Shown: positions 1 through 64,000 of the stretch, piece by piece | Position numbering within the stretch: the stretch's first letter is position 1 | Layout of the letters: each line of letters begins with the position of its first letter | Sequence record: LC680885.1 | Strand: one strand, 5' to 3' | From: Staphylococcus phage S6 | Length of the DNA stretch: 64,000 nucleotides | The notes under the pieces: model-generated | Databases searched by the model: none | Seen by the model: the letters and a program-made list of their open reading frames with translations, nothing else | Told to the model about the DNA's origin: nothing | Program-made: the position numbers and the translations under genes

Positions 1-3000
1 CAACACCATCAACGCCATTAGCTTCTACTTGTTTACCTCCACCAATGTACATTGTAACGTGTTCTATATTATCACATAAAATAATGTCACCTGGTTTAAG
101 GTCTTTGGGACTTTTAGCTTTAATTTTCTCAAAAGGCGTATCTCCATTCCAGAATGAATGAGTAGTGGCGTTTTTATCCATATCTAAACCAGCTTTTACA
201 TAAGCTCTAGCTATCAAACTAGAACAGTCAAAAGAATTAGCTCCTTGTCTGTTAGGTTGTGAATATTTTGCACCAACCTGTTTCTTAGCCCATGCAACAG
301 CTTTATCAATTTTGGCTTTTTGACTTCCGCCACCACCACCGCCTCTTTGTATAGGTGGATTGCCTTTAATTATTCCTGTTCTACGTGAGCTTTTGTTTTT
401 TCCTGATGTAGATGAAACCATGTTAGAAAATTTACTAATATCATTTGTATCAGCTATAACTGAACCGGCTCCACCTCCACCAGCTCCTCCACCTTTTTTC
501 TTAGTAGATTTTTTACCAGAACCACTGAATTGTTTGATAAAAGCATTACCAGAAGAAATACGTGACCCTAAAGCAGGAACGCCAGCTCTTTCATATTTAC
601 TTACCCAAGAAGCAGCTGCTTGTTCTACTGTTTTAGTAGTTTTAAGGTGAGATAAGGCAGCACTTTCTGATCCACTTAATTCTTTCCATAAATAATCTAA
701 TTGTAAGTCTAAATCAGACCATTTTTTACCTTTTTCTTTAGCATATTTCATTAAACCTTGTCTACGAGTATTATCCCATTGAGCAATACCAATACCATAA
801 CCAGAAATAGCACTATTAGCTTTTGCTTCATCAAATTTGGCATCTCCTTGAACACGATCAGCTTTCATTCCAGATTCATGTGCAAAGTTACCTAAAACAC
901 CAGCAGTTTGTTCATCAGAAAGTCCTTTATCTTTAAGGAAATTCCAAATTTTCTCTGCACCTTCACCTTCAATTCCGGCTGCATCACTTCCTGAAGATGA
1001 TGCTGAACTTGATGAAGATGATCCAGAGCCAGCCATAAAACCAGCCATGATATCATTCATCATTCCTCCGAGCTTGTCAAACCAGTCTCCAATAGTGTTA
1101 ACTACTTCTCCACCTGGTTCATTTATATCTAATTTAGATTTTTTCTTTTTCTTCTTACTTAGTAGAGAATAAAAAGGAGACATACGCATCATAGTTTCTG
1201 CTAATTTCTTAGGAGCCTTTTTAAGTTTACTCATAAGATTTTTAGGCATTAATTTATTCATTTGATGACCAATTCTACCCATTACTGATAATGGTGAATT
1301 TTTCATAGCTCCGTCTACATCTTTTTTAATGTCGTCTCTAGTTTTTCCTGCTGATTCTTCTACTTGTTTCTTAGCATCTTTGTTAGCTTTATCTGACATT
1401 CCATTCATTTCAGCTATTTCTTTTTTAGCTCTATCAGATGCTTCACTTTCAATTCCTTCTTGATATGAGCTTAATTCTTCTTTACTAGCTTCAGTCATTT
1501 CTTTACTCATATTTCCCATTTCTTCTTCATGACTAGAGAATTTGTCTTTTAACCATCCCCAACCAGATTTAATTAATCCAGTTCCTCCTTGAAGAAGCAT
1601 AGAAGTCATACCAGTTAAATTACTTAAGCCTTTACCGGCTAATGCTAAAGGAGCCATCATTAACATAGAAGCACCACCGACAACTTTTTTAATCAACCCA
1701 CCAAAGCCACTTGATTTTTCTTCCATAGCCATATCAGTTTGATCTCCAAAGCTTTTAGCCATACCTGTAGTTTTCTGAACCATGTTCATACCTAAACCAA
1801 ATGCTGGTTTTACAATTGATTTATATAATCCCATTCCAGCTAATCCTAATAAAGGAGTAGAAGCTAATAAAGGATTATCTTTAATAAAACCGCCTATAAT
1901 TGAAGATTTATCTACAGAACCACCCATTTTAGTATCAACTGAAGGATCAACTGCAAAATTTTCTCCACCAGGTTGAGTTGAATCTAATTTCTCTTGTTCT
2001 TTTTTAGTTTTAGAAGGATGATCATTGAATCCAATAATGCTACCTAATGTTTTAATTGGATGTTTTAATGATTCTATAGGATGAGTTATTGTTCTAATAA
2101 TATCTGGTCCAGCTAATGCCAATGATGCAATTTGTCCAATACCAGGTATAGCATTTACTCCAACACGAGCACCTACTTTAGCTCCTGCTTTAAGTAATCC
2201 TTTACCTACAGCTTTTTTAGCACCTTTTCCAGCAGCCATTTTAGCAGCTCTAGCTTTAAGTTTTCCTTTAAGTCTACTACCTGCACCAGCCATTAAAGCA
2301 CCACTAGCAGCAAATTTGCCAGTTAAAGAACCACCCATGCTAGTTACTTTACCACCTAATTTAGTATTAGATAATTTACCTATTTTTTCTTTAACAAGAT
2401 CTTTACCTTTGTTTTTATATTTATCAAATTTTTCTTTGAGATGTTTATTACCCTCAATAAAATCTTGAGCTTCTCCTACTTTATCTGCAAAATCTTTATC
2501 ATCTGAATTGTCAGAAGATTTAGCTTGTCCATTTTCTAAAGTTTGTTCATTAGGAATAATAGTAGATCTATTATCTTCATCTTTAATATTATCATTTCTT
2601 GTATTATCAGATTTTCTACTTTGATTTGTATTAGAAGATGCTGTAGAAGTATTTTTATTTAAAGTTTGCTCTCTAGGATCTATTTCTCTAGAAACATTAT
2701 CATTAGGTTGATTTACATCACTAATTATACCACTTGAATTACTGTCACTAGAATTACTGTTATATCTTTTCTCAGGTATTTTGCTATTTATTCTAGATAC
2801 AATTTGTTTAATTTCACTTATATCTTTATTAACGATATTGAAGTTAATATTATCGTATACTGCATCTTTATTAGTGCTAAGAATACCACTTCCATTTTCA
2901 TTATTTAATTTAGAAGTAATATTTTTAGAAGTACCTTTTCTTTTATTTTCATCATTAAGAGCATTTATAGAACTACTAGATAGTTTCTTCTTAATATCTT

Positions 3001-4603
3001 TAGATTCTTTATTTAATTGCATTCTAGTTTTAGTTAAACTAGTTTTAGCTTCTTTATCATTAAATAATTTATCTAGGAGAATATTAAATGGATCATTCGG
3101 GTCATTTGATTTAACCTGATCAAGTTCATTGCTTTTATTAATATTTTTAGAAATAATTTCTTTAATCTTAGATGTAGCTTTATTTTTGTTATCTTCATTA
3201 CTGAAAAGATCAATTCCCATTTCAGAAGCTATATTTTCAAATTCTTTAGTAAAACTAGATTCTTTGATAGTTTTATTAACTTTTTCTTCTATATCATCTT
3301 TAATAGATTTAGAAGTTTTAAATGAACCTGAATCATAGTCATAATGAATTTCTTGACCATCTTCTGAAGTTAAACCAACTATTTTGGATAAATAACCAGG
3401 TATAACTGTATTAAGTGTATTATGAGTTTCCACATCAAAAGCAACTTTTTGATGTCTATCTTTTCTGTTAGCAGTTGATATACCACCAGTTACACTATCA
3501 AATATTTTGTCAATTAATTTACTTTTACCTGATTTGACATCCTCAAGAAGATCATCTCTTCTTTTGTCTCTTTTTCGTTGTTTAGTACCATCTTTATCAT
3601 CTTTACCAAAAGGATTAATTTTTTTATTGGCAAATTTACCGACTGCTTTTTCTATAAAAGTATTTTCATTATTAAGGAAATCAAAAGCTTTACCTTTAGC
3701 TACATCGACTAAACCTAAACTTTTGATACCTTGTTTTTTAGAACCAATAACTTCTTTAAGTAATTCAGTTCCTTGTTTTTTAATAAAGTCTTTAGCTTTA
3801 TCTTTGAATCCTTCTTCTTGAGATCCTTCTAATATACTTGATAAAGTTATATTAGATAAGAATAGATCTTCTAATGAATTACTATTTTTAATTTCAGATA
3901 TATTTTTAATTTTAGTATTCTGTCTAATAGCATTACTAGTTTGAATTAAACCATTTAAATTCTGGAACATACTTTCTCTAATACTATCATTAGCTTCTCT
4001 CATTAAGTTAAGATTATCAATCATAGAAGTAAAACCAGTAGTATTTATTTGAGAAAGATTAGATACAGAAGAAGTTAATAGAGCTGTAGATTTAGCAGAA
4101 GAACCGCCATCATTAATAACTGTTGTGGAAGATACTATTCTAGATTTATTATCATCTTCTTCGTCAAAGTCATCAAATTCAAAATCACCATCTAAAGAAT
4201 CATCTGTGTCAGAATCCATATCTGAAAAACTATCGTCAAAACTAAAATCTTCAAAATCACCACCGACATCCATGCCCATGTTATTGAAGTTTTTTAATGA
4301 TTCTTTATCTTGGATTGTTTCTCCAGTTTTAAATGTATTCTTAGTAGATTCTAAAGCTTCTTTAGATAAATCTTTAGTAGATTCACTTATCTTTTGTAAT
4401 TGTTTTTTCTTTTTATTCTTTAATTCTTTGACAGCCTTTAATGGATTATTCTGATCCATCATACGCTTCATGTCATTAGATTTCATTTTATTTAAATTTT
4501 TATTAAATTCAATATCTATATATTTTCTAGAAGATTTAGAGGAGGAGTTATTTCTAAACTCCTTCTCTATCTTGCTAGTGTTAAATTTCTTATCTCTAGC
4601 CAA
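1..4603 (-). CDS. Giant virion/tail-associated cell-wall hydrolase protein, paralog A (C-terminus beyond left window edge); lysozyme-like domain + C-terminal NlpC/P60 endopeptidase domain
   Basis: Minus frame open from 4603 to position 1 (no minus ORF fragments listed there; listed + ORFs 360-4454 are low-complexity antisense). TTG start at 4601-4603 with AGGAGGTGG 9 nt upstream. My reverse-complement translation shows 'GVLGNFAHESGMKADRVQGD..GYGIGIAQWDNTRRQGLMKYAKEKG' (about 560-960, phage tail lysozyme-like) and 'AKYSQPNRQGANSFDCSSLIARAY...HVTMYIGGG' (1-330, NlpC/P60 Cys/His). Shares the 'HPIESLKHPIKTLGS' block and a Gly/Ala/Lys-rich region with the downstream 1992-aa paralog. Confidence 0.6.
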   Translation of the reverse strand, partial: MARDKKFNTSKIEKEFRNNSSSKSSRKYIDIEFNKNLNKMKSNDMKRMMDQNNPLKAVKELKNKKKKQLQKISESTKDLSKEALESTKNTFKTGETIQDKESLKNFNNMGMDVGGDFEDFSFDDSFSDMDSDTDDSLDGDFEFDDFDEEDDNKSRIVSSTTVINDGGSSAKSTALLTSSVSNLSQINTTGFTSMIDNLNLMREANDSIRESMFQNLNGLIQTSNAIRQNTKIKNISEIKNSNSLEDLFLSNITLSSILEGSQEEGFKDKAKDFIKKQGTELLKEVIGSKKQGIKSLGLVDVAKGKAFDFLNNENTFIEKAVGKFANKKINPFGKDDKDGTKQRKRDKRRDDLLEDVKSGKSKLIDKIFDSVTGGISTANRKDRHQKVAFDVETHNTLNTVIPGYLSKIVGLTSEDGQEIHYDYDSGSFKTSKSIKDDIEEKVNKTIKESSFTKEFENIASEMGIDLFSNEDNKNKATSKIKEIISKNINKSNELDQVKSNDPNDPFNILLDKLFNDKEAKTSLTKTRMQLNKESKDIKKKLSSSSINALNDENKRKGTSKNITSKLNNENGSGILSTNKDAVYDNINFNIVNKDISEIKQIVSRINSKIPEKRYNSNSSDSNSSGIISDVNQPNDNVSREIDPREQTLNKNTSTASSNTNQSRKSDNTRNDNIKDEDNRSTIIPNEQTLENGQAKSSDNSDDKDFADKVGEAQDFIEGNKHLKEKFDKYKNKGKDLVKEKIGKLSNTKLGGKVTSMGGSLTGKFAASGALMAGAGSRLKGKLKARAAKMAAGKGAKKAVGKGLLKAGAKVGARVGVNAIPGIGQIASLALAGPDIIRTITHPIESLKHPIKTLGSIIGFNDHPSKTKKEQEKLDSTQPGGENFAVDPSVDTKMGGSVDKSSIIGGFIKDNPLLASTPLLGLAGMGLYKSIVKPAFGLGMNMVQKTTGMAKSFGDQTDMAMEEKSSGFGGLIKKVVGGASMLMMAPLALAGKGLSNLTGMTSMLLQGGTGLIKSGWGWLKDKFSSHEEEMGNMSKEMTEASKEELSSYQEGIESEASDRAKKEIAEMNGMSDKANKDAKKQVEESAGKTRDDIKKDVDGAMKNSPLSVMGRIGHQMNKLMPKNLMSKLKKAPKKLAETMMRMSPFYSLLSKKKKKKSKLDINEPGGEVVNTIGDWFDKLGGMMNDIMAGFMAGSGSSSSSSASSSGSDAAGIEGEGAEKIWNFLKDKGLSDEQTAGVLGNFAHESGMKADRVQGDAKFDEAKANSAISGYGIGIAQWDNTRRQGLMKYAKEKGKKWSDLDLQLDYLWKELSGSESAALSHLKTTKTVEQAAASWVSKYERAGVPALGSRISSGNAFIKQFSGSGKKSTKKKGGGAGGGGAGSVIADTNDISKFSNMVSSTSGKNKSSRRTGIIKGNPPIQRGGGGGGSQKAKIDKAVAWAKKQVGAKYSQPNRQGANSFDCSSLIARAYVKAGLDMDKNATTHSFWNGDTPFEKIKAKSPKDLKPGDIILCDNIEHVTMYIGGGKQVEANGVDGV

Positions 4604-4626
4604 TTATTAGTTCCACCTCCTGCTAT

Positions 4627-7600
4627 CTATTTCAATTCTTCTAATAAACGGTCTAATTCTTTAGTAGAAGCTAATGTATTTCTATCTATATTAGCTAACA
4701 TTCTTACTAAATCATCTGAATACCATAATTTTTCATAATCATAGGTATAACCAGAGTTACCATTTTCAATTTTAGAATTTTTATGATTGTTTACAATTTT
4801 ATTATAATGGTTAGTTACTCGGTTTTTACCTTTTATAAATTCTTTATTCACATTTTCATTATTAATGACATTACTTTGTCCATTTTGATAGTTGTTATTA
4901 ACTGTTTTAGTATTTTTACTACCTTGATTATTGACATTGTTATTACCTCTATTAATATTAGAAAAACCACTATTAGCTAATGTTGGTAATTGGAATACCG
5001 GAGGATTTCCGATATTCTTATTATTAGTTATTTGAGATCTTGATTCTTGTGGTTTAGATGGCGATGCTGAAGAATCAGAACTATCTGAAGATTCTTCATC
5101 TCCAGAATCTTCACTTCCAGATCCTGATGAACCTGATCCGGATTCAGATTTCTTCTTACCGGCTTCAGATTTTTTCTTTTCTTGTTGTTCTTGATCGATC
5201 TTTTTAGCTTCTTCATAGTCAATACCGTATATCTGAGCATAACGTTTCATTAATCTATCATTTAATTCTTCTTGCTCGTCTTCATCCATACGGTTATCAT
5301 CACGACCAGTTATTGAACCATACCAAGTACCATTTTTGAAACTATATTCTGAAGCTCCTGGACCTGATTCACTATTTCCTTCTTTATCATCTTCATCACT
5401 TTTAGAAGCAGAAGAACTAGATCCTCCTCCGCCAATAGTCTCTTTAATTGTACTTGCTAAAGCTTTCTTACCTTTACTATTCGGATGAACACCTAAACCA
5501 TCATTTTCAATCATATCAGAACTGGCTTTACTATTCCAGTCTATTACTTTTGAATCTGAACTTTCAATAGCTTTATTAGTTGCTTCAATAATATCAGAAA
5601 TATCAGATCCTTTTCTCTTTTCAGGATCTACATACGTATTAACAAAGTATACATCTGCTTTGTCATACATATCTTCTATTTCTTTAACATTACCTGTAGT
5701 TAATCCTCCATTAGTACCTAATTGCACTATAATTGCATTTTTATCTTTATTGTATTTCTTTTTGTTGGATTCTAATACATTTTTACCATTAGGCGAAGGA
5801 CCTCCACTTGAATAAGTTCTTGAAGGAACTGCATTAATTTGAATTTTACTAACTGATTTTCTTATTTCAGAAGCAGCTCCTGCACCTATGGAGTCACCTA
5901 CCATAAATACTTTATTGTAGGATTTACCTCCACCGCCTCCACCAGTTACCGTTTTAGCTATTTTTCTAATGGCTTCAGGAGTATTACTGAATGGAAATCT
6001 ATCTTTAATAAAATTATCAACTCGTTTTTTAATCTTCTTAATATTGTATATATCTGAATTGTAAATCTTAGTTTTTTCTTTTTCTGCCTTTTCTTCAGTT
6101 TTCTTCTGATTATTTTCTAATTTATTTAAAAGAGCTCTATCATTTCTTACTTCTTTAGCTCTTTGTCTTTTAGCTTCTTTGACTTCTTGTGATTTATAAC
6201 CACCGTCTACCATTTTTACAGTAGGATCAAATGCAGCTCCACCTTTTTTACCTTTTTTAGATTTTCCAGCTTTACTACCTTTGTCTTCATCACTACCGCC
6301 TTTAGAACCTTTTAAAGGAGCTTTAATCCAAGGTGATGGATCTACAGAGTTTTTCTCCATAGCCCAACCGCCTGGTTTACCTTTATTTATTTGGAAGTGA
6401 AGGTGACCTGAACCAGCAGTATTAGCACCAGTGTTACCTGAGATTGCTATAACTTGTCCAATTTTAACTTTATCGCCCTTTTTAACTAATTGTTTAGTTA
6501 AATGCATATACGTACTATAGATGTTACCAGGTGATTTAACTTGAACAATATTACCTCCACCCGGATCGGTGTTTGATCTAATAACTGTACCTTCTACCAT
6601 ACATTTAACTTTTTGACCTGGAAGCATACCTATATCAATACCATAGTGCTTTCCTCCGTTAAATGATAAACCAGAATAGTTACCATATGGTTGCCAAATC
6701 GCAGCACTTGGTATTTTTTTCATCCAAGCACCAACTGTGCCATCTGGTATTTGATTAATAGAACCAGGTACAATTTTCTTAGTATTCATATCTACTTCGC
6801 CAGCTTCACCTGAAACTTCAGGTTCACCGTCTCCACCAGAATCGCCACCACTGGAATTTTTCATTTTAGACATTGCAACAACCATTTCTTCCATTTTAAC
6901 TAAGAAACGACTGAACCAATCTCCGATTTCTCCTTTACCATATTTAGAGAAATCAATTCCGCCTTTAGCTATTTGATACAAACTACCTAGAGGTGTACTC
7001 ATGAACATATCTTTTTGAATATCTTCTTCAGCTTTTGGTCCTGATTTCATTTTATTATCAGTAATTGTTTTAAACATATCTCCACCAACTTTAGCTAGTG
7101 GGAACATAGGAGATGCTCTAAACATTAGTTTAGAAGTACTTAATATTAATCTACCTAAACCTGTTTGATCTTCAGTATGTTTTTCTTCTTTACTTTTAGC
7201 TTCATCTTCTATTTTATCACCAGGATGTTCACCAATTCCGAAGAAACTACCTAATGTTTTAATTGGATGTTTTAATGATTCTATAGGATGTTTAATAGTT
7301 TTAATGATATCAGGAGCCCACATTGCTGCACCAATTACTGGTCCAACAAATGGTATGAATGGTAAGGCTGTTTTCAAACCTGCTTTTAATGCAAATTTTC
7401 CTCCAGCTTTCATTGCACCTTTACCAAATAATTTATTTTTAGCTTTACCTATAGCACCAAAAGCTTTTCCTCCAAGTTTCTTAGCTCCACCGAATAAACC
7501 TTTACCGATAGATTTAGCTCTGTTAAAACCTTTAGAAGCAAATTTACTTATTCCTTTAGTTGCAGCTGAAGCATTCTTTTTATTAAATATTTTAGATATA

Positions 7601-10600
7601 CCACTTTTAGCTACTTTTCCTATAGTTTTACCGGCACTTAATCCTTTTTTAACTAATCCTGCACCTTTACCTATAACCATTTTACCTAAAGATTTAACAG
7701 AAGGTAATTTATCTTTAGCAAATTTTCCAATACCTTTAAATACATTACCTATTTTTTTAGGAGCACCTTTAATACCTCTAAATAATTTTCCTAATCCAAA
7801 TTTTCCAGCTATATTTTTAATTCCGCCACCTATTTTACCTAACATGCCAGGCATACTAGTAAAGAATTTACCTATTCCGCTTGGTAATAATTTAGATAAT
7901 AATTTAGGTCCAAATTTAGCAGCTAAGAATCCTCCAGCACCCAACATTGCAGCGTTACCTAAGAATCCTCCAGCAGATGCTAAGAATCCTTTCTTACCAG
8001 GTTCTAGATCTTTTTTACCATTTTTACCTTTCATTAATGAACCTAATACAGCTGCAGAAGTTCCAGCAAATAAAACTGGCCCCATTTTACTAAAATCAAG
8101 CATACCATTCATCATTTTTTTAGCACCAATGGATTTTTCAGCTTCTCCACCTTTTCCAAAGTTTATATTGCCTCTAATGGATTCAGCAATTTCTTTTTTA
8201 TTGGAACCTGTTATTTTAGACATAACATCTTCCCCAGATTTTCCTGCATCGGCAGTTGAAAGGCCTTGTTTCATTCTTTCTAAAGCTCCAGCATCTTGAG
8301 AATCTTCCATATCTTTTTTAATAGTTGGATCATTGCCAAAAGCAGTTTTAACTAAATCGATTATTGTACTCTTAGCTTTCTTTTCTTTTTCCTCTCTAGT
8401 TAAATCATCTATCGTTTTGCTTGGTTCTTTAGTGTAAGCATCTTTATTAGCTTCATTATTATTAATTGATAATTTATTTAAACCAGGAATATTCTTCATT
8501 AAATCCATTAATGGATTATTATCTATAATACTAGATTGATTTATATTCTGATAAGGATATTCATCATCTTGATCTGGTTGAGTATTTTCTTGAGTTGAAT
8601 TAACTCTACTAGATGCAGAAGAAACCATATCTTTAATAGCACTTGTAGGATTTTCTTTGTATTCTTTAGCTTTACTAACAGCATTAGAAAGACTATTTAA
8701 TTTATCCATTACAGAAGCATGAGCTTCATTATTTCCGTTATTTCCACTTAGAATAGGGAAACTTTTACCTTTATCTATGATACTATTGATCGTATTAACT
8801 TTATTATTAATAAATTCTTTATTATTATTAATATTATCATTACTGAAATTATTATCTAATTTTCTTTCTATTTCTAAGAAAATATTTTTAATTTCTTCTA
8901 AATCACTATTTTCCCAGTTAATATTACCAAAATCTTTAATCTGATTAATATTATCATTATTATTAGATCTAGAATAAGTCGAATTAGATTTATTTAAACC
9001 TTCTATTTCAGTAAATGCCATTATTCTTGAATTATCTTTTTTATCAAGTGTTTTTGAAATAGATTTCTTAATATTGAATAAATCAGTATTAAATTTAGCT
9101 GAATTCTTTTCAAACACTTCAGATAATGACTCAGTATTAACATTTATATTTTTCTGATTAACTATTTCTTTAAGTTTAGAAGTTTTTTGGATAGGTTTGT
9201 CTATTTTAGTTAATTCAGCTAAAACTTCTTTAGTTCTTTCTTCATCATTATCTAATTTAGATAATAATTCTTTACCTAAATAAGTATCTTTAAAATTAAA
9301 TAACGAATCTGATTTAATCTTATCCAAATCTTTTTTCTTAGCCGAACCTCGATTTTCCCAAACACCTTTTCGGTAATTATAGATACTACCTAATTCAGCA
9401 TTATCTGCTAATCCGCCTGAACGACCTTCTTTTTTGGCTATCAAATTACCTTGAAGTCTAGATAAGAAGTCTGGTATAACTTTATTAATAGACGTATGAG
9501 ATTCCATATCAAATTGAACAGGAGTATCTTTTTTACGTTTATTTTTTAGAGAAATTCCACCCTTACCATCACCTAATACTTCTTCTTTAAATTGATCTAA
9601 TCTACCTGAAAGAGCATTTCCTAAATTAGATATATACTTATTATCATTACCAGTTAATCTTTCTAAACCTTTAGTAAGTTTACTATCTTCATCAAGATTT
9701 CTATTAATAAGCATAGAACCTATATTTTGTGGATCAAATCTTTTATTCAATCTATTAAATATATTTTTATTATCGCCTTCAGGATCATAACCACCAATAT
9801 CACCGTAAAGAAGCTTATTAAATGCAATTTTAGCTCCTTGAGTTGCAGCAAATTCAATAGGATTTTTAGCTACACCCATTAACATTGATTTAAGTTGGTC
9901 TCCTGACATCATACCCATTAATAAATTTTCAGGATTAGTTTTCTCATCCAAATATTTTAATAAACTAATATTACCATTCAATATAGAATGTAATTTACTT
10001 TGTTTATTTCTTTTGGTATTTTCTTCCATTATTGTATTTTGATATATACCATCCTGTATTGTACTTAAATTTGATAAAGCTGAATCTACGAGACTGTTAG
10101 TTGCTTGCATTGATAAAGAATAATTATTCAGTGCAATATTTGTTCCAACAAATCCTCTTTGATTTATCTCAGCTAAATTATTCATTGCTACTAGAGGTGA
10201 ATTTGTTATTTTAGATTTCTTTTTATCTGATAAACTAACAATTTCAGATTTAGTCCCATCAGGATTATCAATATATTCTGTTACTGATTCATATTCAGGT
10301 TTTTCATTAGATAATTTTTCATTACTACTTGAAAAAAGATCATTTTCATTAGATTTATTTTTTAGTGTTTTTAATAAATCATTAGTAGAACCTTTAACTT
10401 CAGAAAATTTCTTTAATCTTCTTTCATCATTGTTGAATAATTTTAAACCTGAATCTCCCACTATAGCATCTAATGATGGATTAGATTTTATAAACGCATT
10501 AAAAAGAATACGACCAGTATTTTTAGAAGCATTTTTAATGACAGTTGATTTATTATTATTTTCTAATTGTCTAATATTCTTTTTATTTCTATTATTTTTA

Positions 10601-10605
10601 GCCAA
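4627..10605 (-). CDS. Giant virion/tail-associated protein, paralog B (tape-measure-like): peptidase M23 domain + SGNH/GDSL hydrolase domain, cationic Gly/Lys-rich central region
   Basis: 1992-aa ORF. M23 block 'HYGIDIGMLPGQKVKC..YSTYMHLTK..GNTGANTAGSGHLHFQI' (about 6370-6700). SGNH block 'VFMVGDSIGAGAA..QLGTNGG..DGLGVHPNSKG' (about 5330-5930). Long 'GKxGxxK' low-complexity segment (about 7300-8300). Coiled-coil N-terminal half. Size and position are typical of a tape-measure or tail lysin. Confidence 0.75.
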   Translation of the reverse strand: MAKNNRNKKNIRQLENNNKSTVIKNASKNTGRILFNAFIKSNPSLDAIVGDSGLKLFNNDERRLKKFSEVKGSTNDLLKTLKNKSNENDLFSSSNEKLSNEKPEYESVTEYIDNPDGTKSEIVSLSDKKKSKITNSPLVAMNNLAEINQRGFVGTNIALNNYSLSMQATNSLVDSALSNLSTIQDGIYQNTIMEENTKRNKQSKLHSILNGNISLLKYLDEKTNPENLLMGMMSGDQLKSMLMGVAKNPIEFAATQGAKIAFNKLLYGDIGGYDPEGDNKNIFNRLNKRFDPQNIGSMLINRNLDEDSKLTKGLERLTGNDNKYISNLGNALSGRLDQFKEEVLGDGKGGISLKNKRKKDTPVQFDMESHTSINKVIPDFLSRLQGNLIAKKEGRSGGLADNAELGSIYNYRKGVWENRGSAKKKDLDKIKSDSLFNFKDTYLGKELLSKLDNDEERTKEVLAELTKIDKPIQKTSKLKEIVNQKNINVNTESLSEVFEKNSAKFNTDLFNIKKSISKTLDKKDNSRIMAFTEIEGLNKSNSTYSRSNNNDNINQIKDFGNINWENSDLEEIKNIFLEIERKLDNNFSNDNINNNKEFINNKVNTINSIIDKGKSFPILSGNNGNNEAHASVMDKLNSLSNAVSKAKEYKENPTSAIKDMVSSASSRVNSTQENTQPDQDDEYPYQNINQSSIIDNNPLMDLMKNIPGLNKLSINNNEANKDAYTKEPSKTIDDLTREEKEKKAKSTIIDLVKTAFGNDPTIKKDMEDSQDAGALERMKQGLSTADAGKSGEDVMSKITGSNKKEIAESIRGNINFGKGGEAEKSIGAKKMMNGMLDFSKMGPVLFAGTSAAVLGSLMKGKNGKKDLEPGKKGFLASAGGFLGNAAMLGAGGFLAAKFGPKLLSKLLPSGIGKFFTSMPGMLGKIGGGIKNIAGKFGLGKLFRGIKGAPKKIGNVFKGIGKFAKDKLPSVKSLGKMVIGKGAGLVKKGLSAGKTIGKVAKSGISKIFNKKNASAATKGISKFASKGFNRAKSIGKGLFGGAKKLGGKAFGAIGKAKNKLFGKGAMKAGGKFALKAGLKTALPFIPFVGPVIGAAMWAPDIIKTIKHPIESLKHPIKTLGSFFGIGEHPGDKIEDEAKSKEEKHTEDQTGLGRLILSTSKLMFRASPMFPLAKVGGDMFKTITDNKMKSGPKAEEDIQKDMFMSTPLGSLYQIAKGGIDFSKYGKGEIGDWFSRFLVKMEEMVVAMSKMKNSSGGDSGGDGEPEVSGEAGEVDMNTKKIVPGSINQIPDGTVGAWMKKIPSAAIWQPYGNYSGLSFNGGKHYGIDIGMLPGQKVKCMVEGTVIRSNTDPGGGNIVQVKSPGNIYSTYMHLTKQLVKKGDKVKIGQVIAISGNTGANTAGSGHLHFQINKGKPGGWAMEKNSVDPSPWIKAPLKGSKGGSDEDKGSKAGKSKKGKKGGAAFDPTVKMVDGGYKSQEVKEAKRQRAKEVRNDRALLNKLENNQKKTEEKAEKEKTKIYNSDIYNIKKIKKRVDNFIKDRFPFSNTPEAIRKIAKTVTGGGGGGKSYNKVFMVGDSIGAGAASEIRKSVSKIQINAVPSRTYSSGGPSPNGKNVLESNKKKYNKDKNAIIVQLGTNGGLTTGNVKEIEDMYDKADVYFVNTYVDPEKRKGSDISDIIEATNKAIESSDSKVIDWNSKASSDMIENDGLGVHPNSKGKKALASTIKETIGGGGSSSSASKSDEDDKEGNSESGPGASEYSFKNGTWYGSITGRDDNRMDEDEQEELNDRLMKRYAQIYGIDYEEAKKIDQEQQEKKKSEAGKKKSESGSGSSGSGSEDSGDEESSDSSDSSASPSKPQESRSQITNNKNIGNPPVFQLPTLANSGFSNINRGNNNVNNQGSKNTKTVNNNYQNGQSNVINNENVNKEFIKGKNRVTNHYNKIVNNHKNSKIENGNSGYTYDYEKLWYSDDLVRMLANIDRNTLASTKELDRLLEELK

Positions 10606-10679
10606 ACTTCAAATTCACCCCTAACATGATTTTCTTAATACATATATGTTTCTATCAGATTCATATAGATTAAATTAAA

Positions 10680-10749
10680 GGATAAAAAAAATAAAATATT
10701 CACCCTAACACAAATAATCCAATTAAGGACTAAATGTGTTAGGGTGAAT
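10680..10749 (-). terminator. Rho-independent terminator (15-bp stem 10698-10712/10735-10749, long loop; T-run on minus strand at 10680-10697)
   Basis: Inverted repeat 'attcaccctaacaca..tgtgttagggtgaat'. Read on the minus strand it is followed by 'aatattttatttttttt'. Lies between minus-strand genes 10755-11423 and 4627-10605. Confidence 0.5.
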
Positions 10750-10754
10750 TAATA

Positions 10755-11423
10755 TTATTTATTCTTGACTACATCTTGTATTTTATTCAATACACTATCT
10801 AAATTTTTAGTATAAACTAAATTAGTAAATAATACATCTAATAAAAATACTATCGTTTTATGAGTGATATAAAATAAATTATTAACTATTTTATCTTGTT
10901 CTTCTTCGCTAATTTCTTCTTTATCTTGATGATATTTTCTATTAGGTAATGAACGTCTACTTAATCCCATATATTCAACTAAATATTCATTTAATTTCGT
11001 TTTAATATCATCAAGTCTATCATAATCACTAATACTCTTATCGTTAGCTAAAAGAAGAGTTTTGTTATAATCGATATTACTTGTTTGAAGAAATTTATTG
11101 TCCATATATTTACTTAATAATGTTGAATTGATAGATATTAAGTAAAGAATAATATCTAATAATTCTTTTGATGCATTATTAATATATTCAAACTTCTGAG
11201 ACTGATTGTATTCAGGATTATTAGTAATTTGATTTATTTCATAATTAAATTCATGAATTTCTTCAACTATTTGAGGTATGAATCTATCTACCATTTGATG
11301 TAATTCCTCATTACCAAAATCGTAACGAGAAATTACATTTACATGATTTATATACATAGCACTTATATCTAATTCAATAGATTCTCTTTTCTTATAAAAA
11401 TGTTTCATTGACAATTCCTCCAT
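10755..11423 (-). CDS. hypothetical protein
   Basis: 222-aa ORF with an RBS-like 'ggaggaattg' context upstream. No recognisable motif. Confidence 0.5.
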   Translation of the reverse strand: MEELSMKHFYKKRESIELDISAMYINHVNVISRYDFGNEELHQMVDRFIPQIVEEIHEFNYEINQITNNPEYNQSQKFEYINNASKELLDIILYLISINSTLLSKYMDNKFLQTSNIDYNKTLLLANDKSISDYDRLDDIKTKLNEYLVEYMGLSRRSLPNRKYHQDKEEISEEEQDKIVNNLFYITHKTIVFLLDVLFTNLVYTKNLDSVLNKIQDVVKNK

Positions 11424-11437
11424 GTTTTTAATTGGTC

Positions 11438-12355
11438 TTATCTAAAACGTTTTTTGTATTCTTCTTCATATTTAGCATTGACATCTGAAACTTTAATATC
11501 TTTACCATCATCTGTTTTAAAGTTATCTTTATCAATTTCTTCACCTTTAATTACTTCTTTATCTTCATTTTCTACTTTAGCTACCATAGCAATATGAGGT
11601 GGTACAAATGATGCTTGTTTAACTGTTTCCATTTTAGCATTATGAATACGACCTTTAATTAATTTACGAGAGAAATGTACATTTTTCATAGTTAATGTTT
11701 TACCTTTAACTAATGCATTTTCTCTAAGTGCATCAATTTCATTAATAATATCACTTAATTCTTTTTTAGAATATCTATTATCTTCTAGATTTGTTACTAA
11801 GTCATTAATAAGTTCTTCTTTAGTATAAGATTTCTCACTGAATTTTTTAACATTTTTCTTTCTACTAGTCATTTTCTTTTTACCAACCTTCTGATTTGAT
11901 TTAGTTTTTGTACTTTGTTTCTTTTCTTTTAATACTGGATTCTTAACTTCTTCTTTAGTCTCTTCTTGCTTAGTTTCTACTTTATCCTCTTCTTGTTTAG
12001 TTTCTTTTTGCTTAATTTCTTTTGCTTTCTCTGGATTTAAACCTGAAGCTGTTACAGTTACTTTATCATAAGAACTTTCTGTTGGAATATCCTTAAGATT
12101 AATTTCAACATCTTTAAGTTCATCTGAATTGATGAAAATTTCTTTTTTATCATAATTAATCTTAATAACATCATCATCTTCAGGAATTAAAACTAAATTC
12201 TTTCTGTCATATTTCTCTGGAATAGTTTCGATATCAAATGTAATTGTATCTCCTTCATATCCTTGTTCTTCTGATAATTTAATCTTAGCTGACTCTAATA
12301 CAGTTAAATCCTCTTTTTCTTTTGTAACTTTCTTTCTTGTAATTGCCATATCCAA
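11438..12355 (-). CDS. hypothetical Lys/Glu-rich protein (possible virion/assembly protein)
   Basis: 305-aa ORF. Highly charged 'KQKETKQEEDKVETKQEETKEEVK' region. First gene after the divergent promoter region. Confidence 0.5.
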   Translation of the reverse strand: MDMAITRKKVTKEKEDLTVLESAKIKLSEEQGYEGDTITFDIETIPEKYDRKNLVLIPEDDDVIKINYDKKEIFINSDELKDVEINLKDIPTESSYDKVTVTASGLNPEKAKEIKQKETKQEEDKVETKQEETKEEVKNPVLKEKKQSTKTKSNQKVGKKKMTSRKKNVKKFSEKSYTKEELINDLVTNLEDNRYSKKELSDIINEIDALRENALVKGKTLTMKNVHFSRKLIKGRIHNAKMETVKQASFVPPHIAMVAKVENEDKEVIKGEEIDKDNFKTDDGKDIKVSDVNAKYEEEYKKRFR

Positions 12356-12395
12356 ATCTCTCCTTATATAAAATAATTTGAAGCTAATATTCTTA

Positions 12396-12441
12396 CTAAC
12401 TTCATTAAAATAATATATATTTATATTATTAATTGAAGTTT
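12396..12441. promoter_or_regulatory. Palindromic divergent promoter element carrying the conserved AT-rich motif on both strands
   Basis: 'aacttcattaaaataatatatatttatattattaattgaagtt' is an imperfect 43-bp palindrome. The + strand copy 12413-12441 ('atatatttatattattaattgaag') and the rc of 12396-12421 ('aaatatatattattttaatgaagtt') both match the motif found upstream of 8 other operons. Sits in the 330-bp AT-rich gap between the minus- and plus-strand blocks. Confidence 0.45.
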
Positions 12442-12701
12442 ATAAATTTTTATTATTAGAGTTTTTCTATGATCCAGAGTATTAATATATTTTATTAATT
12501 AAAAATATATTTATTAATAATATTTATATTAATATTAATTATTAAATTTATAATTACTTACTAATATAAGTAATATATTAATACAAAATTTTAAAAATTT
12601 ATAAATAAAAATTTTATAAAATCTGAATAACCAATTTATATTAATTAAAAAATCAATGACGTTTAAAAATATAATAAATTTGATTGAGGTGTATTAAGAT
12701 A

Positions 12702-13910
12702 ATGGGTTTAAATAAAAAACAAGAAGAAGGATTAAGATTAGCTAAAGAATGGTATAATAATGATAGTCATAGACCTTTTGTATTATCAGGTATTGCTGGA
12801 AGTGGGAAGTCATTTACAATGACTAAAATAATTGATTCTTTAGGCTTACATGAAGCTAATGTTTCTTTTATAGCATATACAGGAATGGCTGCAGGTGTAT
12901 TAGTCAAAAGAGGTTTGAATGCTACTACAATCCATAGAACTATTTATAATCATTTTATGGATGAAAAAACTGGTAAAGTGAATTTTAGATTAAAAGATGA
13001 ATTACCGAGAGATATTAAATTAATAATTATAGACGAAGTTTCAATGGTTCCTATGAAGATGATAGAAGAAATTCAAAGTTTTGGAATACCTATACTATGT
13101 TTAGGAGATCCAGCACAGCTTAAAAGTTTATCAGGAAGAAATGAATTACTAGATAAACCTGATATATTCTTAGATGAACCAGTAAGACAATCATTAGATA
13201 ATCCTATACTTGTTGCAGCTAATTTAGTTCGTAATGGTAAAGATTTAGAATATGGTTCATATGGAGATAATGTACATGTAATTACTTCAGATGAATTGAC
13301 TTTAGATATGTATCAGAATGCAGATCAAGTTCTAATGAGCTATAATAGAACAGTGGATCAATTTAATAGATTCTATAGAAGTCAAATATTAAATATTGAT
13401 GTTGAAAATAATCCATTTCCTAAAGAAGATGAAAAAATTATTTGTCTAAAGAATAATTGGTCTAAAGTAGTTAATGAAGGTAATATAACTCAGTACTTAA
13501 CTAATGGTTTGATTGGTAATATAACTAGATCTGGTAAAAAGAAACCTATGACTAAATCAACTCAGTTGGATTTTAAACCTAAAGGTTTTGAATTAGAAAG
13601 GTTTAGTAGAATATATTACGATGATTTAATTTTTGAAGGTACTATTGGAGATCAACAAGAACTATTTGATTTAAGATTCAAAGATAATGAAATTAATAAA
13701 ATATTTAAGAAACGATATGTAACTGAAATGTCTGATTTTGGTATGAAAGTAAATCCATTTAATTTTGCATACGGAATTACTATTCATAAATCTCAAGGTT
13801 CTGAATTTGATAATGTAATAGTATTTAGTGAAAATATGAGTAAAGATAGATTCAAGTCATTATATACAGCTATTACTCGTGCTAAAAAGAATTTGATTGT
13901 AGTTCAATAA
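12702..13910 (+). CDS. SF1B DNA helicase, Dda/RecD-like
   Basis: Walker A 'GIAGSGKSF', Walker B 'LIIIDEVSMV', C-terminal 'ITIHKSQGSEFDNVIV' (UvrD_C_2-like). ATG at 12702 with GAGGTG 9 nt upstream (track start 12684 is an upstream TTG). Confidence 0.75.
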   Translation: MGLNKKQEEGLRLAKEWYNNDSHRPFVLSGIAGSGKSFTMTKIIDSLGLHEANVSFIAYTGMAAGVLVKRGLNATTIHRTIYNHFMDEKTGKVNFRLKDELPRDIKLIIIDEVSMVPMKMIEEIQSFGIPILCLGDPAQLKSLSGRNELLDKPDIFLDEPVRQSLDNPILVAANLVRNGKDLEYGSYGDNVHVITSDELTLDMYQNADQVLMSYNRTVDQFNRFYRSQILNIDVENNPFPKEDEKIICLKNNWSKVVNEGNITQYLTNGLIGNITRSGKKKPMTKSTQLDFKPKGFELERFSRIYYDDLIFEGTIGDQQELFDLRFKDNEINKIFKKRYVTEMSDFGMKVNPFNFAYGITIHKSQGSEFDNVIVFSENMSKDRFKSLYTAITRAKKNLIVVQ

Positions 13911-13930
13911 TATGTATAAGGATGATATAA

Positions 13931-14182
13931 GTGGATAATAATAATGTAAGTAGTAAAATCAATAAAAATCAATTACAAACAGCAATGAATAATATGTCTA
14001 AAAATATAAATGGTATAAGTAGAAAGATAACAGGACAAGATAAAATTGATGAAATTAATAAACTTAAAAGAGAAAATGAAGAATTACATCGTTTTCTCTT
14101 TAAGATCTATCAAGATGATGAATTTGATAGGAAAGAATTGAAGAAAATTATATTTAAAGATGTAAATAAAAAATTTAAATAA
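13931..14182 (+). CDS. small coiled-coil protein, member 1 of an 8-gene array (ends ..KDVNKKFK)
   Basis: 83 aa, heptad-rich. Tightly packed with the following genes. Confidence 0.5.
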   Translation: MDNNNVSSKINKNQLQTAMNNMSKNINGISRKITGQDKIDEINKLKRENEELHRFLFKIYQDDEFDRKELKKIIFKDVNKKFK

Positions 14183-14184
14183 GG

Positions 14185-14391
14185 GTGATTAATTTGAATT
14201 CAGATATCCGAATAGATAGAAGTGGCCTTTATATACAATCTAATGAGAAGCAGATGAAAGGACAAATTAAAATTATAGAAGAAAACAAAAAATTAAAAGA
14301 TTTTATTATTGATATTAAAAATAATGGTGGCTATGATGAAAAGGAATTAAATAAAATAGTAAATGAAATTGTTAAGGAGAATTTAAAATAA
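14185..14391 (+). CDS. small coiled-coil protein (ends ..IVKENLK)
   Basis: 68 aa. Stop overlaps the next start (TAATG). Confidence 0.45.
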   Translation: MINLNSDIRIDRSGLYIQSNEKQMKGQIKIIEENKKLKDFIIDIKNNGGYDEKELNKIVNEIVKENLK

Positions 14392-14846
14392 TGTCAAATG
14401 AAAAAGTTATTGCTAAAGAATTAACGTTAGACCAGAAAATTAAAATGTTAGAACCAAAGATAGATGAAGAGACTTATTTAAGACCATTAAGTCAAGTGGA
14501 TGAGTCTTTTTATAATGAAGTTATTAAAGATGAATTAATTGAGAAAATTAATAATGAAGACCATAAATTTGAAAATAATTTCGATTATCATATATTTAAA
14601 AATGGACCAATACAATTACTAGGTTTCATTTATAAATTTGAATTTAATGAAAATGCAGTAAATGTTAAAAAAGAAAAACCTAATGAAGGTAATATCTATT
14701 TTGGAAGCTTTATATTAAATAATAAAAATAAAAAAGATGATTCAATATATTTACTTAGAGTTGATAGCAGCTTAGTTGATTTTAGTCTATTAGAAAATAA
14801 AAAATATAAAGAATTTGGTAGAAACTTATTTAAATTAATTAAATAG
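14391..14846 (+). CDS. hypothetical protein
   Basis: 151 aa. Translationally coupled to the neighbouring small genes. Confidence 0.5.
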   Translation: MSNEKVIAKELTLDQKIKMLEPKIDEETYLRPLSQVDESFYNEVIKDELIEKINNEDHKFENNFDYHIFKNGPIQLLGFIYKFEFNENAVNVKKEKPNEGNIYFGSFILNNKNKKDDSIYLLRVDSSLVDFSLLENKKYKEFGRNLFKLIK

Positions 14847-14857
14847 GAGTGATATAA

Positions 14858-15136
14858 ATGGATAAAGAAATCGAAGATTTAGCAGGAAAAATAAATAATC
14901 TAGAAATTGACCTTAAAGGGATGAATTACAGATTATCTAATGATAAACAAGTTATTGATTTTGAAATAAATAAAATTAATGAATATATTAAATTTTTACA
15001 TGAAGAAAATCAAAGCATCAAAAAAGAAAATATGTTGTTAAAAGAAGCAATAGTGTCTATTTCTAAACATACAGAATTTAAGAATGATTATATAAATAAA
15101 CTGTCTAAAGAAATTGTTAAAGAAAATTTTAAATAA
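14858..15136 (+). CDS. small coiled-coil protein (ends ..IVKENFK)
   Basis: 92 aa. ATG with AGGAG 9 nt upstream. Confidence 0.55.
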   Translation: MDKEIEDLAGKINNLEIDLKGMNYRLSNDKQVIDFEINKINEYIKFLHEENQSIKKENMLLKEAIVSISKHTEFKNDYINKLSKEIVKENFK

Positions 15137-15156
15137 TAAAGAGATGTGATTTTATT

Positions 15157-15432
15157 TTGAATAATGAAAAAAGTTTAATTAAGCGTATGGAAGATTTAGA
15201 AGAACGTACTAGAATGAATGAAATTAAATTAAATACTATGAAAGATAATTATCATTATATAAATGACATTATAGGCACATTAATTAATAGAATAGAAAAT
15301 TCTAATCAAACTAATGAAAAGAAATTAGATGAAATAAGATTAGAGTTAGTCCGTCTTTCTAACGAATTAAATTCACATTCTGAAGTAACTAAAAAGTATC
15401 TAAAGAATTTTATCAAAGATAATCTTAAATAA
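15157..15432 (+). CDS. small coiled-coil protein (ends ..FIKDNLK)
   Basis: 91 aa. TTG start in the track; an ATG follows shortly after. Confidence 0.45.
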   Translation: MNNEKSLIKRMEDLEERTRMNEIKLNTMKDNYHYINDIIGTLINRIENSNQTNEKKLDEIRLELVRLSNELNSHSEVTKKYLKNFIKDNLK

Positions 15433-15445
15433 AGGAATGAAGTGT

Positions 15446-15724
15446 ATGAAGACTATTAAAAGAATAATTGGTTCAGAAGAATTTATCAATACGGTAAAGA
15501 AAACTATAGCTAGAACTAAGAAAGCAGAAGAAAAATTTTATGATTTAAATAATAGAGTTGATAAAGCTTTATCTTTAGCTAGTAGAGTTGTTGAAGATAA
15601 TAAAGAAAAAGAAAGACAAATTAAAGAGCTAAAAGAAGCTTTATCTAAAGAAAAAATTAATAACAGAAGCATAAAATCCCGATATAATAGATTATTATAT
15701 AAAAATGGAAATGGAGGGAAATAA
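15446..15724 (+). CDS. small coiled-coil basic protein
   Basis: ATG at 15446 with AAAGGA 9 nt upstream (track start 15437 is too close to the RBS). Confidence 0.5.
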   Translation: MKTIKRIIGSEEFINTVKKTIARTKKAEEKFYDLNNRVDKALSLASRVVEDNKEKERQIKELKEALSKEKINNRSIKSRYNRLLYKNGNGGK

Positions 15725-15729
15725 TAATT

Positions 15730-15957
15730 ATGAACTCAAATATTAATTTTAATGATAATGGATCATCTATGGATGAACTATATTCAAGAATGCAACTTAG
15801 AGCCGCTAAACAAGTAGAAAAAGATATATTGGGAGATAATGAAAAAGATTCCCTAGAAAAAGAAGTAAAAGAACTTAGAGAACTTGTTCTTGAAGTAGCT
15901 AAAAAGTATGATGTTAAAGAAATAAAAGAATATCTAGTTAGAAAAAATATGAAATAG
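15730..15957 (+). CDS. small coiled-coil protein (ends ..LVRKNMK)
   Basis: 75 aa. Confidence 0.45.
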   Translation: MNSNINFNDNGSSMDELYSRMQLRAAKQVEKDILGDNEKDSLEKEVKELRELVLEVAKKYDVKEIKEYLVRKNMK

Positions 15958-15982
15958 TGTTTAAGAAAAGAGTTGAATAAAA

Positions 15983-16174
15983 TTGGTTGAAAATGATTTA
16001 GATATCTTTAAAGCAATTGAAAAAGCAACTAATAATATCTTAGATAAAAATGAAAAACTAAAAAGTGAGAATTTAGAACTTAAAGAATTGATATTAGATA
16101 TTTCTAAAGAATATAATATAAAAGATAAAAGAATAACTGAAATAAAAGTTGATCTAGCAAAAAATAAGAGGTAA
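15983..16174 (+). CDS. small coiled-coil protein
   Basis: 63 aa on the same strand as the array. The overlapping minus ORF 15961-16251 is Leu/Ile-rich low complexity. TTG start, so uncertain. Confidence 0.35.
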   Translation: MVENDLDIFKAIEKATNNILDKNEKLKSENLELKELILDISKEYNIKDKRITEIKVDLAKNKR

Positions 16175-16197
16175 TGACAAATTAATGTCATTACCTC
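16168..16197. terminator. Bidirectional hairpin terminator (12-bp stem 'gaggtaatgaca'/'tgtcattacctc')
   Basis: Perfect inverted repeat between convergent genes 15983-16174 (+) and 16211-18439 (-). Followed by 'aattatactgc', which is shared with the hairpin at 33746. Confidence 0.6.
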
Positions 16198-16210
16198 AAT
16201 TATACTGCTT

Positions 16211-18439
16211 TTAGTCATCATATTTATCTTTATATTCATAATAACTATCAAATTGAACTTCTAAACCTGAGAAAGCTGAAATGAATCCCATTCTACCTTC
16301 CATATTGATATTTTCAATATCTTTAAAATCAACATCTGGTTTACGATAATTGAAATTCTTATTTTTGTCTATAAATATTCTAATTCTATTTTCATTTTTA
16401 ATAATCTTGATATACTTGTTATTAATGTCTAATGGAACATGATTAGTTAAAAATAATTGTTTTTCTGATTCATCTTGGAATATTTCTTTAGGTTTTCCAA
16501 ATACTTTATCAATTTCATAGAAACCAGTTTTCATTATACGGTCAGGATCTTTCATTACATCTCCATCATTTAGATCAAAGTAAGGAACATCCCAATTTTC
16601 TTGTTGAGAAGCTATCCAAAGCATGTAACCTGAATTGAGTTGAGTGTTATAATCAAATACGATTCCTGCTCCACCAGTTTTATTTTTATTAATTACTTTA
16701 AATGTCATAATATAATTTTTAGGGAATTTAAAGTTTTGACTATACACATAATTTAATGCATCATCATCGAATTTAGTTGTTCCATCTATGAAGCTGATAT
16801 ATCCATAATTACCTAATGACTGTTTAGATAAAGTTTTATTATAAAATCCTGTATAAGTTTGAGTTTCTACAGGGAATGTACCATATGATCTTAATGCAAC
16901 TATCATAGGATTAAAGTATATTCCTGATCTACTCTCATCATAGAAATAATCAGAACCATCTGGATTTTTAAGTGAATAATTATACTCCAACTCAACATTA
17001 TACCAATCTTCTTTAGTTACGATAAATGTATTATCGAATTCTTCATGACTAATTCCAGCTATTTCAAATTCATCTAAACTAACTTGAATTATTTCATTTG
17101 GATCAACGTCATCAACAAAATTTGTTAATTTGACTTCTATTTCCATTCTCTTAATATTTTTCATATTGTACATCATATGTTTAAGATATGATTTTTGACC
17201 TTGAGTATTATAATTTTTATTATTTGAAGGGAATATATTTTCTACTTTTTTAACTTTACCTGTATTTGATGTTAATGTGATATCATAAACTAACTTAGCT
17301 GTAGGATGATTATTATCTTTAAAGTTAGTTGAATATCCCATATTAAAAGCAAAGAAATCATAATTTAATAAACGTTTAATATTCATTCTAGGATTTTCAT
17401 TTTCATCATCTAAAGTTATTTTAACAAATGATGCAGAATTTTCATCTTCTTTATCAGATTTACTTAAAATATCTCCTTTAACTTCATATAAACCGGTTTC
17501 TTGATTAAAACTTACTGAAGATAATCTTGTTGATTCAAGATTAGAATGACTTACATCTTCATCATTAGCTTTTCTTAAATCAAATATAGCTGTAGGTGCT
17601 TTAAATTGATAGTTCTCTGTAGCATTAATTATATTAAAACCTTTTCGATCTGTTATTTTTAATTTAGATGTACCATTTTGTAAAGGTGCAAATAAATATT
17701 TCTCTCCTGGTTTAAAATACATTTTACCTTGAAATTTACGTGAAAAACCTTTTTTGTAAAATAGATGTGGTAGAGTTTTTAAACCATCGTTATTAAGTGT
17801 AAATGGTTCTACTAAATCTTTATTATCTGTATCAGGTCTATAGAATTTATGCTCATGAACTTCATGTCTTTCTCTTAGATATCTATCAGAAGTGATATTT
17901 TCTAATTTATCTTCAAAATCAGTTTCAGGTACAAACGGTATAATTCTAGGATCGTTATAACCCGGAGTAACTCTACCGGATTTTTCTTCAGTACTTTTCA
18001 TCATGTGTTTAAAAATAGGCTTGGGATTATTTTCAGTGCCTAATATTTCATTTTCTTCATTAATAATCTTATTTAAATCATTAATGACAGTCTCTGGGAA
18101 AATTTTTACAGTATCTGTATTAAATTGATCTACTGTTTGCATATCATTAACAAAAAGTAAAAGATACCAAAGATCAGTAGTTCCATATAGTTCATTAGAT
18201 AGATATTCAGGCCGATAGTGATATGATTTTGATAAGTCATAATCTATTAAATCTCTTTTAAGTACATTTTCATATTTTTTTAGTAATGGTAAACTAAAGA
18301 CAGCTTGTTTTTCAAATAAATACCATTCTGATATATTATTAAGTAATATTTTATTCGTCTTGGAGTATTCTATTTCATCAGACATTTCAGGTACATCATT
18401 TCTACCCATATTGTTATTTCCTACGTCACGAATAAGCAA
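16211..18439 (-). CDS. hypothetical large protein (lone minus-strand gene; beta-rich C-terminal region, possible virion/receptor-binding-type protein)
   Basis: 742-aa ORF. C-terminal 'GGAGIVFDYNTQLNSGYMLWI...GRMGFISAFSGLEVQF' resembles a lectin or jelly-roll fold only weakly. Confidence 0.5.
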   Translation of the reverse strand: MLIRDVGNNNMGRNDVPEMSDEIEYSKTNKILLNNISEWYLFEKQAVFSLPLLKKYENVLKRDLIDYDLSKSYHYRPEYLSNELYGTTDLWYLLLFVNDMQTVDQFNTDTVKIFPETVINDLNKIINEENEILGTENNPKPIFKHMMKSTEEKSGRVTPGYNDPRIIPFVPETDFEDKLENITSDRYLRERHEVHEHKFYRPDTDNKDLVEPFTLNNDGLKTLPHLFYKKGFSRKFQGKMYFKPGEKYLFAPLQNGTSKLKITDRKGFNIINATENYQFKAPTAIFDLRKANDEDVSHSNLESTRLSSVSFNQETGLYEVKGDILSKSDKEDENSASFVKITLDDENENPRMNIKRLLNYDFFAFNMGYSTNFKDNNHPTAKLVYDITLTSNTGKVKKVENIFPSNNKNYNTQGQKSYLKHMMYNMKNIKRMEIEVKLTNFVDDVDPNEIIQVSLDEFEIAGISHEEFDNTFIVTKEDWYNVELEYNYSLKNPDGSDYFYDESRSGIYFNPMIVALRSYGTFPVETQTYTGFYNKTLSKQSLGNYGYISFIDGTTKFDDDALNYVYSQNFKFPKNYIMTFKVINKNKTGGAGIVFDYNTQLNSGYMLWIASQQENWDVPYFDLNDGDVMKDPDRIMKTGFYEIDKVFGKPKEIFQDESEKQLFLTNHVPLDINNKYIKIIKNENRIRIFIDKNKNFNYRKPDVDFKDIENINMEGRMGFISAFSGLEVQFDSYYEYKDKYDD

Positions 18440-18534
18440 AATTATTTCACTTCCATTCTTATTTTGTTATAATAAATGCATGTTAAAGTTCGAATGAGCA
18501 TATTAATAAAAAACTAAAAATTTCAACTAATATT

Positions 18535-18560
18535 TTAAATATATATTATTTTAATGAGAT
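18535..18560 (+). promoter_or_regulatory. Conserved promoter-like motif copy 1 ('ttaaatatatattattttaatgagat')
   Basis: Matches the recurring TTAAATATATATTATAAAAATGAG consensus. Lies 58 nt upstream of the 18618 start. Confidence 0.45.
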
Positions 18561-18617
18561 TGAGATGGAATTAATCTTAATACTCAAAAATAAAAATTTT
18601 TAATTACAAGGAGAGAT

Positions 18618-20168
18618 TTGGATATGGCAAAAGTAAAATACTCACAAACAAAATTATTGGTAAGAGGAGCATTTAGATCAGATGAAATTATCAACGTAGT
18701 TGGTGATGGCGGAATTGGTAAAACACAAATGATGAGAGATATTGCAGAAGAAGATAATATGAACTTCATTACTATCGCTGCAAATAACCTTAAAGAAGGG
18801 GAATTATCTTTACCAATGTTATCACAAAAAGATAATGAAGTTATCTATGCTCCAATGGATAAAATTAAGTTAGCTAATAGTCTTTTTGAGAGATATAAAG
18901 AGTATCAAAGAGAAGGTGGAAAACAATATTCACGTAAAGACCTTTCTTTAAAATCTGTTGATGAATTAAAAGAAATTTATGTGAAATTGACTGGTAAAGA
19001 TGTTGTTGATTATTATGAGGATACTCATGAAAACTATGTTAATAAAGTATTTAACAAAGCTAGAGTTAAAAATGTTAAATATAGTAAAAATGATTTAATG
19101 AAAAAATCATTTAATGAATTAAATGAAATCTTTGTAGAATTAACTGGTAAAGAATTAAGAGATAAAATTGGTAAAGGTTTCTATATCAAAGAAATTTTAG
19201 AAGCAGTTCCAAGACCTTATACTCTATTATTTATTGACGAAATTGGACGTACAGACCAACAAGTACAATCAGAGTTAATGAACTTCTTATTAGAACGTCA
19301 AGTAAATGGTTATCATTTACCACCTAACGTTAAGATTGCATTAGCACAAAACCCATCTTCAGACATGCCAGGATTTGAAGACTCAGAATACGCAGCAACT
19401 TCTATGGATAACGCAGTAAGTTCTCGTATTACATTTGTACACATGGTTCCTGATATTGAAAGTTGGGTAGACTTTGCTACTAAATATAAAGATGGTTCAG
19501 AAAAGCAAAATATTCATCCATCTATTGTTGAGTTCGTAACTGAAAAAGAAAGTACTGAATATTTATTCAGACCTCATAAAGAAGCTGGTAAAGACTTCAA
19601 TGATACTAACCCACGTTCTTGGGAAATGATTTCTAATATGTTATATGTATTAGAAGAAGATGATTTATTTAAATTCTCTAATAGTGAAGAAGAGAAACGT
19701 AAGAAGAAAGATACTTTACAATTCTTCACTGAAGGTAAAATTAATAGTGATTTAGCAAACTTATTTGTTAAATTCTATATTGAAAAACAAGCTAAATTAC
19801 CTCGTCCAAGTGATATTTTATTTGAATATGATAAAGGTAAAATGGTTCCTCGTAAAGAATTAGCTAAACAACACATTGAAGCTATTGAAAGTCAATCAAC
19901 TATTAGACAATTAACATTGAAAACTTCAATGATTAACTATCTTAAAAATAATCCTGATTTAGCTGAAGAACAAGTTATTCAAATTGCTGTAGAAGCTTTA
20001 TTATTAGGTAAAGTTGAAACTAATGCTACACCAATTAGATTAATTTCTAGACTTTCAGAATCTACTGAAGAGTCAGACCAAGAATTATATGAGAAATTCA
20101 CTGATAATGAATTATACAGTGATAAAGCATTTGCATTATACGAACAAATGGTAGGAAGCTTAGGATAA
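18618..20168 (+). CDS. AAA+ ATPase, MoxR-like (AAA_5-type)
   Basis: Walker A 'GDGGIGKTQ', Walker B 'LLFIDEIGRT', sensor 'IALAQNPSS'. An insertion of about 110 aa lies between Walker A and B. AGGAGAG RBS. Confidence 0.65.
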   Translation: MDMAKVKYSQTKLLVRGAFRSDEIINVVGDGGIGKTQMMRDIAEEDNMNFITIAANNLKEGELSLPMLSQKDNEVIYAPMDKIKLANSLFERYKEYQREGGKQYSRKDLSLKSVDELKEIYVKLTGKDVVDYYEDTHENYVNKVFNKARVKNVKYSKNDLMKKSFNELNEIFVELTGKELRDKIGKGFYIKEILEAVPRPYTLLFIDEIGRTDQQVQSELMNFLLERQVNGYHLPPNVKIALAQNPSSDMPGFEDSEYAATSMDNAVSSRITFVHMVPDIESWVDFATKYKDGSEKQNIHPSIVEFVTEKESTEYLFRPHKEAGKDFNDTNPRSWEMISNMLYVLEEDDLFKFSNSEEEKRKKKDTLQFFTEGKINSDLANLFVKFYIEKQAKLPRPSDILFEYDKGKMVPRKELAKQHIEAIESQSTIRQLTLKTSMINYLKNNPDLAEEQVIQIAVEALLLGKVETNATPIRLISRLSESTEESDQELYEKFTDNELYSDKAFALYEQMVGSLG

Positions 20169-20176
20169 CAATTATA

Positions 20177-20220
20177 GATAATGGAGATTATTAGTCTCCA
20201 TTATCTTCATTTATTTTTTT
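20177..20220 (+). terminator. Rho-independent terminator ('gataatggaga..tctccattatc' + T-run)
   Basis: 11-bp stem, 7-nt loop, followed by 'ttcatttattttttt'. Confidence 0.6.
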
Positions 20221-20232
20221 ATAATTAGGAGA

Positions 20233-22170
20233 GTGAATTTGATAATGAATGATAATAGAACAATTAAAGTAATTAGAAAAGAAATATTAGACGAAGTACA
20301 AGAATCGATTGTAAATGATAGACAGTTAGATAAAAAGAAATTAACGAAGCTTGGAGAAGAATTAATTGAAAATAGTATTTTTGTGTTGTATACTTCTGAT
20401 GTTGATATTTATGGAGTAATGTTAATGACTGTAGAAAAGATCATTGACATTGAAATTCCAGAACCAACTTTCTCAGTATTTGATGAAGAAAAAGGTTATA
20501 AGATTGGTATTAATCCAGTGTTATTAGCCACTATGGTTGATAAAGATGAAGAAATAGTTTCTATGTTCCTACATGAAGTTATCCATGTAGCTCATGGACA
20601 TTTAATTGAATTTAGAATGTTAAGAAATAAAGAAGATTCTCAATTAAAAATGTTAAGTCACTTAGGAATGGATTTATCAGTATTTGAAATTGAAGAAGAC
20701 TTCCAATTAGGTAAACGTGAAGCTAATACAAGTAAAAAAGTTTTACCTGAAATTGCACCTAATGTAGATAAGATTGAAAAGTATATTCAAGATAAATTTA
20801 ATAAAACAAATTTTAAATTAAATCATAATGATGCTTCTCACTATTATATTAAACAATTAGTAGATATCTACAAAGAAAATAATGAAGAAGATATGTTTGA
20901 TTCTATGGGTGAATCTATGCAAAATATGATTCAAGAATCTTCAGAAAAACAGAATGAACGTGATGAAGATTCATTGAATGAAGAAAATGAAATGTTGAAA
21001 GACATGTTAGAAGATTTAAAAGACATTGAAGATAAAAATGATTTATCTAGTAAATTAGAAGATAATAAACTAGAAGAAAACAAAGTTAATGATTTTGAAA
21101 ATAAAGCTCAAGATTATATGAATAAATTAGATGAAATGAATCAAAATGATGAAGAGAATAGTAATGATACTCAAAATCAGAAAAATATAGAAGAGAAAAT
21201 GAATGATTTACTAGATTCAATGAGAAATAATACTTCAGATAATAAATTTAATAGTAAAGATAATAATGATTTATCTGATAAAATACAAGAAATGAAATCA
21301 GATATATTAAATCAAATGATTCAGAATAATATGCAACAGGGTTCTCAAGGTATGCAAGGTGAAGATGGTGGAATGCAAGACGGACAAAATGTTTCTGATA
21401 TGGGAAGTAACATGACTATGTCATCTTCTTTAGATGGAAATTCTAAATATGCAGATAAATTTGATTCCAATCCTCTTGAAGGAGATGCTACAGAGGAAAG
21501 AATGAAAGACCAATTGTATGATTTATTAGAAAGTGCTAGTAGTAATAGTCGTGGTGATACACCTAATCATATTAAAGAACAAATTGAAATTCTAAAACGT
21601 AAACCTAAGATTAAATGGCAAGATTATCTTAAAGCTAAAGTAGGTAAAAAACGTTCTTCTAGTACGAAAACTATTTTAAGAAGAAATAGAAGACAACCTT
21701 ATCGTAGTGATGTACGTGGAACTTTACCTGGTAGAAAATTAGGTAAAGTATTTGCGGCTATTGACACTTCAGGTTCAATGGGTAGAAATGAAATTGAAGA
21801 AATTATTGCTGAATTGTATTATATTAGTAGTGATATGAAAATTGATTTAGTTTTATTATTCTTTTCAACTGGTGTTGAAGAAGTAGTTGAAGTAAACAGA
21901 CCAAATCAATTTAATGATTATGTAATGGGTCGTGGCGGAACTTACTTCAGTTCTGTATTTGATTTCTTAAATGAAACTGATAACAAACGTAAATATTCAG
22001 TATCAAAAGATGATACTCTATTATTCTTCTCAGATGGTTTTGGAGAACCTGAGGTGGAATACGGTGTATTAACTGATGTTGTTTGGGTTATTACTGAAGA
22101 TGAAAATAATCTTTCAGTTAGAGATCCAAAAGGTAAAGTACTAAAATTAGAAATAGATAATAAAAGATAA
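20233..22170 (+). CDS. vWA-domain protein with N-terminal HExxH metallopeptidase-like motif (DUF2201-like architecture)
   Basis: 'FLHEVIHVAHGHL' (HExxH..H) near the N-terminus. Long Asp/Glu/Asn-rich coiled middle. C-terminal vWA with MIDAS 'AIDTSGSMG'. Directly downstream of the MoxR-like ATPase. Confidence 0.6.
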   Translation: MNLIMNDNRTIKVIRKEILDEVQESIVNDRQLDKKKLTKLGEELIENSIFVLYTSDVDIYGVMLMTVEKIIDIEIPEPTFSVFDEEKGYKIGINPVLLATMVDKDEEIVSMFLHEVIHVAHGHLIEFRMLRNKEDSQLKMLSHLGMDLSVFEIEEDFQLGKREANTSKKVLPEIAPNVDKIEKYIQDKFNKTNFKLNHNDASHYYIKQLVDIYKENNEEDMFDSMGESMQNMIQESSEKQNERDEDSLNEENEMLKDMLEDLKDIEDKNDLSSKLEDNKLEENKVNDFENKAQDYMNKLDEMNQNDEENSNDTQNQKNIEEKMNDLLDSMRNNTSDNKFNSKDNNDLSDKIQEMKSDILNQMIQNNMQQGSQGMQGEDGGMQDGQNVSDMGSNMTMSSSLDGNSKYADKFDSNPLEGDATEERMKDQLYDLLESASSNSRGDTPNHIKEQIEILKRKPKIKWQDYLKAKVGKKRSSSTKTILRRNRRQPYRSDVRGTLPGRKLGKVFAAIDTSGSMGRNEIEEIIAELYYISSDMKIDLVLLFFSTGVEEVVEVNRPNQFNDYVMGRGGTYFSSVFDFLNETDNKRKYSVSKDDTLLFFSDGFGEPEVEYGVLTDVVWVITEDENNLSVRDPKGKVLKLEIDNKR

Positions 22171-22178
22171 TTCAAATT

Positions 22179-22218
22179 ACGTCAATGGATATTAATTTAT
22201 CCATTGACGTTTATATTT
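22179..22218 (+). terminator. Rho-independent terminator ('acgtcaatggat..atccattgacgt')
   Basis: 12-bp perfect stem followed by 'ttatattt'. Confidence 0.55.
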
Positions 22219-22247
22219 AAAATTTTTTACTTAAAGGAGATTAAACA

Positions 22248-24311
22248 ATGTTAAAAAAGACTACAGAAAATGAATTAGAAAAGTTATTCAATGTCACTAT
22301 TTATAATGAAGAATTTTCTAATTTAAAACCTATGTATAATAGAAAAGATACTGAAACTAGAACTAAATTAAATGACAATCAAAATTCTAGAGTGTATGAG
22401 AATTTAATAAATTTCATTAATTATTCTAAAGCAGGAATGACACACATGTTTTTAACTCGTTCTAATAAATATAGAGATAAATATATTGATTTTCTAAGAA
22501 ATAGACTTGGTAAGGAAGATTTATTAGATGAGGTTGAATTTGAATATACAGATAGATATTTCAGATCTTTCATATATAATATAGATATAATTAGAAGAAG
22601 TGAATATCAAACACATCAATCTATAGAAAATGACTCTAAATTAGAAGATTCATTCTTATTAAGAAATGGAAATACAAATATAGATAGCTTTAAAACGGAT
22701 AATGGTTTATCTATAGAATTTTTAGATAAAGATGTAAAGAAAGATTTTTTAGATAAGAACAAACAAATTAGTTTAGAATCTTTGCTAGCTATCGATACGA
22801 TGGTGTCTAATTCATTAAGAAAGAAATGGTTAAAATCAATTGAAAAAGAAGAATTACCTGATATGAATATTATATTTAAAGAAGTTCCAGAAGTAGTAAT
22901 TATACTAGCAAACAGTATATATGAAAGATCAAATTTCAAATTATCATATGTAGATAGAAGTGTTATTAATATACACGCAGACGTTTCAGATGTTTTTGAA
23001 TCAATACTAACTTTAACTTCTAATTTTAATTATAAATTAATATTAGATTTAATAGATGAAGATTACTTAAGTAAAAATTTAAATCATTTCAAAGCTTCTG
23101 AATTTTCTTTATCTGACAATAATGACATTGATAATATATTTAGTATAATCGGAATTATTAAAAAACAAACGGACGTTATTAATAAATTTATAGAAAAAAG
23201 CAAATCAGATAATCTAGAAGACAATATTAATTTAATAATTAAAGAAAATGAAATAGATGATGACTTTGGAGAAATATTAAAAGTTTATATTGATAGTGTA
23301 TTATCTAAATTTAGAGAATATATTGAAGATGATACCAATATATTAAAAGATTCATCTAAGGTTTTAATAGGTGAAAATCTATTTGATTTCTTTATGAAAT
23401 TAGATGATCTCGAAATTTTAATGATTAGAAATATATACAGAGTTTTAGATAGTAATGTATATAATCCTGTAATCAGAGATGTTAAAGAATCACAAGAAAA
23501 AGTTATGAATGGAATAGTAGATTATTTTAAAAATAATACTAAAAAATTATCTTTAGATTTATCTAATATCGATATAAGTAGATTGAAAGATAGTTCTTTC
23601 ACATTATTAAACGATTTCATAACAAATGGAGAAGTAAGTAATCTTCGTATGAAACCTAATGAAGCTAATATAGAGTATTTCTATAAATTAAGTGTGGATA
23701 AAGAATTAAACCGTGACATATTAAATAGTAATATACAATATATGAAACAGGAATTATTAAAAGGTTTTAATGATGATTCTAAAATGACTTCGAATGCTAT
23801 TATTGAATTTGATAATTTTAATATTAATTTTGCTGTAATAGAAAATAATTCATATAATAATGAAATAGAAATAATGATGCAAGGAGTTACTTTTAAGAAA
23901 AAATTAACTGATGAGGATATTGCTACTATCTTTTTATATTCACATAAAGAAGTTAGTATATATCAAGACAAAAAATTAGTTATCATGGATAGAAATTATT
24001 TCTCTAGAAGAGGTATAAATAAATTTATAAATAATATGAATAATGTCTTCACTGATTTAGATGGAGAAAGTTTATCTAAATATATGTCTTTAATTTATAA
24101 TTTATTATCTTTATCAGATAATTCTTTTGAGGAAGATAAAGCAATTTATAATACTCTATATTACAATAAATTTGAATATATTAATAAAGAAAATGAGTTA
24201 AAAGTTGATAGTTATATTAATATGATTAATAATAAAGATGTAACAGATGATTTTAAAAAGAAATTTAAAAAGGTAAGATCTAAGTATTTAGTTTCTAGAA
24301 TATTTATTTAA
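22248..24311 (+). CDS. hypothetical protein
   Basis: 687 aa. AAAGGAG RBS. No motif recognised. Confidence 0.55.
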   Translation: MLKKTTENELEKLFNVTIYNEEFSNLKPMYNRKDTETRTKLNDNQNSRVYENLINFINYSKAGMTHMFLTRSNKYRDKYIDFLRNRLGKEDLLDEVEFEYTDRYFRSFIYNIDIIRRSEYQTHQSIENDSKLEDSFLLRNGNTNIDSFKTDNGLSIEFLDKDVKKDFLDKNKQISLESLLAIDTMVSNSLRKKWLKSIEKEELPDMNIIFKEVPEVVIILANSIYERSNFKLSYVDRSVINIHADVSDVFESILTLTSNFNYKLILDLIDEDYLSKNLNHFKASEFSLSDNNDIDNIFSIIGIIKKQTDVINKFIEKSKSDNLEDNINLIIKENEIDDDFGEILKVYIDSVLSKFREYIEDDTNILKDSSKVLIGENLFDFFMKLDDLEILMIRNIYRVLDSNVYNPVIRDVKESQEKVMNGIVDYFKNNTKKLSLDLSNIDISRLKDSSFTLLNDFITNGEVSNLRMKPNEANIEYFYKLSVDKELNRDILNSNIQYMKQELLKGFNDDSKMTSNAIIEFDNFNINFAVIENNSYNNEIEIMMQGVTFKKKLTDEDIATIFLYSHKEVSIYQDKKLVIMDRNYFSRRGINKFINNMNNVFTDLDGESLSKYMSLIYNLLSLSDNSFEEDKAIYNTLYYNKFEYINKENELKVDSYINMINNKDVTDDFKKKFKKVRSKYLVSRIFI

Positions 24312-24333
24312 ATATATATTATATAATTGAGTT
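24308..24333 (+). promoter_or_regulatory. Conserved promoter-like motif copy 2 ('ttaaatatatattatataattgag')
   Basis: Overlaps the stop codon of the 22248-24311 gene. Followed by a hairpin 'aattgagttgg..caactcaatt'. Confidence 0.4.
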
Positions 24334-24383
24334 GGTAATTGAACTTATCAACTCAATTTAATTTTTAATTAATAGGAGATGAA

Positions 24384-25571
24384 ATGGATATGAGTAAAGC
24401 AATAAAAGATTTATTTATCAATTACAATATATCTTATATTGAAGTTAATGAAGATCATGAACTTAATGAAATTGATAAAGAAGAATTATTAAAAATATTA
24501 GATTTTGATATTAAATTTGAAAAGGAAGAAATTTTAATAAGTGATAATATTAAAATAAATAATTTTAACGGTAATAAGTTAATAAATTTTGTATTTAATT
24601 ATTACTATACAGATAATGAATCACTAAAAGTATTTTTAAAAGACGTTATCAAAGATATTATTATGTATGGATATAAAGAAGATAGAAAAATAAGTCTAAA
24701 TATAAATCAATTACCTTTAGTATTTTATATAAATAAATTTTGTAAAGATAATGACATTAAAAATATTAAATTCTTTTATACTTTTAAAAATTCTTATGGG
24801 AATTTTTCATTTGGTTTATTAAAAGAAGAACATCTAGATGAATTTATTGATGATATAGAAGAAATAAGCAATAATAAGTTCTTCAATTTAAATAGTGGAT
24901 TATTAGATAATGACTTAATAATTAATGGAAATGAAAAGAAATTTATGAAGCTAATATCAAGTTTAATAGATTTAGATATGTCACATAAGGGTAATATATT
25001 TAAATTAAAAATGATAAATTATTTTTATAAATTATTTAATAGTTATATTAATAGTAAAGAAGATTTAGAATATGCAGATGAATTAATGAAGTTTAAAATA
25101 GATAGTCTTAAATATGGTGAATTTAATAAATATTATCTATATGAAAGATTTATAATCGGTATAGATAATTTATATGAACAAGAATTCTTAGGATATAATA
25201 CAAGAATGAATTATAATTATTTTATTGATAAAATACAAAAAATTGAAGATGAAGATGAAGTTAAATATATTTCAAAAATTGTTTTCTTTACATTAATAGA
25301 TGATATTTATAATGAAGCATCATTCTTTTTATCTTTTAGAACAGTCAATAAATATACTGATATTGCAGTTAAAGAAATATTGAAATTGATTGAAGACAAT
25401 CTTACAGAAAATCAGAAGAAACAATTTGTCAGAGAATATATGAGTATGAAAGATAGTTCATTTTATGCTTCAAATGAAAAATATAATCAAACATCTACAC
25501 TTGTTAAAATGTCTAAAGGGAAATTGAAAAAATTAATTATGAATGAAACAGTTAAAAAGACATTTATTTAA
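24384..25571 (+). CDS. hypothetical protein
   Basis: 395 aa. AGGAG RBS. Confidence 0.5.
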   Translation: MDMSKAIKDLFINYNISYIEVNEDHELNEIDKEELLKILDFDIKFEKEEILISDNIKINNFNGNKLINFVFNYYYTDNESLKVFLKDVIKDIIMYGYKEDRKISLNINQLPLVFYINKFCKDNDIKNIKFFYTFKNSYGNFSFGLLKEEHLDEFIDDIEEISNNKFFNLNSGLLDNDLIINGNEKKFMKLISSLIDLDMSHKGNIFKLKMINYFYKLFNSYINSKEDLEYADELMKFKIDSLKYGEFNKYYLYERFIIGIDNLYEQEFLGYNTRMNYNYFIDKIQKIEDEDEVKYISKIVFFTLIDDIYNEASFFLSFRTVNKYTDIAVKEILKLIEDNLTENQKKQFVREYMSMKDSSFYASNEKYNQTSTLVKMSKGKLKKLIMNETVKKTFI

Positions 25572-25585
25572 AGGAGAATCAGCTT

Positions 25586-26299
25586 ATGTTAGTTAAAAAA
25601 GAAAAATTAAAGAATAGAAATGATATCAGAATAGATCATATTATAAGTATTAATTTAGATGATCCTTCTGCACTTAATATGGTTTCATTCCAATTATTAA
25701 TAGAAAGTAATATTCTGAGTTGTTATATTAATAACAACTTAGATACTACTTTATTTACTAAAAAAGAATTAGATAAATATAATAAATTCATAGATTTTGC
25801 TATTGATAATTTTGAATCAAATGGTTTATTTATAAATAAAAAACCAGATGAATTTCTAACTGGTTTAATAAGAAAAGCTTCTATTTCTAGATTATTTAAA
25901 ATGATCGATCCAATTGATAAAACTATCAGCAATGAAAATTTATTTATTACCAGATTAAAAAATATTAGACATAATATAAATGAAACTGATAGTAAAGATT
26001 TAGCTTACTTCTTATATACTAACTTTAGAGAAGATGTTCCGTTAGATAGATTAAAAGGTTTAATGTCTAACCCACATTTAACATCATTATTTGAGTATTT
26101 AATGAATGGTAATTTAATAATGGAGATTGATGAGCAATTGTTAAATAAATGGATTATGTTTATTGATTATGAAATAGATGGCCTTAAAGGATCCATTTAT
26201 CATAGATTAAGACATAGTTTAGTTAATGTAATCAATAAGTATAATAATATACAAGAAGCTAAAGGTTATTTAGGGTATGAAAGATTAGAATTAGAATAA
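25586..26299 (+). CDS. hypothetical protein
   Basis: 237 aa. AAGGAG RBS. Confidence 0.5.
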   Translation: MLVKKEKLKNRNDIRIDHIISINLDDPSALNMVSFQLLIESNILSCYINNNLDTTLFTKKELDKYNKFIDFAIDNFESNGLFINKKPDEFLTGLIRKASISRLFKMIDPIDKTISNENLFITRLKNIRHNINETDSKDLAYFLYTNFREDVPLDRLKGLMSNPHLTSLFEYLMNGNLIMEIDEQLLNKWIMFIDYEIDGLKGSIYHRLRHSLVNVINKYNNIQEAKGYLGYERLELE

Positions 26300-26332
26300 A
26301 CTTAAAAAGTTTAGTGAGAAGGGAAATTTTGA

Positions 26333-26992
26333 ATGAAAAAATTTAGAGATGAATTAATAAATCACTATACAAATTTATTGAGATTCAACGATGATTCTTT
26401 TTATTATAGATTAAAAATTAATTATTTGAATTTCGATTTCTCTAAAGATGTAAATTTAAGAAAAAATAATGTGTTTAAATTAAATTATAAAATCAGCTTT
26501 TTCCTATATTTTAAAATTTTAATAAAAGATTTTATTTCAAATAATTTAGATGAAAATGGTGTATCATTATTATTTTCAGATAGTGTTAATAATAATAATT
26601 TTATTTCTACATTATTTGTTAAGAATAATTCTGATATTGAATTGAAACTAGATTTGGGTGTGTATTATGAACTAGATGAAACTAAAATAGTTCTAATAGA
26701 TTTAAATGAAGAGTTTAATATAGAATATTCAGATGATAGTATTATAATTCATACAGATGAAGATAATTTTGAAAATGTAGTTTATTCTATTCTAAACAAA
26801 ATCAAATTCATCTTAGAAGGAAATATATATGCATTTAGCATATCTTTATTTGGCAATGGAAAAATAGGAGATAGTAATATATTTTATTTAGAAGAGATTG
26901 AAAATATATTTAACTCTAGAAAAAATAGTATAATTGAAGAACTTTCTGAAAGTGAAGTTAAAAAATATAAAATCAAAGAAGGGTTTAAATAG
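26333..26992 (+). CDS. paralog-family protein (conserved C-terminal tail ..SEVKKYKIKEGFK)
   Basis: 219 aa. C-terminal tail matches the KKYLVKNNFK family consensus. Confidence 0.5.
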   Translation: MKKFRDELINHYTNLLRFNDDSFYYRLKINYLNFDFSKDVNLRKNNVFKLNYKISFFLYFKILIKDFISNNLDENGVSLLFSDSVNNNNFISTLFVKNNSDIELKLDLGVYYELDETKIVLIDLNEEFNIEYSDDSIIIHTDEDNFENVVYSILNKIKFILEGNIYAFSISLFGNGKIGDSNIFYLEEIENIFNSRKNSIIEELSESEVKKYKIKEGFK

Positions 26993-26994
26993 TA

Positions 26995-27606
26995 ATGGGT
27001 GATATTAAATTTAATGAAGAATATATGTCAGTTAAAATTTATAAGTTAATTAATTTGTTTGAGTTTCAACAAACAACTCGTAAAAGAGCATTTTCAAACC
27101 ATAATTCTGAAAGTGATGAAAATGAGCTTAATATGTATATAGGTAAAAATGACAATAAAAATATGATTGACATTTTTACTAGTTCTTTCTTTTTATACAA
27201 TCAATTTAAAGATGTTTGCAGTTTAGTATTTAACAATGGTAATACTATTATTGCAGAAATTGAGATATTAAATAAAAATAAATTGTCAATTGAAATTAAT
27301 TCAGAAATCTTAATTGATGATAGTGAAATTAAAAATTTCATTATCAAAAATGATTTTAGTGTAGGAGATGGATTCTTAGGCTTAATTATTGAAAATGATA
27401 AAGAAAAAATTCTTAAATTATTTTTAGAATCATTGTCTGATAGTTATTTTTGGATAAACAAGAAAAGAAGTTTAAATATATCTGATTCTAAAAAAATTAA
27501 ATTTAAAAAATATTTAGAAGATTTATATAAAATGAAAGATTTTTATAGTAAAGAAATCACTGAAAAAGAATATAAAGAAAATATAGTAAAAGATAATTTC
27601 AAATAA
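26995..27606 (+). CDS. paralog-family protein (tail ..EITEKEYKENIVKDNFK)
   Basis: 203 aa. Tail motif present. Paralog of 27698-28339, with the same 'SKEITEKEYKENIVKDNFK'/'SKSITKKEYTDNLVKENFK' ending. Confidence 0.55.
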   Translation: MGDIKFNEEYMSVKIYKLINLFEFQQTTRKRAFSNHNSESDENELNMYIGKNDNKNMIDIFTSSFFLYNQFKDVCSLVFNNGNTIIAEIEILNKNKLSIEINSEILIDDSEIKNFIIKNDFSVGDGFLGLIIENDKEKILKLFLESLSDSYFWINKKRSLNISDSKKIKFKKYLEDLYKMKDFYSKEITEKEYKENIVKDNFK

Positions 27607-27697
27607 TATAATCCCAATACTTATTAATGTAATTAACAAATTTAAAAGATTAAAAATTATTTAGTTTACGAAAGATTAGAACTGGAGTGATATTTTA

Positions 27698-28339
27698 ATG
27701 GAAGAGATTTATCTTGATAAAAGATTTGATAGTGAATATTTTAAAATAAAAACTAGAGATATGATAAACTCTGTAAGATTTACTAAAGAACCAAACTTTG
27801 ATTTAATTATAAATAACCGTAAAGAAGAAAAAATTTTATATACTAAAAATGACAGTATTAGAAATTTATTTATTGAATCTTTTATCTTGTATTTAAATAA
27901 TATTACAGACGTTTATACATTTAGTATATCAATCAGTAATATTAAGTTAATTTTTAGTTTAAGATACAATCATACGAATAAAGATACCAAATTTTTAATT
28001 TATATAATAGAAAATGATAAATTTAATTATGAAAAAGATGTATCTGAATTAGAAAAAATATTAAATGACATATCTTCTTTAGTAAATAAAGAATACTATA
28101 TATCTAAAGGTAGTTTTATAATAGACTATTTAGATATAGAAAAAATTGATAAGATATTATATTACATTAATAAATTAGATGATCTTCGTATAATGTTAGA
28201 TGATTCAGAAAAAGAAGGAAAATCGTATTTAAGTTACAACTCTTTTCTTAAAGAACTTTATTTAAAAAGAAACCTATATTCTAAAAGTATTACTAAAAAG
28301 GAATATACTGATAATTTAGTTAAAGAAAATTTTAAATAA
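27698..28339 (+). CDS. paralog-family protein (tail ..SITKKEYTDNLVKENFK)
   Basis: 213 aa. Tail motif present. The 3' flank 'taatataatcccaatac' is duplicated at 27603. Confidence 0.55.
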   Translation: MEEIYLDKRFDSEYFKIKTRDMINSVRFTKEPNFDLIINNRKEEKILYTKNDSIRNLFIESFILYLNNITDVYTFSISISNIKLIFSLRYNHTNKDTKFLIYIIENDKFNYEKDVSELEKILNDISSLVNKEYYISKGSFIIDYLDIEKIDKILYYINKLDDLRIMLDDSEKEGKSYLSYNSFLKELYLKRNLYSKSITKKEYTDNLVKENFK

Positions 28340-28345
28340 TATAAT

Positions 28346-28376
28346 CCCAATACCTATTACATCAATAGGTATTGGG
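28346..28376. terminator. Bidirectional hairpin terminator ('cccaatacctat..ataggtattggg')
   Basis: 12-bp perfect stem between convergent genes 27698-28339 (+) and 28395-28691 (-). T-rich flanks on both strands. Confidence 0.6.
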
Positions 28377-28394
28377 AAAAATTTAAATTATTTT

Positions 28395-28691
28395 TTATTT
28401 CATGCTGTCTAATTCAGCTAATTTTAATTTAGCTTTAGTTGCATATTTTTGACGAATTATGTCACGCCATTTTTTACGAGCACGAGCAGCTTTTTGATAT
28501 TTAAAATAGATTGGATCTTGAGCTTCTTTAGCTGCAACTAATGCTAATTGGTTTAATCTACGTTTACGTTTAGTACGTTCATCTAAACGCATGATATTTT
28601 GTTCACGTAAAAGAGCTTCATCAGTTGCTTGCATAATTTGCTCTTCTAGTGGAGTAATGTTATTTTTCATAATGGAAGATCTTCCTTTCAA
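28395..28691 (-). CDS. small basic protein (lone minus-strand gene)
   Basis: 98 aa. Lys/Arg-rich 'KYQKAARARKKWRDIIRQKYATKAKLKLAE'. Own AGGAAG RBS. Isolated between hairpin terminators. Possible nucleic-acid binder. Confidence 0.45.
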   Translation of the reverse strand: MKGRSSIMKNNITPLEEQIMQATDEALLREQNIMRLDERTKRKRRLNQLALVAAKEAQDPIYFKYQKAARARKKWRDIIRQKYATKAKLKLAELDSMK

Positions 28692-28817
28692 TTATTTTTA
28701 TTATTCATTATAATGATTATAAGAAATATGTTTTATTTAAGAAATATGAAAAAATTATTGAACCATAATAACTTATCTTATATAAGTATGAATCTATAAG
28801 GAGATGAGAATTTATTT

Positions 28818-30752
28818 ATGTCTAATCAAGATAATAAATATGAACGTAAAAGAGCTATAACAGGATATTTAGAAAATTTAATCAAATTAATTAAAATAAG
28901 AAAACCTGATATTGATAATGAAAAGTTAATTAATACTTGTAGAGAGTATATTAAAAAACATGTAGATCCAGCTTTAATAGAAATATCTGGACAAAAAATG
29001 AATGTGGATACAACTTTAAGACAAATTATAGATAATAATTTAATTGTAACTGGTTCTGGTTCTATTTATCAGCCTCAATCACAAAGAAAAAATTTAAATG
29101 CAGACATGTTAAAAGACTTTATAGATTCTCGTAAAGTAGCTAAACATAATATGTTTATATATAAAGGTAAAGATGATGTTTTACATGATAAATATATGAA
29201 CGAACAAAAAACAATTAAGATCTTGGCTAACAGTTATTACGGTGCTATGATTCAAAAGAATAGTACATTCTATGATGCTAATTCAGGTCCAGCAACTACA
29301 TATAGTGGTGTTGATATTGTAACTACTTCAGCAATAGCTTTAGAAAGATTTATAGGTGGAAAAATATTCTTTATGAAAATTGATGAAATATATCATTATA
29401 TATTAAGAATAATCAATGAAGAATATAAAGATCATGATATTAAAATAAAAACAATTCCAACTGATATGGAAATTTTAGAAGGTTTAGTTTCTAATGTTGA
29501 AGAATCTTTTAGCGAAGAAGAATATCTTAAATTAGAAGAAGTATTTAGTAAATTAAGTCAAGAAGATAAAAATAAGGTATATTTCAAAAATAACTTATTT
29601 GGTTTAATTGATCATACTGATATATTTGAGAATAAAATTAGTAAAATGACTGGTAGAGAAGATTTCTTAGATCCGAACGAACCACCTGAAGATATGATTC
29701 CATTATTAGATGAATTATTTGAAATATTAAAAGATTGGGTTATATACAACTATCAAGATTATAATAGAATGTATAGAATGAATTACAAGAAACGTAGAAG
29801 TGTTCTCACAATTGACACAGATTCAAATTTCGTTCACTTAGATCCATTATACGAAAAAATGAAATCATTAAAACCTGAAGATTTTCCTTTAGCAGAAAAT
29901 GGTTTAGAAGATAAATTAGAAGAACGTGTAGGTAATATATCTATTATTAACTATCAAATAACTAAATTATTAGAATTATCTTACTATGGATTCTGTAAAG
30001 ATGTAGGATTAGAAGAAGAACATTTAGGTTTAATATCAATGAAAAATGAATTTTTACTTGATAAACAATTAACAACAGATAAAAAGAAAACTTATGCATC
30101 ATCAGTAATTCAACAAGAAGGTAATTTAATTCAACCTCCAGATTTAGATGTTAAAGGTATGGCTATTAGAAAAGTTAACACTAATAAACGTATTAGAGAA
30201 TTATTTACTGAAATATTACAAAAAGATATTTTAGAAAATAAAACTGGTGTAGATCGTATTAAGATAATACGTAAATTTAAAGATATTGAAGAAATGATTA
30301 AGAAATCATTAGATAATGGAGAAATTGAATTCTTAAAACCGTTTAAAGCTAATAATGCTGAAGTGTATAAAGATCCTTATTCTCAAATGGCTTATAGAGC
30401 TGCTTTAGCATGGAATATAATGTTCCCAGAAAAGGAAATAGCACTACCTGCTAAGATATTAGCAGTTAAATTAAATATTAGTACATTTGGAGATATTAAG
30501 AATAAGATAACTGATGAAAATACTTTAAATAGATTTAGAGAAGTATTTAAGAATGAAAGTTTAGTTAAAAATGGTTTAAATGTAATTGCAGTTGAAGGTA
30601 ATACAATTCCTGAAGAGTTTAGACCTTTTATTGACTATGATAGTATGATTGAAGATCATATTAAACCAGGTAAAGATATTATTGAATCTATAGGAGTTAG
30701 AGTATTGGAATCTTCAAATAGCTCATTTGTATCTAATATGATTAAATTCTAA
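28818..30752 (+). CDS. Family B DNA polymerase, C-terminal half (palm motifs B and C, KxY, thumb) encoded as a separate gene
   Basis: Motif B 'KILANSYYGAM' (K-x3-NSxYG). Motif C 'LTIDTDSNFVHL' (DTDS). 'TDKKKTYASSV' (KKRY-like). AAGGAGATG RBS. No exonuclease or motif A in this ORF. Confidence 0.75.
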   Translation: MSNQDNKYERKRAITGYLENLIKLIKIRKPDIDNEKLINTCREYIKKHVDPALIEISGQKMNVDTTLRQIIDNNLIVTGSGSIYQPQSQRKNLNADMLKDFIDSRKVAKHNMFIYKGKDDVLHDKYMNEQKTIKILANSYYGAMIQKNSTFYDANSGPATTYSGVDIVTTSAIALERFIGGKIFFMKIDEIYHYILRIINEEYKDHDIKIKTIPTDMEILEGLVSNVEESFSEEEYLKLEEVFSKLSQEDKNKVYFKNNLFGLIDHTDIFENKISKMTGREDFLDPNEPPEDMIPLLDELFEILKDWVIYNYQDYNRMYRMNYKKRRSVLTIDTDSNFVHLDPLYEKMKSLKPEDFPLAENGLEDKLEERVGNISIINYQITKLLELSYYGFCKDVGLEEEHLGLISMKNEFLLDKQLTTDKKKTYASSVIQQEGNLIQPPDLDVKGMAIRKVNTNKRIRELFTEILQKDILENKTGVDRIKIIRKFKDIEEMIKKSLDNGEIEFLKPFKANNAEVYKDPYSQMAYRAALAWNIMFPEKEIALPAKILAVKLNISTFGDIKNKITDENTLNRFREVFKNESLVKNGLNVIAVEGNTIPEEFRPFIDYDSMIEDHIKPGKDIIESIGVRVLESSNSSFVSNMIKF

Positions 30753-30774
30753 ATAATTGAATGAGGTATTTATT

Positions 30775-31353
30775 ATGGAAAAATACTATAAATTTAATTT
30801 ATTTGAGTGCATACTAAAAAATATTGGTATGCACTCAGATAAATATGAAAATTTGATAAGTAATATAAATAAAAATTTTACATCTTTATATTTTTATGAC
30901 TATGAGATTAATAATAGTGATATAGATAAATTGATATATGATAACATTCAAAAACAATTAATTGATGATAGTTATTTTTTATTTGAAATCAATAATAAAG
31001 AAGAAAGACTATTAGTTGATTTTGAAAATAACCTTTTATATGATAAATATAATGAGAAAATAGGAATGGTTTCTTTAAATAGGATTACTTCTTCTAGAGT
31101 AAATTTATTTTCAGATTTTGAGAATAAATATAGAGATTTAATATTTATGGAAAAAGAAGATATAAAATATGAAAATTTAATTGATATGGGATTTAATATT
31201 GTTACTACTTTTGAAATTTCTACCGTATGTAAAAATAAAATAAATAATTTTAGTTACTTTGGTTTTGATATTAAAGATAATAAAAATAATCTATTAATTG
31301 AATGTGATGAAAAAGAATTCAAAATTAATAAAGTTAAGAATAATTTTATATAA
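30775..31353 (+). CDS. hypothetical protein (ends ..KVKNNFI, weak family-like tail)
   Basis: ATG at 30775 with TGAGGT 7 nt upstream. The track start 30757 is a TTG. Confidence 0.45.
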   Translation: MEKYYKFNLFECILKNIGMHSDKYENLISNINKNFTSLYFYDYEINNSDIDKLIYDNIQKQLIDDSYFLFEINNKEERLLVDFENNLLYDKYNEKIGMVSLNRITSSRVNLFSDFENKYRDLIFMEKEDIKYENLIDMGFNIVTTFEISTVCKNKINNFSYFGFDIKDNKNNLLIECDEKEFKINKVKNNFI

Positions 31354-31411
31354 TTAGAAAAGTTAAAAGATAAATTTATTAATGATTATGAATAAGGAGA
31401 CTTTGAATTTT

Positions 31412-32131
31412 ATGTATAAAGAAGATGAAATGAATACAGGTCATATAGTTGCTGATTGTGATGAAGTTTTAGTAAATATTTCCCCTAAGATAGTTCAATT
31501 AATGCATGAAGATTTTGATTATTACAGTCAATTCTTTAGACTATCTCCAGAGTATAATTACGGTACTCATTACAATACAGTTCTTAATCGTCCTGAATAT
31601 TATATTGACCAATGGTTAGTAAGAAAAGATGTTTATGAAAGATTTTCTGAAGATGAAGTTAATGAAGCTAGAAATAGGTTACAAAATGAAATTATATTTA
31701 AAAAAGATTTATACGATACATTAGAACCAACAAATTTAGCTAAAAGTTTATCATATACAATCAATACACCTTTAATGAATAGATTATCAATTGTAACTAA
31801 AACTTCTGATAATAACTTAAAATCTAAAGAGAAATTTTTGAAAACTTTATTTAGAGGAAGTATGGAAAAGGTTGATATTTATTATCTTGAATCAGATGAA
31901 AAGAAATCAGATGTAATTAATACATTAGGTTATGTTACTAGAATATATGAGGATGAAGTTAGTAATATTAAAGACATTATTATGAATTGTGATAATGTTA
32001 TGCAAACTGGCATCGATATTCCTTCATTAGGATATAACCAAAAATTAGATGAAGCAACTATTATGAAAGCTAAAGAAAAAGAAATAGACTTAAATTATTT
32101 TAGTTATATGAGTAATAGTTTAGTTAATTAA
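31412..32131 (+). CDS. HAD-superfamily 5'(3')-deoxyribonucleotidase-like protein (possible dNMP phosphohydrolase)
   Basis: N-terminal 'GHIVADCDEVLVNI' matches the DxDx(V/T) phosphatase motif I (compare 'IAVDMDGVLADF' of NT5C-family enzymes). Start is uncertain (ATG 31382/31388/31412; AAGGAG at 31394). Confidence 0.4.
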   Translation: MYKEDEMNTGHIVADCDEVLVNISPKIVQLMHEDFDYYSQFFRLSPEYNYGTHYNTVLNRPEYYIDQWLVRKDVYERFSEDEVNEARNRLQNEIIFKKDLYDTLEPTNLAKSLSYTINTPLMNRLSIVTKTSDNNLKSKEKFLKTLFRGSMEKVDIYYLESDEKKSDVINTLGYVTRIYEDEVSNIKDIIMNCDNVMQTGIDIPSLGYNQKLDEATIMKAKEKEIDLNYFSYMSNSLVN

Positions 32132-32139
32132 TAATTATT

Positions 32140-32192
32140 GCCATGTTAAGTTTATAGCTTAACATGGCTTTTATATATTTATTTTTTTTTTT
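32140..32192 (+). terminator. Rho-independent terminator ('gccatgttaag..cttaacatggc' + long T-run)
   Basis: 11-bp stem, 7-nt loop, followed by 'ttttatatatttattttttttttt'. Confidence 0.7.
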
Positions 32193-32221
32193 ATAAAATA
32201 AGATTGGAAGTGAAATGTTAG

Positions 32222-33733
32222 ATGAAAATAGATATGATCAACGTTGATCAAATTATTACAGCCTATGAAGCTAAAGAAGTTACCAATCCTATTTTCTTTG
32301 ATTCAGGAACTTTACCTAAAGAAGACGGTTTATTCTCATATGAAATATTTGGTTTAATAGGTACTGATGAAAGAAAGAACAATGTGGGGTGGATTAATTT
32401 AGGTGGTAAATACTTAAATCCTGTAGCGTATAAAGCTATGAAAGAATTAGATAAGAATATAGATTTATGTATTCAAGGATCTGATTACTTTAAAATTGAA
32501 AAAGGACAATTAGTTCCAGATGAAAATGGTGAAACTGGATTAAATTTCCTATACGATAATTATGAAAATCTTAAATTTAGAAAAAATGATTCTCGTATCC
32601 GAAATGAAAAAATTGATATGCTTAAAAATACTCCTAAAGATAGAATATTTACAGATAAATGGCTTGTAATACCTGCTTTCTATCGTGACTTTAACCCTAA
32701 TGAAACTTCAGGAGAAATTCAAGATACTGAAGAAATAAATGATATGTATGCGAGTATTTTAAGATCTGTAGATTCAATTAGTTTTAACTCATTTGATTTT
32801 GTAGCTAATACGACTAAATATAATATTCAAAATAAATTATTTGAAATATACGTTAAATTAACTTCAGGTGAACTATCAGGTAAAACTGGTATGATGCAAA
32901 GAAATATTTTAGGTAAGACAGTAGATAATAGTACTCGTTCAGTTATTTCATCACCTAAAATCAATTCAAATAAATGGAATGAAATGCAAATTGAATTCGG
33001 TCAATTAGGTGTTCCATTAACTCAATTAGTAACATTGTTCTTACCTTTCTTTAGTAAATATATTATAGACTTTATTGAAATTCATAAAGATGCTTTCCAA
33101 ACTGCTACTGGAACTGATGAAAAGGAATTAACATTAGAAGAAGTATATGAACAATTTGATGATAAATCTATTAAGAATATGTTAGAATACTTTATTAAAG
33201 ACCCTAATGAAAGATTTAGTCCTATATATGTAAATGATAGACAAGGTAAACGTCATAAAGTTAAATTATTTGAAAATACTTTAGGTAGAACTTTTACTGT
33301 AATTGATTTACTTTATATAGCTGCTACAGAAATATGTGAAGATAAGTATGTGGTTTATTCAAGATATCCGATTGAAAATTTCTTGAATGTGGCTCCTGCT
33401 AAAATTAAAATACTAACTACAGTTGATACAATTCCAGAAATTACTTTAGATGATATTGTACTTAAAGATTATCCTAAAGTTGTTCATGAATATCCTGTTG
33501 ATGAAGATGTATTTATAGATACTGCTATTATACACAACAGTTATGCCGGAGCACTTGGTGCAGATTTTGACGGTGATATGATCTCTATTAGATCTTTATG
33601 GACAGTTGAAGCTAATAAAGAAGCTAATAAACTTCTTAATAAGAAAACTAACTATCTAAACTACACTGGTAATTCAGTACGTAATTTGGGTAACGAATCG
33701 GTACAAGCTTTATATTCATTAACTAAAGAATAA
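32222..33733 (+). CDS. Multisubunit RNA polymerase beta-prime-like subunit, N-terminal fragment (catalytic NADFDGD region)
   Basis: 'KEDGLFSYEIFGL' aligns to the beta-prime N-terminus 'ERDGLFCARIFGP'. 'LVIPAFYRDFNP...EINDMYASILR' aligns to 'LPVLPPDLRPL..DLNDLYRRVI'. 'HNSYAGALGADFDGDMISI' aligns to 'AAYNADFDGDQMAVH', and 'NESVQALYSLT' to 'QDVVLGLYYMT'. No zinc-finger Cys. The ORF ends before the bridge helix. Confidence 0.7.
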   Translation: MKIDMINVDQIITAYEAKEVTNPIFFDSGTLPKEDGLFSYEIFGLIGTDERKNNVGWINLGGKYLNPVAYKAMKELDKNIDLCIQGSDYFKIEKGQLVPDENGETGLNFLYDNYENLKFRKNDSRIRNEKIDMLKNTPKDRIFTDKWLVIPAFYRDFNPNETSGEIQDTEEINDMYASILRSVDSISFNSFDFVANTTKYNIQNKLFEIYVKLTSGELSGKTGMMQRNILGKTVDNSTRSVISSPKINSNKWNEMQIEFGQLGVPLTQLVTLFLPFFSKYIIDFIEIHKDAFQTATGTDEKELTLEEVYEQFDDKSIKNMLEYFIKDPNERFSPIYVNDRQGKRHKVKLFENTLGRTFTVIDLLYIAATEICEDKYVVYSRYPIENFLNVAPAKIKILTTVDTIPEITLDDIVLKDYPKVVHEYPVDEDVFIDTAIIHNSYAGALGADFDGDMISIRSLWTVEANKEANKLLNKKTNYLNYTGNSVRNLGNESVQALYSLTKE

Positions 33734-33745
33734 ATTTAAAAAAAT

Positions 33746-33776
33746 GAGGTAACGGACAATTATAGTTCGTTACCTC
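33746..33776 (+). terminator. Hairpin terminator ('gaggtaacg..cgttacctc') followed by 'tattatactgc'
   Basis: 9-bp stem, 13-nt loop. The stem sequence and 3' tail are related to the hairpin at 16168. Confidence 0.5.
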
Positions 33777-33808
33777 TATTATACTGCAAAAACGTATCTA
33801 ATGATATT

Positions 33809-33833
33809 TTAAATTTATATTATAATTATGAAG
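33809..33833 (+). promoter_or_regulatory. Conserved promoter-like motif copy 3 ('ttaaatttatattataattatgaag')
   Basis: Matches the consensus. Lies 45 nt upstream of the 33878 start. Confidence 0.4.
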
Positions 33834-33877
33834 TTGATAATTATTATCAACTAATTTAAATAAAAGGATGATTTAAT

Positions 33878-34177
33878 ATGAATGAAATTAAAATAATGGA
33901 TACTGAACTACTACAGGAAGCTGTAGAAGGAAAAGAGAATAACGGTGGAGGTTACGAACATACTCGTACCGTTTTCGAATTCCAAGGAAAACAAGGAGTT
34001 TTCGAAGACACTTCTTGTGGTGATTTCGGTAGCAGATTCTTCATGGAATGGGATGGAAAAATGGCTATGTGGGGAAGTATGATTGATGAAGAACTCGAAT
34101 ACAGTGAATTCGATGAACAAGAACAATCAGAACTTCTAAAGCATTTTAGAGTTCCTGTTTTTGAAGAAACAATCTAG
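33878..34177 (+). CDS. small acidic protein (locally GC-richer moron-like gene)
   Basis: 99 aa. Codon usage is visibly richer in G/C-ending codons (GAATTC, TTCGAA, GGTGGAGG) than its neighbours. Flanked by terminator hairpins on both sides and its own copy of the promoter motif. Confidence 0.5.
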   Translation: MNEIKIMDTELLQEAVEGKENNGGGYEHTRTVFEFQGKQGVFEDTSCGDFGSRFFMEWDGKMAMWGSMIDEELEYSEFDEQEQSELLKHFRVPVFEETI

Positions 34178-34211
34178 GACATTAATGTCCTAGATTTCTT
34201 TTATTTTTTTT
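34174..34211 (+). terminator. Rho-independent terminator (perfect 20-nt palindrome 'ctaggacattaatgtcctag' + T-run)
   Basis: Palindrome overlaps the stop codon and is followed by 'atttcttttattttttttc'. Confidence 0.7.
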
Positions 34212-34233
34212 CTAAAAATATTCTATTTTATGA

Positions 34234-34260
34234 TTAAATATATATTATAAAAATAGATGC
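34234..34260 (+). promoter_or_regulatory. Conserved promoter-like motif copy 4 ('ttaaatatatattataaaaatagatgc')
   Basis: Exact core TTAAATATATATTATAAAAAT, located just after the terminator. Confidence 0.45.
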
Positions 34261-34334
34261 AATTAAATATATTGAAAGATGTTGTTTTATATGTAAAGTT
34301 TTAGAAGAATTTAATAAGGGAGCTGAAATAGATA

Positions 34335-34817
34335 ATGATATATTACAAAAATAAAGTAAATGGTGAAATATACGAAGTTAATGATATTCATAGAAAAGAT
34401 GATGCATTTTATTATGTGTTTGGTAATGAATTTAAAAAAGAAAGAATAGGATTATATGAATCAGTGGGTAAAAAAATTGATTTATTTGATAAAGATAAAG
34501 GACATAAAGAATTAAACTTCCAATTAAATTATGACTCATCTAGATTATTTTTAGTTACACATATGAAATATGATAATAATAATCCTTTTGCACCTAAAGC
34601 AGTAGATTTAAAGAATCAAAATTTTGTCGCATCCGATTCTTCAGAAGATCTTTACTATATATTATATAAAAGAATGTGTAATGCAATAGATATACCTTTA
34701 TTAGATTATAATGTATTATTAAAAGAATTTAATTTTGATAATGAAGATATATTTAAAATAATATCAGAAGATTGTAAAGAAGTAAAAGATTTTAAAATTA
34801 GAAATCTTTTTAAATAA
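34335..34817 (+). CDS. paralog-family protein, subfamily C (tail ..KEVKDFKIRNLFK); paralog of 35551-36036
   Basis: 160 aa. The first ~35 aa 'MIYYKNKVNGEIYEVNDIHRKDDAFYYVFGNEFKKE' and the last ~22 aa are nearly identical to the 35551 gene at both DNA and protein level, while the middle has diverged. Confidence 0.6.
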   Translation: MIYYKNKVNGEIYEVNDIHRKDDAFYYVFGNEFKKERIGLYESVGKKIDLFDKDKGHKELNFQLNYDSSRLFLVTHMKYDNNNPFAPKAVDLKNQNFVASDSSEDLYYILYKRMCNAIDIPLLDYNVLLKEFNFDNEDIFKIISEDCKEVKDFKIRNLFK

Positions 34818-34832
34818 AAGGAGAAATTTTAA

Positions 34833-35534
34833 ATGGAAAATATTAAATTGTATAAAAATCTAGAAAACGGTGATAAATTTACTTTATCTAAAGATGAAAT
34901 TAATAATGGTAGATTTCTTTATAAAGTCATGAAACAAATAAAAAGTAATTTTTATCCATATTATAATTATGAAGACCAACCCATTACAACCAATGGAAAC
35001 TCTTATTTAATTAATAAACAACTGAATTTTCATTTTTATACACATTCTGATATTATTATAAATTTTAAAAATTTAATTGGAATAGATGAAGATATAATAA
35101 TTAAGAGTAATGAAAATAAAGAAAGAAATATTTCATCTTCAATTGTTTGTTTCTCTGATTCTAATACAAATAATGATAGAATTTATGAAAATATATTTCA
35201 AATTGTTTTGAACACAAAAAAGGCTAAGAAAATAAATCGTATGCTAGATAAATATAAAAGCGATAAATATGAAATATCTTCTTATACAATGGATAAAAAT
35301 GAAGTAATTTTTAAAGTTAGTTTCAAACAAGATTATTTGTCTGATAAGAGTAATGACGCTTATGATTCTCTAGATGAATTGATATATTATATGTTAAAGG
35401 ACCTTAGAATTAAGATCGACAATTCGTATATGTATTTTATGGATTATCTAAGATGGAATTTGGAATTTATTGCTGAAGAAATTACTGATAAGGAAGAAAT
35501 TAAAAAATACTTAATTAAAGAAAAATTTAAATAA
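34833..35534 (+). CDS. paralog-family protein (tail ..EITDKEEIKKYLIKEKFK)
   Basis: 233 aa. Canonical family tail. GGAG RBS. Confidence 0.6.
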   Translation: MENIKLYKNLENGDKFTLSKDEINNGRFLYKVMKQIKSNFYPYYNYEDQPITTNGNSYLINKQLNFHFYTHSDIIINFKNLIGIDEDIIIKSNENKERNISSSIVCFSDSNTNNDRIYENIFQIVLNTKKAKKINRMLDKYKSDKYEISSYTMDKNEVIFKVSFKQDYLSDKSNDAYDSLDELIYYMLKDLRIKIDNSYMYFMDYLRWNLEFIAEEITDKEEIKKYLIKEKFK

Positions 35535-35550
35535 GGAAGTGTAAATGGAT

Positions 35551-36036
35551 ATGATATATTACAAAAATAAAGTAAATGGTGAAATATATGAAGTTAATAA
35601 TATTCATAGAAAAGATGATGCATTTTATTATGTATTCAATAATGAATTTAAAAAAGAGAATTCGTCTTTTTATAAATCTTATGGTAAAAAGATTGATTTA
35701 TATGATGAAGACGTAGGAATTATAAAATTGGAGTTTTTCTTAATTTATGATTTTATTAATCTTCATTTAACTACACACTTTTCTTGGGATTTTAATAATA
35801 TTCCTTTTATACCTAAAAATATAGAATTAACAAATCAAAATTTTGTCATATCAGACTCTTCAATTGATCTTTATTATTTATTCTATAAAAGAATATGTGA
35901 TGTGATAGATATAAATATGGCACATTATAATATTCCATTAGGAAAATTTAATTTTGATAATGGAGATATATTTGAAATAATATCAGAAGATTGCAAAGAA
36001 GTAAAAGATCTTAAAGTTAGAAATCATTTTAGATAA
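35551..36036 (+). CDS. paralog-family protein, subfamily C (tail ..KEVKDLKVRNHFR)
   Basis: ATG at 35551 with AAGGAAG 10 nt upstream (track start 35545 is too close to the RBS). Paralog of 34335-34817. Confidence 0.6.
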   Translation: MIYYKNKVNGEIYEVNNIHRKDDAFYYVFNNEFKKENSSFYKSYGKKIDLYDEDVGIIKLEFFLIYDFINLHLTTHFSWDFNNIPFIPKNIELTNQNFVISDSSIDLYYLFYKRICDVIDINMAHYNIPLGKFNFDNGDIFEIISEDCKEVKDLKVRNHFR

Positions 36037-36041
36037 GGAGA

Positions 36042-36227
36042 TTGATAAATATGAGAAAAGAAATTAGAAAAAATGAAAGTAAACAATTGACTTTACAAGA
36101 AAAATGGGAAATTGATGCAGAATTATACAGAGAGAAAAATAAAGACAAGAAAAAAATAAAAGGGCCAATTATAGGAAAGAAAGTTTCTAAAGAAGAAATG
36201 GAAAGAATCTTAAAAGGAGAAGAATAA
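36042..36227 (+). CDS. small basic protein
   Basis: 61 aa, Lys-rich. AAGGAG RBS. Stop overlaps the next start. Confidence 0.4.
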   Translation: MINMRKEIRKNESKQLTLQEKWEIDAELYREKNKDKKKIKGPIIGKKVSKEEMERILKGEE

Positions 36228-36228
36228 A

Positions 36229-36882
36229 ATGTTTAATCACAATATCTTACTATATAAACCTATTAGCATTGATTATAATGATTTTATTGAGTTAAACAAA
36301 GAAAAATATAAAAATGATAGAGAATATATTAAAATGATAAATGTATTTAACTTAATGGAACTGTTAAAAATAGACTCTTTTAAAGATAAAACTTTCTTTG
36401 AAACTGAATGTAAATTAAAATTAAGAGGTTATGATGAATATAAAAATATAAAAGTGGTTTACAATCAATCATTAGACAGTGATCCAATATTCTCTAATTT
36501 AAAAAACTTTAATGCAGAATTAGATATTATAAGTAAAGAAAGAGATAATACTTATATGACTGAAGAATTATTATATGAATACAATATGATGAAAATGAGC
36601 ACATGTATAAATGATAAAGCTAACACTATTACAATTAAAATAAAAAATTTCATTAATTCAAATAAAGAAAATTTTAATAACGATTTTGAATTCCTTATTA
36701 AAGAATTTGAAAATAATTTATTAAAGAATTTAACAGACCTCCATAAATATGAAGACTTACAACTTCTAATTAATAGTGAATATCACAGTTTAAAAGATAT
36801 TAGTGTATATAATGAAAAAATATTTAGACCTGCTACTGATAAAGAGTTTAAGAATTATTTAGTTAAAAAAGGATTTAGATGA
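36229..36882 (+). CDS. paralog-family protein (tail ..TDKEFKNYLVKKGFR)
   Basis: 217 aa. Family tail. AAGGAG RBS. Confidence 0.55.
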   Translation: MFNHNILLYKPISIDYNDFIELNKEKYKNDREYIKMINVFNLMELLKIDSFKDKTFFETECKLKLRGYDEYKNIKVVYNQSLDSDPIFSNLKNFNAELDIISKERDNTYMTEELLYEYNMMKMSTCINDKANTITIKIKNFINSNKENFNNDFEFLIKEFENNLLKNLTDLHKYEDLQLLINSEYHSLKDISVYNEKIFRPATDKEFKNYLVKKGFR

Positions 36883-36891
36883 AAATATGTA

Positions 36892-36917
36892 TTAAATATA
36901 TATTATAAAAATGAGAT
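36892..36917 (+). promoter_or_regulatory. Conserved promoter-like motif copy 5 ('ttaaatatatattataaaaatgagat') followed by hairpin 36913-36943
   Basis: Exact consensus. A 13-bp hairpin 'gagataatgaatt..aattcattatctc' overlaps its 3' end. Confidence 0.45.
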
Positions 36918-36975
36918 AATGAATTAATATAATTCATTATCTCTATATTAATTTAATTAGGAGAGTGAAAAAGAT

Positions 36976-37584
36976 ATGGATTTAAAAGAGAATAAATTTT
37001 ATTATAATAAAGATATTAATGAGCTTTTTATAATTGGTAAGGATGAAAGTGATATTAACGATAAGATAAATAAATTCTATTATAAAAAATTATTAGAAAA
37101 AAATTTAGATTATCATGGTTTAATTAATAATCTTTATTATAATAGAAATATAAATTTTGATTTAATGGATGATGACGATATATATTTTAGTAATATGTAT
37201 AATGGAATTAGAGAATATATTAAGGTGAGTTATGTAGAATTTTCATGTACAAATTTTGAAGATAATGAAGTAATATTACAGTTAGATACTTTTATTGATA
37301 AAAGCAATGATAAAAATCTTTTAGAAGTTCATAAAGATTCGCATGGTGTTACCATAACAATGGTAAAAGGTTTTTATGAAAAAGATCTTATAAATTATAA
37401 TGAATACAAAAATATTTTAGACAAATTATCTGATCTGTTTGACACAATGCTTAAAGAAGAAAATGATGGAAATATTAAAATCTTTATAAATGATATTGAT
37501 ATATTTGAACCTTATGCATATTTTAGAGAGTTAGAAGACGAAAGAGGAATTAAAAATATTTTGGTTAAGAAAAATTTTATATAA
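36976..37584 (+). CDS. paralog-family protein (tail ..ELEDERGIKNILVKKNFI)
   Basis: 202 aa. AGGAGAG RBS. Confidence 0.55.
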   Translation: MDLKENKFYYNKDINELFIIGKDESDINDKINKFYYKKLLEKNLDYHGLINNLYYNRNINFDLMDDDDIYFSNMYNGIREYIKVSYVEFSCTNFEDNEVILQLDTFIDKSNDKNLLEVHKDSHGVTITMVKGFYEKDLINYNEYKNILDKLSDLFDTMLKEENDGNIKIFINDIDIFEPYAYFRELEDERGIKNILVKKNFI

Positions 37585-37598
37585 AGGAGATAGATATA

Positions 37599-38219
37599 AT
37601 GGATGTAAATGAATATATAAATAATCATGATTTTTATAGAGTTGGGAATGACGGTCAAGTATTTGTATTTAATAAAGATATATCAAAAGATGAATTAAAT
37701 TCTAAAATATTTACTAAATTATTTTCATGCGAAAATATAGGAATTATACTGTCTGAATGTGGTCATTATATAATAGATGGAAATAATATATTCTTAAGAA
37801 ATAATGATAAAATATTATTAGTCGAAAATATGACTATTGATATAAGTTTATTTAAAGATGATCTAATTGAATTAAATTTTATATTAAATATTGAATCTGA
37901 TCTTTATTCAAAAATTGGTCCTTTTGAAAAAGATAATCATGATCCTTTTTATTATTATAATACTATTATTCAAATAGAAAATAAAGATAACTTTCAACAT
38001 GAATTAATTTCTCATATAACAAATCATTTTAATAAAATGAGTGATGTTGATTTAATGCTTTTAACTACTAAAAATGAAATTAGATTTAATAAAGATTATA
38101 GTATTAATAAAAAATGTATTGATTTTAAATGTAATTTTAATGAAATTTATAAAATATTTAATAAATTAGAAGATGAAAAAGAAATTAAGAAATATATAGT
38201 AAGAGAAAATTTTAAATAA
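37599..38219 (+). CDS. paralog-family protein (tail ..LEDEKEIKKYIVRENFK)
   Basis: 206 aa. AAGGAG RBS. Confidence 0.55.
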   Translation: MDVNEYINNHDFYRVGNDGQVFVFNKDISKDELNSKIFTKLFSCENIGIILSECGHYIIDGNNIFLRNNDKILLVENMTIDISLFKDDLIELNFILNIESDLYSKIGPFEKDNHDPFYYYNTIIQIENKDNFQHELISHITNHFNKMSDVDLMLLTTKNEIRFNKDYSINKKCIDFKCNFNEIYKIFNKLEDEKEIKKYIVRENFK

Positions 38220-38232
38220 GGATAGAATAAAT

Positions 38233-38796
38233 ATGAATTTAGATAATATTGTAATATTAAAAAAGAAAAATGATGGTAAATTTGACAATAACAAATTTAT
38301 AGAATTTAATCATAATAATATTAATAATGATGAAATATTAAGTCTTTCTTTAATTACTCTATATACGAGCGTGTATGCATTTTATATAAAAAGTGATGTA
38401 AAACCTGACAATTTTGTTAGTTATTTAGCTAATTTTTATTTAGAAATAGATGGGCATTTAAAAGGACCTTTAAATATAACACATGATGAAAATAATAGAA
38501 TACTTATAATTTATAAAGGAAGACTACCACAAGATATTTTTGAGATTAGAGAATTTAACGTAAATACTAAATTATATGCATACTTAATTAAAGGTGGTAA
38601 TTACAATACGGTAGAAGATGATCTAATCAAATCAATAATCAATGGTTCAGAGTATATAATAAATAATGAAAGAATTAAGCCAAAAATTATTATTAATGGA
38701 GCATATAAGGATATTACAAATGTATTAAATTATTTTGAAAAACTTACTGATGAAAAAGAAATTAAAAAATATCTAATTAAAAAAAATTTTAAGTAG
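38233..38796 (+). CDS. paralog-family protein (tail ..LTDEKEIKKYLIKKNFK)
   Basis: 187 aa. AAGGA RBS. Confidence 0.55.
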   Translation: MNLDNIVILKKKNDGKFDNNKFIEFNHNNINNDEILSLSLITLYTSVYAFYIKSDVKPDNFVSYLANFYLEIDGHLKGPLNITHDENNRILIIYKGRLPQDIFEIREFNVNTKLYAYLIKGGNYNTVEDDLIKSIINGSEYIINNERIKPKIIINGAYKDITNVLNYFEKLTDEKEIKKYLIKKNFK

Positions 38797-38813
38797 AATA
38801 AGGAGGATTAAAT

Positions 38814-39437
38814 TTGGATAAGTCATTATATGTATCGGATATATTCGATGAGAAAGTTATAGGAAGAAAGGATCTTAATAAAGATGAACTTTTTGATTTG
38901 TCATTTAATACAATTTTAAATAATTCTGCTGACACTAGATTTAATAAAGAAGGAATTAGGTTAATGTTATCATTTTCAAAAGGATTAATTTTAAAATTTG
39001 ATTATGCAGACAAATATTTTTATGTGAAAGATTTTATATTTTTAATAGAAAAAGTTGATGGTAACTATGAATTTAATTTTACATTAAGTATTCCAGAATT
39101 TGCAGACAGTGAAATTGAAATTGAATTAGGAATTTTTGAATCGGATAAAGGTCATAGAGAATTTTATTTTAATGATTTTTCTTATTATAAAGAAGGAAAA
39201 ACTTTATTAGAAAGAGCTAAAGAATATTTAATATACGATATTTTTAATAATTATGGTGTTATTTTTAGTATTTTTTCATTAAAAGACAAAAATAGAATTT
39301 TAACAGACGATAATTTTATCATAGATAATAATGATATAGATGAATTTTATAGTCTAAAAAATATAGATAACGTATTTAGAGAAGTAACAAACGAAAAAGA
39401 AATTAAAGAATACTTAGTTCAGAAAGGATTTAGATAA
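38814..39437 (+). CDS. paralog-family protein (tail ..VTNEKEIKEYLVQKGFR)
   Basis: 207 aa. TTG start after AAGGAGG. Its final codons (AAAGGA) serve as the RBS of the next gene. Confidence 0.5.
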   Translation: MDKSLYVSDIFDEKVIGRKDLNKDELFDLSFNTILNNSADTRFNKEGIRLMLSFSKGLILKFDYADKYFYVKDFIFLIEKVDGNYEFNFTLSIPEFADSEIEIELGIFESDKGHREFYFNDFSYYKEGKTLLERAKEYLIYDIFNNYGVIFSIFSLKDKNRILTDDNFIIDNNDIDEFYSLKNIDNVFREVTNEKEIKEYLVQKGFR

Positions 39438-39438
39438 A

Positions 39439-40050
39439 ATGAAAATAGACTTAGAATCTTATGAATACTATTACCATGATGAAGAAAAAATATTAGTTCC
39501 AGTATCATTAGATATGAAGAAAGAAAATGCAAATGAGTTAATGACGTTTGAATATTATAAGAAAGTTTTTAAAAGTTTTAATCATAATATATTTCATAAA
39601 AGAATTCATGATGATAATATACTATTTAGTACTCGATTAAATAAAGTGATTAACAAAAGTACTGGTATATCAATACCTACTTATGATTTATATATACATT
39701 TTGAAATAGATAACTCATTAAATATTATTTCCTTAGAATTAAGTTTTTCAATGGATACAAATCACTTTGATTTATTTAGAACATTCTATAAAGATAAAAT
39801 AGAAGTTATAAATTTTTCAAAGACAGATTTTTTAAAATATAATCAAAATGTAGATAATTTAGAAGATAAAATGGCATGTCTATTAGCTAAATTATTCTTT
39901 GATATGCACAATGATGAAAATGAAGATATTGAAATATATGTAGACAATTTTTACCATGAATCACTAGACATAGCTAAGCCATATAAATATTTTAGATTGA
40001 TGGGAGAAAAAGAAATAAAAAATCTAGCAACTAAAAAAACTTTTAAATAA
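39439..40050 (+). CDS. paralog-family protein (tail ..GEKEIKNLATKKTFK)
   Basis: 203 aa. ATG lies 10 nt after the AAAGGA formed by the K-G codons of the upstream gene. Confidence 0.55.
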   Translation: MKIDLESYEYYYHDEEKILVPVSLDMKKENANELMTFEYYKKVFKSFNHNIFHKRIHDDNILFSTRLNKVINKSTGISIPTYDLYIHFEIDNSLNIISLELSFSMDTNHFDLFRTFYKDKIEVINFSKTDFLKYNQNVDNLEDKMACLLAKLFFDMHNDENEDIEIYVDNFYHESLDIAKPYKYFRLMGEKEIKNLATKKTFK

Positions 40051-40107
40051 TTTAATTAACTTTCTTTTATATTAATAAATACAATGAAAGAGAGTTGAAT
40101 ATAATAA

Positions 40108-40887
40108 ATGTCTGAAACTAATGAAATTGATTTAATATCACAAATCAATGATATGATGGATGAATATAAGATGTTAGTAAAATTTAAAGATAAAATGGAA
40201 AATAAAGAAATTCAATTAGAAAATCGTATACAGGATTTAACTAAGAATTTGAAATATCCTAAACATACATTCGTATCTAATATGGAAGCTAACATTATTA
40301 GTGTAGAAAAAGAAATTAAAGACACTATTATGCAAATGAAAAATGTTAAAAAAGATATTATTGACTTAACTATGAAAGCTCAGAAAATGGCTGAAGATGA
40401 TGAATCTGAAGATAATTATAAAACTCTTGCTAAAAATGTACTTAATGAGCTTAATAATATGTCTAATAAAGATATTTTAAACAGTATGATGGAACCTGAA
40501 GAAGTAAATGATGAAGATACTGATTTTAGTGAAGAATTAGATGCAAAATTGTCACAATTAGATGAAGAAGAGAAATCTATTAATAAAGAAGTAGATCAAA
40601 AAGAAGAATTGAGTCAAGAAATTAATGAACTAGATCAACAAGATTTATCTTCTATATTAAAAGTCTATAAAGGTACATTACAATTCTTTGTTGTAGGAGA
40701 TTCTCCTGAAGAATATGAATTAGTAGTTGCTGATATGGATATGAATATTATTGAAGAAGATGAAATGGAAGATGAATACCCAGAATTATTTACTATGACT
40801 AGAGATCTTATCTTTGAAGATGTTGAAGGTAATGATGAAATAGTTAAAGATGAATTTGGAAATATTTATCAAAAAGCAGAATTTTAA
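40108..40887 (+). CDS. highly acidic coiled-coil protein
   Basis: 259 aa. Runs such as 'EEDEMEDEYPELF', 'DEDTDFSEELD'. GAGAG RBS. Confidence 0.55.
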   Translation: MSETNEIDLISQINDMMDEYKMLVKFKDKMENKEIQLENRIQDLTKNLKYPKHTFVSNMEANIISVEKEIKDTIMQMKNVKKDIIDLTMKAQKMAEDDESEDNYKTLAKNVLNELNNMSNKDILNSMMEPEEVNDEDTDFSEELDAKLSQLDEEEKSINKEVDQKEELSQEINELDQQDLSSILKVYKGTLQFFVVGDSPEEYELVVADMDMNIIEEDEMEDEYPELFTMTRDLIFEDVEGNDEIVKDEFGNIYQKAEF

Positions 40888-40895
40888 ATTATTTT

Positions 40896-40929
40896 ACCCC
40901 ATAATATATTAATACAATATATTATGGGT
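40896..40929 (+). terminator. Hairpin terminator ('accccataatatat..atatattatgggt')
   Basis: Near-perfect 14-bp stem followed by an AT-rich T tract. Confidence 0.5.
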
Positions 40930-40956
40930 ATTTATTATATATGAAGGCTATGTGTT

Positions 40957-41322
40957 ATGGGATTTGAGTTAACGATATATGGAATAAATAAAAGTAAGCA
41001 AAGAGATTTACAATGGTATATTAATCATCATAGATATACTAAAGAGAAGAATCATTTATTTGAATTGGAATTATATAAACCACATGAACTTTTTGATGTA
41101 TTAAAATATAAAGTAATTAATTATAAAAATGAAGATGGTTTTGATATTCAAGTAATAGATGAAAATACTTTAAAAGAGTTAATGGAAAATGAATTAAGAG
41201 AAAATAATTTTGAATATGGCTTAACTCAATATTATGAACTTATGACTGAAATATCCAGAAATAAATATTTTATAAATAATGATAAATTTGATTTTTACCT
41301 AATTTTAGATACATCATTTTAA
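40957..41322 (+). CDS. hypothetical protein
   Basis: 121 aa. Confidence 0.45.
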   Translation: MGFELTIYGINKSKQRDLQWYINHHRYTKEKNHLFELELYKPHELFDVLKYKVINYKNEDGFDIQVIDENTLKELMENELRENNFEYGLTQYYELMTEISRNKYFINNDKFDFYLILDTSF

Positions 41323-41343
41323 TAATAGGAGAGTGAAATAGAT

Positions 41344-41469
41344 ATGTTAAAAAGATTATACAATTTATTAACTAAGAAAAAATTTGAAAGAAGATTATAC
41401 GACTTTAGATTTAATTATCAAGATCATGAACATTTAAATCAAGTTCATAGAGATTCAAATAATATTTAA
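41344..41469 (+). CDS. small ORF (41 aa) not in the supplied track
   Basis: ATG at 41344 with AGGAGAGTG 8 nt upstream. Encodes 'MLKRLYNLLTKKKFERRLYDFRFNYQDHEHLNQVHRDSNNI'. Verified in-frame stop at 41467-41469. Confidence 0.4.
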   Translation: MLKRLYNLLTKKKFERRLYDFRFNYQDHEHLNQVHRDSNNI

Positions 41470-41488
41470 TATGAAAGGATGATTATTA

Positions 41489-41890
41489 ATGCTATCAGAA
41501 TACAGATTAAATTCAAGTAAAGAAGACATTAAACAGCTATTAAGAGATTATGGTTTTAAAAAAGATTCTTATACTAAAGCTTTATTATATAGAAAACGTG
41601 TAACTGACCCAAATGATATTTTATTTATAGTGGCCGAAGTAGTTATTGAAACTAATTCAGATCTAGTTAAATTAAATTACTATGATAGTAAACATAATAG
41701 ATTTAATCCTTCTAATGAATCACCAGAAGTTCAAAAAGGTTTAAGTATATTAGAAGATATGAAAGAAAAAGAATTATTAATTGAACCAGAGTTAACTCAA
41801 AATGAAGAAGAAAAAGAAGTTCTTGATAGACTTAAAGAACAACGTGAAGAAATGGAAAATGGTCAAGTATCACCCAATTCTGAAAATTAG
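41489..41890 (+). CDS. hypothetical protein
   Basis: 133 aa. AAAGGATG RBS. Confidence 0.5.
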   Translation: MLSEYRLNSSKEDIKQLLRDYGFKKDSYTKALLYRKRVTDPNDILFIVAEVVIETNSDLVKLNYYDSKHNRFNPSNESPEVQKGLSILEDMKEKELLIEPELTQNEEEKEVLDRLKEQREEMENGQVSPNSEN

Positions 41891-41891
41891 A

Positions 41892-41917
41892 ATAAATATA
41901 TATTATAAAAATGTTAT
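41892..41917 (+). promoter_or_regulatory. Conserved promoter-like motif copy 6 ('ataaatatatattataaaaatgttat') + hairpin 'tcccaatacta..tagtattggga'
   Basis: Begins 2 nt after the stop of the 41489 gene. Hairpin at about 41917-41945. AAAGGAG RBS of the 41971 gene follows. Confidence 0.45.
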
Positions 41918-41970
41918 CCCAATACTATTAAATTAGTATTGGGATTATTATAATAAAAGGAGTTAAGTAA

Positions 41971-42747
41971 ATGGAGAAAATTAAAAAATACTACATTAGT
42001 AAATCGAAAGATGAATTTATGGAATTAACTTTCAATGAAAATGAAACACTCTATTTTGACTTTAAGTGGAAAGTTTTAAGTGAGCTATTCACTACAATGC
42101 AAATAAATTATAATAAGAGATTTCTTATATCTCATGAAGAACATGATGACAATGGTTTAGTTGGTCTTAGAATAAATTTCAATGCTTTTCCCACAGTTAA
42201 ATACAAATATAAGGGTAAGAAAAATAAAATGGAACTTCTTATATACGCTATAATACGCTTTAGTCTAAATGAAGAAGACGATAATTATATTAAGTTTAAA
42301 GCTGTTCCTTTATATAATAATAGTGAAATAGGGAAAAGATTATTTAGTAAAAGATCTGGTATATTTGATGATAATGGTGAACTAAATTTACCGCATGACT
42401 TTAATGAAGAAGTTATGATTCGTTTTTTAAAATATTTTAAAAGTCATATACAAAAAGGTAAAAGACCTTTAGAACTCAAGGATGATTTACACAAGATGTT
42501 TACTACTACAAATAAATTAATTTTTGAATTACTAGATCAGATACAAGATCATTCAGATATTGAATTTCTTATTGCACCCGATTGGGATTTTAGTGGTAAA
42601 GAAATGGAAAAAGAAAAAGGTTTTAGTTTTGAAAAAGAATATGATAAGTATATCAGTTTAAATGATTTCGATGTTGATGCATATTTTAGAGAAATAACTG
42701 ATGAGAAAGAGATTAAAAAATTTAAAGTTAAGAAAGGATTTTCCTAA
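41971..42747 (+). CDS. paralog-family protein (tail ..EITDEKEIKKFKVKKGFS)
   Basis: 258 aa. Also has the internal 'QIQDHSDIEFLIAPDW' block shared with the 44346 member ('QIRDHFDIEFFVSDG'). Confidence 0.6.
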   Translation: MEKIKKYYISKSKDEFMELTFNENETLYFDFKWKVLSELFTTMQINYNKRFLISHEEHDDNGLVGLRINFNAFPTVKYKYKGKKNKMELLIYAIIRFSLNEEDDNYIKFKAVPLYNNSEIGKRLFSKRSGIFDDNGELNLPHDFNEEVMIRFLKYFKSHIQKGKRPLELKDDLHKMFTTTNKLIFELLDQIQDHSDIEFLIAPDWDFSGKEMEKEKGFSFEKEYDKYISLNDFDVDAYFREITDEKEIKKFKVKKGFS

Positions 42748-42748
42748 T

Positions 42749-43567
42749 ATGAAAAATAATACAAAATATTTTATAGATAAAAAAAGAGATGAATTAATTG
42801 AAATTGATAAAGAATATCTTAATCGATATGAGTATATTGCACACGTATTAACTGTCATTGATATGAATAAGCTTTTATATATTGAAGATCATGCTAGATC
42901 CTTTATAAATGGTATTAATATTGAAGAAAATGATGTGGGAAATGGATTGACTTTTAATAATATAGAAATTCATAATAATATCCATTTCAAAAATATAAAT
43001 AGTAAAAATAATGCGTATAAAAATTTTAATACCGATTTTTATATAAACTTCTTTATTGATAGAATGGATAAAGTTAAAACTCAGAATTTTAAGTTAAAAT
43101 TTAATTTTTATAATTCAATATATAAAGAATATTTTAATAAAATTACCAATAATTTATTAAATGAAGATAATTTAGTCAATGAAGGAGTAAATAAAGAAAT
43201 AAGATCTCTTATGAATTTTGAATTATTTAAAAAAGAGTTATATAATACTAAATACAATAATAGTGAATATTTAAATCTTTTTGAAAATTCATCATATATG
43301 AAGGACAATGTTATTGGATTTATAAATAAATTTGAAGGATTATTTTCTAGTGTAATATACCAAAATAACCTTAGTGTATTAATGACTCTTTATGAAATAA
43401 AATACATGTATGAAGATGACATAGATTTTTATATTAATTTTTATAATGAAAATTATGGTTTAGTTAATATATTAGAATTAATCGAAAGTGATGAAAATGA
43501 TTTATTTAAAGAAATTAAAACAGAAAAAGAAATGAAAGCGTTTAAAGTTAGAAAAGGATTCAAATAA
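42749..43567 (+). CDS. paralog-family protein (tail ..EIKTEKEMKAFKVRKGFK)
   Basis: ATG at 42749 lies 2 nt after the upstream stop. The RBS AAAGGA is formed by the K-G-F codons of the upstream gene (track start 42701 is an internal overlap). Confidence 0.55.
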   Translation: MKNNTKYFIDKKRDELIEIDKEYLNRYEYIAHVLTVIDMNKLLYIEDHARSFINGINIEENDVGNGLTFNNIEIHNNIHFKNINSKNNAYKNFNTDFYINFFIDRMDKVKTQNFKLKFNFYNSIYKEYFNKITNNLLNEDNLVNEGVNKEIRSLMNFELFKKELYNTKYNNSEYLNLFENSSYMKDNVIGFINKFEGLFSSVIYQNNLSVLMTLYEIKYMYEDDIDFYINFYNENYGLVNILELIESDENDLFKEIKTEKEMKAFKVRKGFK

Positions 43568-43588
43568 TATAAAGAAAGGATTTTTGTA

Positions 43589-44329
43589 ATGGAATATAAT
43601 AATTACTATAGATATAAATTAGATGGAAAAATACTTCACTTTGATATGGATAGAACTGATTTACGTAGAGATAAATTGGCTGAAATATTTACTAAAGTTA
43701 AGATGGAATATATTTATAAAGATAAAAAAATGATTAAAAAAGCAAGAAACTTTATTTACCGATCTAATCTTTCTTTAGAGTATTCTCATTTTAAAGATAA
43801 AGTATTTGTAATCAAACAAATTTCTAAAATGCTAAGTAAAAACAATGTAAGGGATTTATTAATTTACGATACGGATCTTAGTTTAGAATTTAATTCTATT
43901 TTAGACGGTGGTATATTTAAAAAAGATTTTCCAGAAGGATCCTTTTATGAAAAAATAGAAAGTAATATGAATAGAAAATATTTAATTTTAAGTGATAATA
44001 TAAGACACACTAGTGAAAGTTTTGTTGATTTATATGATAAAGATTATATTTTAAATTTTGAAGAAGTAGAATTGCTAGTCAAAGAATTTAATAAAACTCT
44101 TTTAAATTATCTTATGGATTTAATGAGTTATGGAAATCTAGAATTAAAAGTTAGAAAATCGGAGTTAGCATATTTTATGACAGGAATATATACAAAAATG
44201 GAAGAAAACGAAGATAAGTTATTCCCTATATTTGATTATAAATTTTTACTTAATGAATCTGGATTATTTGAAGAGATTACAGATGAGAAAGTTATTAAAG
44301 AATATTTAGTGAAAAATAATTTTAAATAA
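43589..44329 (+). CDS. paralog-family protein (tail ..EEITDEKVIKEYLVKNNFK)
   Basis: 246 aa. Last ~80 nt are nearly identical at DNA level to the ends of the next two genes. Confidence 0.6.
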   Translation: MEYNNYYRYKLDGKILHFDMDRTDLRRDKLAEIFTKVKMEYIYKDKKMIKKARNFIYRSNLSLEYSHFKDKVFVIKQISKMLSKNNVRDLLIYDTDLSLEFNSILDGGIFKKDFPEGSFYEKIESNMNRKYLILSDNIRHTSESFVDLYDKDYILNFEEVELLVKEFNKTLLNYLMDLMSYGNLELKVRKSELAYFMTGIYTKMEENEDKLFPIFDYKFLLNESGLFEEITDEKVIKEYLVKNNFK

Positions 44330-44345
44330 AAAGGAGATCAATGTA

Positions 44346-45128
44346 ATGAGTATAAATAAAAGTCATAAAAAATATTTTTTGAGTAAAATGACAGATGATT
44401 TATTTGAAGTTACTAACTTATACAGATATAATATAAATGAAGATTATTTATATCTACCTCAATTACTTTCTAATTTACAAGTAAAAAGTAATGAAGAAAT
44501 AAATATACTTTCTGAAGAGATTGTTGGTAAAGATGATAATGGAGAGAATTTATGGTCAGGAACTATATCAGCTGGATATATTTTTCCAGTTATCAAATAT
44601 AATGTTAATAATAAAAAGACAACGAATATACTTATTATTGATTTTGATATTATTTTCAACGAATCAATAGAAAATGAAAACTATTTAAAAGTTAGAATTG
44701 AAAATCCATACTCTTCAGGTATAAATTCAATAATTTTTAATAGCGTTATTGGCAATATATTAGATGAATCCAATTCTTTAAAAGTACCTTTTAGATTTCA
44801 TATAAATAGCATGGAAGATTTAATATCAGATTTTAATAATGGTACAGAAAATGATTTTAGAAATAATAAAGATTTATACCAAATATTAGTTGAAGTAAAT
44901 AGTTCTATATTGGAAATTTTATCACAAATTAGAGATCATTTTGATATAGAATTCTTTGTATCAGATGGTTGTTTCTCGCACATACCAGAGAATGATAAAA
45001 GAGATAATGATGATATAGATGATAAATACTATAATTTATTTGACGAGTATAAAATGTCTGGAGTATTTGAAGAGATTACAGATGAAAAGATTATTAAAAA
45101 ATATTTAGTGAAAAATAATTTTAAATAA
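44346..45128 (+). CDS. paralog-family protein (tail ..EEITDEKIIKKYLVKNNFK)
   Basis: 260 aa. N-terminal 'KKYFLSKMTDDLFEV' is shared with the 45144 gene ('KKYFLCKINDELFEV'). Confidence 0.6.
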   Translation: MSINKSHKKYFLSKMTDDLFEVTNLYRYNINEDYLYLPQLLSNLQVKSNEEINILSEEIVGKDDNGENLWSGTISAGYIFPVIKYNVNNKKTTNILIIDFDIIFNESIENENYLKVRIENPYSSGINSIIFNSVIGNILDESNSLKVPFRFHINSMEDLISDFNNGTENDFRNNKDLYQILVEVNSSILEILSQIRDHFDIEFFVSDGCFSHIPENDKRDNDDIDDKYYNLFDEYKMSGVFEEITDEKIIKKYLVKNNFK

Positions 45129-45143
45129 AAGGAGATTAATATA

Positions 45144-45941
45144 ATGGGTGTAATTAAAAGTAATAAAAAATACTTCCTATGTAAAATAAATGATGAATTA
45201 TTTGAAGTTGATAAGAACAATAGAGATTCATTTTTATATGACTATTTACCTTTAATAATAGCTGAAAAAATAATTAATTCAACTGAAAAAGATTCATATG
45301 AAACTAGTGCATTGGATGTTTATTATAAAAAAGAAGATAACATAATTGAAGGGAATTTAAAATTTTTAGCAAGATGTTTACTTCCCGTCCTGTATAATTT
45401 CAATAATAAAAATTCATTTAAAACAGTTATGACTATCGCAGATTTTAAATTTAAAAGAGATGCTAATAAATCTACTTTTAGTATAGATAAAAATAGTGTT
45501 AATGATAAAATACTATTTCAAATGAGACCTTTAGGAAATGAAATTGATGATATTTTATTTAATAGTATTATAAGTGACCTTTTAAATGAAAATGACGAAA
45601 TAGAAATGAAACAAATGTTATTAATTGGTAATTTTGAAAAATTGTTAAGTGAAATTGATAATCAAAATATAAAACATCATGATGATTTTAAAATTTTAAT
45701 CAAAGATATATTCAATATTTATCTTAATTTATTAAACTCATTAAGTCATCATTTTAATATTGAATTTTTCTTTTCTGAATCTTCTTTTCTAGACATGTTA
45801 AATATTTATGATTATGATATTATTAATAATAAAGATAGTTATAAAATAAATATTTTTGAAGATGATTTAGATGGAATATTTGAAGAGATTACAGATGAAA
45901 AATTTGTTAGAGAATATTTAGTGAAAAATAATTTCAAATAA
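45144..45941 (+). CDS. paralog-family protein (tail ..EEITDEKFVREYLVKNNFK)
   Basis: 265 aa. AAGGAG RBS. Confidence 0.6.
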   Translation: MGVIKSNKKYFLCKINDELFEVDKNNRDSFLYDYLPLIIAEKIINSTEKDSYETSALDVYYKKEDNIIEGNLKFLARCLLPVLYNFNNKNSFKTVMTIADFKFKRDANKSTFSIDKNSVNDKILFQMRPLGNEIDDILFNSIISDLLNENDEIEMKQMLLIGNFEKLLSEIDNQNIKHHDDFKILIKDIFNIYLNLLNSLSHHFNIEFFFSESSFLDMLNIYDYDIINNKDSYKINIFEDDLDGIFEEITDEKFVREYLVKNNFK

Positions 45942-45997
45942 AATTAAAAATTTATAGTAACGGAAATATATTTATCAATAGGAGTTGAAACTGGATA

Positions 45998-48733
45998 ATG
46001 AAGATTAAAAGATTAAAGTTAAAGAATTTTATCGGTATTTATGCTGGTATGGGATTAAAAGAAGTTGAAATTGATTTTAGTAAAAGTAAAAATAATATGA
46101 TTATGCTTCTTGGAGATAACGCTTCAGGTAAGACGACAGTTATGTCTAATCTTAATCCATATAGAGAAACTAATGATCAACGTAAAACTATAGTATTAGA
46201 AGATGAAAAAGGTATAAAAGAGATTGATTATATTAAGGGTAATGATGTTTATGAAATTAAACATCATTATGGTAAAAACAGTTCTCAAAATAAATCATTC
46301 ATTAAGAAAAATGGTGAAGAACTTAATGAAAATGGTGGTATTAAATTATTCAATGAAATAGTAGATAAAGAATTAGGTGTATCTAAAGAATACTTTACTG
46401 TAGGTCGTTTAGGCGATAACGTATCAAACTTCATTGACTATACTACAGGTGATCGTAAATCATATATCAATAAATTTGTACCTAATATTGATAGATACTT
46501 AGAAGCTTATAAAGTAGCTAATGAGAAATTAAAAATTATTACTAAAGATTTAAAATCACTTAGATTTGATTTAGACAAATATAAAGAATTTGATGAAATC
46601 AAAAAAGAAAAAGAGAATTTAGAAACTTTAATTGATCAATTACAAAATGAACTTGATGAAGCTAATAAAGATAAAACAACTCATGAAACTAAAATGAATT
46701 CTATCATGGAAGATAAGTACAAAGAGATTCATCCAACTGAATATAAAAATCAATTAATTAATGAAATTAATGAACTTAATCAAGAATTAGAAAAAGAAAG
46801 AAAGTTAAAAGAAGATAATGAGAATTTAAATAAATATACTATTGAATCCGCTAATGAGAAAAAAGATAAAATAGATACTATATTAAATAATACTAATAAT
46901 GAGTTGACTTCTGTTGAAAAAGATAAAGAGAATAATCAAGATAAATTAGATGATTTAATCAGTAGAAAATCTAAAATAGAATCTCGTATGAATGCTATCA
47001 AATTTAATGAAGATTATGATGCTTCTGATGAAATTGATTCAATTCTTGAAGGATATAAAGAAGATTTAGAAGGTATTAAAGATGATGTAGATATTTCTAG
47101 AGGGTCTTTTGTAAGTGAATTCGGTTTACAAATTAAAGATAATATTAAAGAGGATTCATTAAGATTATATGTAAATGATTTAATTTCTAAGGTAGATAAT
47201 TTTAAAGAATTTATTAATGATAATGAATTTAAATATGGTTCTATTCGTGGAGATTTTGAAAGTGAAATTAAAGATAATAATGAAAAAATTTCTATGAACC
47301 AGAATGAATTTAATGAAATTAATACTAAGCTTAATCAAATTAAAGGCAAATCAGACTTATTAAAAATATTAGATCAAAAAGATCATGATCACTATAATGA
47401 ATGTGTATTTGTTCCTTTAGTAGCTGACTTTAAAGACAATGAATTTGATTCAATCTCTGAATTAGAAAATAAAGGTAATCAACTTTATAAAGATAATCAA
47501 GAATTAGAAAAAGATAATAAATTATTATCTAATCATATTGACTTATTACGTAAATTTAATGACATACTTACTAGTAGAAATAGTTTAATTGAATATATTG
47601 GTTTTGAAATGATTGATATTGATAGTATTGAAGAAATATTTACAAATGGTAATACATTCTCTAGTGAACTAAATAGACTTAATTCATTAATTGAAAAGAC
47701 AAATGAAATTCGTACTAATGAAACTAATAGAGATAAATTGACTATTGAATTAGAGAGAAAAGAAAATGCTCTTAAAGAAGATTATTCTAATAAGAAAATA
47801 TTAGATCAATATAAAGAAGATAAAGAAGATTTAGTTAAACAAATTGAAGAAATTAAAAATAAAAATAATGAAATTTCTGAGAATCTTAATTATCTTAATG
47901 GTCGTAAAGAAAAAGCAATTACTAACTTAAATATTATTAATGAATTTATTAATCTAACAGAGAGATCTGAAGAAATTAAATTAAAAATGAAAGATAAAAA
48001 TGATATAGTTGATGACATTGATAAGGATCTTTCAAAATTAAGTAATTTATATGAACTTAATCAAAAAGCAGACAATAAAATTCAATCTATTAAAGATAAT
48101 TTAACTATGAAGAAAAATGATTTAGAATCTACTAAAGAAAAATACTTTGCAGTTAATTCTATTATTACTAAGATTGATGAAATTGAATCAGTGTTATGGA
48201 AATATAATATGGTGGTAGATTCATTAAATCCTAAGAAAGACTCTATACCATTAATATTCATTACTAATTATCTTAAAGATATTGCAGTAAGTACTAATGA
48301 ATTACTTTCAGTTGCTTATAATAATTCATTTAAAATTGACTTTGACTTAACAGATAAAGATTTCTTTATTAATGTGTATAAAGGTAATGGAACTGAGCTG
48401 AAAGATATTAAAGAAGCTTCTCAAGGAGAAACAGCTTTAACTAATATTAGTTTATCTTTATCATTATTAAACAAAGTATCTCAAGATTATAATATTCTAT
48501 ATTTAGATGAAATGGATTCAACGTTAGATTCTAATAATAGAAGAAGATTTGTTGATGTAATTGATAGACAAATTGAATTAATGGGTCTAGAGCAAGTATT
48601 CTTAATTAGTCATAATGATGAATTCTATAGTGCTAATATTGACTTAATTTTACTTAAAGGATATGAAAGTAAAATTGATATTAATAATGAAGAAATGATG
48701 CAAGGTAAAAATGTATTATTTAAAGTAAACTAA
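45998..48733 (+). CDS. Rad50/SbcC-like recombination/repair ATPase (T4 gp46-like)
   Basis: N-terminal Walker A 'LLGDNASGKTTVMSNL'. Long coiled-coil. C-terminal signature 'ASQGETAL', Walker B 'ILYLDEMDS', H-loop 'FLISHNDEF'. Confidence 0.75.
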   Translation: MKIKRLKLKNFIGIYAGMGLKEVEIDFSKSKNNMIMLLGDNASGKTTVMSNLNPYRETNDQRKTIVLEDEKGIKEIDYIKGNDVYEIKHHYGKNSSQNKSFIKKNGEELNENGGIKLFNEIVDKELGVSKEYFTVGRLGDNVSNFIDYTTGDRKSYINKFVPNIDRYLEAYKVANEKLKIITKDLKSLRFDLDKYKEFDEIKKEKENLETLIDQLQNELDEANKDKTTHETKMNSIMEDKYKEIHPTEYKNQLINEINELNQELEKERKLKEDNENLNKYTIESANEKKDKIDTILNNTNNELTSVEKDKENNQDKLDDLISRKSKIESRMNAIKFNEDYDASDEIDSILEGYKEDLEGIKDDVDISRGSFVSEFGLQIKDNIKEDSLRLYVNDLISKVDNFKEFINDNEFKYGSIRGDFESEIKDNNEKISMNQNEFNEINTKLNQIKGKSDLLKILDQKDHDHYNECVFVPLVADFKDNEFDSISELENKGNQLYKDNQELEKDNKLLSNHIDLLRKFNDILTSRNSLIEYIGFEMIDIDSIEEIFTNGNTFSSELNRLNSLIEKTNEIRTNETNRDKLTIELERKENALKEDYSNKKILDQYKEDKEDLVKQIEEIKNKNNEISENLNYLNGRKEKAITNLNIINEFINLTERSEEIKLKMKDKNDIVDDIDKDLSKLSNLYELNQKADNKIQSIKDNLTMKKNDLESTKEKYFAVNSIITKIDEIESVLWKYNMVVDSLNPKKDSIPLIFITNYLKDIAVSTNELLSVAYNNSFKIDFDLTDKDFFINVYKGNGTELKDIKEASQGETALTNISLSLSLLNKVSQDYNILYLDEMDSTLDSNNRRRFVDVIDRQIELMGLEQVFLISHNDEFYSANIDLILLKGYESKIDINNEEMMQGKNVLFKVN

Positions 48734-48769
48734 AATTTGTTATTAAAAATTTGAGAGGAGTAGATCTAT

Positions 48770-49057
48770 TTGATTCTTAATGTTAATAAAACTTTAGATG
48801 CTAAATTGGAAAAAGAAATGCAGGATGATATTAGAACTGCATTCATTGATAGTACGTTATCACCAATCCTTTATAAAAAATTAGAAGATTTATGTGAAAT
48901 TCATGATAAAGATATAAAACTTTATTATAACCATGATATGATAGAATTTAAAGAATTAAGAAAAAGTTTGATTAGATTTTATAAAGAAAATAATTTAGAT
49001 GAAGACGAATTCATTATAAAGATTAAAAAAGAAGTTATTAAAGATACATTTAAATAG
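48770..49057 (+). CDS. small protein with family-like tail (..KKEVIKDTFK)
   Basis: 95 aa. GAGGAG RBS. Too small, and lacking motifs, to be an Mre11/SbcD nuclease. Confidence 0.45.
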   Translation: MILNVNKTLDAKLEKEMQDDIRTAFIDSTLSPILYKKLEDLCEIHDKDIKLYYNHDMIEFKELRKSLIRFYKENNLDEDEFIIKIKKEVIKDTFK

Positions 49058-49073
49058 AAAAGGACGGTTTTAT

Positions 49074-49226
49074 ATGGATAAAAAGAAATTATGGATATTG
49101 ACAGGTATAACTTTTTTAACATCTCTCACAGTAAATTTCATTATTTTATATTATAAAGATAAATATAAAATGGATGATATTGATACAGCAGAAGATCCAT
49201 TTATGAAAGGTCCATTATTTATATAA
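49074..49226 (+). CDS. small predicted membrane protein (50 aa), not in the supplied track
   Basis: ATG at 49074. Hydrophobic stretch 'LWILTGITFLTSLTVNFIILYY'. In-frame stop at 49224-49226. Followed by the hairpin terminator at 49236-49278. Confidence 0.35.
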   Translation: MDKKKLWILTGITFLTSLTVNFIILYYKDKYKMDDIDTAEDPFMKGPLFI

Positions 49227-49235
49227 TTTAAATAT

Positions 49236-49278
49236 TGCCAAACATTCTTTAAATAGAGTGTTTGGCATTTTATATTTT
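49236..49278 (+). terminator. Rho-independent terminator ('tgccaaaca..tgtttggca' + T-run)
   Basis: 9-bp stem, 14-nt loop, followed by 'ttttatatttt'. Confidence 0.5.
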
Positions 49279-49349
49279 AATTTTTTATGAAATTTAAGTA
49301 ACGATTAAATTATCAAAGTAGCAATTGAATTGAGGAGTGTTCAAAGATA

Positions 49350-51071
49350 ATGGGTAGATTTATTAAATCAACATATTTAAATAAAAAAGAGACACATTCA
49401 GGAAAAGAAAAAGTAGTAATGGTAGTTAAAGAAGAAGACGGTAATAAAAAACATATGGAAATAACTGATCCAATGATGCATTATTATGTAACTAAAGATG
49501 AACATTGGTTACCACCTAATAAAATTGTAGGTTCTATTGAAAAAGATAAAGTAAGAACTGTTACTTGTAAGCATAAAGATATTATCAAATCAGTAGTTAA
49601 AGAAGCTGGTAATGCTCAAGATAAAGCAGAATATGATAGAATTATGAAATCAGGTAATTGGCAAGAATATAGAAAATTAAAAGATTTTCATTTATTAAAT
49701 AATGCTCATGGATCTGATATTAATATAGAAGATTATAATATTAATGAGTATATTAAAAAGAATTTAGATAGTAAAGTCGGTATAGATATATGTCTATTCG
49801 ATATTGAGGTTGATGGTTCTCAAGTAACAGGCTTCCCAGATCCTGAAAAGGCTGAAGCAGAGATAAATATTATAACTGTAGTGGATTGGAGTAAGAAAAA
49901 AGTATTAACATTCGCTCTTAAATATGACACTGATACTTATAGAGAAACTATGGAAGATCAGGATAAGTTAATTAAAGACTTAAATGAAATCTATAATAAT
50001 GAAAATAGTGAAATTGGTAAAGATTTAGGTTTAGAATTTGAAATATATGAATTAGATACAGAAATGCAAGTAATTAAATCTTTCTTATACTATATTAATG
50101 AAATTAGTAAACCTGATATATGTACAGCATGGAATCTAGATTATGACTTCCCTGCAATATTTGAACGTATTAGAGCTAATGGAGAAGATCCTGCAGATTA
50201 TTTCTGTTCTAAAGAATTTGAAGATAAGAAAGCATATTATAAATTAGATAAAAACGCTACAGATATGGCTAATAGATCTTCTACATTTGAGACTAATTCT
50301 TATACTAACTGGATTGACCAATTAGCTTTATATGCAAATATTAATAAACCTAATGGTGCTTTGGAATCAGTTAAGTTAAATGATATTGGAGAAAAAGAAG
50401 CGAGAGTTACTAAAGATGTTTATGAAGGTTCTATTTCTGATTTACATTTTAGAGATTATTACACATTTATACTTTATAATATTAAAGATACTGTATTAGC
50501 TGCATTAATTGAACATAACACTAATATGTTTGATTTATTATTCTCTATTGTAGATATGACTAGAACAAGACCTAGTAAAGCACTTAAGAAAACTATTTGT
50601 TTAAGAAATCGTAGTTCAGTATTCTTTGAAAATCAAGGATACGTATTAAGTAATAACCACTCAAAATTATTATCAGATCCGAATGCAGATAAAATTCGTG
50701 GTGGATTTGTAGCAGATATGATGTTAATTGAACGTAATGGTGATACATTAGTTAAAGGTAGAGATATTAGATCTAATAGATTATTTAGTAATGTTTGTGA
50801 CTTTGACTTGAGTGCTCTATATCCATCTATTATTAGAGCATATAATATAACACCTGAAGGACATGTGGGTAAAATGAATATTCTTGATAAAGATAGAATA
50901 ACAGTGCCTAAGTATGAGGAAGATAAAGATAACTATGATTTTAATACTGAATTCGTAAGTAAGTTTAACAGTCAAGATAGTGTTGCTTTTGCTCAAGAAT
51001 TTCATGGTTTACCTCCTCTTATTAAAGCATCTGATGACATTATTAAAGAATTAGAGGAGGAAATTGGTTAA
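49350..51071 (+). CDS. Family B DNA polymerase, N-terminal half (3'-5' exonuclease domain + palm motif A) encoded as a separate gene
   Basis: Exo I 'ICLFDIEVDG'. Exo II 'AWNLDYDFPAIF'. Exo III 'YTFILYNIKDTV'. Motif A 'DFDLSALYPSII'. The ORF ends about 75 aa after motif A, and no motif B or C follows it. The next ORF starts at an overlapping ATGA. Confidence 0.75.
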   Translation: MGRFIKSTYLNKKETHSGKEKVVMVVKEEDGNKKHMEITDPMMHYYVTKDEHWLPPNKIVGSIEKDKVRTVTCKHKDIIKSVVKEAGNAQDKAEYDRIMKSGNWQEYRKLKDFHLLNNAHGSDINIEDYNINEYIKKNLDSKVGIDICLFDIEVDGSQVTGFPDPEKAEAEINIITVVDWSKKKVLTFALKYDTDTYRETMEDQDKLIKDLNEIYNNENSEIGKDLGLEFEIYELDTEMQVIKSFLYYINEISKPDICTAWNLDYDFPAIFERIRANGEDPADYFCSKEFEDKKAYYKLDKNATDMANRSSTFETNSYTNWIDQLALYANINKPNGALESVKLNDIGEKEARVTKDVYEGSISDLHFRDYYTFILYNIKDTVLAALIEHNTNMFDLLFSIVDMTRTRPSKALKKTICLRNRSSVFFENQGYVLSNNHSKLLSDPNADKIRGGFVADMMLIERNGDTLVKGRDIRSNRLFSNVCDFDLSALYPSIIRAYNITPEGHVGKMNILDKDRITVPKYEEDKDNYDFNTEFVSKFNSQDSVAFAQEFHGLPPLIKASDDIIKELEEEIG

Positions 51072-51853
51072 TGTCTATTATTATTGAAGAATCAAAAATA
51101 GTGAATAAATTAGTAATGACTTTTGAAGAAATATCTAAGCTATTCAATAATATTGTTGATGGAAGTAAGTATATTAGTTTAAATAAAAATATTATAACAA
51201 ATCATTCTAAGTCAGATGATAATCCTAATTCAGTTGAAGTGGAAATTATAGAAGATAATCCAATTTACGATTATCTTCTACCTATTGAAAATTGTGTTTT
51301 TAGTGTAGAAGACTTTATTGAAGTAAGAAAAAATAAGGGAGATAAAATTGTTAAAGTTGAATTTTTCAATGAAATCGATAATAGTGGTATTAAAATAACT
51401 AGAGAATCTGATTTAGAAACTACTATTAATGGTGATGAGTTTGATGAAGATTTATTAGATGAAGAATTAAATTATTCATTGGATGCTATTAATTATTTTA
51501 GTTCTTTTGAACCAAGTCTAAATTTCAAATTAGATAATGATAGTTTATTGGAAATTAAGGAAAGAAAACCTTCTGAGTTCTTTAAGTTTATATTCACTGA
51601 AGATGATGTTATTGTTAAAGATCCTTATTATATTTATAATGAAGAAGACTACCTTATTGATTTTAGAACTTCTAAAAAGTATTTATTAGGATTAAAATAT
51701 AAAAAGACTAAAGGAGAAACAGTTTGTCCATTAGTTAAAATAGATGTATACGCCCCAGAAACAACTGTATATAGTGAATTGATTATGATAAAATTTTCAA
51801 TTTACCAAGACAAATTTGTTGCAAAATTGAAGAATTTAGTTTATAATATATAA
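51071..51853 (+). CDS. hypothetical protein
   Basis: 260 aa. Start overlaps the stop of the polymerase N-half (GGAGGAAATTGGTTAATG). No polymerase motifs. Confidence 0.5.
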   Translation: MSIIIEESKIVNKLVMTFEEISKLFNNIVDGSKYISLNKNIITNHSKSDDNPNSVEVEIIEDNPIYDYLLPIENCVFSVEDFIEVRKNKGDKIVKVEFFNEIDNSGIKITRESDLETTINGDEFDEDLLDEELNYSLDAINYFSSFEPSLNFKLDNDSLLEIKERKPSEFFKFIFTEDDVIVKDPYYIYNEEDYLIDFRTSKKYLLGLKYKKTKGETVCPLVKIDVYAPETTVYSELIMIKFSIYQDKFVAKLKNLVYNI

Positions 51854-51917
51854 TGTGAAAAAATACTTATAAATTAAGAGAAAATTCTAAAAAGTATTGA
51901 AAAGGAGTGTTTTGAAT

Positions 51918-54362
51918 TTGGCTGATGAGAATAAAACTCAGAGAAGTATAAATAATCTCAACAGAGATATGGTCAGAGGATTAGGCGATGAAGAAAATCC
52001 TAAGAACTTATCTGACAATATAAATGATTTTGATGATAGGCTAAAAAAGATAAGACGTAAAAGTAATCATGGTAATAGTAATGGTGATATTCTATCTTTA
52101 GCATCTAAAGTAAACGGTAAAAGTAGAAATGTTAGAAAATCTAATACCGGTGATGATAAAAAAGATTTCATTAAAGATTTTATAGAAGAGAATATTGAAA
52201 ATCAAGATTTTTCATCTGAAATTGCTAGGGTGTCTAGATACGATGACTATAGAATTATAGATAAATTTATACCTGAAATATCAACAAGTATTGATGTATT
52301 CGCTACTTCTATTATTGCACCTGACGATACTTCTAAATTATCATTGATGTATCGTTATGGTGATACAAATAATAAAGATGAATCAGAAAATAAAGAAGTT
52401 TTAAATGAATTAGATAGAATTGTAAAGAAATACAATTTGGATAATTTAACATATACTTCTATCCGTGAAGGTTTATTATTAGGAGACGTATTCTATATCA
52501 TTAAAGATACTAAATCTGATTTTGAAGAAATACTTAATGAGAATGATGATGTATTAGGAAGAGAAACAAGAGAAGAACAAAAAGTGATTAATGAATCATT
52601 TATAGATCAGAATCTTAAAGAATCTGATTTAGATATTGTCATTAATGAATTTAATAATCAATTTGAAAAACCTATCAAAGATGAAGAGCAGTTAAATGAA
52701 CAAAGAGCTAATTTTAAAAATGAGATACTAAAGAGTATTAATGAAAATGTATCTTTCTTTGAAAATTCTTCTGAATTACTATCTGATATAGGTAAATACA
52801 AAGGTTCTAATGATTTACAAGCATTTTTAAATAAAGCAGATGACAAAAATAAATCTAGTAAATTAAAATCTGGTTCTGTATATTTCAGATCTGTTGAACC
52901 TGAAGATATGATTAAATTAGAAATTGATGGTATGTGTATTGGTTATCTTTATATTGAACCTGATTCTGGAACTGATTTAAGAGGTGGAGCTAATCCTCTA
53001 TTATCTGCTATGAATAATTTAATGGGAGACGGTTATCAGAAGCAAGGTCAAACAGGATCATTCTCAGGTGGTATGGGAGTTACTAACTTAGATCCTGTTA
53101 CTGGTAATGTTGCAGGAAATAATATGTCTAGTAATTCCAAAAATCCTAATTCAGGAATGAATGCTACATCTGGATCATATTATGAAAATGGAAATACTGT
53201 TATGGCGTATCAAGGTTTAGTTGATGTTATAGTTAAAGGTATATCTCAAAAAATCAATATGGACTTCATTAATAAAAATGATTCATTTAAAGATATCATA
53301 TATAGATTAATACGTAAGAATTATATTATTGAAAATGGTATTAAAATGACTTTCTTAGAAGCTGATGAAGTATTTCATCACAAATTAGACAGTCAAAAAA
53401 CTTATGGAGTTTCTAAACTTAATAAATCATTATTCTTTGCTAAATTATATTTAAGTACATTAATAACTACAATGATGGTTAAATTAAATCAATCAAGAGA
53501 TAGACGTGTATTTAGAGTTAATGCAGGTTTAGATGATGATTATGAGGGAACTGTAGAAGAAATAATTCGTAATGTAAGACAAAATGAAATGTCTACAGGT
53601 TTATTTGGTGATGGAACTTCAGTTCAAACATTGTTCAATCAAGTAGGTAACTTAGAAAACATGTACATTCCTCAAAATAAAGAAGGTACTTCACCTTTAG
53701 AAATAGATACAATTTCTGGTATCCAAGTTGATATTAATGATGAATTCTTAGAATGGCTTAAGAAATCAGTTATATCAGGTACAGGAGTTCCTTTAAACTA
53801 TATTGATGCTGAAACTGAAACTGATTATGCACGTTCATTATCAATGCAGAATAATAACTTTGTAAGACGTGTAGTTAACTATCAAAAATCTTTCGGGGAA
53901 TTCTATACTGAAGTTTTAAGAAAGCTTTACTATCTAGAAAATGTAAATAGCAAAGATAAAAAGTATAATGAAGAACTAAATAATAGACTACAAGAAATTG
54001 AAGCTTACTTCCCAGCACCTGTATTCTTAAACTTAGGAAACCTTAATGAAGAAGTTGGAGCTGTTACACAAATGATAGACTTCTTAGTTCCTTTATACAC
54101 TTCAGAAGCTACTGGTGACGAAGAAGAAGATGATAATGAAAAATTAAAACGTCTATTCCGTAAAGAATTAGTTCAACAAGAATTCATGTCTAATTTAGAT
54201 TATGATAGATACGAAGACATTATTAACAATATTAAAGATGAAATAAATAAAGATAAAAAGAAAAATGACATGGTAAATAGCAATAATGCTGATGAAGACG
54301 ATTTATCTTCTTCAGATGATTCTGAAAATAATTCAGACGATAATTTTGAGGATGATTTCTAA
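51918..54362 (+). CDS. hypothetical large protein with acidic C-terminal tail
   Basis: ORF to 54362. TTG at 51918 with AAAGGAG 10 nt upstream (track start 51897 is a GTG inside the RBS). Gly/Asn-rich insert 'GGMGVTNLDPVTGNVAGNNMSSNSKNPNSGMN'. C-terminus 'DEDDLSSSDDSENNSDDNFEDDF'. Confidence 0.5.
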   Translation: MADENKTQRSINNLNRDMVRGLGDEENPKNLSDNINDFDDRLKKIRRKSNHGNSNGDILSLASKVNGKSRNVRKSNTGDDKKDFIKDFIEENIENQDFSSEIARVSRYDDYRIIDKFIPEISTSIDVFATSIIAPDDTSKLSLMYRYGDTNNKDESENKEVLNELDRIVKKYNLDNLTYTSIREGLLLGDVFYIIKDTKSDFEEILNENDDVLGRETREEQKVINESFIDQNLKESDLDIVINEFNNQFEKPIKDEEQLNEQRANFKNEILKSINENVSFFENSSELLSDIGKYKGSNDLQAFLNKADDKNKSSKLKSGSVYFRSVEPEDMIKLEIDGMCIGYLYIEPDSGTDLRGGANPLLSAMNNLMGDGYQKQGQTGSFSGGMGVTNLDPVTGNVAGNNMSSNSKNPNSGMNATSGSYYENGNTVMAYQGLVDVIVKGISQKINMDFINKNDSFKDIIYRLIRKNYIIENGIKMTFLEADEVFHHKLDSQKTYGVSKLNKSLFFAKLYLSTLITTMMVKLNQSRDRRVFRVNAGLDDDYEGTVEEIIRNVRQNEMSTGLFGDGTSVQTLFNQVGNLENMYIPQNKEGTSPLEIDTISGIQVDINDEFLEWLKKSVISGTGVPLNYIDAETETDYARSLSMQNNNFVRRVVNYQKSFGEFYTEVLRKLYYLENVNSKDKKYNEELNNRLQEIEAYFPAPVFLNLGNLNEEVGAVTQMIDFLVPLYTSEATGDEEEDDNEKLKRLFRKELVQQEFMSNLDYDRYEDIINNIKDEINKDKKKNDMVNSNNADEDDLSSSDDSENNSDDNFEDDF

Positions 54363-54370
54363 TATTAACA

Positions 54371-54406
54371 TTTGAATAACGGATTAAATACAATTCGTTA
54401 TTCAAA
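54371..54406 (+). terminator. Hairpin terminator ('tttgaataacg..cgttattcaaa')
   Basis: 11-bp stem, 14-nt loop. Its 3' arm overlaps promoter-motif copy 7. Confidence 0.55.
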
Positions 54407-54426
54407 TTTATATTATATAAGTGTAG
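54402..54426 (+). promoter_or_regulatory. Conserved promoter-like motif copy 7 ('tcaaatttatattatataagtgtag')
   Basis: Variant of the consensus. Lies 37 nt upstream of the 54463 start. Confidence 0.4.
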
Positions 54427-54462
54427 TACATAATATTTATTTATAAGGAGAATGAATTAGAT

Positions 54463-56376
54463 ATGACAAATGAAGAAATTGTTTTAGATTTAAAATTAGG
54501 TAAGTATAATGATTATTTACACTCAGATAATTATTTTGAAATTTTAGAAGATTTAAAGAAAGATATTATTAGTAATCCTCAAAAAAGAATGGAAGACTAT
54601 TTTGAAGACAATATATCTAAAAGTAATTATTTCACTTTATTAGTATTAGGTAAACCTTTTAGAGATATGAATAAAGAGTTTACGGAAGAATACTTAGTTA
54701 ATCCAACTGATATTGAAGATTATTATGATTATTTTGACAAAGTTGTTGTTAATTTTATTCATGAAGGACATGATCCAATAAAAGTTAGTCAATCTATTGC
54801 ATTTATTATTGATGAATTAACTATATTTTCAAATGAATATATTTTACCTTTAGATGGACCATCTATTTCATTATACGATATTATGAGATTGGCTAATGAA
54901 GATAAAGAAGTAGAAAAATTAATTAACTTTGATAAAGAAGATATTGACCCTAGCTTAAACTATCAGCAAATTATCAATGAAGTTCAAAAACCTAATATGC
55001 ATAAATTAATTGATCGTATTAAATCTGATAAAGAAAATGATTATAAAACTTTCTTACATTCAGGAACAGGTATTAATAAGATACAATTGAATGAGGTTTT
55101 AAGTTTCGTAGGATACAAACCAGATATTCGTGGCGATGTTGTAACTGATATTATTGATACCTCATTCATGCGTGGTTTAAAAGATACAACACAATTTGCT
55201 ATTGATGCAGAATCTTCATTAAACGCATTAATGAACTCTAAGAATAAAGTACGTGAATCAGGATACTTAAACCGTAAAATTACTTTATTAACTTCAGATT
55301 TAAAATTATCAGAAAATGAAGATTGTGAAAGTAAACATTTTGTTTACGTTAATATGAATAGTCAAGATAAATTAGATAGATTTAATGATAGATTCTATTA
55401 TGATGATACAGATCAAGAATTAAAATTAATTAATTCTAAAGAAGATAGTCATTTAATAGGACAGATTGTTCCATTACGTTCTCCTATTACATGTGCTGAA
55501 TCTAAAGGAAAAATATGTCAAACTTGTTATGGTAAACGTTTATATAACATTAATAGAAACTTATCTGTAGGTATATTAGCTACTTTAAGATTAACAGAAC
55601 CTATGACTCAAAAATTACTATCAACAAAACACTTACAAGCTGTACAGTTATCTGAATTCTCTTGGCCAGATATCTTTAAAGAACACTTTGAATTCTCTGG
55701 AGACAATATTGTTCCACGTAATGAAAAGACTAAGGTTATTATTGATGAAATGGTTATTAATGAAGATTATGAATATGGAAGATATAAAGCTAACAGTTTT
55801 AAATTTAAAGTAGGTACTAAAACTCATACTGTTAAATCACCTGTAACTCTTAAAATACCAGATCAAAATATTGAAACTATGGATAAGTTTTACGATGAAG
55901 ATGAAAATGCATTTATATTCAGTATGAAAGACTTAAAAGAGAATTTCTTATTCAATATTAAAATTAAAAATGAAGGTGTTGCTGACCCACTTCTTAAAAT
56001 ACGTTCTATATTAGAAAGTACTAAATACATTAGAAATGATTATGAAGAAAATAACTATCAAGCAATGTTCAATGATGTAACAGATTTATTACTTAAATCA
56101 GGTACAGACGTTATGAGTGTTCATTTAGAGACTATTATTAGAAACATGGTATTCTTAAATGAAGATTATAAAGAAAGAACTAAATATAGAGATCCTGAAT
56201 TTGAACCTGATATTGAATTGAAAAATGTAGGTAGTGCTATTTTAAGTTCACCTTCACCAGTTCAATCATTAATCTTTGAAAAGATTAAAGCTCAGTTAAG
56301 CACTGATGAAACTAATAACTTCTTCAGTAAAGATGGGGATTCAATGTTCGATCCGTTATTTGATTTTGATATTTAA
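54463..56376 (+). CDS. Multisubunit RNA polymerase beta-prime-like subunit, C-terminal fragment (bridge helix + trigger-loop region)
   Basis: 'NKVRESGYLNRKITLLTSDL' aligns to the bridge helix 'TANSGYLTRRLVDVAQD'. 'RSPITCAESKGKICQTCYGKRL...VGILATLRLTEPMTQKLLSTKH' aligns to region G '[21 protein letters not shown]...[22 protein letters not shown]'. AAGGAGAATG RBS. Confidence 0.7.
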   Translation: MTNEEIVLDLKLGKYNDYLHSDNYFEILEDLKKDIISNPQKRMEDYFEDNISKSNYFTLLVLGKPFRDMNKEFTEEYLVNPTDIEDYYDYFDKVVVNFIHEGHDPIKVSQSIAFIIDELTIFSNEYILPLDGPSISLYDIMRLANEDKEVEKLINFDKEDIDPSLNYQQIINEVQKPNMHKLIDRIKSDKENDYKTFLHSGTGINKIQLNEVLSFVGYKPDIRGDVVTDIIDTSFMRGLKDTTQFAIDAESSLNALMNSKNKVRESGYLNRKITLLTSDLKLSENEDCESKHFVYVNMNSQDKLDRFNDRFYYDDTDQELKLINSKEDSHLIGQIVPLRSPITCAESKGKICQTCYGKRLYNINRNLSVGILATLRLTEPMTQKLLSTKHLQAVQLSEFSWPDIFKEHFEFSGDNIVPRNEKTKVIIDEMVINEDYEYGRYKANSFKFKVGTKTHTVKSPVTLKIPDQNIETMDKFYDEDENAFIFSMKDLKENFLFNIKIKNEGVADPLLKIRSILESTKYIRNDYEENNYQAMFNDVTDLLLKSGTDVMSVHLETIIRNMVFLNEDYKERTKYRDPEFEPDIELKNVGSAILSSPSPVQSLIFEKIKAQLSTDETNNFFSKDGDSMFDPLFDFDI

Positions 56377-56389
56377 AACAATATAATTC

Positions 56390-56421
56390 AACCAAACTTC
56401 TATTAACTTAGGAGTTTGGTT
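56390..56421 (+). terminator. Hairpin terminator ('aaccaaact..agtttggtt')
   Basis: 9-bp stem, 14-nt loop, located after the beta-prime C-fragment gene. Confidence 0.5.
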
Positions 56422-56449
56422 ATATATAATAACTTTGGAGGTTTTTAAT

Positions 56450-56740
56450 ATGGAAAATATACCAGAATATAGTTTATTAGGGAAATATAATTTTAATTAT
56501 GATAAAGAGAAATTAATAATGTCTATAATAAAAAATTGTCATATTGTCTTTAACACTCTTAATGAGGATGGAGAAAGAGATATTTATTTATTATCTGATT
56601 TAGAAATTAGTGACGATGGAATATTTTCTTTTGTATTAACTAAAGATGATTTACCAGTATCAGTTCATAATTTCTCAATTAAAGAAGTATATAATTTTGA
56701 TGAACTTAATAAATTAATAGTGAAAGAAATTAATTCTTAA
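56450..56740 (+). CDS. hypothetical protein
   Basis: ATG at 56450 with TGGAGGT 7 nt upstream (track start 56435 is a TTG). Confidence 0.5.
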   Translation: MENIPEYSLLGKYNFNYDKEKLIMSIIKNCHIVFNTLNEDGERDIYLLSDLEISDDGIFSFVLTKDDLPVSVHNFSIKEVYNFDELNKLIVKEINS

Positions 56741-56807
56741 AAAATTAATTTTTTATAATAACTGATAGATATAAAATTTTAAAGCAAAAAGGAGAATTTA
56801 ATTTAAC

Positions 56808-57254
56808 ATGGAAATTTTCAAATTAAAAGAATTAGAAGGTAAACAAGAACAAACAATCGAATTAACTGGTGATGATAAAAACCTTAAAGAAATTAGAGAG
56901 GCATTCTTTAACAGTCAATCAGGTACTTATATGGTAAATAAAACTATCAATGACAATATTGAAGAGTTCTTCAAACATTCTGAAGACGGAGTAACTGTAG
57001 ATGATGTTTATAAACTTAATGTAATTGTTGAAGATGATAAACAAATTACTTTAGTTAAAGCTGAAAAAGATGATCAATTTAAGAAAGGTTGTTTCTACAT
57101 GGTATTTGACTTAATGGGTTCTGTACCTGTTTATACTGATTTAGAAAATCCTGAAGCTACATTTGATTTGTCTGGTATGTTTAAAGAAGATGGATTTAAT
57201 TTCTTTGAAACTATTGCAGAAGTATTCCCTACTACTATTGAGCTTAAACAATAA
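56808..57254 (+). CDS. hypothetical protein
   Basis: 148 aa. AAAGGAG RBS. Confidence 0.5.
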   Translation: MEIFKLKELEGKQEQTIELTGDDKNLKEIREAFFNSQSGTYMVNKTINDNIEEFFKHSEDGVTVDDVYKLNVIVEDDKQITLVKAEKDDQFKKGCFYMVFDLMGSVPVYTDLENPEATFDLSGMFKEDGFNFFETIAEVFPTTIELKQ

Positions 57255-57271
57255 AGAAAGAAGCTGATAAT

Positions 57272-58819
57272 ATGGTAGTATTAAATGAAACAAGAAAAAT
57301 AAAAGTATCTGTATATCCTACTCGTATATTAGTTGAAAATTACGAGTTAGGATTTTGTTCTGCAATAGAAAGTTATCTATCAGTATGGGATAAAATATAT
57401 CATAAACATACTTATAAAGCTTTCAAATATGATGAAGAAAATAAAACTATATCTTTTCCAGCAGGTATTAATACTAAATTATTATTACAGTCATTAAAAA
57501 ATCATGGAGAAATTGATTATCAAGATTTTAGAGCAGTTGAAAATTTATTCTTTAAACCTAAGCCAAATTATGATGTTAAAATGAATTTTAAACCTAGAGA
57601 TCTTTTACAAAGAAAAGCTATAGAATTTTTAAATTCATTTAGTATATATGATCCATCAACACAAAAATTTCTTTCATTACAAACTGGTGAAGGTAAAACT
57701 TTCTGTGCTTTAAAATCAGTTATTGACAGAGAATTAGTACCTATGATTTTTGTTAATAACAATAAACTTAAAGAACAATGGGAAGAAAAAATAAAAGAGT
57801 ACACTAATGTTGATGATGAAAAGATATATGTGATTCAAGGGAGATCAAGTATTAATAAATTATTTAAAATGAAATCTAAAGAGAGAAATAAAATAGATTT
57901 CTATATAGTAATGTATAAAACGTTAAATTCTTTTATTCAAGAAGATGAAGAAAGATTACAAGAATTACTATTAAAAACTAAAGTAGGTATTAAAATATTT
58001 GATGAAGCACATTTAGATTTTCGAAGTTTAACTAATATTGATATACAAACAGATTTACCATCAATATACTTATCAGCTACACCTAGAAGATCTGACAAAT
58101 CAGAGAATATGGTATTTAGTAATATATTCTTAAAAACACCTATATTTAGTTCTGATAATTACGATAGACAAATCGCTAATAATAGAAAAATACCATCTAA
58201 ATATCATGATGTATTTATTATCAGATGGAATAGTAATCCTAAAGAAATTGAATTAGCTGATTTCATGAAAGCTTCTAAACGTAATGGTCTTAATGTAAAT
58301 CATTATAGTAAATACTTAATTGAAGAAGATAAAAGAAGAAAAGAATACTTTGATATTGTATTCAATATTATTAATAATGTCATTATGAAAGAAGAAGTTA
58401 AAAAGACTGTAGTTATGTTTAAATTAAAGAATATGATAGACGATTTTTATTCATATTTAGAAGATAAACTTGGACCTGAAGGATTAGAATTCTTAAACTG
58501 TATTAGATATTATGATGGTATTGATAAAGAAGAAAAAGATAAAGTATTAGAATCTAACTTAATTATTACTACTGATTTATCTTTAGGAACTGGAATAGAT
58601 ATACCTGATTTAAAAGCTGTAATTAATACAGTTCCTTTATCAAGTGAAAGTAAAGTAACTCAAATTATGGGTAGATTAAGATATATTGAAAATGAAAAAT
58701 TAATGTTCTTTGATCTAATTGATCATGGATTTAAGAAATTAGTTTCTCAAGGAAGTAATAGATTAAGAAATGTATATAAGAAGAAAGCTTTAAATATAAC
58801 TGATTTTAAAATTAAATAA
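57272..58819 (+). CDS. SF2 DEAH-box helicase
   Basis: Motif I 'LQTGEGKTF'. Motif II 'IFDEAHLDF'. Motif III-like 'YLSATP'. C-terminal 'TDLSLGTGIDIPD...QIMGRLRY' (motifs V and VI). Confidence 0.7.
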   Translation: MVVLNETRKIKVSVYPTRILVENYELGFCSAIESYLSVWDKIYHKHTYKAFKYDEENKTISFPAGINTKLLLQSLKNHGEIDYQDFRAVENLFFKPKPNYDVKMNFKPRDLLQRKAIEFLNSFSIYDPSTQKFLSLQTGEGKTFCALKSVIDRELVPMIFVNNNKLKEQWEEKIKEYTNVDDEKIYVIQGRSSINKLFKMKSKERNKIDFYIVMYKTLNSFIQEDEERLQELLLKTKVGIKIFDEAHLDFRSLTNIDIQTDLPSIYLSATPRRSDKSENMVFSNIFLKTPIFSSDNYDRQIANNRKIPSKYHDVFIIRWNSNPKEIELADFMKASKRNGLNVNHYSKYLIEEDKRRKEYFDIVFNIINNVIMKEEVKKTVVMFKLKNMIDDFYSYLEDKLGPEGLEFLNCIRYYDGIDKEEKDKVLESNLIITTDLSLGTGIDIPDLKAVINTVPLSSESKVTQIMGRLRYIENEKLMFFDLIDHGFKKLVSQGSNRLRNVYKKKALNITDFKIK

Positions 58820-58839
58820 TGAAAGGTTGTTGAGGTATT

Positions 58840-59550
58840 GTGTCCATTATATCTCGTGGAGAGGCTATTGATAATTATCAATACCTCAATGAATTATTTA
58901 TAAGTTTTAGAAAAGAAATTAATGAATTTTTATCTAGTGAGATATTTAAGATTAATCATACTGATTTTAAAAACTCTATTATAGGTAGTGTTAATTCAGA
59001 ATTTAAAGTTAAGGAAGAAAAAGATTCAATATGCTTATTATTAGAAGATAAATTTATTGAATTCGACCTTTATGAAGGATTTATTATCCTTTACAACTTT
59101 AAAGAGAATATTAGTTTAATGAAAGAAAAAATTGATATCCAAAAATCTATAATAGAAAATAAATTAGATACTAGATATAATTCTAATAATAAACTTAAAA
59201 ATAAGAATAAAAAGCTTAATAATGAAATAACTGAAAAGAATAATGAACTTAATGAAAGAATTAAATTAGGTGTTTTAACTAATGCATTACTAAATATGTT
59301 AAGAATGCCCAATTCATTTAAATTAAAAGAAGAAATAGATGAACTTAATAAAAGTATTGAGAAAAATAATCTAATTATAGAGAATAATGATAGTAATATA
59401 AAATTATTAGAAGAAGATAAGAAAGATATTAGTAAATATGATTTTAGGTTTGCCAATGATAAATATCTATTCAATAAGATTAGTGAGTTTGTACAGTACT
59501 TTAAAAACGAATATGGTTTTGAATTTTATATTAAAAATGATACTATATAA
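58840..59550 (+). CDS. hypothetical coiled-coil protein
   Basis: 236 aa. GTG start after TGAGGT. Confidence 0.45.
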   Translation: MSIISRGEAIDNYQYLNELFISFRKEINEFLSSEIFKINHTDFKNSIIGSVNSEFKVKEEKDSICLLLEDKFIEFDLYEGFIILYNFKENISLMKEKIDIQKSIIENKLDTRYNSNNKLKNKNKKLNNEITEKNNELNERIKLGVLTNALLNMLRMPNSFKLKEEIDELNKSIEKNNLIIENNDSNIKLLEEDKKDISKYDFRFANDKYLFNKISEFVQYFKNEYGFEFYIKNDTI

Positions 59551-59561
59551 GGAGTAAATAT

Positions 59562-60218
59562 ATGAATAGAGAATTAAGCAAATTAAGTTTAGAAGAGTTG
59601 AATGATTTAAAAGAAGAAATCAATAGATTTTTCAATAATGATTTATTTAAATTTCCAAGAAAAGGACTTGTAGAACATTTAACTTTACCTGTAGAACATT
59701 ATAATCTTTTAATAAGAAATATAATAGAAGATAGTGAATTGAAATTTACTTTTGTTGGTGCTGATATGATTATTTTTGATTTAAATGATTTGAAGGTGAA
59801 GATGTCTAATAAATATAAACATAACCTTCAATTAGCCAAAAAATCTCTATACTATAATTATGACGGTTTTTCAGATAGAGAAAGACTTTCAGATGTAATA
59901 AAAAACGAAAAAGAGTTAATAGAAGAAAGGTTTTTATTTGAAAATAATATAAAAGCTATTAATAATGAAATATCAAATATAGAGAATAAATTTGGTATTA
60001 AATTTATTTTTAGTGAAAATTTTGAAGGATACGAAATAGAAATAAATGAAAAATCTGATGAAGCAGAAATTTATATTTTAAAAAATAAAGAAGAAACTGA
60101 AAAAGATAATATAATTGAAGATAATAAAGTTACTAAAGAAAGTAATGAACATGAAATTACACATAGTAAAAAAGATTCTTTAATTAAAAGAATAATTAAG
60201 AGAGTGGTGAAATTTTAA
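59562..60218 (+). CDS. hypothetical protein
   Basis: 218 aa. AAGGAG RBS. Confidence 0.5.
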   Translation: MNRELSKLSLEELNDLKEEINRFFNNDLFKFPRKGLVEHLTLPVEHYNLLIRNIIEDSELKFTFVGADMIIFDLNDLKVKMSNKYKHNLQLAKKSLYYNYDGFSDRERLSDVIKNEKELIEERFLFENNIKAINNEISNIENKFGIKFIFSENFEGYEIEINEKSDEAEIYILKNKEETEKDNIIEDNKVTKESNEHEITHSKKDSLIKRIIKRVVKF

Positions 60219-60818
60219 ATGACTGAAGAAAAATTACCTGCATTAAATATTATTGCTTCTGCAGTAACTACTACACCTAAGACTAATACAGAGTTTATTA
60301 ATATGACATTTATGGTGGATAATCCTAAATTTAAAGATATGTATTTAGAATTTTCTGACATTGATTTATCAGAAGTATTTAAAAACGAAATGCTTAAAGA
60401 AGCTTATGAAAACGGTCAATTAGCAGAGTATACTAAAATTGATCAGACTTTAGATAATTACAATATTAGAATGATTAAAGATGATACAGTTATACAAATA
60501 CAACGTATTAGAGATTACTTTGAAGAATTATCTGAATATGCTGATAAATTAATATTCTGGGTTGATGAGATTACTTTATGGTCTCAGTTAATAGAATTAG
60601 TTTATGGAGGTTCATCAGATAACACATATGAATTACCTTCATATATTGACTTCCAACCTATTGACATAAAATCAGTAGTTAGAATGTCAGCTATAAGAGA
60701 TAATGATTATTCATATGCAGAAGAATTAATGGGAACAAGTGAATCACTAACAGATTCATCTTTATCAATTTCATCATTCTTATTAACATTCATTAAAAAT
60801 GCTGGAATATTAAAATAA
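60219..60818 (+). CDS. hypothetical protein
   Basis: 199 aa. Start overlaps the upstream stop (TAAATG). Confidence 0.5.
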   Translation: MTEEKLPALNIIASAVTTTPKTNTEFINMTFMVDNPKFKDMYLEFSDIDLSEVFKNEMLKEAYENGQLAEYTKIDQTLDNYNIRMIKDDTVIQIQRIRDYFEELSEYADKLIFWVDEITLWSQLIELVYGGSSDNTYELPSYIDFQPIDIKSVVRMSAIRDNDYSYAEELMGTSESLTDSSLSISSFLLTFIKNAGILK

Positions 60819-60822
60819 ATTT

Positions 60823-60847
60823 TTAAATATATATTATAAAGATGTAT
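60823..60847 (+). promoter_or_regulatory. Conserved promoter-like motif copy 8 ('ttaaatatatattataaagatgtat') + palindrome 'tattaataatagaatattattaata'
   Basis: Begins 5 nt after the stop of the 60219 gene. GGAGAG RBS of the 60889 gene lies downstream. Confidence 0.45.
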
Positions 60848-60888
60848 TAATAATAGAATATTATTAATATAAATAATTTAAATGGAGA

Positions 60889-62145
60889 GTGTCAGATATT
60901 ATGTTAACAAATTTTAAAGATCATTTACACAGAGGCGGAAACCTTTCAGTTTCAATTTATACTTTATTTACTAGAAAGAATAAAAATACTGGTAATGCTA
61001 TTCATGGTGAATATATTAATACGTATCAATCAAGTCAATATAACAATGTACCTTTCTTAAGTGAAATTGAAAATAATGGTAATCATTATATTTCTTTCTC
61101 TTATAACAAATTTCAACAAGGTCAAGCACCTATTCGTGAAGATGTATTAATTAGTTATCCACATTTACAAGAATTTAATAATTTCTTAAAAGCAACTTAT
61201 ACAAGTATTAGTGAGAATTTTAATAATATTTTCTCTAATAATCAAGTTAATCCAGATTACCAACAACATATTTGGCAATCACCAAAATTAGTGTCTGGTA
61301 AAGAAATTGCTATTGCTCCTGCAGTAATTCAAAATAATAGAACTAATAATTTTGAAATTGGTTTTAATATTATGGTAAATGATACTAATAAATATGATTT
61401 TGTATCAGCTAATACATTTATCAGTTTAGTTAATTTATTAGTTAGAATTACTAATGATCCATTAACATTCAGAAATCAATGTGTACAAGCTGAAATGCAA
61501 GCTAAAGAAATTGAAAATAATCAGTTATTAAAAGGGTTATTAAGAGCTCAAGGTTTACCTACAGACATGAGTAATCATCATATGGATGAAAAATCAGCTC
61601 AAGGTAATGCTCCACGTAATAATAACTTTAATAATAACAATGGTGGAGGTTTCAATAACAATAATCAATTCGGTAATTTTGGTGGTAATAACGGAAATTT
61701 TAACCAAGCTCCACAACAAAATAAATTTAATCAACAACAATCTAATAACCAATCTCAAGGAAATTCTTTTGGAAATTTTAATCAACCTCAACAACAACAG
61801 AATCAACAATCGGTACAACAGAATGACAATCCTTTCAATGTGAGTCCGCAACAATCAGCACCACAACAAAGTAATAGTAGTAATCCATTTGATGTTGGTC
61901 AAACGGATCAAATTAGTGATGATGATTTACCATTTGAAACTAAAGGAACTCCACAACAAGATGATAGACAAATTGATAAATCTAACATGTTTAAAGATGC
62001 TGAAGTTAACAAAGAATCAGGTTCTTTAGAAGACTTATCAAATACCGTAAATAATGAAAGTGAAGGTAAAGCTAGTTCTTTACTAGACGATTTCATTAAA
62101 AAAGGTAAAGAATCAGAACAAGAAGATGACGATTTAGGAATTTAA
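60889..62145 (+). CDS. SSB-like protein candidate: globular N-domain, Q/N/G-rich disordered linker, 'DDDLPF' acidic-tip-like motif and acidic C-terminus
   Basis: 418 aa. Low-complexity 'NNNFNNNNGGGFNNNNQFGNFGGNNGNFNQAPQQNKFNQQQSNNQSQGN..'. Then 'ISDDDLPFETKG' (compare the bacterial SSB tip DDDIPF). The sequence ends '..EQEDDDLGI'. Confidence 0.35.
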   Translation: MSDIMLTNFKDHLHRGGNLSVSIYTLFTRKNKNTGNAIHGEYINTYQSSQYNNVPFLSEIENNGNHYISFSYNKFQQGQAPIREDVLISYPHLQEFNNFLKATYTSISENFNNIFSNNQVNPDYQQHIWQSPKLVSGKEIAIAPAVIQNNRTNNFEIGFNIMVNDTNKYDFVSANTFISLVNLLVRITNDPLTFRNQCVQAEMQAKEIENNQLLKGLLRAQGLPTDMSNHHMDEKSAQGNAPRNNNFNNNNGGGFNNNNQFGNFGGNNGNFNQAPQQNKFNQQQSNNQSQGNSFGNFNQPQQQQNQQSVQQNDNPFNVSPQQSAPQQSNSSNPFDVGQTDQISDDDLPFETKGTPQQDDRQIDKSNMFKDAEVNKESGSLEDLSNTVNNESEGKASSLLDDFIKKGKESEQEDDDLGI

Positions 62146-62156
62146 GAATTAAATAA

Positions 62157-62217
62157 TATATGATCTAATATGGATAAACATCTGTATTAGATCATATATA
62201 CCTTTTATTTTTTATAA
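62157..62217 (+). terminator. Rho-independent terminator (14-bp stem 'tatatgatctaata'/'tattagatcatata' + T-run)
   Basis: Perfect inverted repeat 62157-62170/62185-62198, followed by 'taccttttattttttat'. Confidence 0.65.
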
Positions 62218-62229
62218 AAAATAAATAAA

Positions 62230-63081
62230 GTGAGTGAATATTATATGGCAAATAAAAAGGATCTAAGTGAGTTAGAAAGAATTATAAGTAGTATGGACAC
62301 TATTGATGTTAGAGAAGTTTTTAAAGATGTAAGAAGTTCAGATAATGTTAATGAAGAAGATGATTTAAATTCATCTAAATATAAAGGTGATATTAAAGGT
62401 TTAGTAACTAAAGAAGAGTATGAAAGTCTTCCATATTTAGGTAAACGTGTTATTCAGTTTATGGAAAATATTGCAGCTGATAAAGAAAATTTAGACTTTG
62501 AATCTTATTTTGAAAGATATGCAAAAGCATATGGTAAAGATGAAATTGATTCATTTAAAAACACTATGTATAGACTTAAAAGTAGTAAGGTTTTTACAAT
62601 ACAATCATTAATGACAATTACTGAAGCTATTGATTATAAAGTTCATATAATAACTGAAGAATTTAAAGGTATGGATGAATTAAGATTATATGAACCTAAA
62701 CGTAAAGTTAAATCTTCTAGATTTATGGGTAAATTAAAATTTGATTTAATGCCAGATGTTATATATGAAGACTTTATATTAGAGTTTGTAGAGTTTTTAG
62801 AAGAATTAGGAAAAGAAGGATATACTTTTGAGATGTTATTCGGAGAACTTGAAAATACTTCTGATGAGAAAAATCCTATAAGTAAAATTAAATCATCTAT
62901 GGATAAAATGATTAAGCAAGGTAAACTTACTTGGAAGACTATGGAAACTATAACAGAATCTTTAGGTATGAATATTAAAGTTGATTTTATAAAAGAAGTT
63001 ATTGATACTGATGAAGTCAATAAAATTGATGCTTCTAATCAAATACAACTAGAAGATGATAATATAATTCATAAGAAATAA
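62230..63081 (+). CDS. hypothetical protein
   Basis: 283 aa. GTGAGTG RBS-like context. Confidence 0.5.
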   Translation: MSEYYMANKKDLSELERIISSMDTIDVREVFKDVRSSDNVNEEDDLNSSKYKGDIKGLVTKEEYESLPYLGKRVIQFMENIAADKENLDFESYFERYAKAYGKDEIDSFKNTMYRLKSSKVFTIQSLMTITEAIDYKVHIITEEFKGMDELRLYEPKRKVKSSRFMGKLKFDLMPDVIYEDFILEFVEFLEELGKEGYTFEMLFGELENTSDEKNPISKIKSSMDKMIKQGKLTWKTMETITESLGMNIKVDFIKEVIDTDEVNKIDASNQIQLEDDNIIHKK

Positions 63082-63087
63082 AATATA

Positions 63088-63140
63088 TCCCCTAACCTTA
63101 TTAATTTAAGGTTAGGGGAATTTATATCATTTTTTTTTTA
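63088..63140. terminator. Bidirectional terminator (13-bp stem 'tcccctaacctta'/'taaggttagggga' + T9 run)
   Basis: Perfect hairpin 63088-63119 between convergent genes. Followed by 'atttatatcattttttttttatt' on the + strand, and T-rich on the minus side too. Confidence 0.7.
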
Positions 63141-64000
63141 TTCTGTTGTAGTTTCTTCTGGAGTTTCTTCTACTTGTGAAGTAGAAATAGTAACACTAAC
63201 ATCTTTACTTACACTATCAGAAGTGACTTTAACTTTAGCAGTTCCTGCAGCTTTAGCAGTTACAAGACCACTGTTGTTAACTGAAGCATACTCAGATCCT
63301 TCAGTAATAGAGTAACTTACAGAGTTTGTAGATGGTTGAATTTTAACGTCTAACTGTTGAGTTGATTCTGCATCTATGTTAACTTCTTCTGGAGTAACAG
63401 TTAGACTCTTAGTCTTTAAACGGCTTACATTAACCTCTACATTTTTAGAAACATCATCTGATTTAACTGTAACGTTTGCAGTTCCTTCAGAAATACCAGT
63501 AATATTTCCGTTATTATCAACTGAAGCAAATTCAGAACCGTCTTTTAATTCAAAGCTTACTTTTCTTCCTTCTGGTTCAGTAGTAACCTCTAATTTCTGA
63601 GTTTGTTCTGCTTCAATATTAACTGTCTCTGGAGTAACAGTTATACTTTTAGTTTGATTAATGCTTTCAAATTTTCCATCTTTAGGATCATAAACAGAAT
63701 ATTCAATTTTCTTATCAATTTCGTTTTGTATAGTTTCCTCATCTAAAATGCGGATATTGAAATTAACAATATTGTCTTGAATACTTCTCTCAATTACTTT
63801 AACTAAAATTTCACCAGTCTTACTAAAGAATAATAAACGATTTTTATCTGCTTGATATCTAGCATAACTTTCATCACTAACATTTACAGATAATAATTGT
63901 AATAGATTTTCTTTAGCTACAGGAGTGACTTCTTTAGTATCGAAATCTTTATAACCTAAGATTTTATCTAAAGGTAAAGCAGATTCTTTAAGAACGTTAA
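63138..64000 (-). CDS. Big_2 (bacterial Ig-like group 2) repeat protein, C-terminal part (N-terminus beyond right window edge); likely virion surface/decoration or tail fiber protein
   Basis: Stop at 63138-63140 (tta). Reverse translation shows tandem repeats 'LTVTPEEVNIDAESTQQLDVKIQPSTNSVSYSITEGSEYASVNNSGLVTAKAAGTAKVKVTS..' typical of Big_2. Near-identical DNA repeats 'tctggagtaacagtta(g/t)act(c/t)ttag' at 63389 and 63629. Confidence 0.55.
   Translation of the reverse strand, partial: NVLKESALPLDKILGYKDFDTKEVTPVAKENLLQLLSVNVSDESYARYQADKNRLLFFSKTGEILVKVIERSIQDNIVNFNIRILDEETIQNEIDKKIEYSVYDPKDGKFESINQTKSITVTPETVNIEAEQTQKLEVTTEPEGRKVSFELKDGSEFASVDNNGNITGISEGTANVTVKSDDVSKNVEVNVSRLKTKSLTVTPEEVNIDAESTQQLDVKIQPSTNSVSYSITEGSEYASVNNSGLVTAKAAGTAKVKVTSDSVSKDVSVTISTSQVEETPEETTTE

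Follow-up and report, generated by a model that had tools for sequence, protein, structure and literature searches.

The window (the whole 64,000-nucleotide stretch of Staphylococcus phage S6 DNA analysed here, record LC680885.1) very likely encodes a two-subunit family B (PolB) replicative polymerase of the phiKZ/AR9 type. Motif A of the enzyme is located in the product of one gene (to be referred to as the N-half), and the fingers, motifs B and C and the thumb are located in the product of another (the C-half). The two proteins would be expressed separately and associate non-covalently, and the split would be older than the divergence of the AR9-like and phiKZ-like phages. The partition of the motifs, the conserved termini and the lack of intein features are observed directly.

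A two-gene polymerase split is already known for this phage group, since it has been published and the annotations of near-identical phages already list the two genes as polymerase subunits (identity to the window is about 100% for Staphylococcus phages S6 and vB_SauM-UFV_DC4, and the N-half protein is 100% identical to that of S6). Beyond the published accounts consulted, we have found the position of the break in the palm, the motif A partition in phiKZ-type polymerases, and end-to-end fusions of the two subunits; the palm break in phiKZ-type phages may already be contained in Lavysh 2016 or Cornelissen 2012. No biochemical or structural study of this polymerase was found in the literature searched.

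Distribution of domains and motifs over the two genes

The N-half is a 573-residue open reading frame (ORF), with exactly the boundaries that the first-pass annotation had given (Table 1). The profile of its family covers residues 96–436 of RB69 gp43 in one stretch (E 8.5e-36), and the top Foldseek match of its AF2 model is the same protein (E 5e-19). A full-length match is found to phrog_3011 (28–562 of 576), and the T4-type profile phrog_262 is covered over 11–444 of 856. The three exonuclease motifs of family B polymerases (DxE, Nx2-3[FY]D and Yx3D) are all present, and all of them are in the N-half.

In the alignment with RB69 gp43, D486 of motif A is equivalent to D411, and Y491 is equivalent to the steric-gate residue Y416. 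Both residues, together with D484 and P492, are invariant across 48 N-half homologues. The segment DFDLSALYPSIIRAYNITPEG comprises residues 484–506, and 67 residues remain between it and the C terminus (87 counted from the catalytic D486); the earlier estimate of about 75 is a fair one. The break point is inside the palm, near residue 436 of RB69 gp43. The tail of the N-half contains three helices (531–540, 544–552 and 557–572) with pLDDT values of 73–91, and it shows no PolB or intein similarity in Pfam or in a profile search against all PDB sequences.

Table 1. Polymerase subunit genes, their motifs and neighboring elements, with positions counted from the first letter of the window
Feature	Position	Strand	Content or basis
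Shine-Dalgarno GGAGA of C-half	28800..28804	+	read from sequence
C-half subunit gene, 644 aa	28818..30752	+	two-helix head, beta-hairpin, fingers, rest of palm with long helical insert, thumb
N-terminal head, aa 1-48, lineage-specific	28818..28961	+	helices 5-28 and 34-48 (AF2); in 19/19 homologues
Finger helices (dNTP-binding R105, K109) and motif B KILANSYYG, aa 134-142	29127..29243	+	invariance in homologues
Long helical insert between motifs B and C, aa 189-323	29382..29786	+	AF2 helices, pLDDT about 90
Motif C DTDS, aa 333-336, second half of metal-binding site	29814..29825	+	invariant in C-half homologues and diverse subunits
KKxY primer-binding motif KKTY, aa 423-426	30084..30095	+	K423, K424, Y426 invariant; aligned to RB69 KKRY region
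Terminator-like hairpin GCCAAACA...TGTTTGGC and T-run	49237..49279	+	between preceding gene and N-half; read from sequence
Shine-Dalgarno GAGGAG of N-half	49332..49337	+	12 nt 5' of ATG; read from sequence
N-half subunit gene, 573 aa	49350..51071	+	N-terminal domain, 3'-5' exonuclease, first palm segment with motif A, lineage-specific tail
Exo I motif FDIEVD, aa 150-155	49797..49814	+	D151, I152, E153, V154, D155 invariant in 48 homologues; motif scan
Exo II motif NLDYD, aa 262-266	50133..50147	+	N262, D266 invariant in 48 homologues
Exo III motif YNIKD, aa 376-380	50475..50489	+	Y376, D380 invariant in 48 homologues
Polymerase motif A DFDLSALYPS, aa 484-493	50799..50828	+	aligned to RB69 404-436
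Conserved C-terminal stretch, aa 507-573	50868..51068	+	unstructured segment, then three helices; pattern F.D.Y.S.D.I.FG....LP in 48 homologues
260-aa gene, no assigned function	51071..51853	+	start overlaps N-half stop; Shine-Dalgarno GAGGAGGAA at 51054-51062 inside N-half coding end

The C-half begins with MSNQDNKYERKRAITGY and lies 18,597 nt upstream of the N-half on the same strand; the interval contains 21 ORFs of 100 aa or more. The partner had been described as distant, which is the case. It matches PF20286 (divDNApol, E 4.9e-53) and also PF00136, as well as phrog_2927 (E 1.3e-96). Its profile runs from the fingers to the thumb, with matches to residues 449–565 of Vent and 704–814 of RB69, and the better of its two stretches in phrog_262 covers 566–846 of 856. 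The top Foldseek matches of its AF2 model are T4 and RB69 gp43 (E 2.5e-7). The head at its N terminus has no similarity to solved structures in the profile search against all PDB sequences. The long helical insert between motifs B and C is a hallmark of the 'divergent PolB' clade (Iyer et al. 2021).

Residues R105, K109, Q130, K134, N138, Y141 and G142 of the C-half are invariant across 19 homologues, and the columns of the finger Arg and Lys and of the motif B Gln, Lys, Asn and Gly are also invariant in phiKZ-, EL-, SPN3US-, Erwinia-, Fusobacterium- and AR9-type proteins. Within the C-half family all the catalytic residues are invariant with the exception of a motif A Asp, and there is no conserved acidic column before the fingers.

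The N-terminal domain, exonuclease, palm, fingers and thumb of the T4/RB69 gp43 fold are present across both halves, as judged by Foldseek on the AF2 models. The single polypeptide of a T4/RB69 gp43-like family B polymerase is replaced here by two ORFs 18.6 kb apart, and the motif order A-B-C is kept only when the N-half is placed ahead of the C-half.

In the enzyme that we propose, the N-half would give the proofreading exonuclease together with the N-terminal domain and, from the palm, strand 1, which bears D486 and Y491. The C-half would give the fingers (R105, K109 and motif B), the remaining palm with motif C (D333 and D335), the KKxY motif and the thumb. The two genes would be transcribed and translated independently. 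We infer the association of the two proteins into one active enzyme from their complementary motifs, the fused relatives (see below) and the co-expression of the AR9 homologues. The proteins would join non-covalently, with the motif A strand of one chain beside the motif C hairpin of the other, which would complete the two-metal site. In the AF2 models of the single halves, pLDDT is below 50 for the motif A segment (residues 481–506) and just 60–69 for the motif C hairpin, while the surroundings of both are confident, and the two regions may depend on each other for their conformation. The tail of the N-half and the head of the C-half, which are without counterpart in canonical PolBs, would be docking modules that form the interface. 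The split would have preceded the divergence of the AR9-like and phiKZ-like phages, and it was apparently undone at least two times by end-to-end gene fusion.

An overlapping duplication was also considered, with the N-half tail resembling the segment after motif A in RB69 and T4 and 'GKMNI' of the N-half resembling 'GQKMNV' of the C-half. It was rejected as unsupported. The resemblance is one seen by eye, the profile searches of the tail and the head against all PDB sequences gave no PolB match, and a probability of 0.9% was obtained when the tail was compared with the C-half family by hhalign.

Motif A in the phiKZ-type polymerases

The phiKZ-type polymerases (phiKZ gp82 and gp050, SPN3US gp18, EL gp021; PF20286) have the same two-gene architecture as the window, and a long helical insert is likewise located before motif C. 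In comparison with the proteins of the window they are very divergent, with about 20% identity. In this type of polymerase the exonuclease is on a separate N-subunit of about 550–640 aa that stops some 75–90 residues past motif A, as it does in the window. Motif A is found 76–82 residues ahead of the C terminus in phiKZ gp82 and Vibrio sm033 gp235. The number of residues after the catalytic Asp of the N-subunit is 87 in the window, 74 in AR9, 76 in phiKZ and 82 in sm033, and by alignment the break point of the phiKZ-type proteins appears to be the same as that in the window. An N-half protein of the sm033 type occurs in 301 phage records. At E<=1e-30, 1,145 representatives of the C-half family were counted, and the phiKZ/AR9 supergroup has over a thousand 50%-identity clusters.

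The published model of the phiKZ-like enzyme is in effect a different one. Under that model, the N-half would be a stand-alone proofreading exonuclease with a vestigial motif A, and the C-half would be self-sufficient, using another acidic residue. Kazlauskas & Venclovas 2011 place both active-site aspartates (EL D229 and D398) in the polymerase chain, and in Iyer et al. 2021 the enzyme is portrayed as one that simply has no exonuclease fused to it. However, in an EL-like protein of identical numbering D229 is located 69 residues past motif B (K160), and the universal A-B-C order would therefore be violated. Across nine diverse subunits the D229 column reads D/D/D/N/D/D/K/E/N, while the other catalytic residues are all invariant, and the alignment of these nine subunits has no all-acidic column before the fingers. 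The residue of the window that aligns with D229 is Asn. Motif A of the N-half is unlikely to be a vestige, because it is invariant in the 48 homologues and recognisable in phiKZ gp82 and sm033. A self-sufficient C-half is improbable on this evidence, and we would argue from the alignments that the published assignment of D229 as motif A in the phiKZ/EL polymerase subunit is wrong.

Since the 'exonuclease' subunits of the phiKZ type carry motif A, and D229 is misplaced and unconserved, the divided active site seems to be general to the phiKZ/AR9 supergroup. It is likely, with somewhat less certainty than for the window itself, that the whole supergroup, including the nucleus-forming Chimalliviridae, has a two-polypeptide catalytic centre. 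The 'exonuclease' subunit would donate palm strand 1, the motif A Asp and the steric-gate Tyr, the published D229 model of EL would be incorrect, and the tail and head would be modules dedicated to heterodimerisation, which could be re-fused with nothing lost.

The assignment of motif A in the literature on phiKZ is probably due for revision. In the annotation of the window, both ORFs would be subunits of one essential enzyme, neither a plain 'exonuclease' nor a complete 'DNA polymerase'. If the two-chain site is obligate, attempts to produce a jumbo-phage polymerase by expressing only the C-half gene should be unsuccessful. The point matters for studies of how S6/AR9-type phages synthesise uracil-DNA and of how phiKZ replicates within the phage nucleus.

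Level at which the two halves are separated

The natural C terminus of the N-half is conserved in 48 aligned homologues and the natural N terminus of the C-half in 19, and the conservation extends to 148 of the best 150 representatives. The claim made earlier that the split is at the gene level, without trans-splicing, is supported by the Shine-Dalgarno sequences and flanks that each gene has of its own, by the gene order, by the conserved termini and by the helical extensions at the junction. We conclude that the evidence supports a split without protein or RNA splicing.

Joining by a split intein, as in the polymerase of Nanoarchaeum equitans, is extremely unlikely. The halves are encoded far apart in both cases, and a gyrA intein does exist in this phage group. 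However, neither half has a Hint or intein match in Pfam at E<=0.1, and the tail (residues 507–573) contains neither Cys nor TxxH. No HN[CST] is found in the first 200 residues of the C-half, where the sole HN (H110-N111-M112) belongs to finger helix 1. These results agree with the absence of intein features reported in the first-pass annotation. Moreover, the tail and head are predicted by AF2 to be mostly helical, in contrast to the all-beta Hint fold.

Both modules are also retained where the subunits are fused. The relatives P0205 and P0277 consist of a complete N-half and a complete C-half joined by a linker of 14–20 residues, with the tail and head intact and contiguous; they are therefore not excised elements. 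The linker length is itself a loose constraint on the geometry. The fused forms are rare, and an unbootstrapped NJ tree suggests that they are secondary re-fusions. As natural single-chain versions they could ease biochemistry and structural work. Fusobacterium phage JD-Fnp1 was considered as an unsplit relative and rejected, as its 738-aa 'DNA polymerase' is a C-half-type protein alone.

Joining at the RNA level, by trans-splicing of split group I/II intron halves or by ribosomal bypassing, has an equally negligible chance. Introns are common in this gene among the relatives. The window copies are without introns or homing endonucleases, while the polymerase gene is interrupted in Madawaska, Machias, PALS_2 and others. 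Rfam searches found no intron in the window, nor in three relatives with annotated introns, Madawaska, Machias and PALS_2 (gathering threshold for all four, and E<=1 for the three relatives); the authors of DC4 likewise report a negative Rfam result for their own genome. As the annotated introns of these AT-rich phages are also missed, the lack of matches is weak evidence, and it is not used as evidence here. The arrangement of the genes is more informative. The C-half is upstream of the N-half, with the 21 ORFs intervening, and therefore read-through, hopping and cis-splicing are excluded. The C-half is provided with a Shine-Dalgarno sequence and a start codon of its own, which are conserved in the family, and it is preceded by a divergent gene. 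The N-half ORF is uninterrupted and collinear with its spliced homologues, and its stop codon overlaps the next start codon, so that a 5' intron half could not be accommodated there. At the junction the sequence is GGT TAA TG, and the overlap is TAATG (51069–51073, one shared base) rather than the ATGA given earlier.

The AR9 homologues of the two halves are in separate transcription units of the same temporal class. [quoted passage not shown] A motif of the AR9 early promoter type, AAATATATATTAT, was considered 5' of both halves and dropped, because a loose AT-rich resemblance is not meaningful at 22–25% GC.

A frameshift, a sequencing error or a pseudogenised polymerase can be dismissed, as no point in support was found, all the catalytic residues are invariant, and the same ORF ends occur in nine independently sequenced Staphylococcus phages, AR9, PBS1, phiR1-37, phiKZ and hundreds of metagenomic homologues, a repetition that shows the truncated architecture to be real and not due to chance.

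Related loci and other split family B polymerases

Orthologues of the two halves are found in AR9 and PBS1 (gp132 and gp152; 38% and 35% identity to AR9) and in the Staphylococcus jumbo phages S6, DC4, PALS_2, MarsHill, Madawaska and Machias (85–100% identity). The break point in these phages is the same as in the window, and the synteny SbcC ... N-half ... portal is common to them. In AR9 the C-half is likewise upstream of the N-half, at a distance of about 15 kb.

The neighbor downstream of the N-half is different. It is the DnaQ-like g131 in AR9, and in the window it is a 260-aa gene, which had been described as unrelated and indeed has no Pfam or PHROG match. This gene was considered as a counterpart of g131 and rejected, there being no similarity between them. 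It keeps its position after the N-half in Madawaska, Machias and PALS_2. Upstream of the N-half, a terminator is annotated in Madawaska and Machias at the same place as the hairpin in the window. The Exo II site is a recurrent insertion site for introns and homing endonucleases in the relatives, and the insertions in Madawaska and Machias are at residues 261–262.

In Aeromonas phages 44RR and 25 a T4/RB69-type PolB is divided at the gene level into gp43A and gp43B, with no intein, as in the window, and the pieces from phage 25 have been reported to co-purify and to be active. The motifs are also partitioned in the same way, 43A carrying the exonuclease and motif A and 43B carrying motifs B and C. 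The first-pass annotation had noted this likeness, which holds for the exonuclease travelling with motif A but not for the position of the break or the spacing of the genes, and the comparison is only a loose one. In 44RR the chain is broken at the fingertip, beyond finger helix 1 and 101 residues past the catalytic Asp; 43A ends after FLQRKSEKK..., and 43B begins 46 residues before motif B. In comparison, the break in the window is earlier, within the palm and ahead of both the beta-hairpin and finger helix 1, which leaves R105 and K109 on the C-half. The 44RR genes are adjacent and in the canonical order, with a 49-nt spacer, while those of the window are 18.6 kb apart. The 44RR pieces also have no lineage-specific tail or head modules.

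Among archaea, Methanothermobacter thermautotrophicus and N. equitans each have a PolB that, like that of the window, comes from two genes and is interrupted in its catalytic domain; their breaks are near motif C, well downstream of the break in the window. The split in the Methanobacteriales is thought to stem from faulty intein excision. The two genes of N. equitans are non-adjacent, but its halves are joined by intein-mediated trans-splicing.

Two genes for one family B DNA polymerase

The N-half of the family B DNA polymerase (PolB) is encoded by 49350-51071 (+; 573 aa), exactly the ORF given by the first-pass annotation. As had also been stated, it ends soon after motif A; the string quoted for this motif covers residues 484-506, and 67 residues follow. 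The C-half ORF, starting with MSNQDNKYERKRAITGY, is located at 28818-30752 (+; 644 aa). Its distance from the N-half is 18,597 nt, in the upstream direction and on one strand, and the interval contains 21 ORFs that are 100 aa or longer. The ATGA overlap reported at the end of the N-half is incorrect, however. The junction is GGT TAA TG, a stop/start overlap (TAATG) with one base in common.

The N-half profile (48 homologues) matches residues 96-436 of the reference PolB, RB69 gp43, in a single unbroken stretch (E 8.5e-36). The residues of Exo I (D151, E153), Exo II (N262, D266), Exo III (Y376, D380) and motif A (D484, D486, Y491, P492) are invariant in these homologues, D486 being the equivalent of the catalytic D411 of RB69 and Y491 that of the steric-gate Y416. 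Motif A in the window (50799-50828) reads DLSALYPS; residue 489 is Ser in most aligned homologues and in RB69 (S414), a minor substitution. The match of the C-half profile (19 homologues) begins where the fingers start (Vent 449) and resumes at RB69 704-814. Invariant here are R105 and K109 of finger helix 1, Q130, K134, N138, Y141 and G142 of motif B, D333-T-D335-S of motif C, and K423, K424 and Y426. The C-half belongs to Pfam PF20286, 'divergent family B DNA polymerase' (E 4.9e-53), and the halves correspond to phrog_3011 (N-half) and phrog_2927 (C-half). The T4-type full-length profile phrog_262 (856 positions) is shared out between them, 11-444 to the N-half and 566-846 (the best of two stretches) to the C-half. 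RB69/T4 gp43 is also the best structural match of both AlphaFold models (mean pLDDT 87 for the N-half and 82 for the C-half).

The window comes from the group of Staphylococcus jumbo phages S6, vB_SauM-UFV_DC4, PALS_2 and MarsHill. The N-half matches a phage S6 protein at 100% identity and that of DC4 at 99.8%, and the C-half is 100% identical to that of DC4. Farther relatives are Bacillus AR9, PBS1 and BpSp, Yersinia phiR1-37 and Listeria LPJP1. Uracil is reported to replace thymine in S6 and AR9 DNA. In the DC4 paper exactly these genes are UFVDC4_00020 ('DNA-polymerase catalytic subunit', 644 aa) and UFVDC4_00046 ('DNA polymerase', 573 aa), and the MarsHill, Madawaska and Machias records carry the labels 'catalytic subunit' and 'exonuclease subunit'. 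The AR9 homologues, g132 and g152, each have an annotated early promoter. Both are in the 'continuously expressed' class, and the 5' end of the g152 transcript was mapped by primer extension (Lavysh et al. 2017). For phiKZ relatives, citations of a 'split subunit DNA polymerase' go back to 2012. The two-gene polymerase of the window is therefore real but already known, and as an orthologue of a published two-subunit polymerase it is of modest interest. What appears worth passing on is the exact break point in the palm, the probable misplacement of motif A in published work on phiKZ-like phages, and the candidate fused relatives.

The N-half has its own Shine-Dalgarno sequence, GAGGAG, 12 nt ahead of the ATG, and a terminator-like hairpin upstream, where the Madawaska and Machias records have an annotated terminator. 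A separate GGAG serves the C-half, which comes after a small divergently oriented gene. The 260-aa gene downstream of the N-half has its Shine-Dalgarno sequence, GAGGAGGAA, within the final codons of the N-half, and is kept at the same position in Madawaska, Machias and PALS_2. Pfam and PHROG searches with it gave no match. It was considered as the counterpart of the AR9 DnaQ-like exonuclease g131, found at the same position, and rejected; the two are unrelated.

The G+C content of the window is 19-36%, and about 20-27% near both polymerase genes. GC and AT skew flip sign near 12 kb (1-12400 vs 12600-64000), where minus-strand genes, including a 1992-aa ORF at 4627-10605, give way to plus-strand genes. 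The stretch between the polymerase halves (34335-45941, +) contains several small families of tandem paralogues.

Coordinates of neighboring genes, inserts and paralogues in the window and in loci of relatives (L numbers)
Feature	Sequence	Coordinates	Strand	Remark
260-aa gene downstream of N-half	window	51071-51853	+	start overlaps N-half stop (TAATG)
Tandem paralogues	window	34335/35545	+	67% identity
Tandem paralogue pairs	window	36976/39439 and 37599/38814	+	
Paralogues	window	41971/44346/45144	+	short segment in common with 43589
N-half insert	L001	3787-3936		
N-half inserts	L002	2975-3757, 4050-5134		
N-half insert	L003	2986-4009		
92-aa ORF between N-half and C-half	L017	5726-6004		
92-aa ORF between N-half and C-half	L018	2284-2562		
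~136-140-aa upstream gene	L006	837-1259	as polymerase subunit	
~136-140-aa upstream gene	L011	827-1237	as polymerase subunit	
~136-140-aa upstream gene	L012	891-1301	as polymerase subunit	
~136-140-aa upstream gene	L013	892-1311	as polymerase subunit	
~136-140-aa upstream gene	L014	760-1176	as polymerase subunit	
~136-140-aa upstream gene	L015	753-1172	as polymerase subunit	

The break in the palm and fused relatives

The break is located within the palm domain. Strand 1 and the helix of motif A precede it, the β-hairpin and finger helix 1 follow it, and the two-metal site must therefore be built from two chains. In the AlphaFold model of the N-half alone, residues 1-440 are very confident, and the motif A segment (481-506) has pLDDT below 50. 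In the C-half modeled alone, the motif C hairpin reaches only 60-69, and the rest of the palm is confident. Such values would be expected of elements that fold only with the partner chain, which is suggestive but not proof.

The N-half tail (~67 residues) has an unstructured start followed by three helices (531-572, pLDDT 73-91) with the family-wide motif F.D.Y.S.D.I.FG....LP. The head of the C-half consists of two helices (5-48) and is found in all homologues. Neither segment resembles any solved protein, a PolB segment or the other. That they are vestiges of an overlapping duplication was considered and rejected.

The analogy drawn earlier with the Aeromonas phage 43A/43B split is a loose one. 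The 44RR and window polymerases both carry the exonuclease and motif A on the N-terminal piece. However, 44RR 43A (498 aa) reaches to the fingertip and thereby keeps the hairpin as well as finger helix 1 (FLQRKSEKK), and 43B (391 aa) begins 46 residues ahead of motif B. The break in the window is about 60 canonical residues earlier. Moreover, 43A and 43B are adjacent, with a 49-nt gap, whereas the window genes are dispersed, in reversed order and equipped with dedicated junction modules.

When the C-half profile was run in a full HMM search, 8,368 representatives matched at E ≤ 1e-3, of which 1,145 did so at E ≤ 1e-30. Among the best 150, almost all have a length of 630-715 aa or are shorter fragments, and two proteins have double length. 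P0205 (1224 aa) contains the complete N-half profile (22-562) and the complete C-half profile (582-1224), as does P0277 (1276 aa; 18-607 and 622-1274). In both, the entire N-half with its tail is followed by a joint of 14-20 residues and the entire C-half with its head. The P0205 cluster has an independent 1231-aa JGI member (two contigs), and P0277 is confirmed as a single ORF on a 68-kb phage-like contig. These fusions are Rosetta-stone evidence that the halves act as a single enzyme, with free ends that can be close together.

In a neighbor-joining tree of the C-half domain, rooted on phiKZ-type proteins, P0205 and P0277 are not sisters, and each is nested within split-type proteins. This unbootstrapped tree suggests, tentatively, an ancestral split followed by at least two secondary re-fusions. 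In the split-type protein closest to P0205, from a metagenomic relative, the N-half, a 92-aa ORF and the C-half are lined up on one strand, an intermediate arrangement; the 92-aa ORF resembles neither of the halves, nor the fused proteins. For P0277, the closest relative lacks an N-half within 6 kb.

Inteins and introns

The earlier reading of a split at the gene level, with no intein signature, is supported. Hint, intein and LAGLIDADG families have no match in either half at E ≤ 0.1, the N-half tail contains neither Cys nor TxxH, and HN-[C/S/T] is absent from residues 1-200 of the C-half. The tail and head are largely helical, unlike the Hint fold, which is all-β, and this also counts against an intein. 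The C-half is the upstream gene of the two, and the stop codon of the N-half overlaps the next start, which makes cis-splicing, hopping and a 5' intron half implausible.

A covariance-model search does not work as an intron test here. The Rfam check was blank for the window, but also for Madawaska, Machias and PALS_2, even at E ≤ 1, and in these phages the N-half gene is interrupted by introns and homing endonucleases. Their inserts recur at two sites, residues ~158-161 (just past Exo I) and 261-262 (within Exo II), and none is at the C-terminus. The Madawaska insert is 150 nt and ORF-free, and those of Machias and PALS_2 encode HNH or other homing endonucleases. The N-half copy in the window has neither insert. 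The C-half homologues of MarsHill (MW248466, 105061-107178) and Madawaska (MW349129, 104735-106852) match in two pieces over 2118 nt, compared to 1932 nt, which implies an insertion of ~186 nt, presumably an intron, that the window copy lacks.

Motif A in phiKZ-type phages

For phiKZ-like phages, only the exonuclease was described as separate, and both active-site aspartates (EL D229 and D398) were assigned to the polymerase chain (Kazlauskas & Venclovas 2011); a similar description was given by Iyer et al. 2021. This assignment of motif A is at odds with the present analysis and is likely a mis-assignment. Clear motif A sequences are found in phiKZ gp82 (638 aa; IADLDIVSTYPN) and Vibrio sm033 gp235 (571 aa; VADIDITSGYPN), 76-82 residues from the C-terminus, and the sm033-type N-subunit protein occurs in 301 phage records. 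In an EL-like polymerase subunit whose residue numbers agree with those of EL, motif C (SDTDA) has D398 as its second Asp, and D229 lies 69 residues past motif B (K160). The A-B-C order of the motifs is universal, and D229 as motif A would break it.

Nine diverse polymerase subunits were aligned (EL-like, phiKZ gp050, PhiPA3 gp047, SPN3US gp18, Ea35-70, pEt-SU, Fusobacterium JD-Fnp1, AR9 and the window). The column that holds D229 is D/D/D/N/D/D/K/E/N, and the residues of the fingers, of motifs B and C and of KxY are all invariant. No all-acidic column is present ahead of the fingers in this alignment. As judged by these comparisons, a break in the palm with an active site shared between the chains is probably common to the whole supergroup, and it is not claimed as unpublished.

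A gene of ~136-140 aa is located directly upstream of the phiKZ-type polymerase subunit in all six loci examined. It is probably the small SH3-fold protein suggested as a possible polymerase subunit by Iyer et al. 2021. In the window, by comparison, the nearest same-strand ORF upstream of the C-half encodes 213 aa (27698-28339), and a small opposite-strand gene lies between.

Follow-up and report, generated by a model that had tools for sequence, protein, structure and literature searches.

A probable non-virion RNA polymerase beta-prime C-terminal subunit gene in Staphylococcus phage S6, and its pairing with beta-prime N-terminal fragments

The multisubunit RNA polymerases of the jumbo phages AR9 and phiKZ are the closest described systems. 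In AR9 the non-virion RNA polymerase (nvRNAP) subunit gp154 was found to co-purify with gp270, gp105, gp089 and gp226 (PMC5449584). The AR9 virion RNA polymerase (vRNAP) consists of gp078, gp125, gp145, gp189 and gp264, all encoded by late genes; early promoters with the consensus AAATATATATTAT-(6N)-G+1 precede the nvRNAP genes (PMC5312081). Residues 400-508 of gp154 were defined as a trigger-loop insertion domain (TLID), described as having a fold without counterpart in the PDB (Fraser et al., PMC9209446).

The DNA analyzed here (the window) is a stretch of 64,000 nucleotides of Staphylococcus phage S6 (LC680885.1), ~96% identical to the Staphylococcus jumbo phages vB_SauM-UFV_DC4 and PALS_2. 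It harbours an open reading frame (ORF) of 637 amino acids, of which a sequence-only reading had held that it encodes a C-terminal beta-prime fragment with bridge helix and trigger loop. This is borne out by all matches obtained (features in Table 1). Profile searches with the ORF returned RNA polymerase families: Pfam RNA_pol_Rpb1_5 scored 38.3 bits (E 1.3e-9, aa 245-564; gathering cut-off 28.5 bits) and phrog_3015, 'RNA polymerase beta subunit', was matched at 6.8e-68. The structure of AR9 gp154 (PDB 7S00 chain D) was matched at E 1.2e-81, with aa 45-632 against 60-630. The ORF and gp154 (631 aa) are collinear over their full length with 32.5% identity, and in a global alignment residue 1 is the start on both sides. 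The two proteins are reciprocal best matches: gp154 searched against the window hit this ORF only (7e-85), and in a tblastn search of AR9 g154 was the best and only match at E<=1e-5, again over the full length. In the AR9 record g154 is labelled 'non-virion RNAP subunit'. We therefore consider it very probable (about 95%) that the ORF encodes an nvRNAP beta-prime-like C-terminal subunit, orthologous to AR9 gp154 and phiKZ gp74, whose partner gene lies outside the window.

Table 1 Features of the locus (coordinates are those of the window)
Feature	Position	Strand	Remarks
Virion RNA polymerase beta-prime N-terminal subunit gene	32222..33733	+	503 aa, intron-free; ortholog of AR9 gp145 / MarsHill gp113
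SbcC/Rad50-like gene	45998..48733		Between the two beta-prime fragments
DNA-polymerase exonuclease half	49350..51071		Between the two beta-prime fragments
Portal gene	51897..54362		Between the two beta-prime fragments
Intrinsic-terminator-like hairpin, end of portal gene	54370..54407	+	16 pairs, then T-rich tail
AR9-type early (virion-RNAP) promoter motif AAATTTATATTAT-N6-G	54404..54423	+	1 mismatch to AR9 consensus
Shine-Dalgarno AGGAG	54446..54450	+	12 nt 5' of ATG; read from sequence
Non-virion RNA polymerase beta-prime C-terminal subunit gene (probable)	54463..56376	+	637 aa, ATG start, uninterrupted ORF
Bridge-helix core ESGYLNRKITLLTSD	55255..55299	+	aa 265-279; aligns with E. coli beta-prime 791-805 NSGYLTRRLVDVAQD
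Zinc-site cysteines C288, C344, C352, C355	55324..55527	+	Align with E. coli beta-prime C814, C888, C895, C898
Region G + trigger-loop N-terminal arm GILATLRLTEPMTQKLLSTKH	55570..55632	+	aa 370-390; aligns with E. coli residues 916-936
TLID	55648..55983	+	aa 396-507; gap-free alignment to AR9 gp154 400-513, 26.8% identity
Probable trigger-loop C-terminal arm GVADPLLKIRSILEST	55975..56022	+	aa 505-520; from position after TLID and AR9 gp154 alignment

The peptides on which the earlier assignment had been based (ESGYLNRKITLLTSD, RSPITCAESKGKICQTCYGKRL at aa 339-360, and GILATLRLTEPMTQKLLSTKH) are all present in the ORF and are collinear with E. coli beta-prime 791-805 and 883-936, the latter stretch comprising region G and the N-terminal arm of the trigger loop. 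Over 217 aa the protein shares no more than 24% identity with cellular beta-prime, but the BLASTP match of residues 200-391 to E. coli beta-prime 728-937 (E 3e-12) is far above chance. The bridge-helix core reads NSGYLTRKISMLLMD in AR9 gp154. The four zinc-site cysteines are the only cysteines of the 637-aa protein, and their E. coli counterparts form what we take to be the second zinc site of beta-prime. Bridge helix, cysteines and trigger-loop arm thus follow each other as in the E. coli subunit. The equivalent of the trigger-loop residue His936 is kept (H390); that of Arg933 is a serine, the same residue as in AR9 gp154. The alignment of aa 396-507 to gp154 without gaps identifies, at sequence level, an insertion domain of the AR9 type. 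The segment that follows it, GVADPLLKIRSILEST, appears to resemble E. coli GGLPRVADLFEAR.

AR9 gp154 (PDB 7S00/7S01/7UM0/7UM1 chain D) shares with the 637-aa protein the N-terminal boundary, the bridge helix, the four-cysteine zinc site and the trigger loop with TLID, and its gene likewise has an SF2 helicase gene as downstream neighbour; its annotated early promoter is matched in S6 by the candidate motif of Table 1. Indeed, the order nvRNAP beta-prime-C gene, small ORFs, SF2 helicase gene is common to the window and AR9 g154-g156. The S6 gene differs from g154 in belonging to a phage of the host genus Staphylococcus and in strong divergence of the TLID (27% identity) and of residues 101-199 (21%). 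Among the Staphylococcus jumbo phages protein identity ranges from 81 to 99.7%. UFVDC4_00049 of DC4 (99.7%), gp141 of MarsHill (98.1%) and the proteins of Madawaska (98.1%) and PALS_2 (97.8%) derive from essentially the same gene, with the same flanks and point differences only; the region 5' of the gene is identical to that of MarsHill. The public names of these proteins are inconsistent: 'hypothetical protein' (DC4, GenBank), 'delta subunit' (PALS_2) and 'non-viral RNA polymerase beta-prime' (MarsHill). Similarity to phiKZ gp74 (PDB 7OGP chain D) covers the core motifs (residues 198-395 against 199-393, E 1.8e-16) and is limited to the core from bridge helix to trigger loop, whereas no sequence relationship is seen in the termini and the insertion.

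The split in beta-prime was found to fall, as the sequence-only reading had it, between the catalytic DFDGD site, located on an N-terminal fragment, and the bridge helix on the 637-aa ORF. The proposed equivalence with the phiKZ-type split also holds: residue 198 corresponds to residue 199 of gp74, with the N-termini in register. In archaea the A'/A'' split lies such that the bridge helix stays with the N-terminal polypeptide, A'. Here the bridge helix is on the C-terminal fragment, and the equation of the two positions has to be dropped; a review likewise denied that the jumbo-phage split coincides with the archaeal split and described it as coincident with the cyanobacterial rpoC1/rpoC2 split (PMC7598289). 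In cyanobacteria, too, beta-prime is divided such that gamma (rpoC1) carries the catalytic double-psi beta-barrel and the rpoC2 product the bridge helix. Local-alignment offsets, which are not structure-based, place the phage split ~70-100 residues upstream of the rpoC1/rpoC2 split: the end of the 503-aa N-terminal fragment faces gamma residue ~521 of 624, and residue 155 of the ORF aligns with residue 86 of the rpoC2 product. The phage enzyme further differs from the cyanobacterial one by lacking an alpha or omega subunit, and its genes are not adjacent.

Upstream of the gene, the hairpin at the end of the portal gene was the single site returned by a terminator scan (0.4 expected). It is kept in MarsHill, SA1 and Machias; in the last two a C-G pair of the stem is replaced by T-A, a compensatory change, and the Machias annotation has a terminator at the equivalent place. 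Transcription from the promoter motif that follows is predicted to start at G54423, 40 nt 5' of the ATG. Sites with at most one mismatch to the AR9 consensus occur 9 times in the window against 0.93 expected, a number reached in 0 of 100 shuffles, and all 9 lie just 5' of ORFs in the correct orientation. In a window as AT-rich as this one, the core 8-mer TATATTAT by itself shows no enrichment (40 sites, 35.4 expected); the same holds for the 20-nt consensus with up to two mismatches (15 against 14.7), so that only the count with at most one mismatch is informative. The mismatch in the motif is an A to T change at position 5, a variant that is kept in MarsHill and SA1 and recurs in the window at 33811. 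In AR9 a predicted early promoter was inactivated by a single mismatch at another position (PMC5312081). The core TATATTAT is invariant 5' of the orthologs in MarsHill, SA1 and Machias and is also present in Listeria LPJP1 and Bacillus BpSp; in the AR9 annotation an 'early promoter' precedes g154 by 55 nt. These comparisons make the motif a candidate early promoter of the AR9 type, conserved across genera. Matches of the sigma-70 type near the gene do not exceed chance (23, with 24.3 expected), and no promoter for the host RNA polymerase is therefore claimed. At the place equivalent to the AGGAG sequence MarsHill has an annotated ribosome-binding site.

The sequence-only reading had also pointed to a beta-prime N-terminal fragment 21 kb upstream and treated the two fragments as one beta-prime. 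Such a fragment is indeed found, at 20.7 kb and on the same strand; the corresponding virion beta-prime-N gene of AR9 is 4.6 kb from g154 and on the opposite strand. Of the genes said to separate the fragments, the small-ORF paralog families, the Rad50 gene and the polymerase half are all there, and the portal gene, which had gone unmentioned, lies between them as well. Paralog families, SbcC, polymerase exonuclease half and portal gene are insertions relative to AR9. The 503-aa protein matches phrog_2986 (2.6e-110) and Pfam Rpb1_2 (26.5 bits, cut-off 25.3). Together the two proteins would cover the whole of beta-prime: DFDGD is located at aa 448-452 of the N-terminal fragment, which stops 51 aa later, and the ORF begins before the bridge helix. 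That they are halves of one split beta-prime in the same enzyme is nevertheless very unlikely, as orthology assigns them to different paralogous enzymes. The 503-aa protein is 44.4% identical to AR9 gp145 (E 4.6e-107), labelled 'virion RNAP subunit, beta-prime N-terminus', and only at paralog level related to gp270, the non-virion beta-prime N-terminal subunit (27%, 8e-14, with the gp270 sequence assembled from its two exons; 1e-11 against the PDB chain of gp270). It is not the gp270 ortholog, although it is the sole match to gp270 in the 64-kb window, where no gp270 ortholog was found; a scan of 20 further ORFs of the window against PHROGs yielded no additional RNA polymerase subunits. A separate gp270-like gene is present elsewhere in every close relative: at 178934-180157 in DC4, 82177-83400 in PALS_2 and 1739-2962 in MarsHill, with the beta-prime-C genes at 42399, 211500 and 133637, respectively, a distance of 125-135 kb. 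The MarsHill annotation likewise has gp141 as 'non-viral' and gp113 as 'viral' RNA polymerase beta-prime, and the purified AR9 nvRNAP contains gp270 and gp154 and not gp145. Expression signals point the same way: vRNAP genes are late in AR9 and nvRNAP genes have early promoters, and here the early motif stands before 54463, while none with at most one mismatch precedes 32222. The AR9 late-promoter motif AACA-(6N)-T[A/G] has no clean match 5' of 32222. A terminator hairpin and a T-run were observed 5' of that gene. Orthology thus places the true beta-prime-N partner of the 637-aa protein outside the window, and not at 32222..33733. The beta-prime split site is exactly the same in the two sets of paralogs, which makes an exchange of subunits conceivable. 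That the early non-virion beta-prime-C would also pair with the virion-type beta-prime-N from 21 kb upstream is very unlikely indeed; if it did, a hybrid polymerase with promoter or timing properties of its own could result.

The two fragments might also be reconciled by taking the 637-aa ORF itself as part of the virion enzyme, a middle or C-terminal piece of its beta-prime, and hence as the partner of the 503-aa protein. The vRNAPs of these phages, too, have beta-prime pieces that include a bridge helix and a trigger loop (Korn et al.), and the gene adjoins the portal gene. This is extremely unlikely, since the only AR9 match at E<=1e-5 is the non-virion g154, over its full length, the AR9-specific TLID of the nvRNAP is retained, the best phiKZ structure match is the nvRNAP subunit gp74, and an early-promoter motif is atypical of vRNAP genes, which are late in AR9. 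The low identity to cellular beta-prime and the replaced Arg933 equivalent could suggest a decayed or non-functional polymerase remnant. The probability of this is vanishingly small: the frame is intact over its full length and 81-99.7% identical across Staphylococcus jumbo phages, the zinc cysteines, bridge helix and trigger-loop histidine are all kept, promoter motif, ribosome-binding site and terminator are conserved, and the same substitutions are found in the AR9 ortholog, which is active.

For the nvRNAP beta-prime C-terminal subunit that the 637-aa ORF most probably encodes, a role in infection can be proposed by analogy with AR9 and phiKZ. After infection the gene would be transcribed from an early promoter by the virion RNA polymerase injected with the DNA. 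The protein would supply the bridge helix, the zinc site and the trigger loop, including the phage-specific insertion domain, as well as those parts of the active-centre cleft that make up the downstream-DNA clamp and the jaw. It would join four phage partners, namely a gp270-like beta-prime-N, beta-N, beta-C and a gp226-like promoter-specificity subunit; genes for the nvRNAP partners are present in close relatives, outside the region corresponding to the window. In DC4 the gp270-like protein is UFVDC4_00179 (436 aa) and the beta-N subunit UFVDC4_00178. The resulting enzyme, without alpha and omega, would transcribe late genes. How the enzyme assembles, when the gene is expressed and that the protein is kept out of the virion are all extrapolated from AR9 and phiKZ. 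In the virion proteome of DC4 a single RNA polymerase subunit was reported (UFVDC4_00067), which neither confirms nor excludes packaging of others.

The gene, its family, its structure (via AR9 gp154) and its role have been described before, and the result adds no new biology. Its practical value is in correcting the pairing of the fragments. In jumbo phages of the phiKZ/AR9 type, split beta and beta-prime genes occur in two paralogous sets whose members are dispersed through the genome, and for this reason fragments that look complementary within one window cannot be assumed to be partners. Pairing of such fragments needs a prior check of their orthology against the biochemically defined subunits of AR9 and phiKZ.

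Sequence comparisons identify the 637-aa ORF of phage S6 as an ortholog of the beta-prime C-terminal subunit of non-virion RNA polymerase (nvRNAP), gp154 in Bacillus phage AR9. Its earlier assignment as a beta-prime C-terminal fragment was borne out by matches well above chance to Pfam RNA_pol_Rpb1_5 (38.3 bits at a gathering cut-off of 28.5 bits, E 1.3e-9, aa 245-564), to phrog_3015 'RNA polymerase beta subunit' (E 6.8e-68) and, in BLASTP, to E. coli beta-prime (728-937 pairing with aa 200-391, E 3e-12). The two peptides on which that assignment was based are found at aa 265-279 and aa 339-390. In the BLASTP alignment ESGYLNRKITLLTSD pairs with the E. coli bridge-helix sequence NSGYLTRRLVDVAQD and LTEPMTQKLLSTKH with the trigger-loop N-arm, and the sole cysteines of the protein (C288, C344, C352 and C355) stand opposite E. 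coli C814, C888, C895 and C898. The protein was shown here to carry, at the level of sequence, the features of a functional beta-prime C-module.

The best match among solved structures was 7S00 chain D (E 1.2e-81, aa 45-632 with 60-630), followed by phiKZ gp74 (7OGP chain D, E 1.8e-16, aa 198-395 with 199-393). In the AR9 record tblastn (E<=1e-5) matched g154, annotated 'non-virion RNAP subunit; beta-prime subunit, C-terminus', and no other place; in the reverse search with AR9 gp154 the 637-aa ORF was the sole match in the window (7e-85). In a global alignment the two proteins run collinearly over their whole length, starting at residue 1 of each, with aa 396-507 pairing gap-free with gp154 400-513, the trigger-loop insertion domain with a fold unseen elsewhere (Fraser et al., PMC9209446). 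AR9 gp154 was purified in a five-subunit enzyme with gp270, gp105, gp089 and gp226 (PMC5449584). The matches in both directions, the collinearity, the insertion segment and the presence of gp154 in the purified enzyme together show the ORF to be the ortholog of the nvRNAP beta-prime-C subunit. This identity is already annotated in MarsHill, and the structure is characterised in relatives. Protein identity is 99.7% to the Staphylococcus jumbo phage DC4 (vB_SauM-UFV_DC4), 98.1% to MarsHill gp141, 81-86% to SA1, Machias, PB50 and AH12, 36% to Listeria phage LPJP1 and ~32.5% to Bacillus phages AR9 and PBS1. The window has a GC content of 19-36%; its part 44000-64000 is 96.5% identical to DC4 (98% coverage) and also matches the Staphylococcus jumbo phages PALS_2, Madawaska and MarsHill.

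Features of the S6 window and positions of gp270 orthologs in relatives
Feature	Location	Strand	Remarks
Virion RNAP beta-prime-N gene	32222..33733	+	503 aa; phrog_2986, Pfam Rpb1_2, DFDGD, AR9 g145 match
Hairpin	54370..54407		16 pairs and T-rich tail
AR9-type early-promoter motif	54404..54423	+	AAATTTATATTAT-ATAAGT-G; overlaps hairpin tail
Beta-prime C-terminal fragment	54463..56376	+	637 aa, ATG start
Early-promoter site (<=1 mismatch)	12403..12422	-	
Early-promoter sites (<=1 mismatch)	18537, 24310, 33811, 34236, 36894, 41894, 54404, 60825	+	
DC4 gp270 ortholog	178934-180157		UFVDC4_00179, 436 aa; beta-prime-C gene start 42399
PALS_2 gp270 ortholog	82177-83400		beta-prime-C gene start 211500
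MarsHill gp270 ortholog	1739-2962		beta-prime-C gene start 133637

In the sequence-only reading this protein was paired with the 503-aa ORF ~21 kb upstream as the other half of one beta-prime. Its phrog_2986 match (2.6e-110), a Pfam Rpb1_2 score slightly over the cut-off and DFDGD at aa 448-452 identify the 503-aa ORF as a genuine beta-prime N-fragment. The pairing itself proved wrong, as this fragment belongs with the virion enzyme. It matched AR9 g145 in tblastn (44.4% identity, E about 1e-100), annotated 'virion RNAP subunit; beta-prime, N-terminus', and was matched in turn by exon 1 of AR9 gp145 (44%, 4.6e-107); its MarsHill ortholog is annotated 'viral RNA polymerase beta-prime subunit'. 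AR9 gp270, the non-virion beta-prime-N subunit, resembles the fragment only as a paralog: the match to the PDB chain of gp270 is weak (1e-11, aa 33-245), and gp270, assembled from two exons, found the 503-aa ORF as its single significant match in the window at 27% identity (E about 5e-14). S6, DC4, PALS_2 and SA1 all have an intron-free virion beta-prime-N gene; the MarsHill annotation joins the gene from 3 pieces and shows a homing-endonuclease ORF within, and AR9 g145 is also in 3 pieces. A hairpin (GCCATGTTAAG...CTTAACATGGC, then a T-run; 32139..32170) lies between ORF 31382..32131 and this gene; no clean match to the AR9 late-promoter motif was found between the hairpin and the ATG.

The gp270 search found no gp270-like partner gene in the 64-kb window, and neither a scan of 20 further ORFs in the window nor the annotated homologous region of MarsHill yielded an additional RNAP subunit. 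Orthologs of gp270 were found in relatives at other loci (36-37% identity, about 1e-59), in DC4 adjoining the nv beta-N gene. From their positions relative to the beta-prime-C gene, the true partner gene of S6 is placed 125-135 kb off on the ~265-kb genome, beyond the window. The distance between virion beta-prime-N and non-virion genes varies widely between phages. In LPJP1 only about 1.3 kb separates virion (149392-150900) from non-virion beta-prime-N (152178-153482); in AR9 virion beta-prime-N lies 4.6 kb from non-virion beta-prime-C, on the opposite strand.

The split had been equated with the phiKZ-type, rpoC1/rpoC2 and A'/A'' splits. Alignments identify it as the common jumbo-phage split, because the N-termini of the 637-aa ORF, AR9 gp154 and phiKZ gp74 are in register and both N-fragment paralogs stop 51-53 residues past the catalytic aspartates. 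The jumbo-phage split is described as coincident with the cyanobacterial but not with the archaeal one (review PMC7598289). The N-fragment ends level with residue ~521 of cyanobacterial gamma (624 aa), and residue 86 of the rpoC2 product pairs with residue 155 of the 637-aa ORF. By these local-alignment offsets, which are not structure-based, the phage split lies closer to the catalytic site by about 70-100 residues; phage and cyanobacterial splits probably share the inter-domain region but not the residue. Equivalence to the archaeal A'/A'' split is unsupported, because the phage bridge helix sits on the C-terminal fragment.

The gap before the ATG is 100 nt long and opens with a hairpin that MarsHill, SA1 and Machias retain, a C-G to T-A change in it being compensatory. 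The early-promoter motif overlapping it differs by one mismatch from the AR9 consensus AAATATATATTAT-(6N)-G+1, and the ribosome-binding site, AGGAG, is found 12 nt ahead of the ATG. The 8-mer core by itself is not enriched in the window; the full consensus with <=1 mismatch occurs 9 times (0.93 expected; 0/100 shuffles reach 9), always directly upstream of a correctly oriented ORF. Two pairs of sites are identical 20-mers (12403 and 18537; 36894 and 41894). The motif also stands ahead of the orthologous genes of MarsHill, SA1, Machias, Listeria LPJP1 and Bacillus BpSp, and the AR9 record annotates its equivalent as an early promoter. AR9 nvRNAP genes carry early promoters, and the vRNAP (virion RNAP) subunits gp078, gp125, gp145, gp189 and gp264 are late gene products (PMC5312081); in S6 the window scan found no such motif (<=1 mismatch) ahead of 32222.

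Other features of the window were also noted. A run of 160-290-aa ORFs (34335..45941) holds several paralog groups (all-against-all BLASTP, E<=1e-4): a seven-member family (37599, 38233, 38814, 41971, 43589, 44346, 45144) and the pairs 34335/35545 and 36976/39439, with another pair, 26995/27698, beyond the array. Pairwise identities range from 25% to 82%, and all are hypothetical in the MarsHill annotation. The family-B DNA polymerase is split over 28818..30752 and 49350..51071, 18.6 kb apart, into a catalytic half (Pfam divDNApol, 4.9e-53), one unbroken ORF here and two joined exons in MarsHill, and an exonuclease/N-terminal half (phrog_3011, 3.6e-63). Next after an AAA-type ATPase (18618..20168; phrog_1297, 8.8e-42) comes a protein that ends in a VWA-like DUF2201 domain (20233..22170); the ATPase ortholog UFVDC4_00011 is reported from virions and was termed a transcription factor (DC4 paper). 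GC and AT skew flip sign near 12 kb (~12400), where minus-strand structural genes, among them the tape measure gene (4627..10605, 1992 aa), give way to plus-strand genes at a divergent intergenic region bearing the minus-strand early-promoter motif.

Caution is called for with such phages, whose split RNAP genes come in two paralogous sets. By analogy with AR9, the virion RNAP injected with the DNA would transcribe the 637-aa gene early. Biochemistry and structures of the AR9 and phiKZ enzymes suggest that the gene product would join beta-prime-N, beta-N, beta-C and a specificity subunit of the gp226 kind to form an enzyme lacking alpha and omega, which, as in these phages, would transcribe the late genes.
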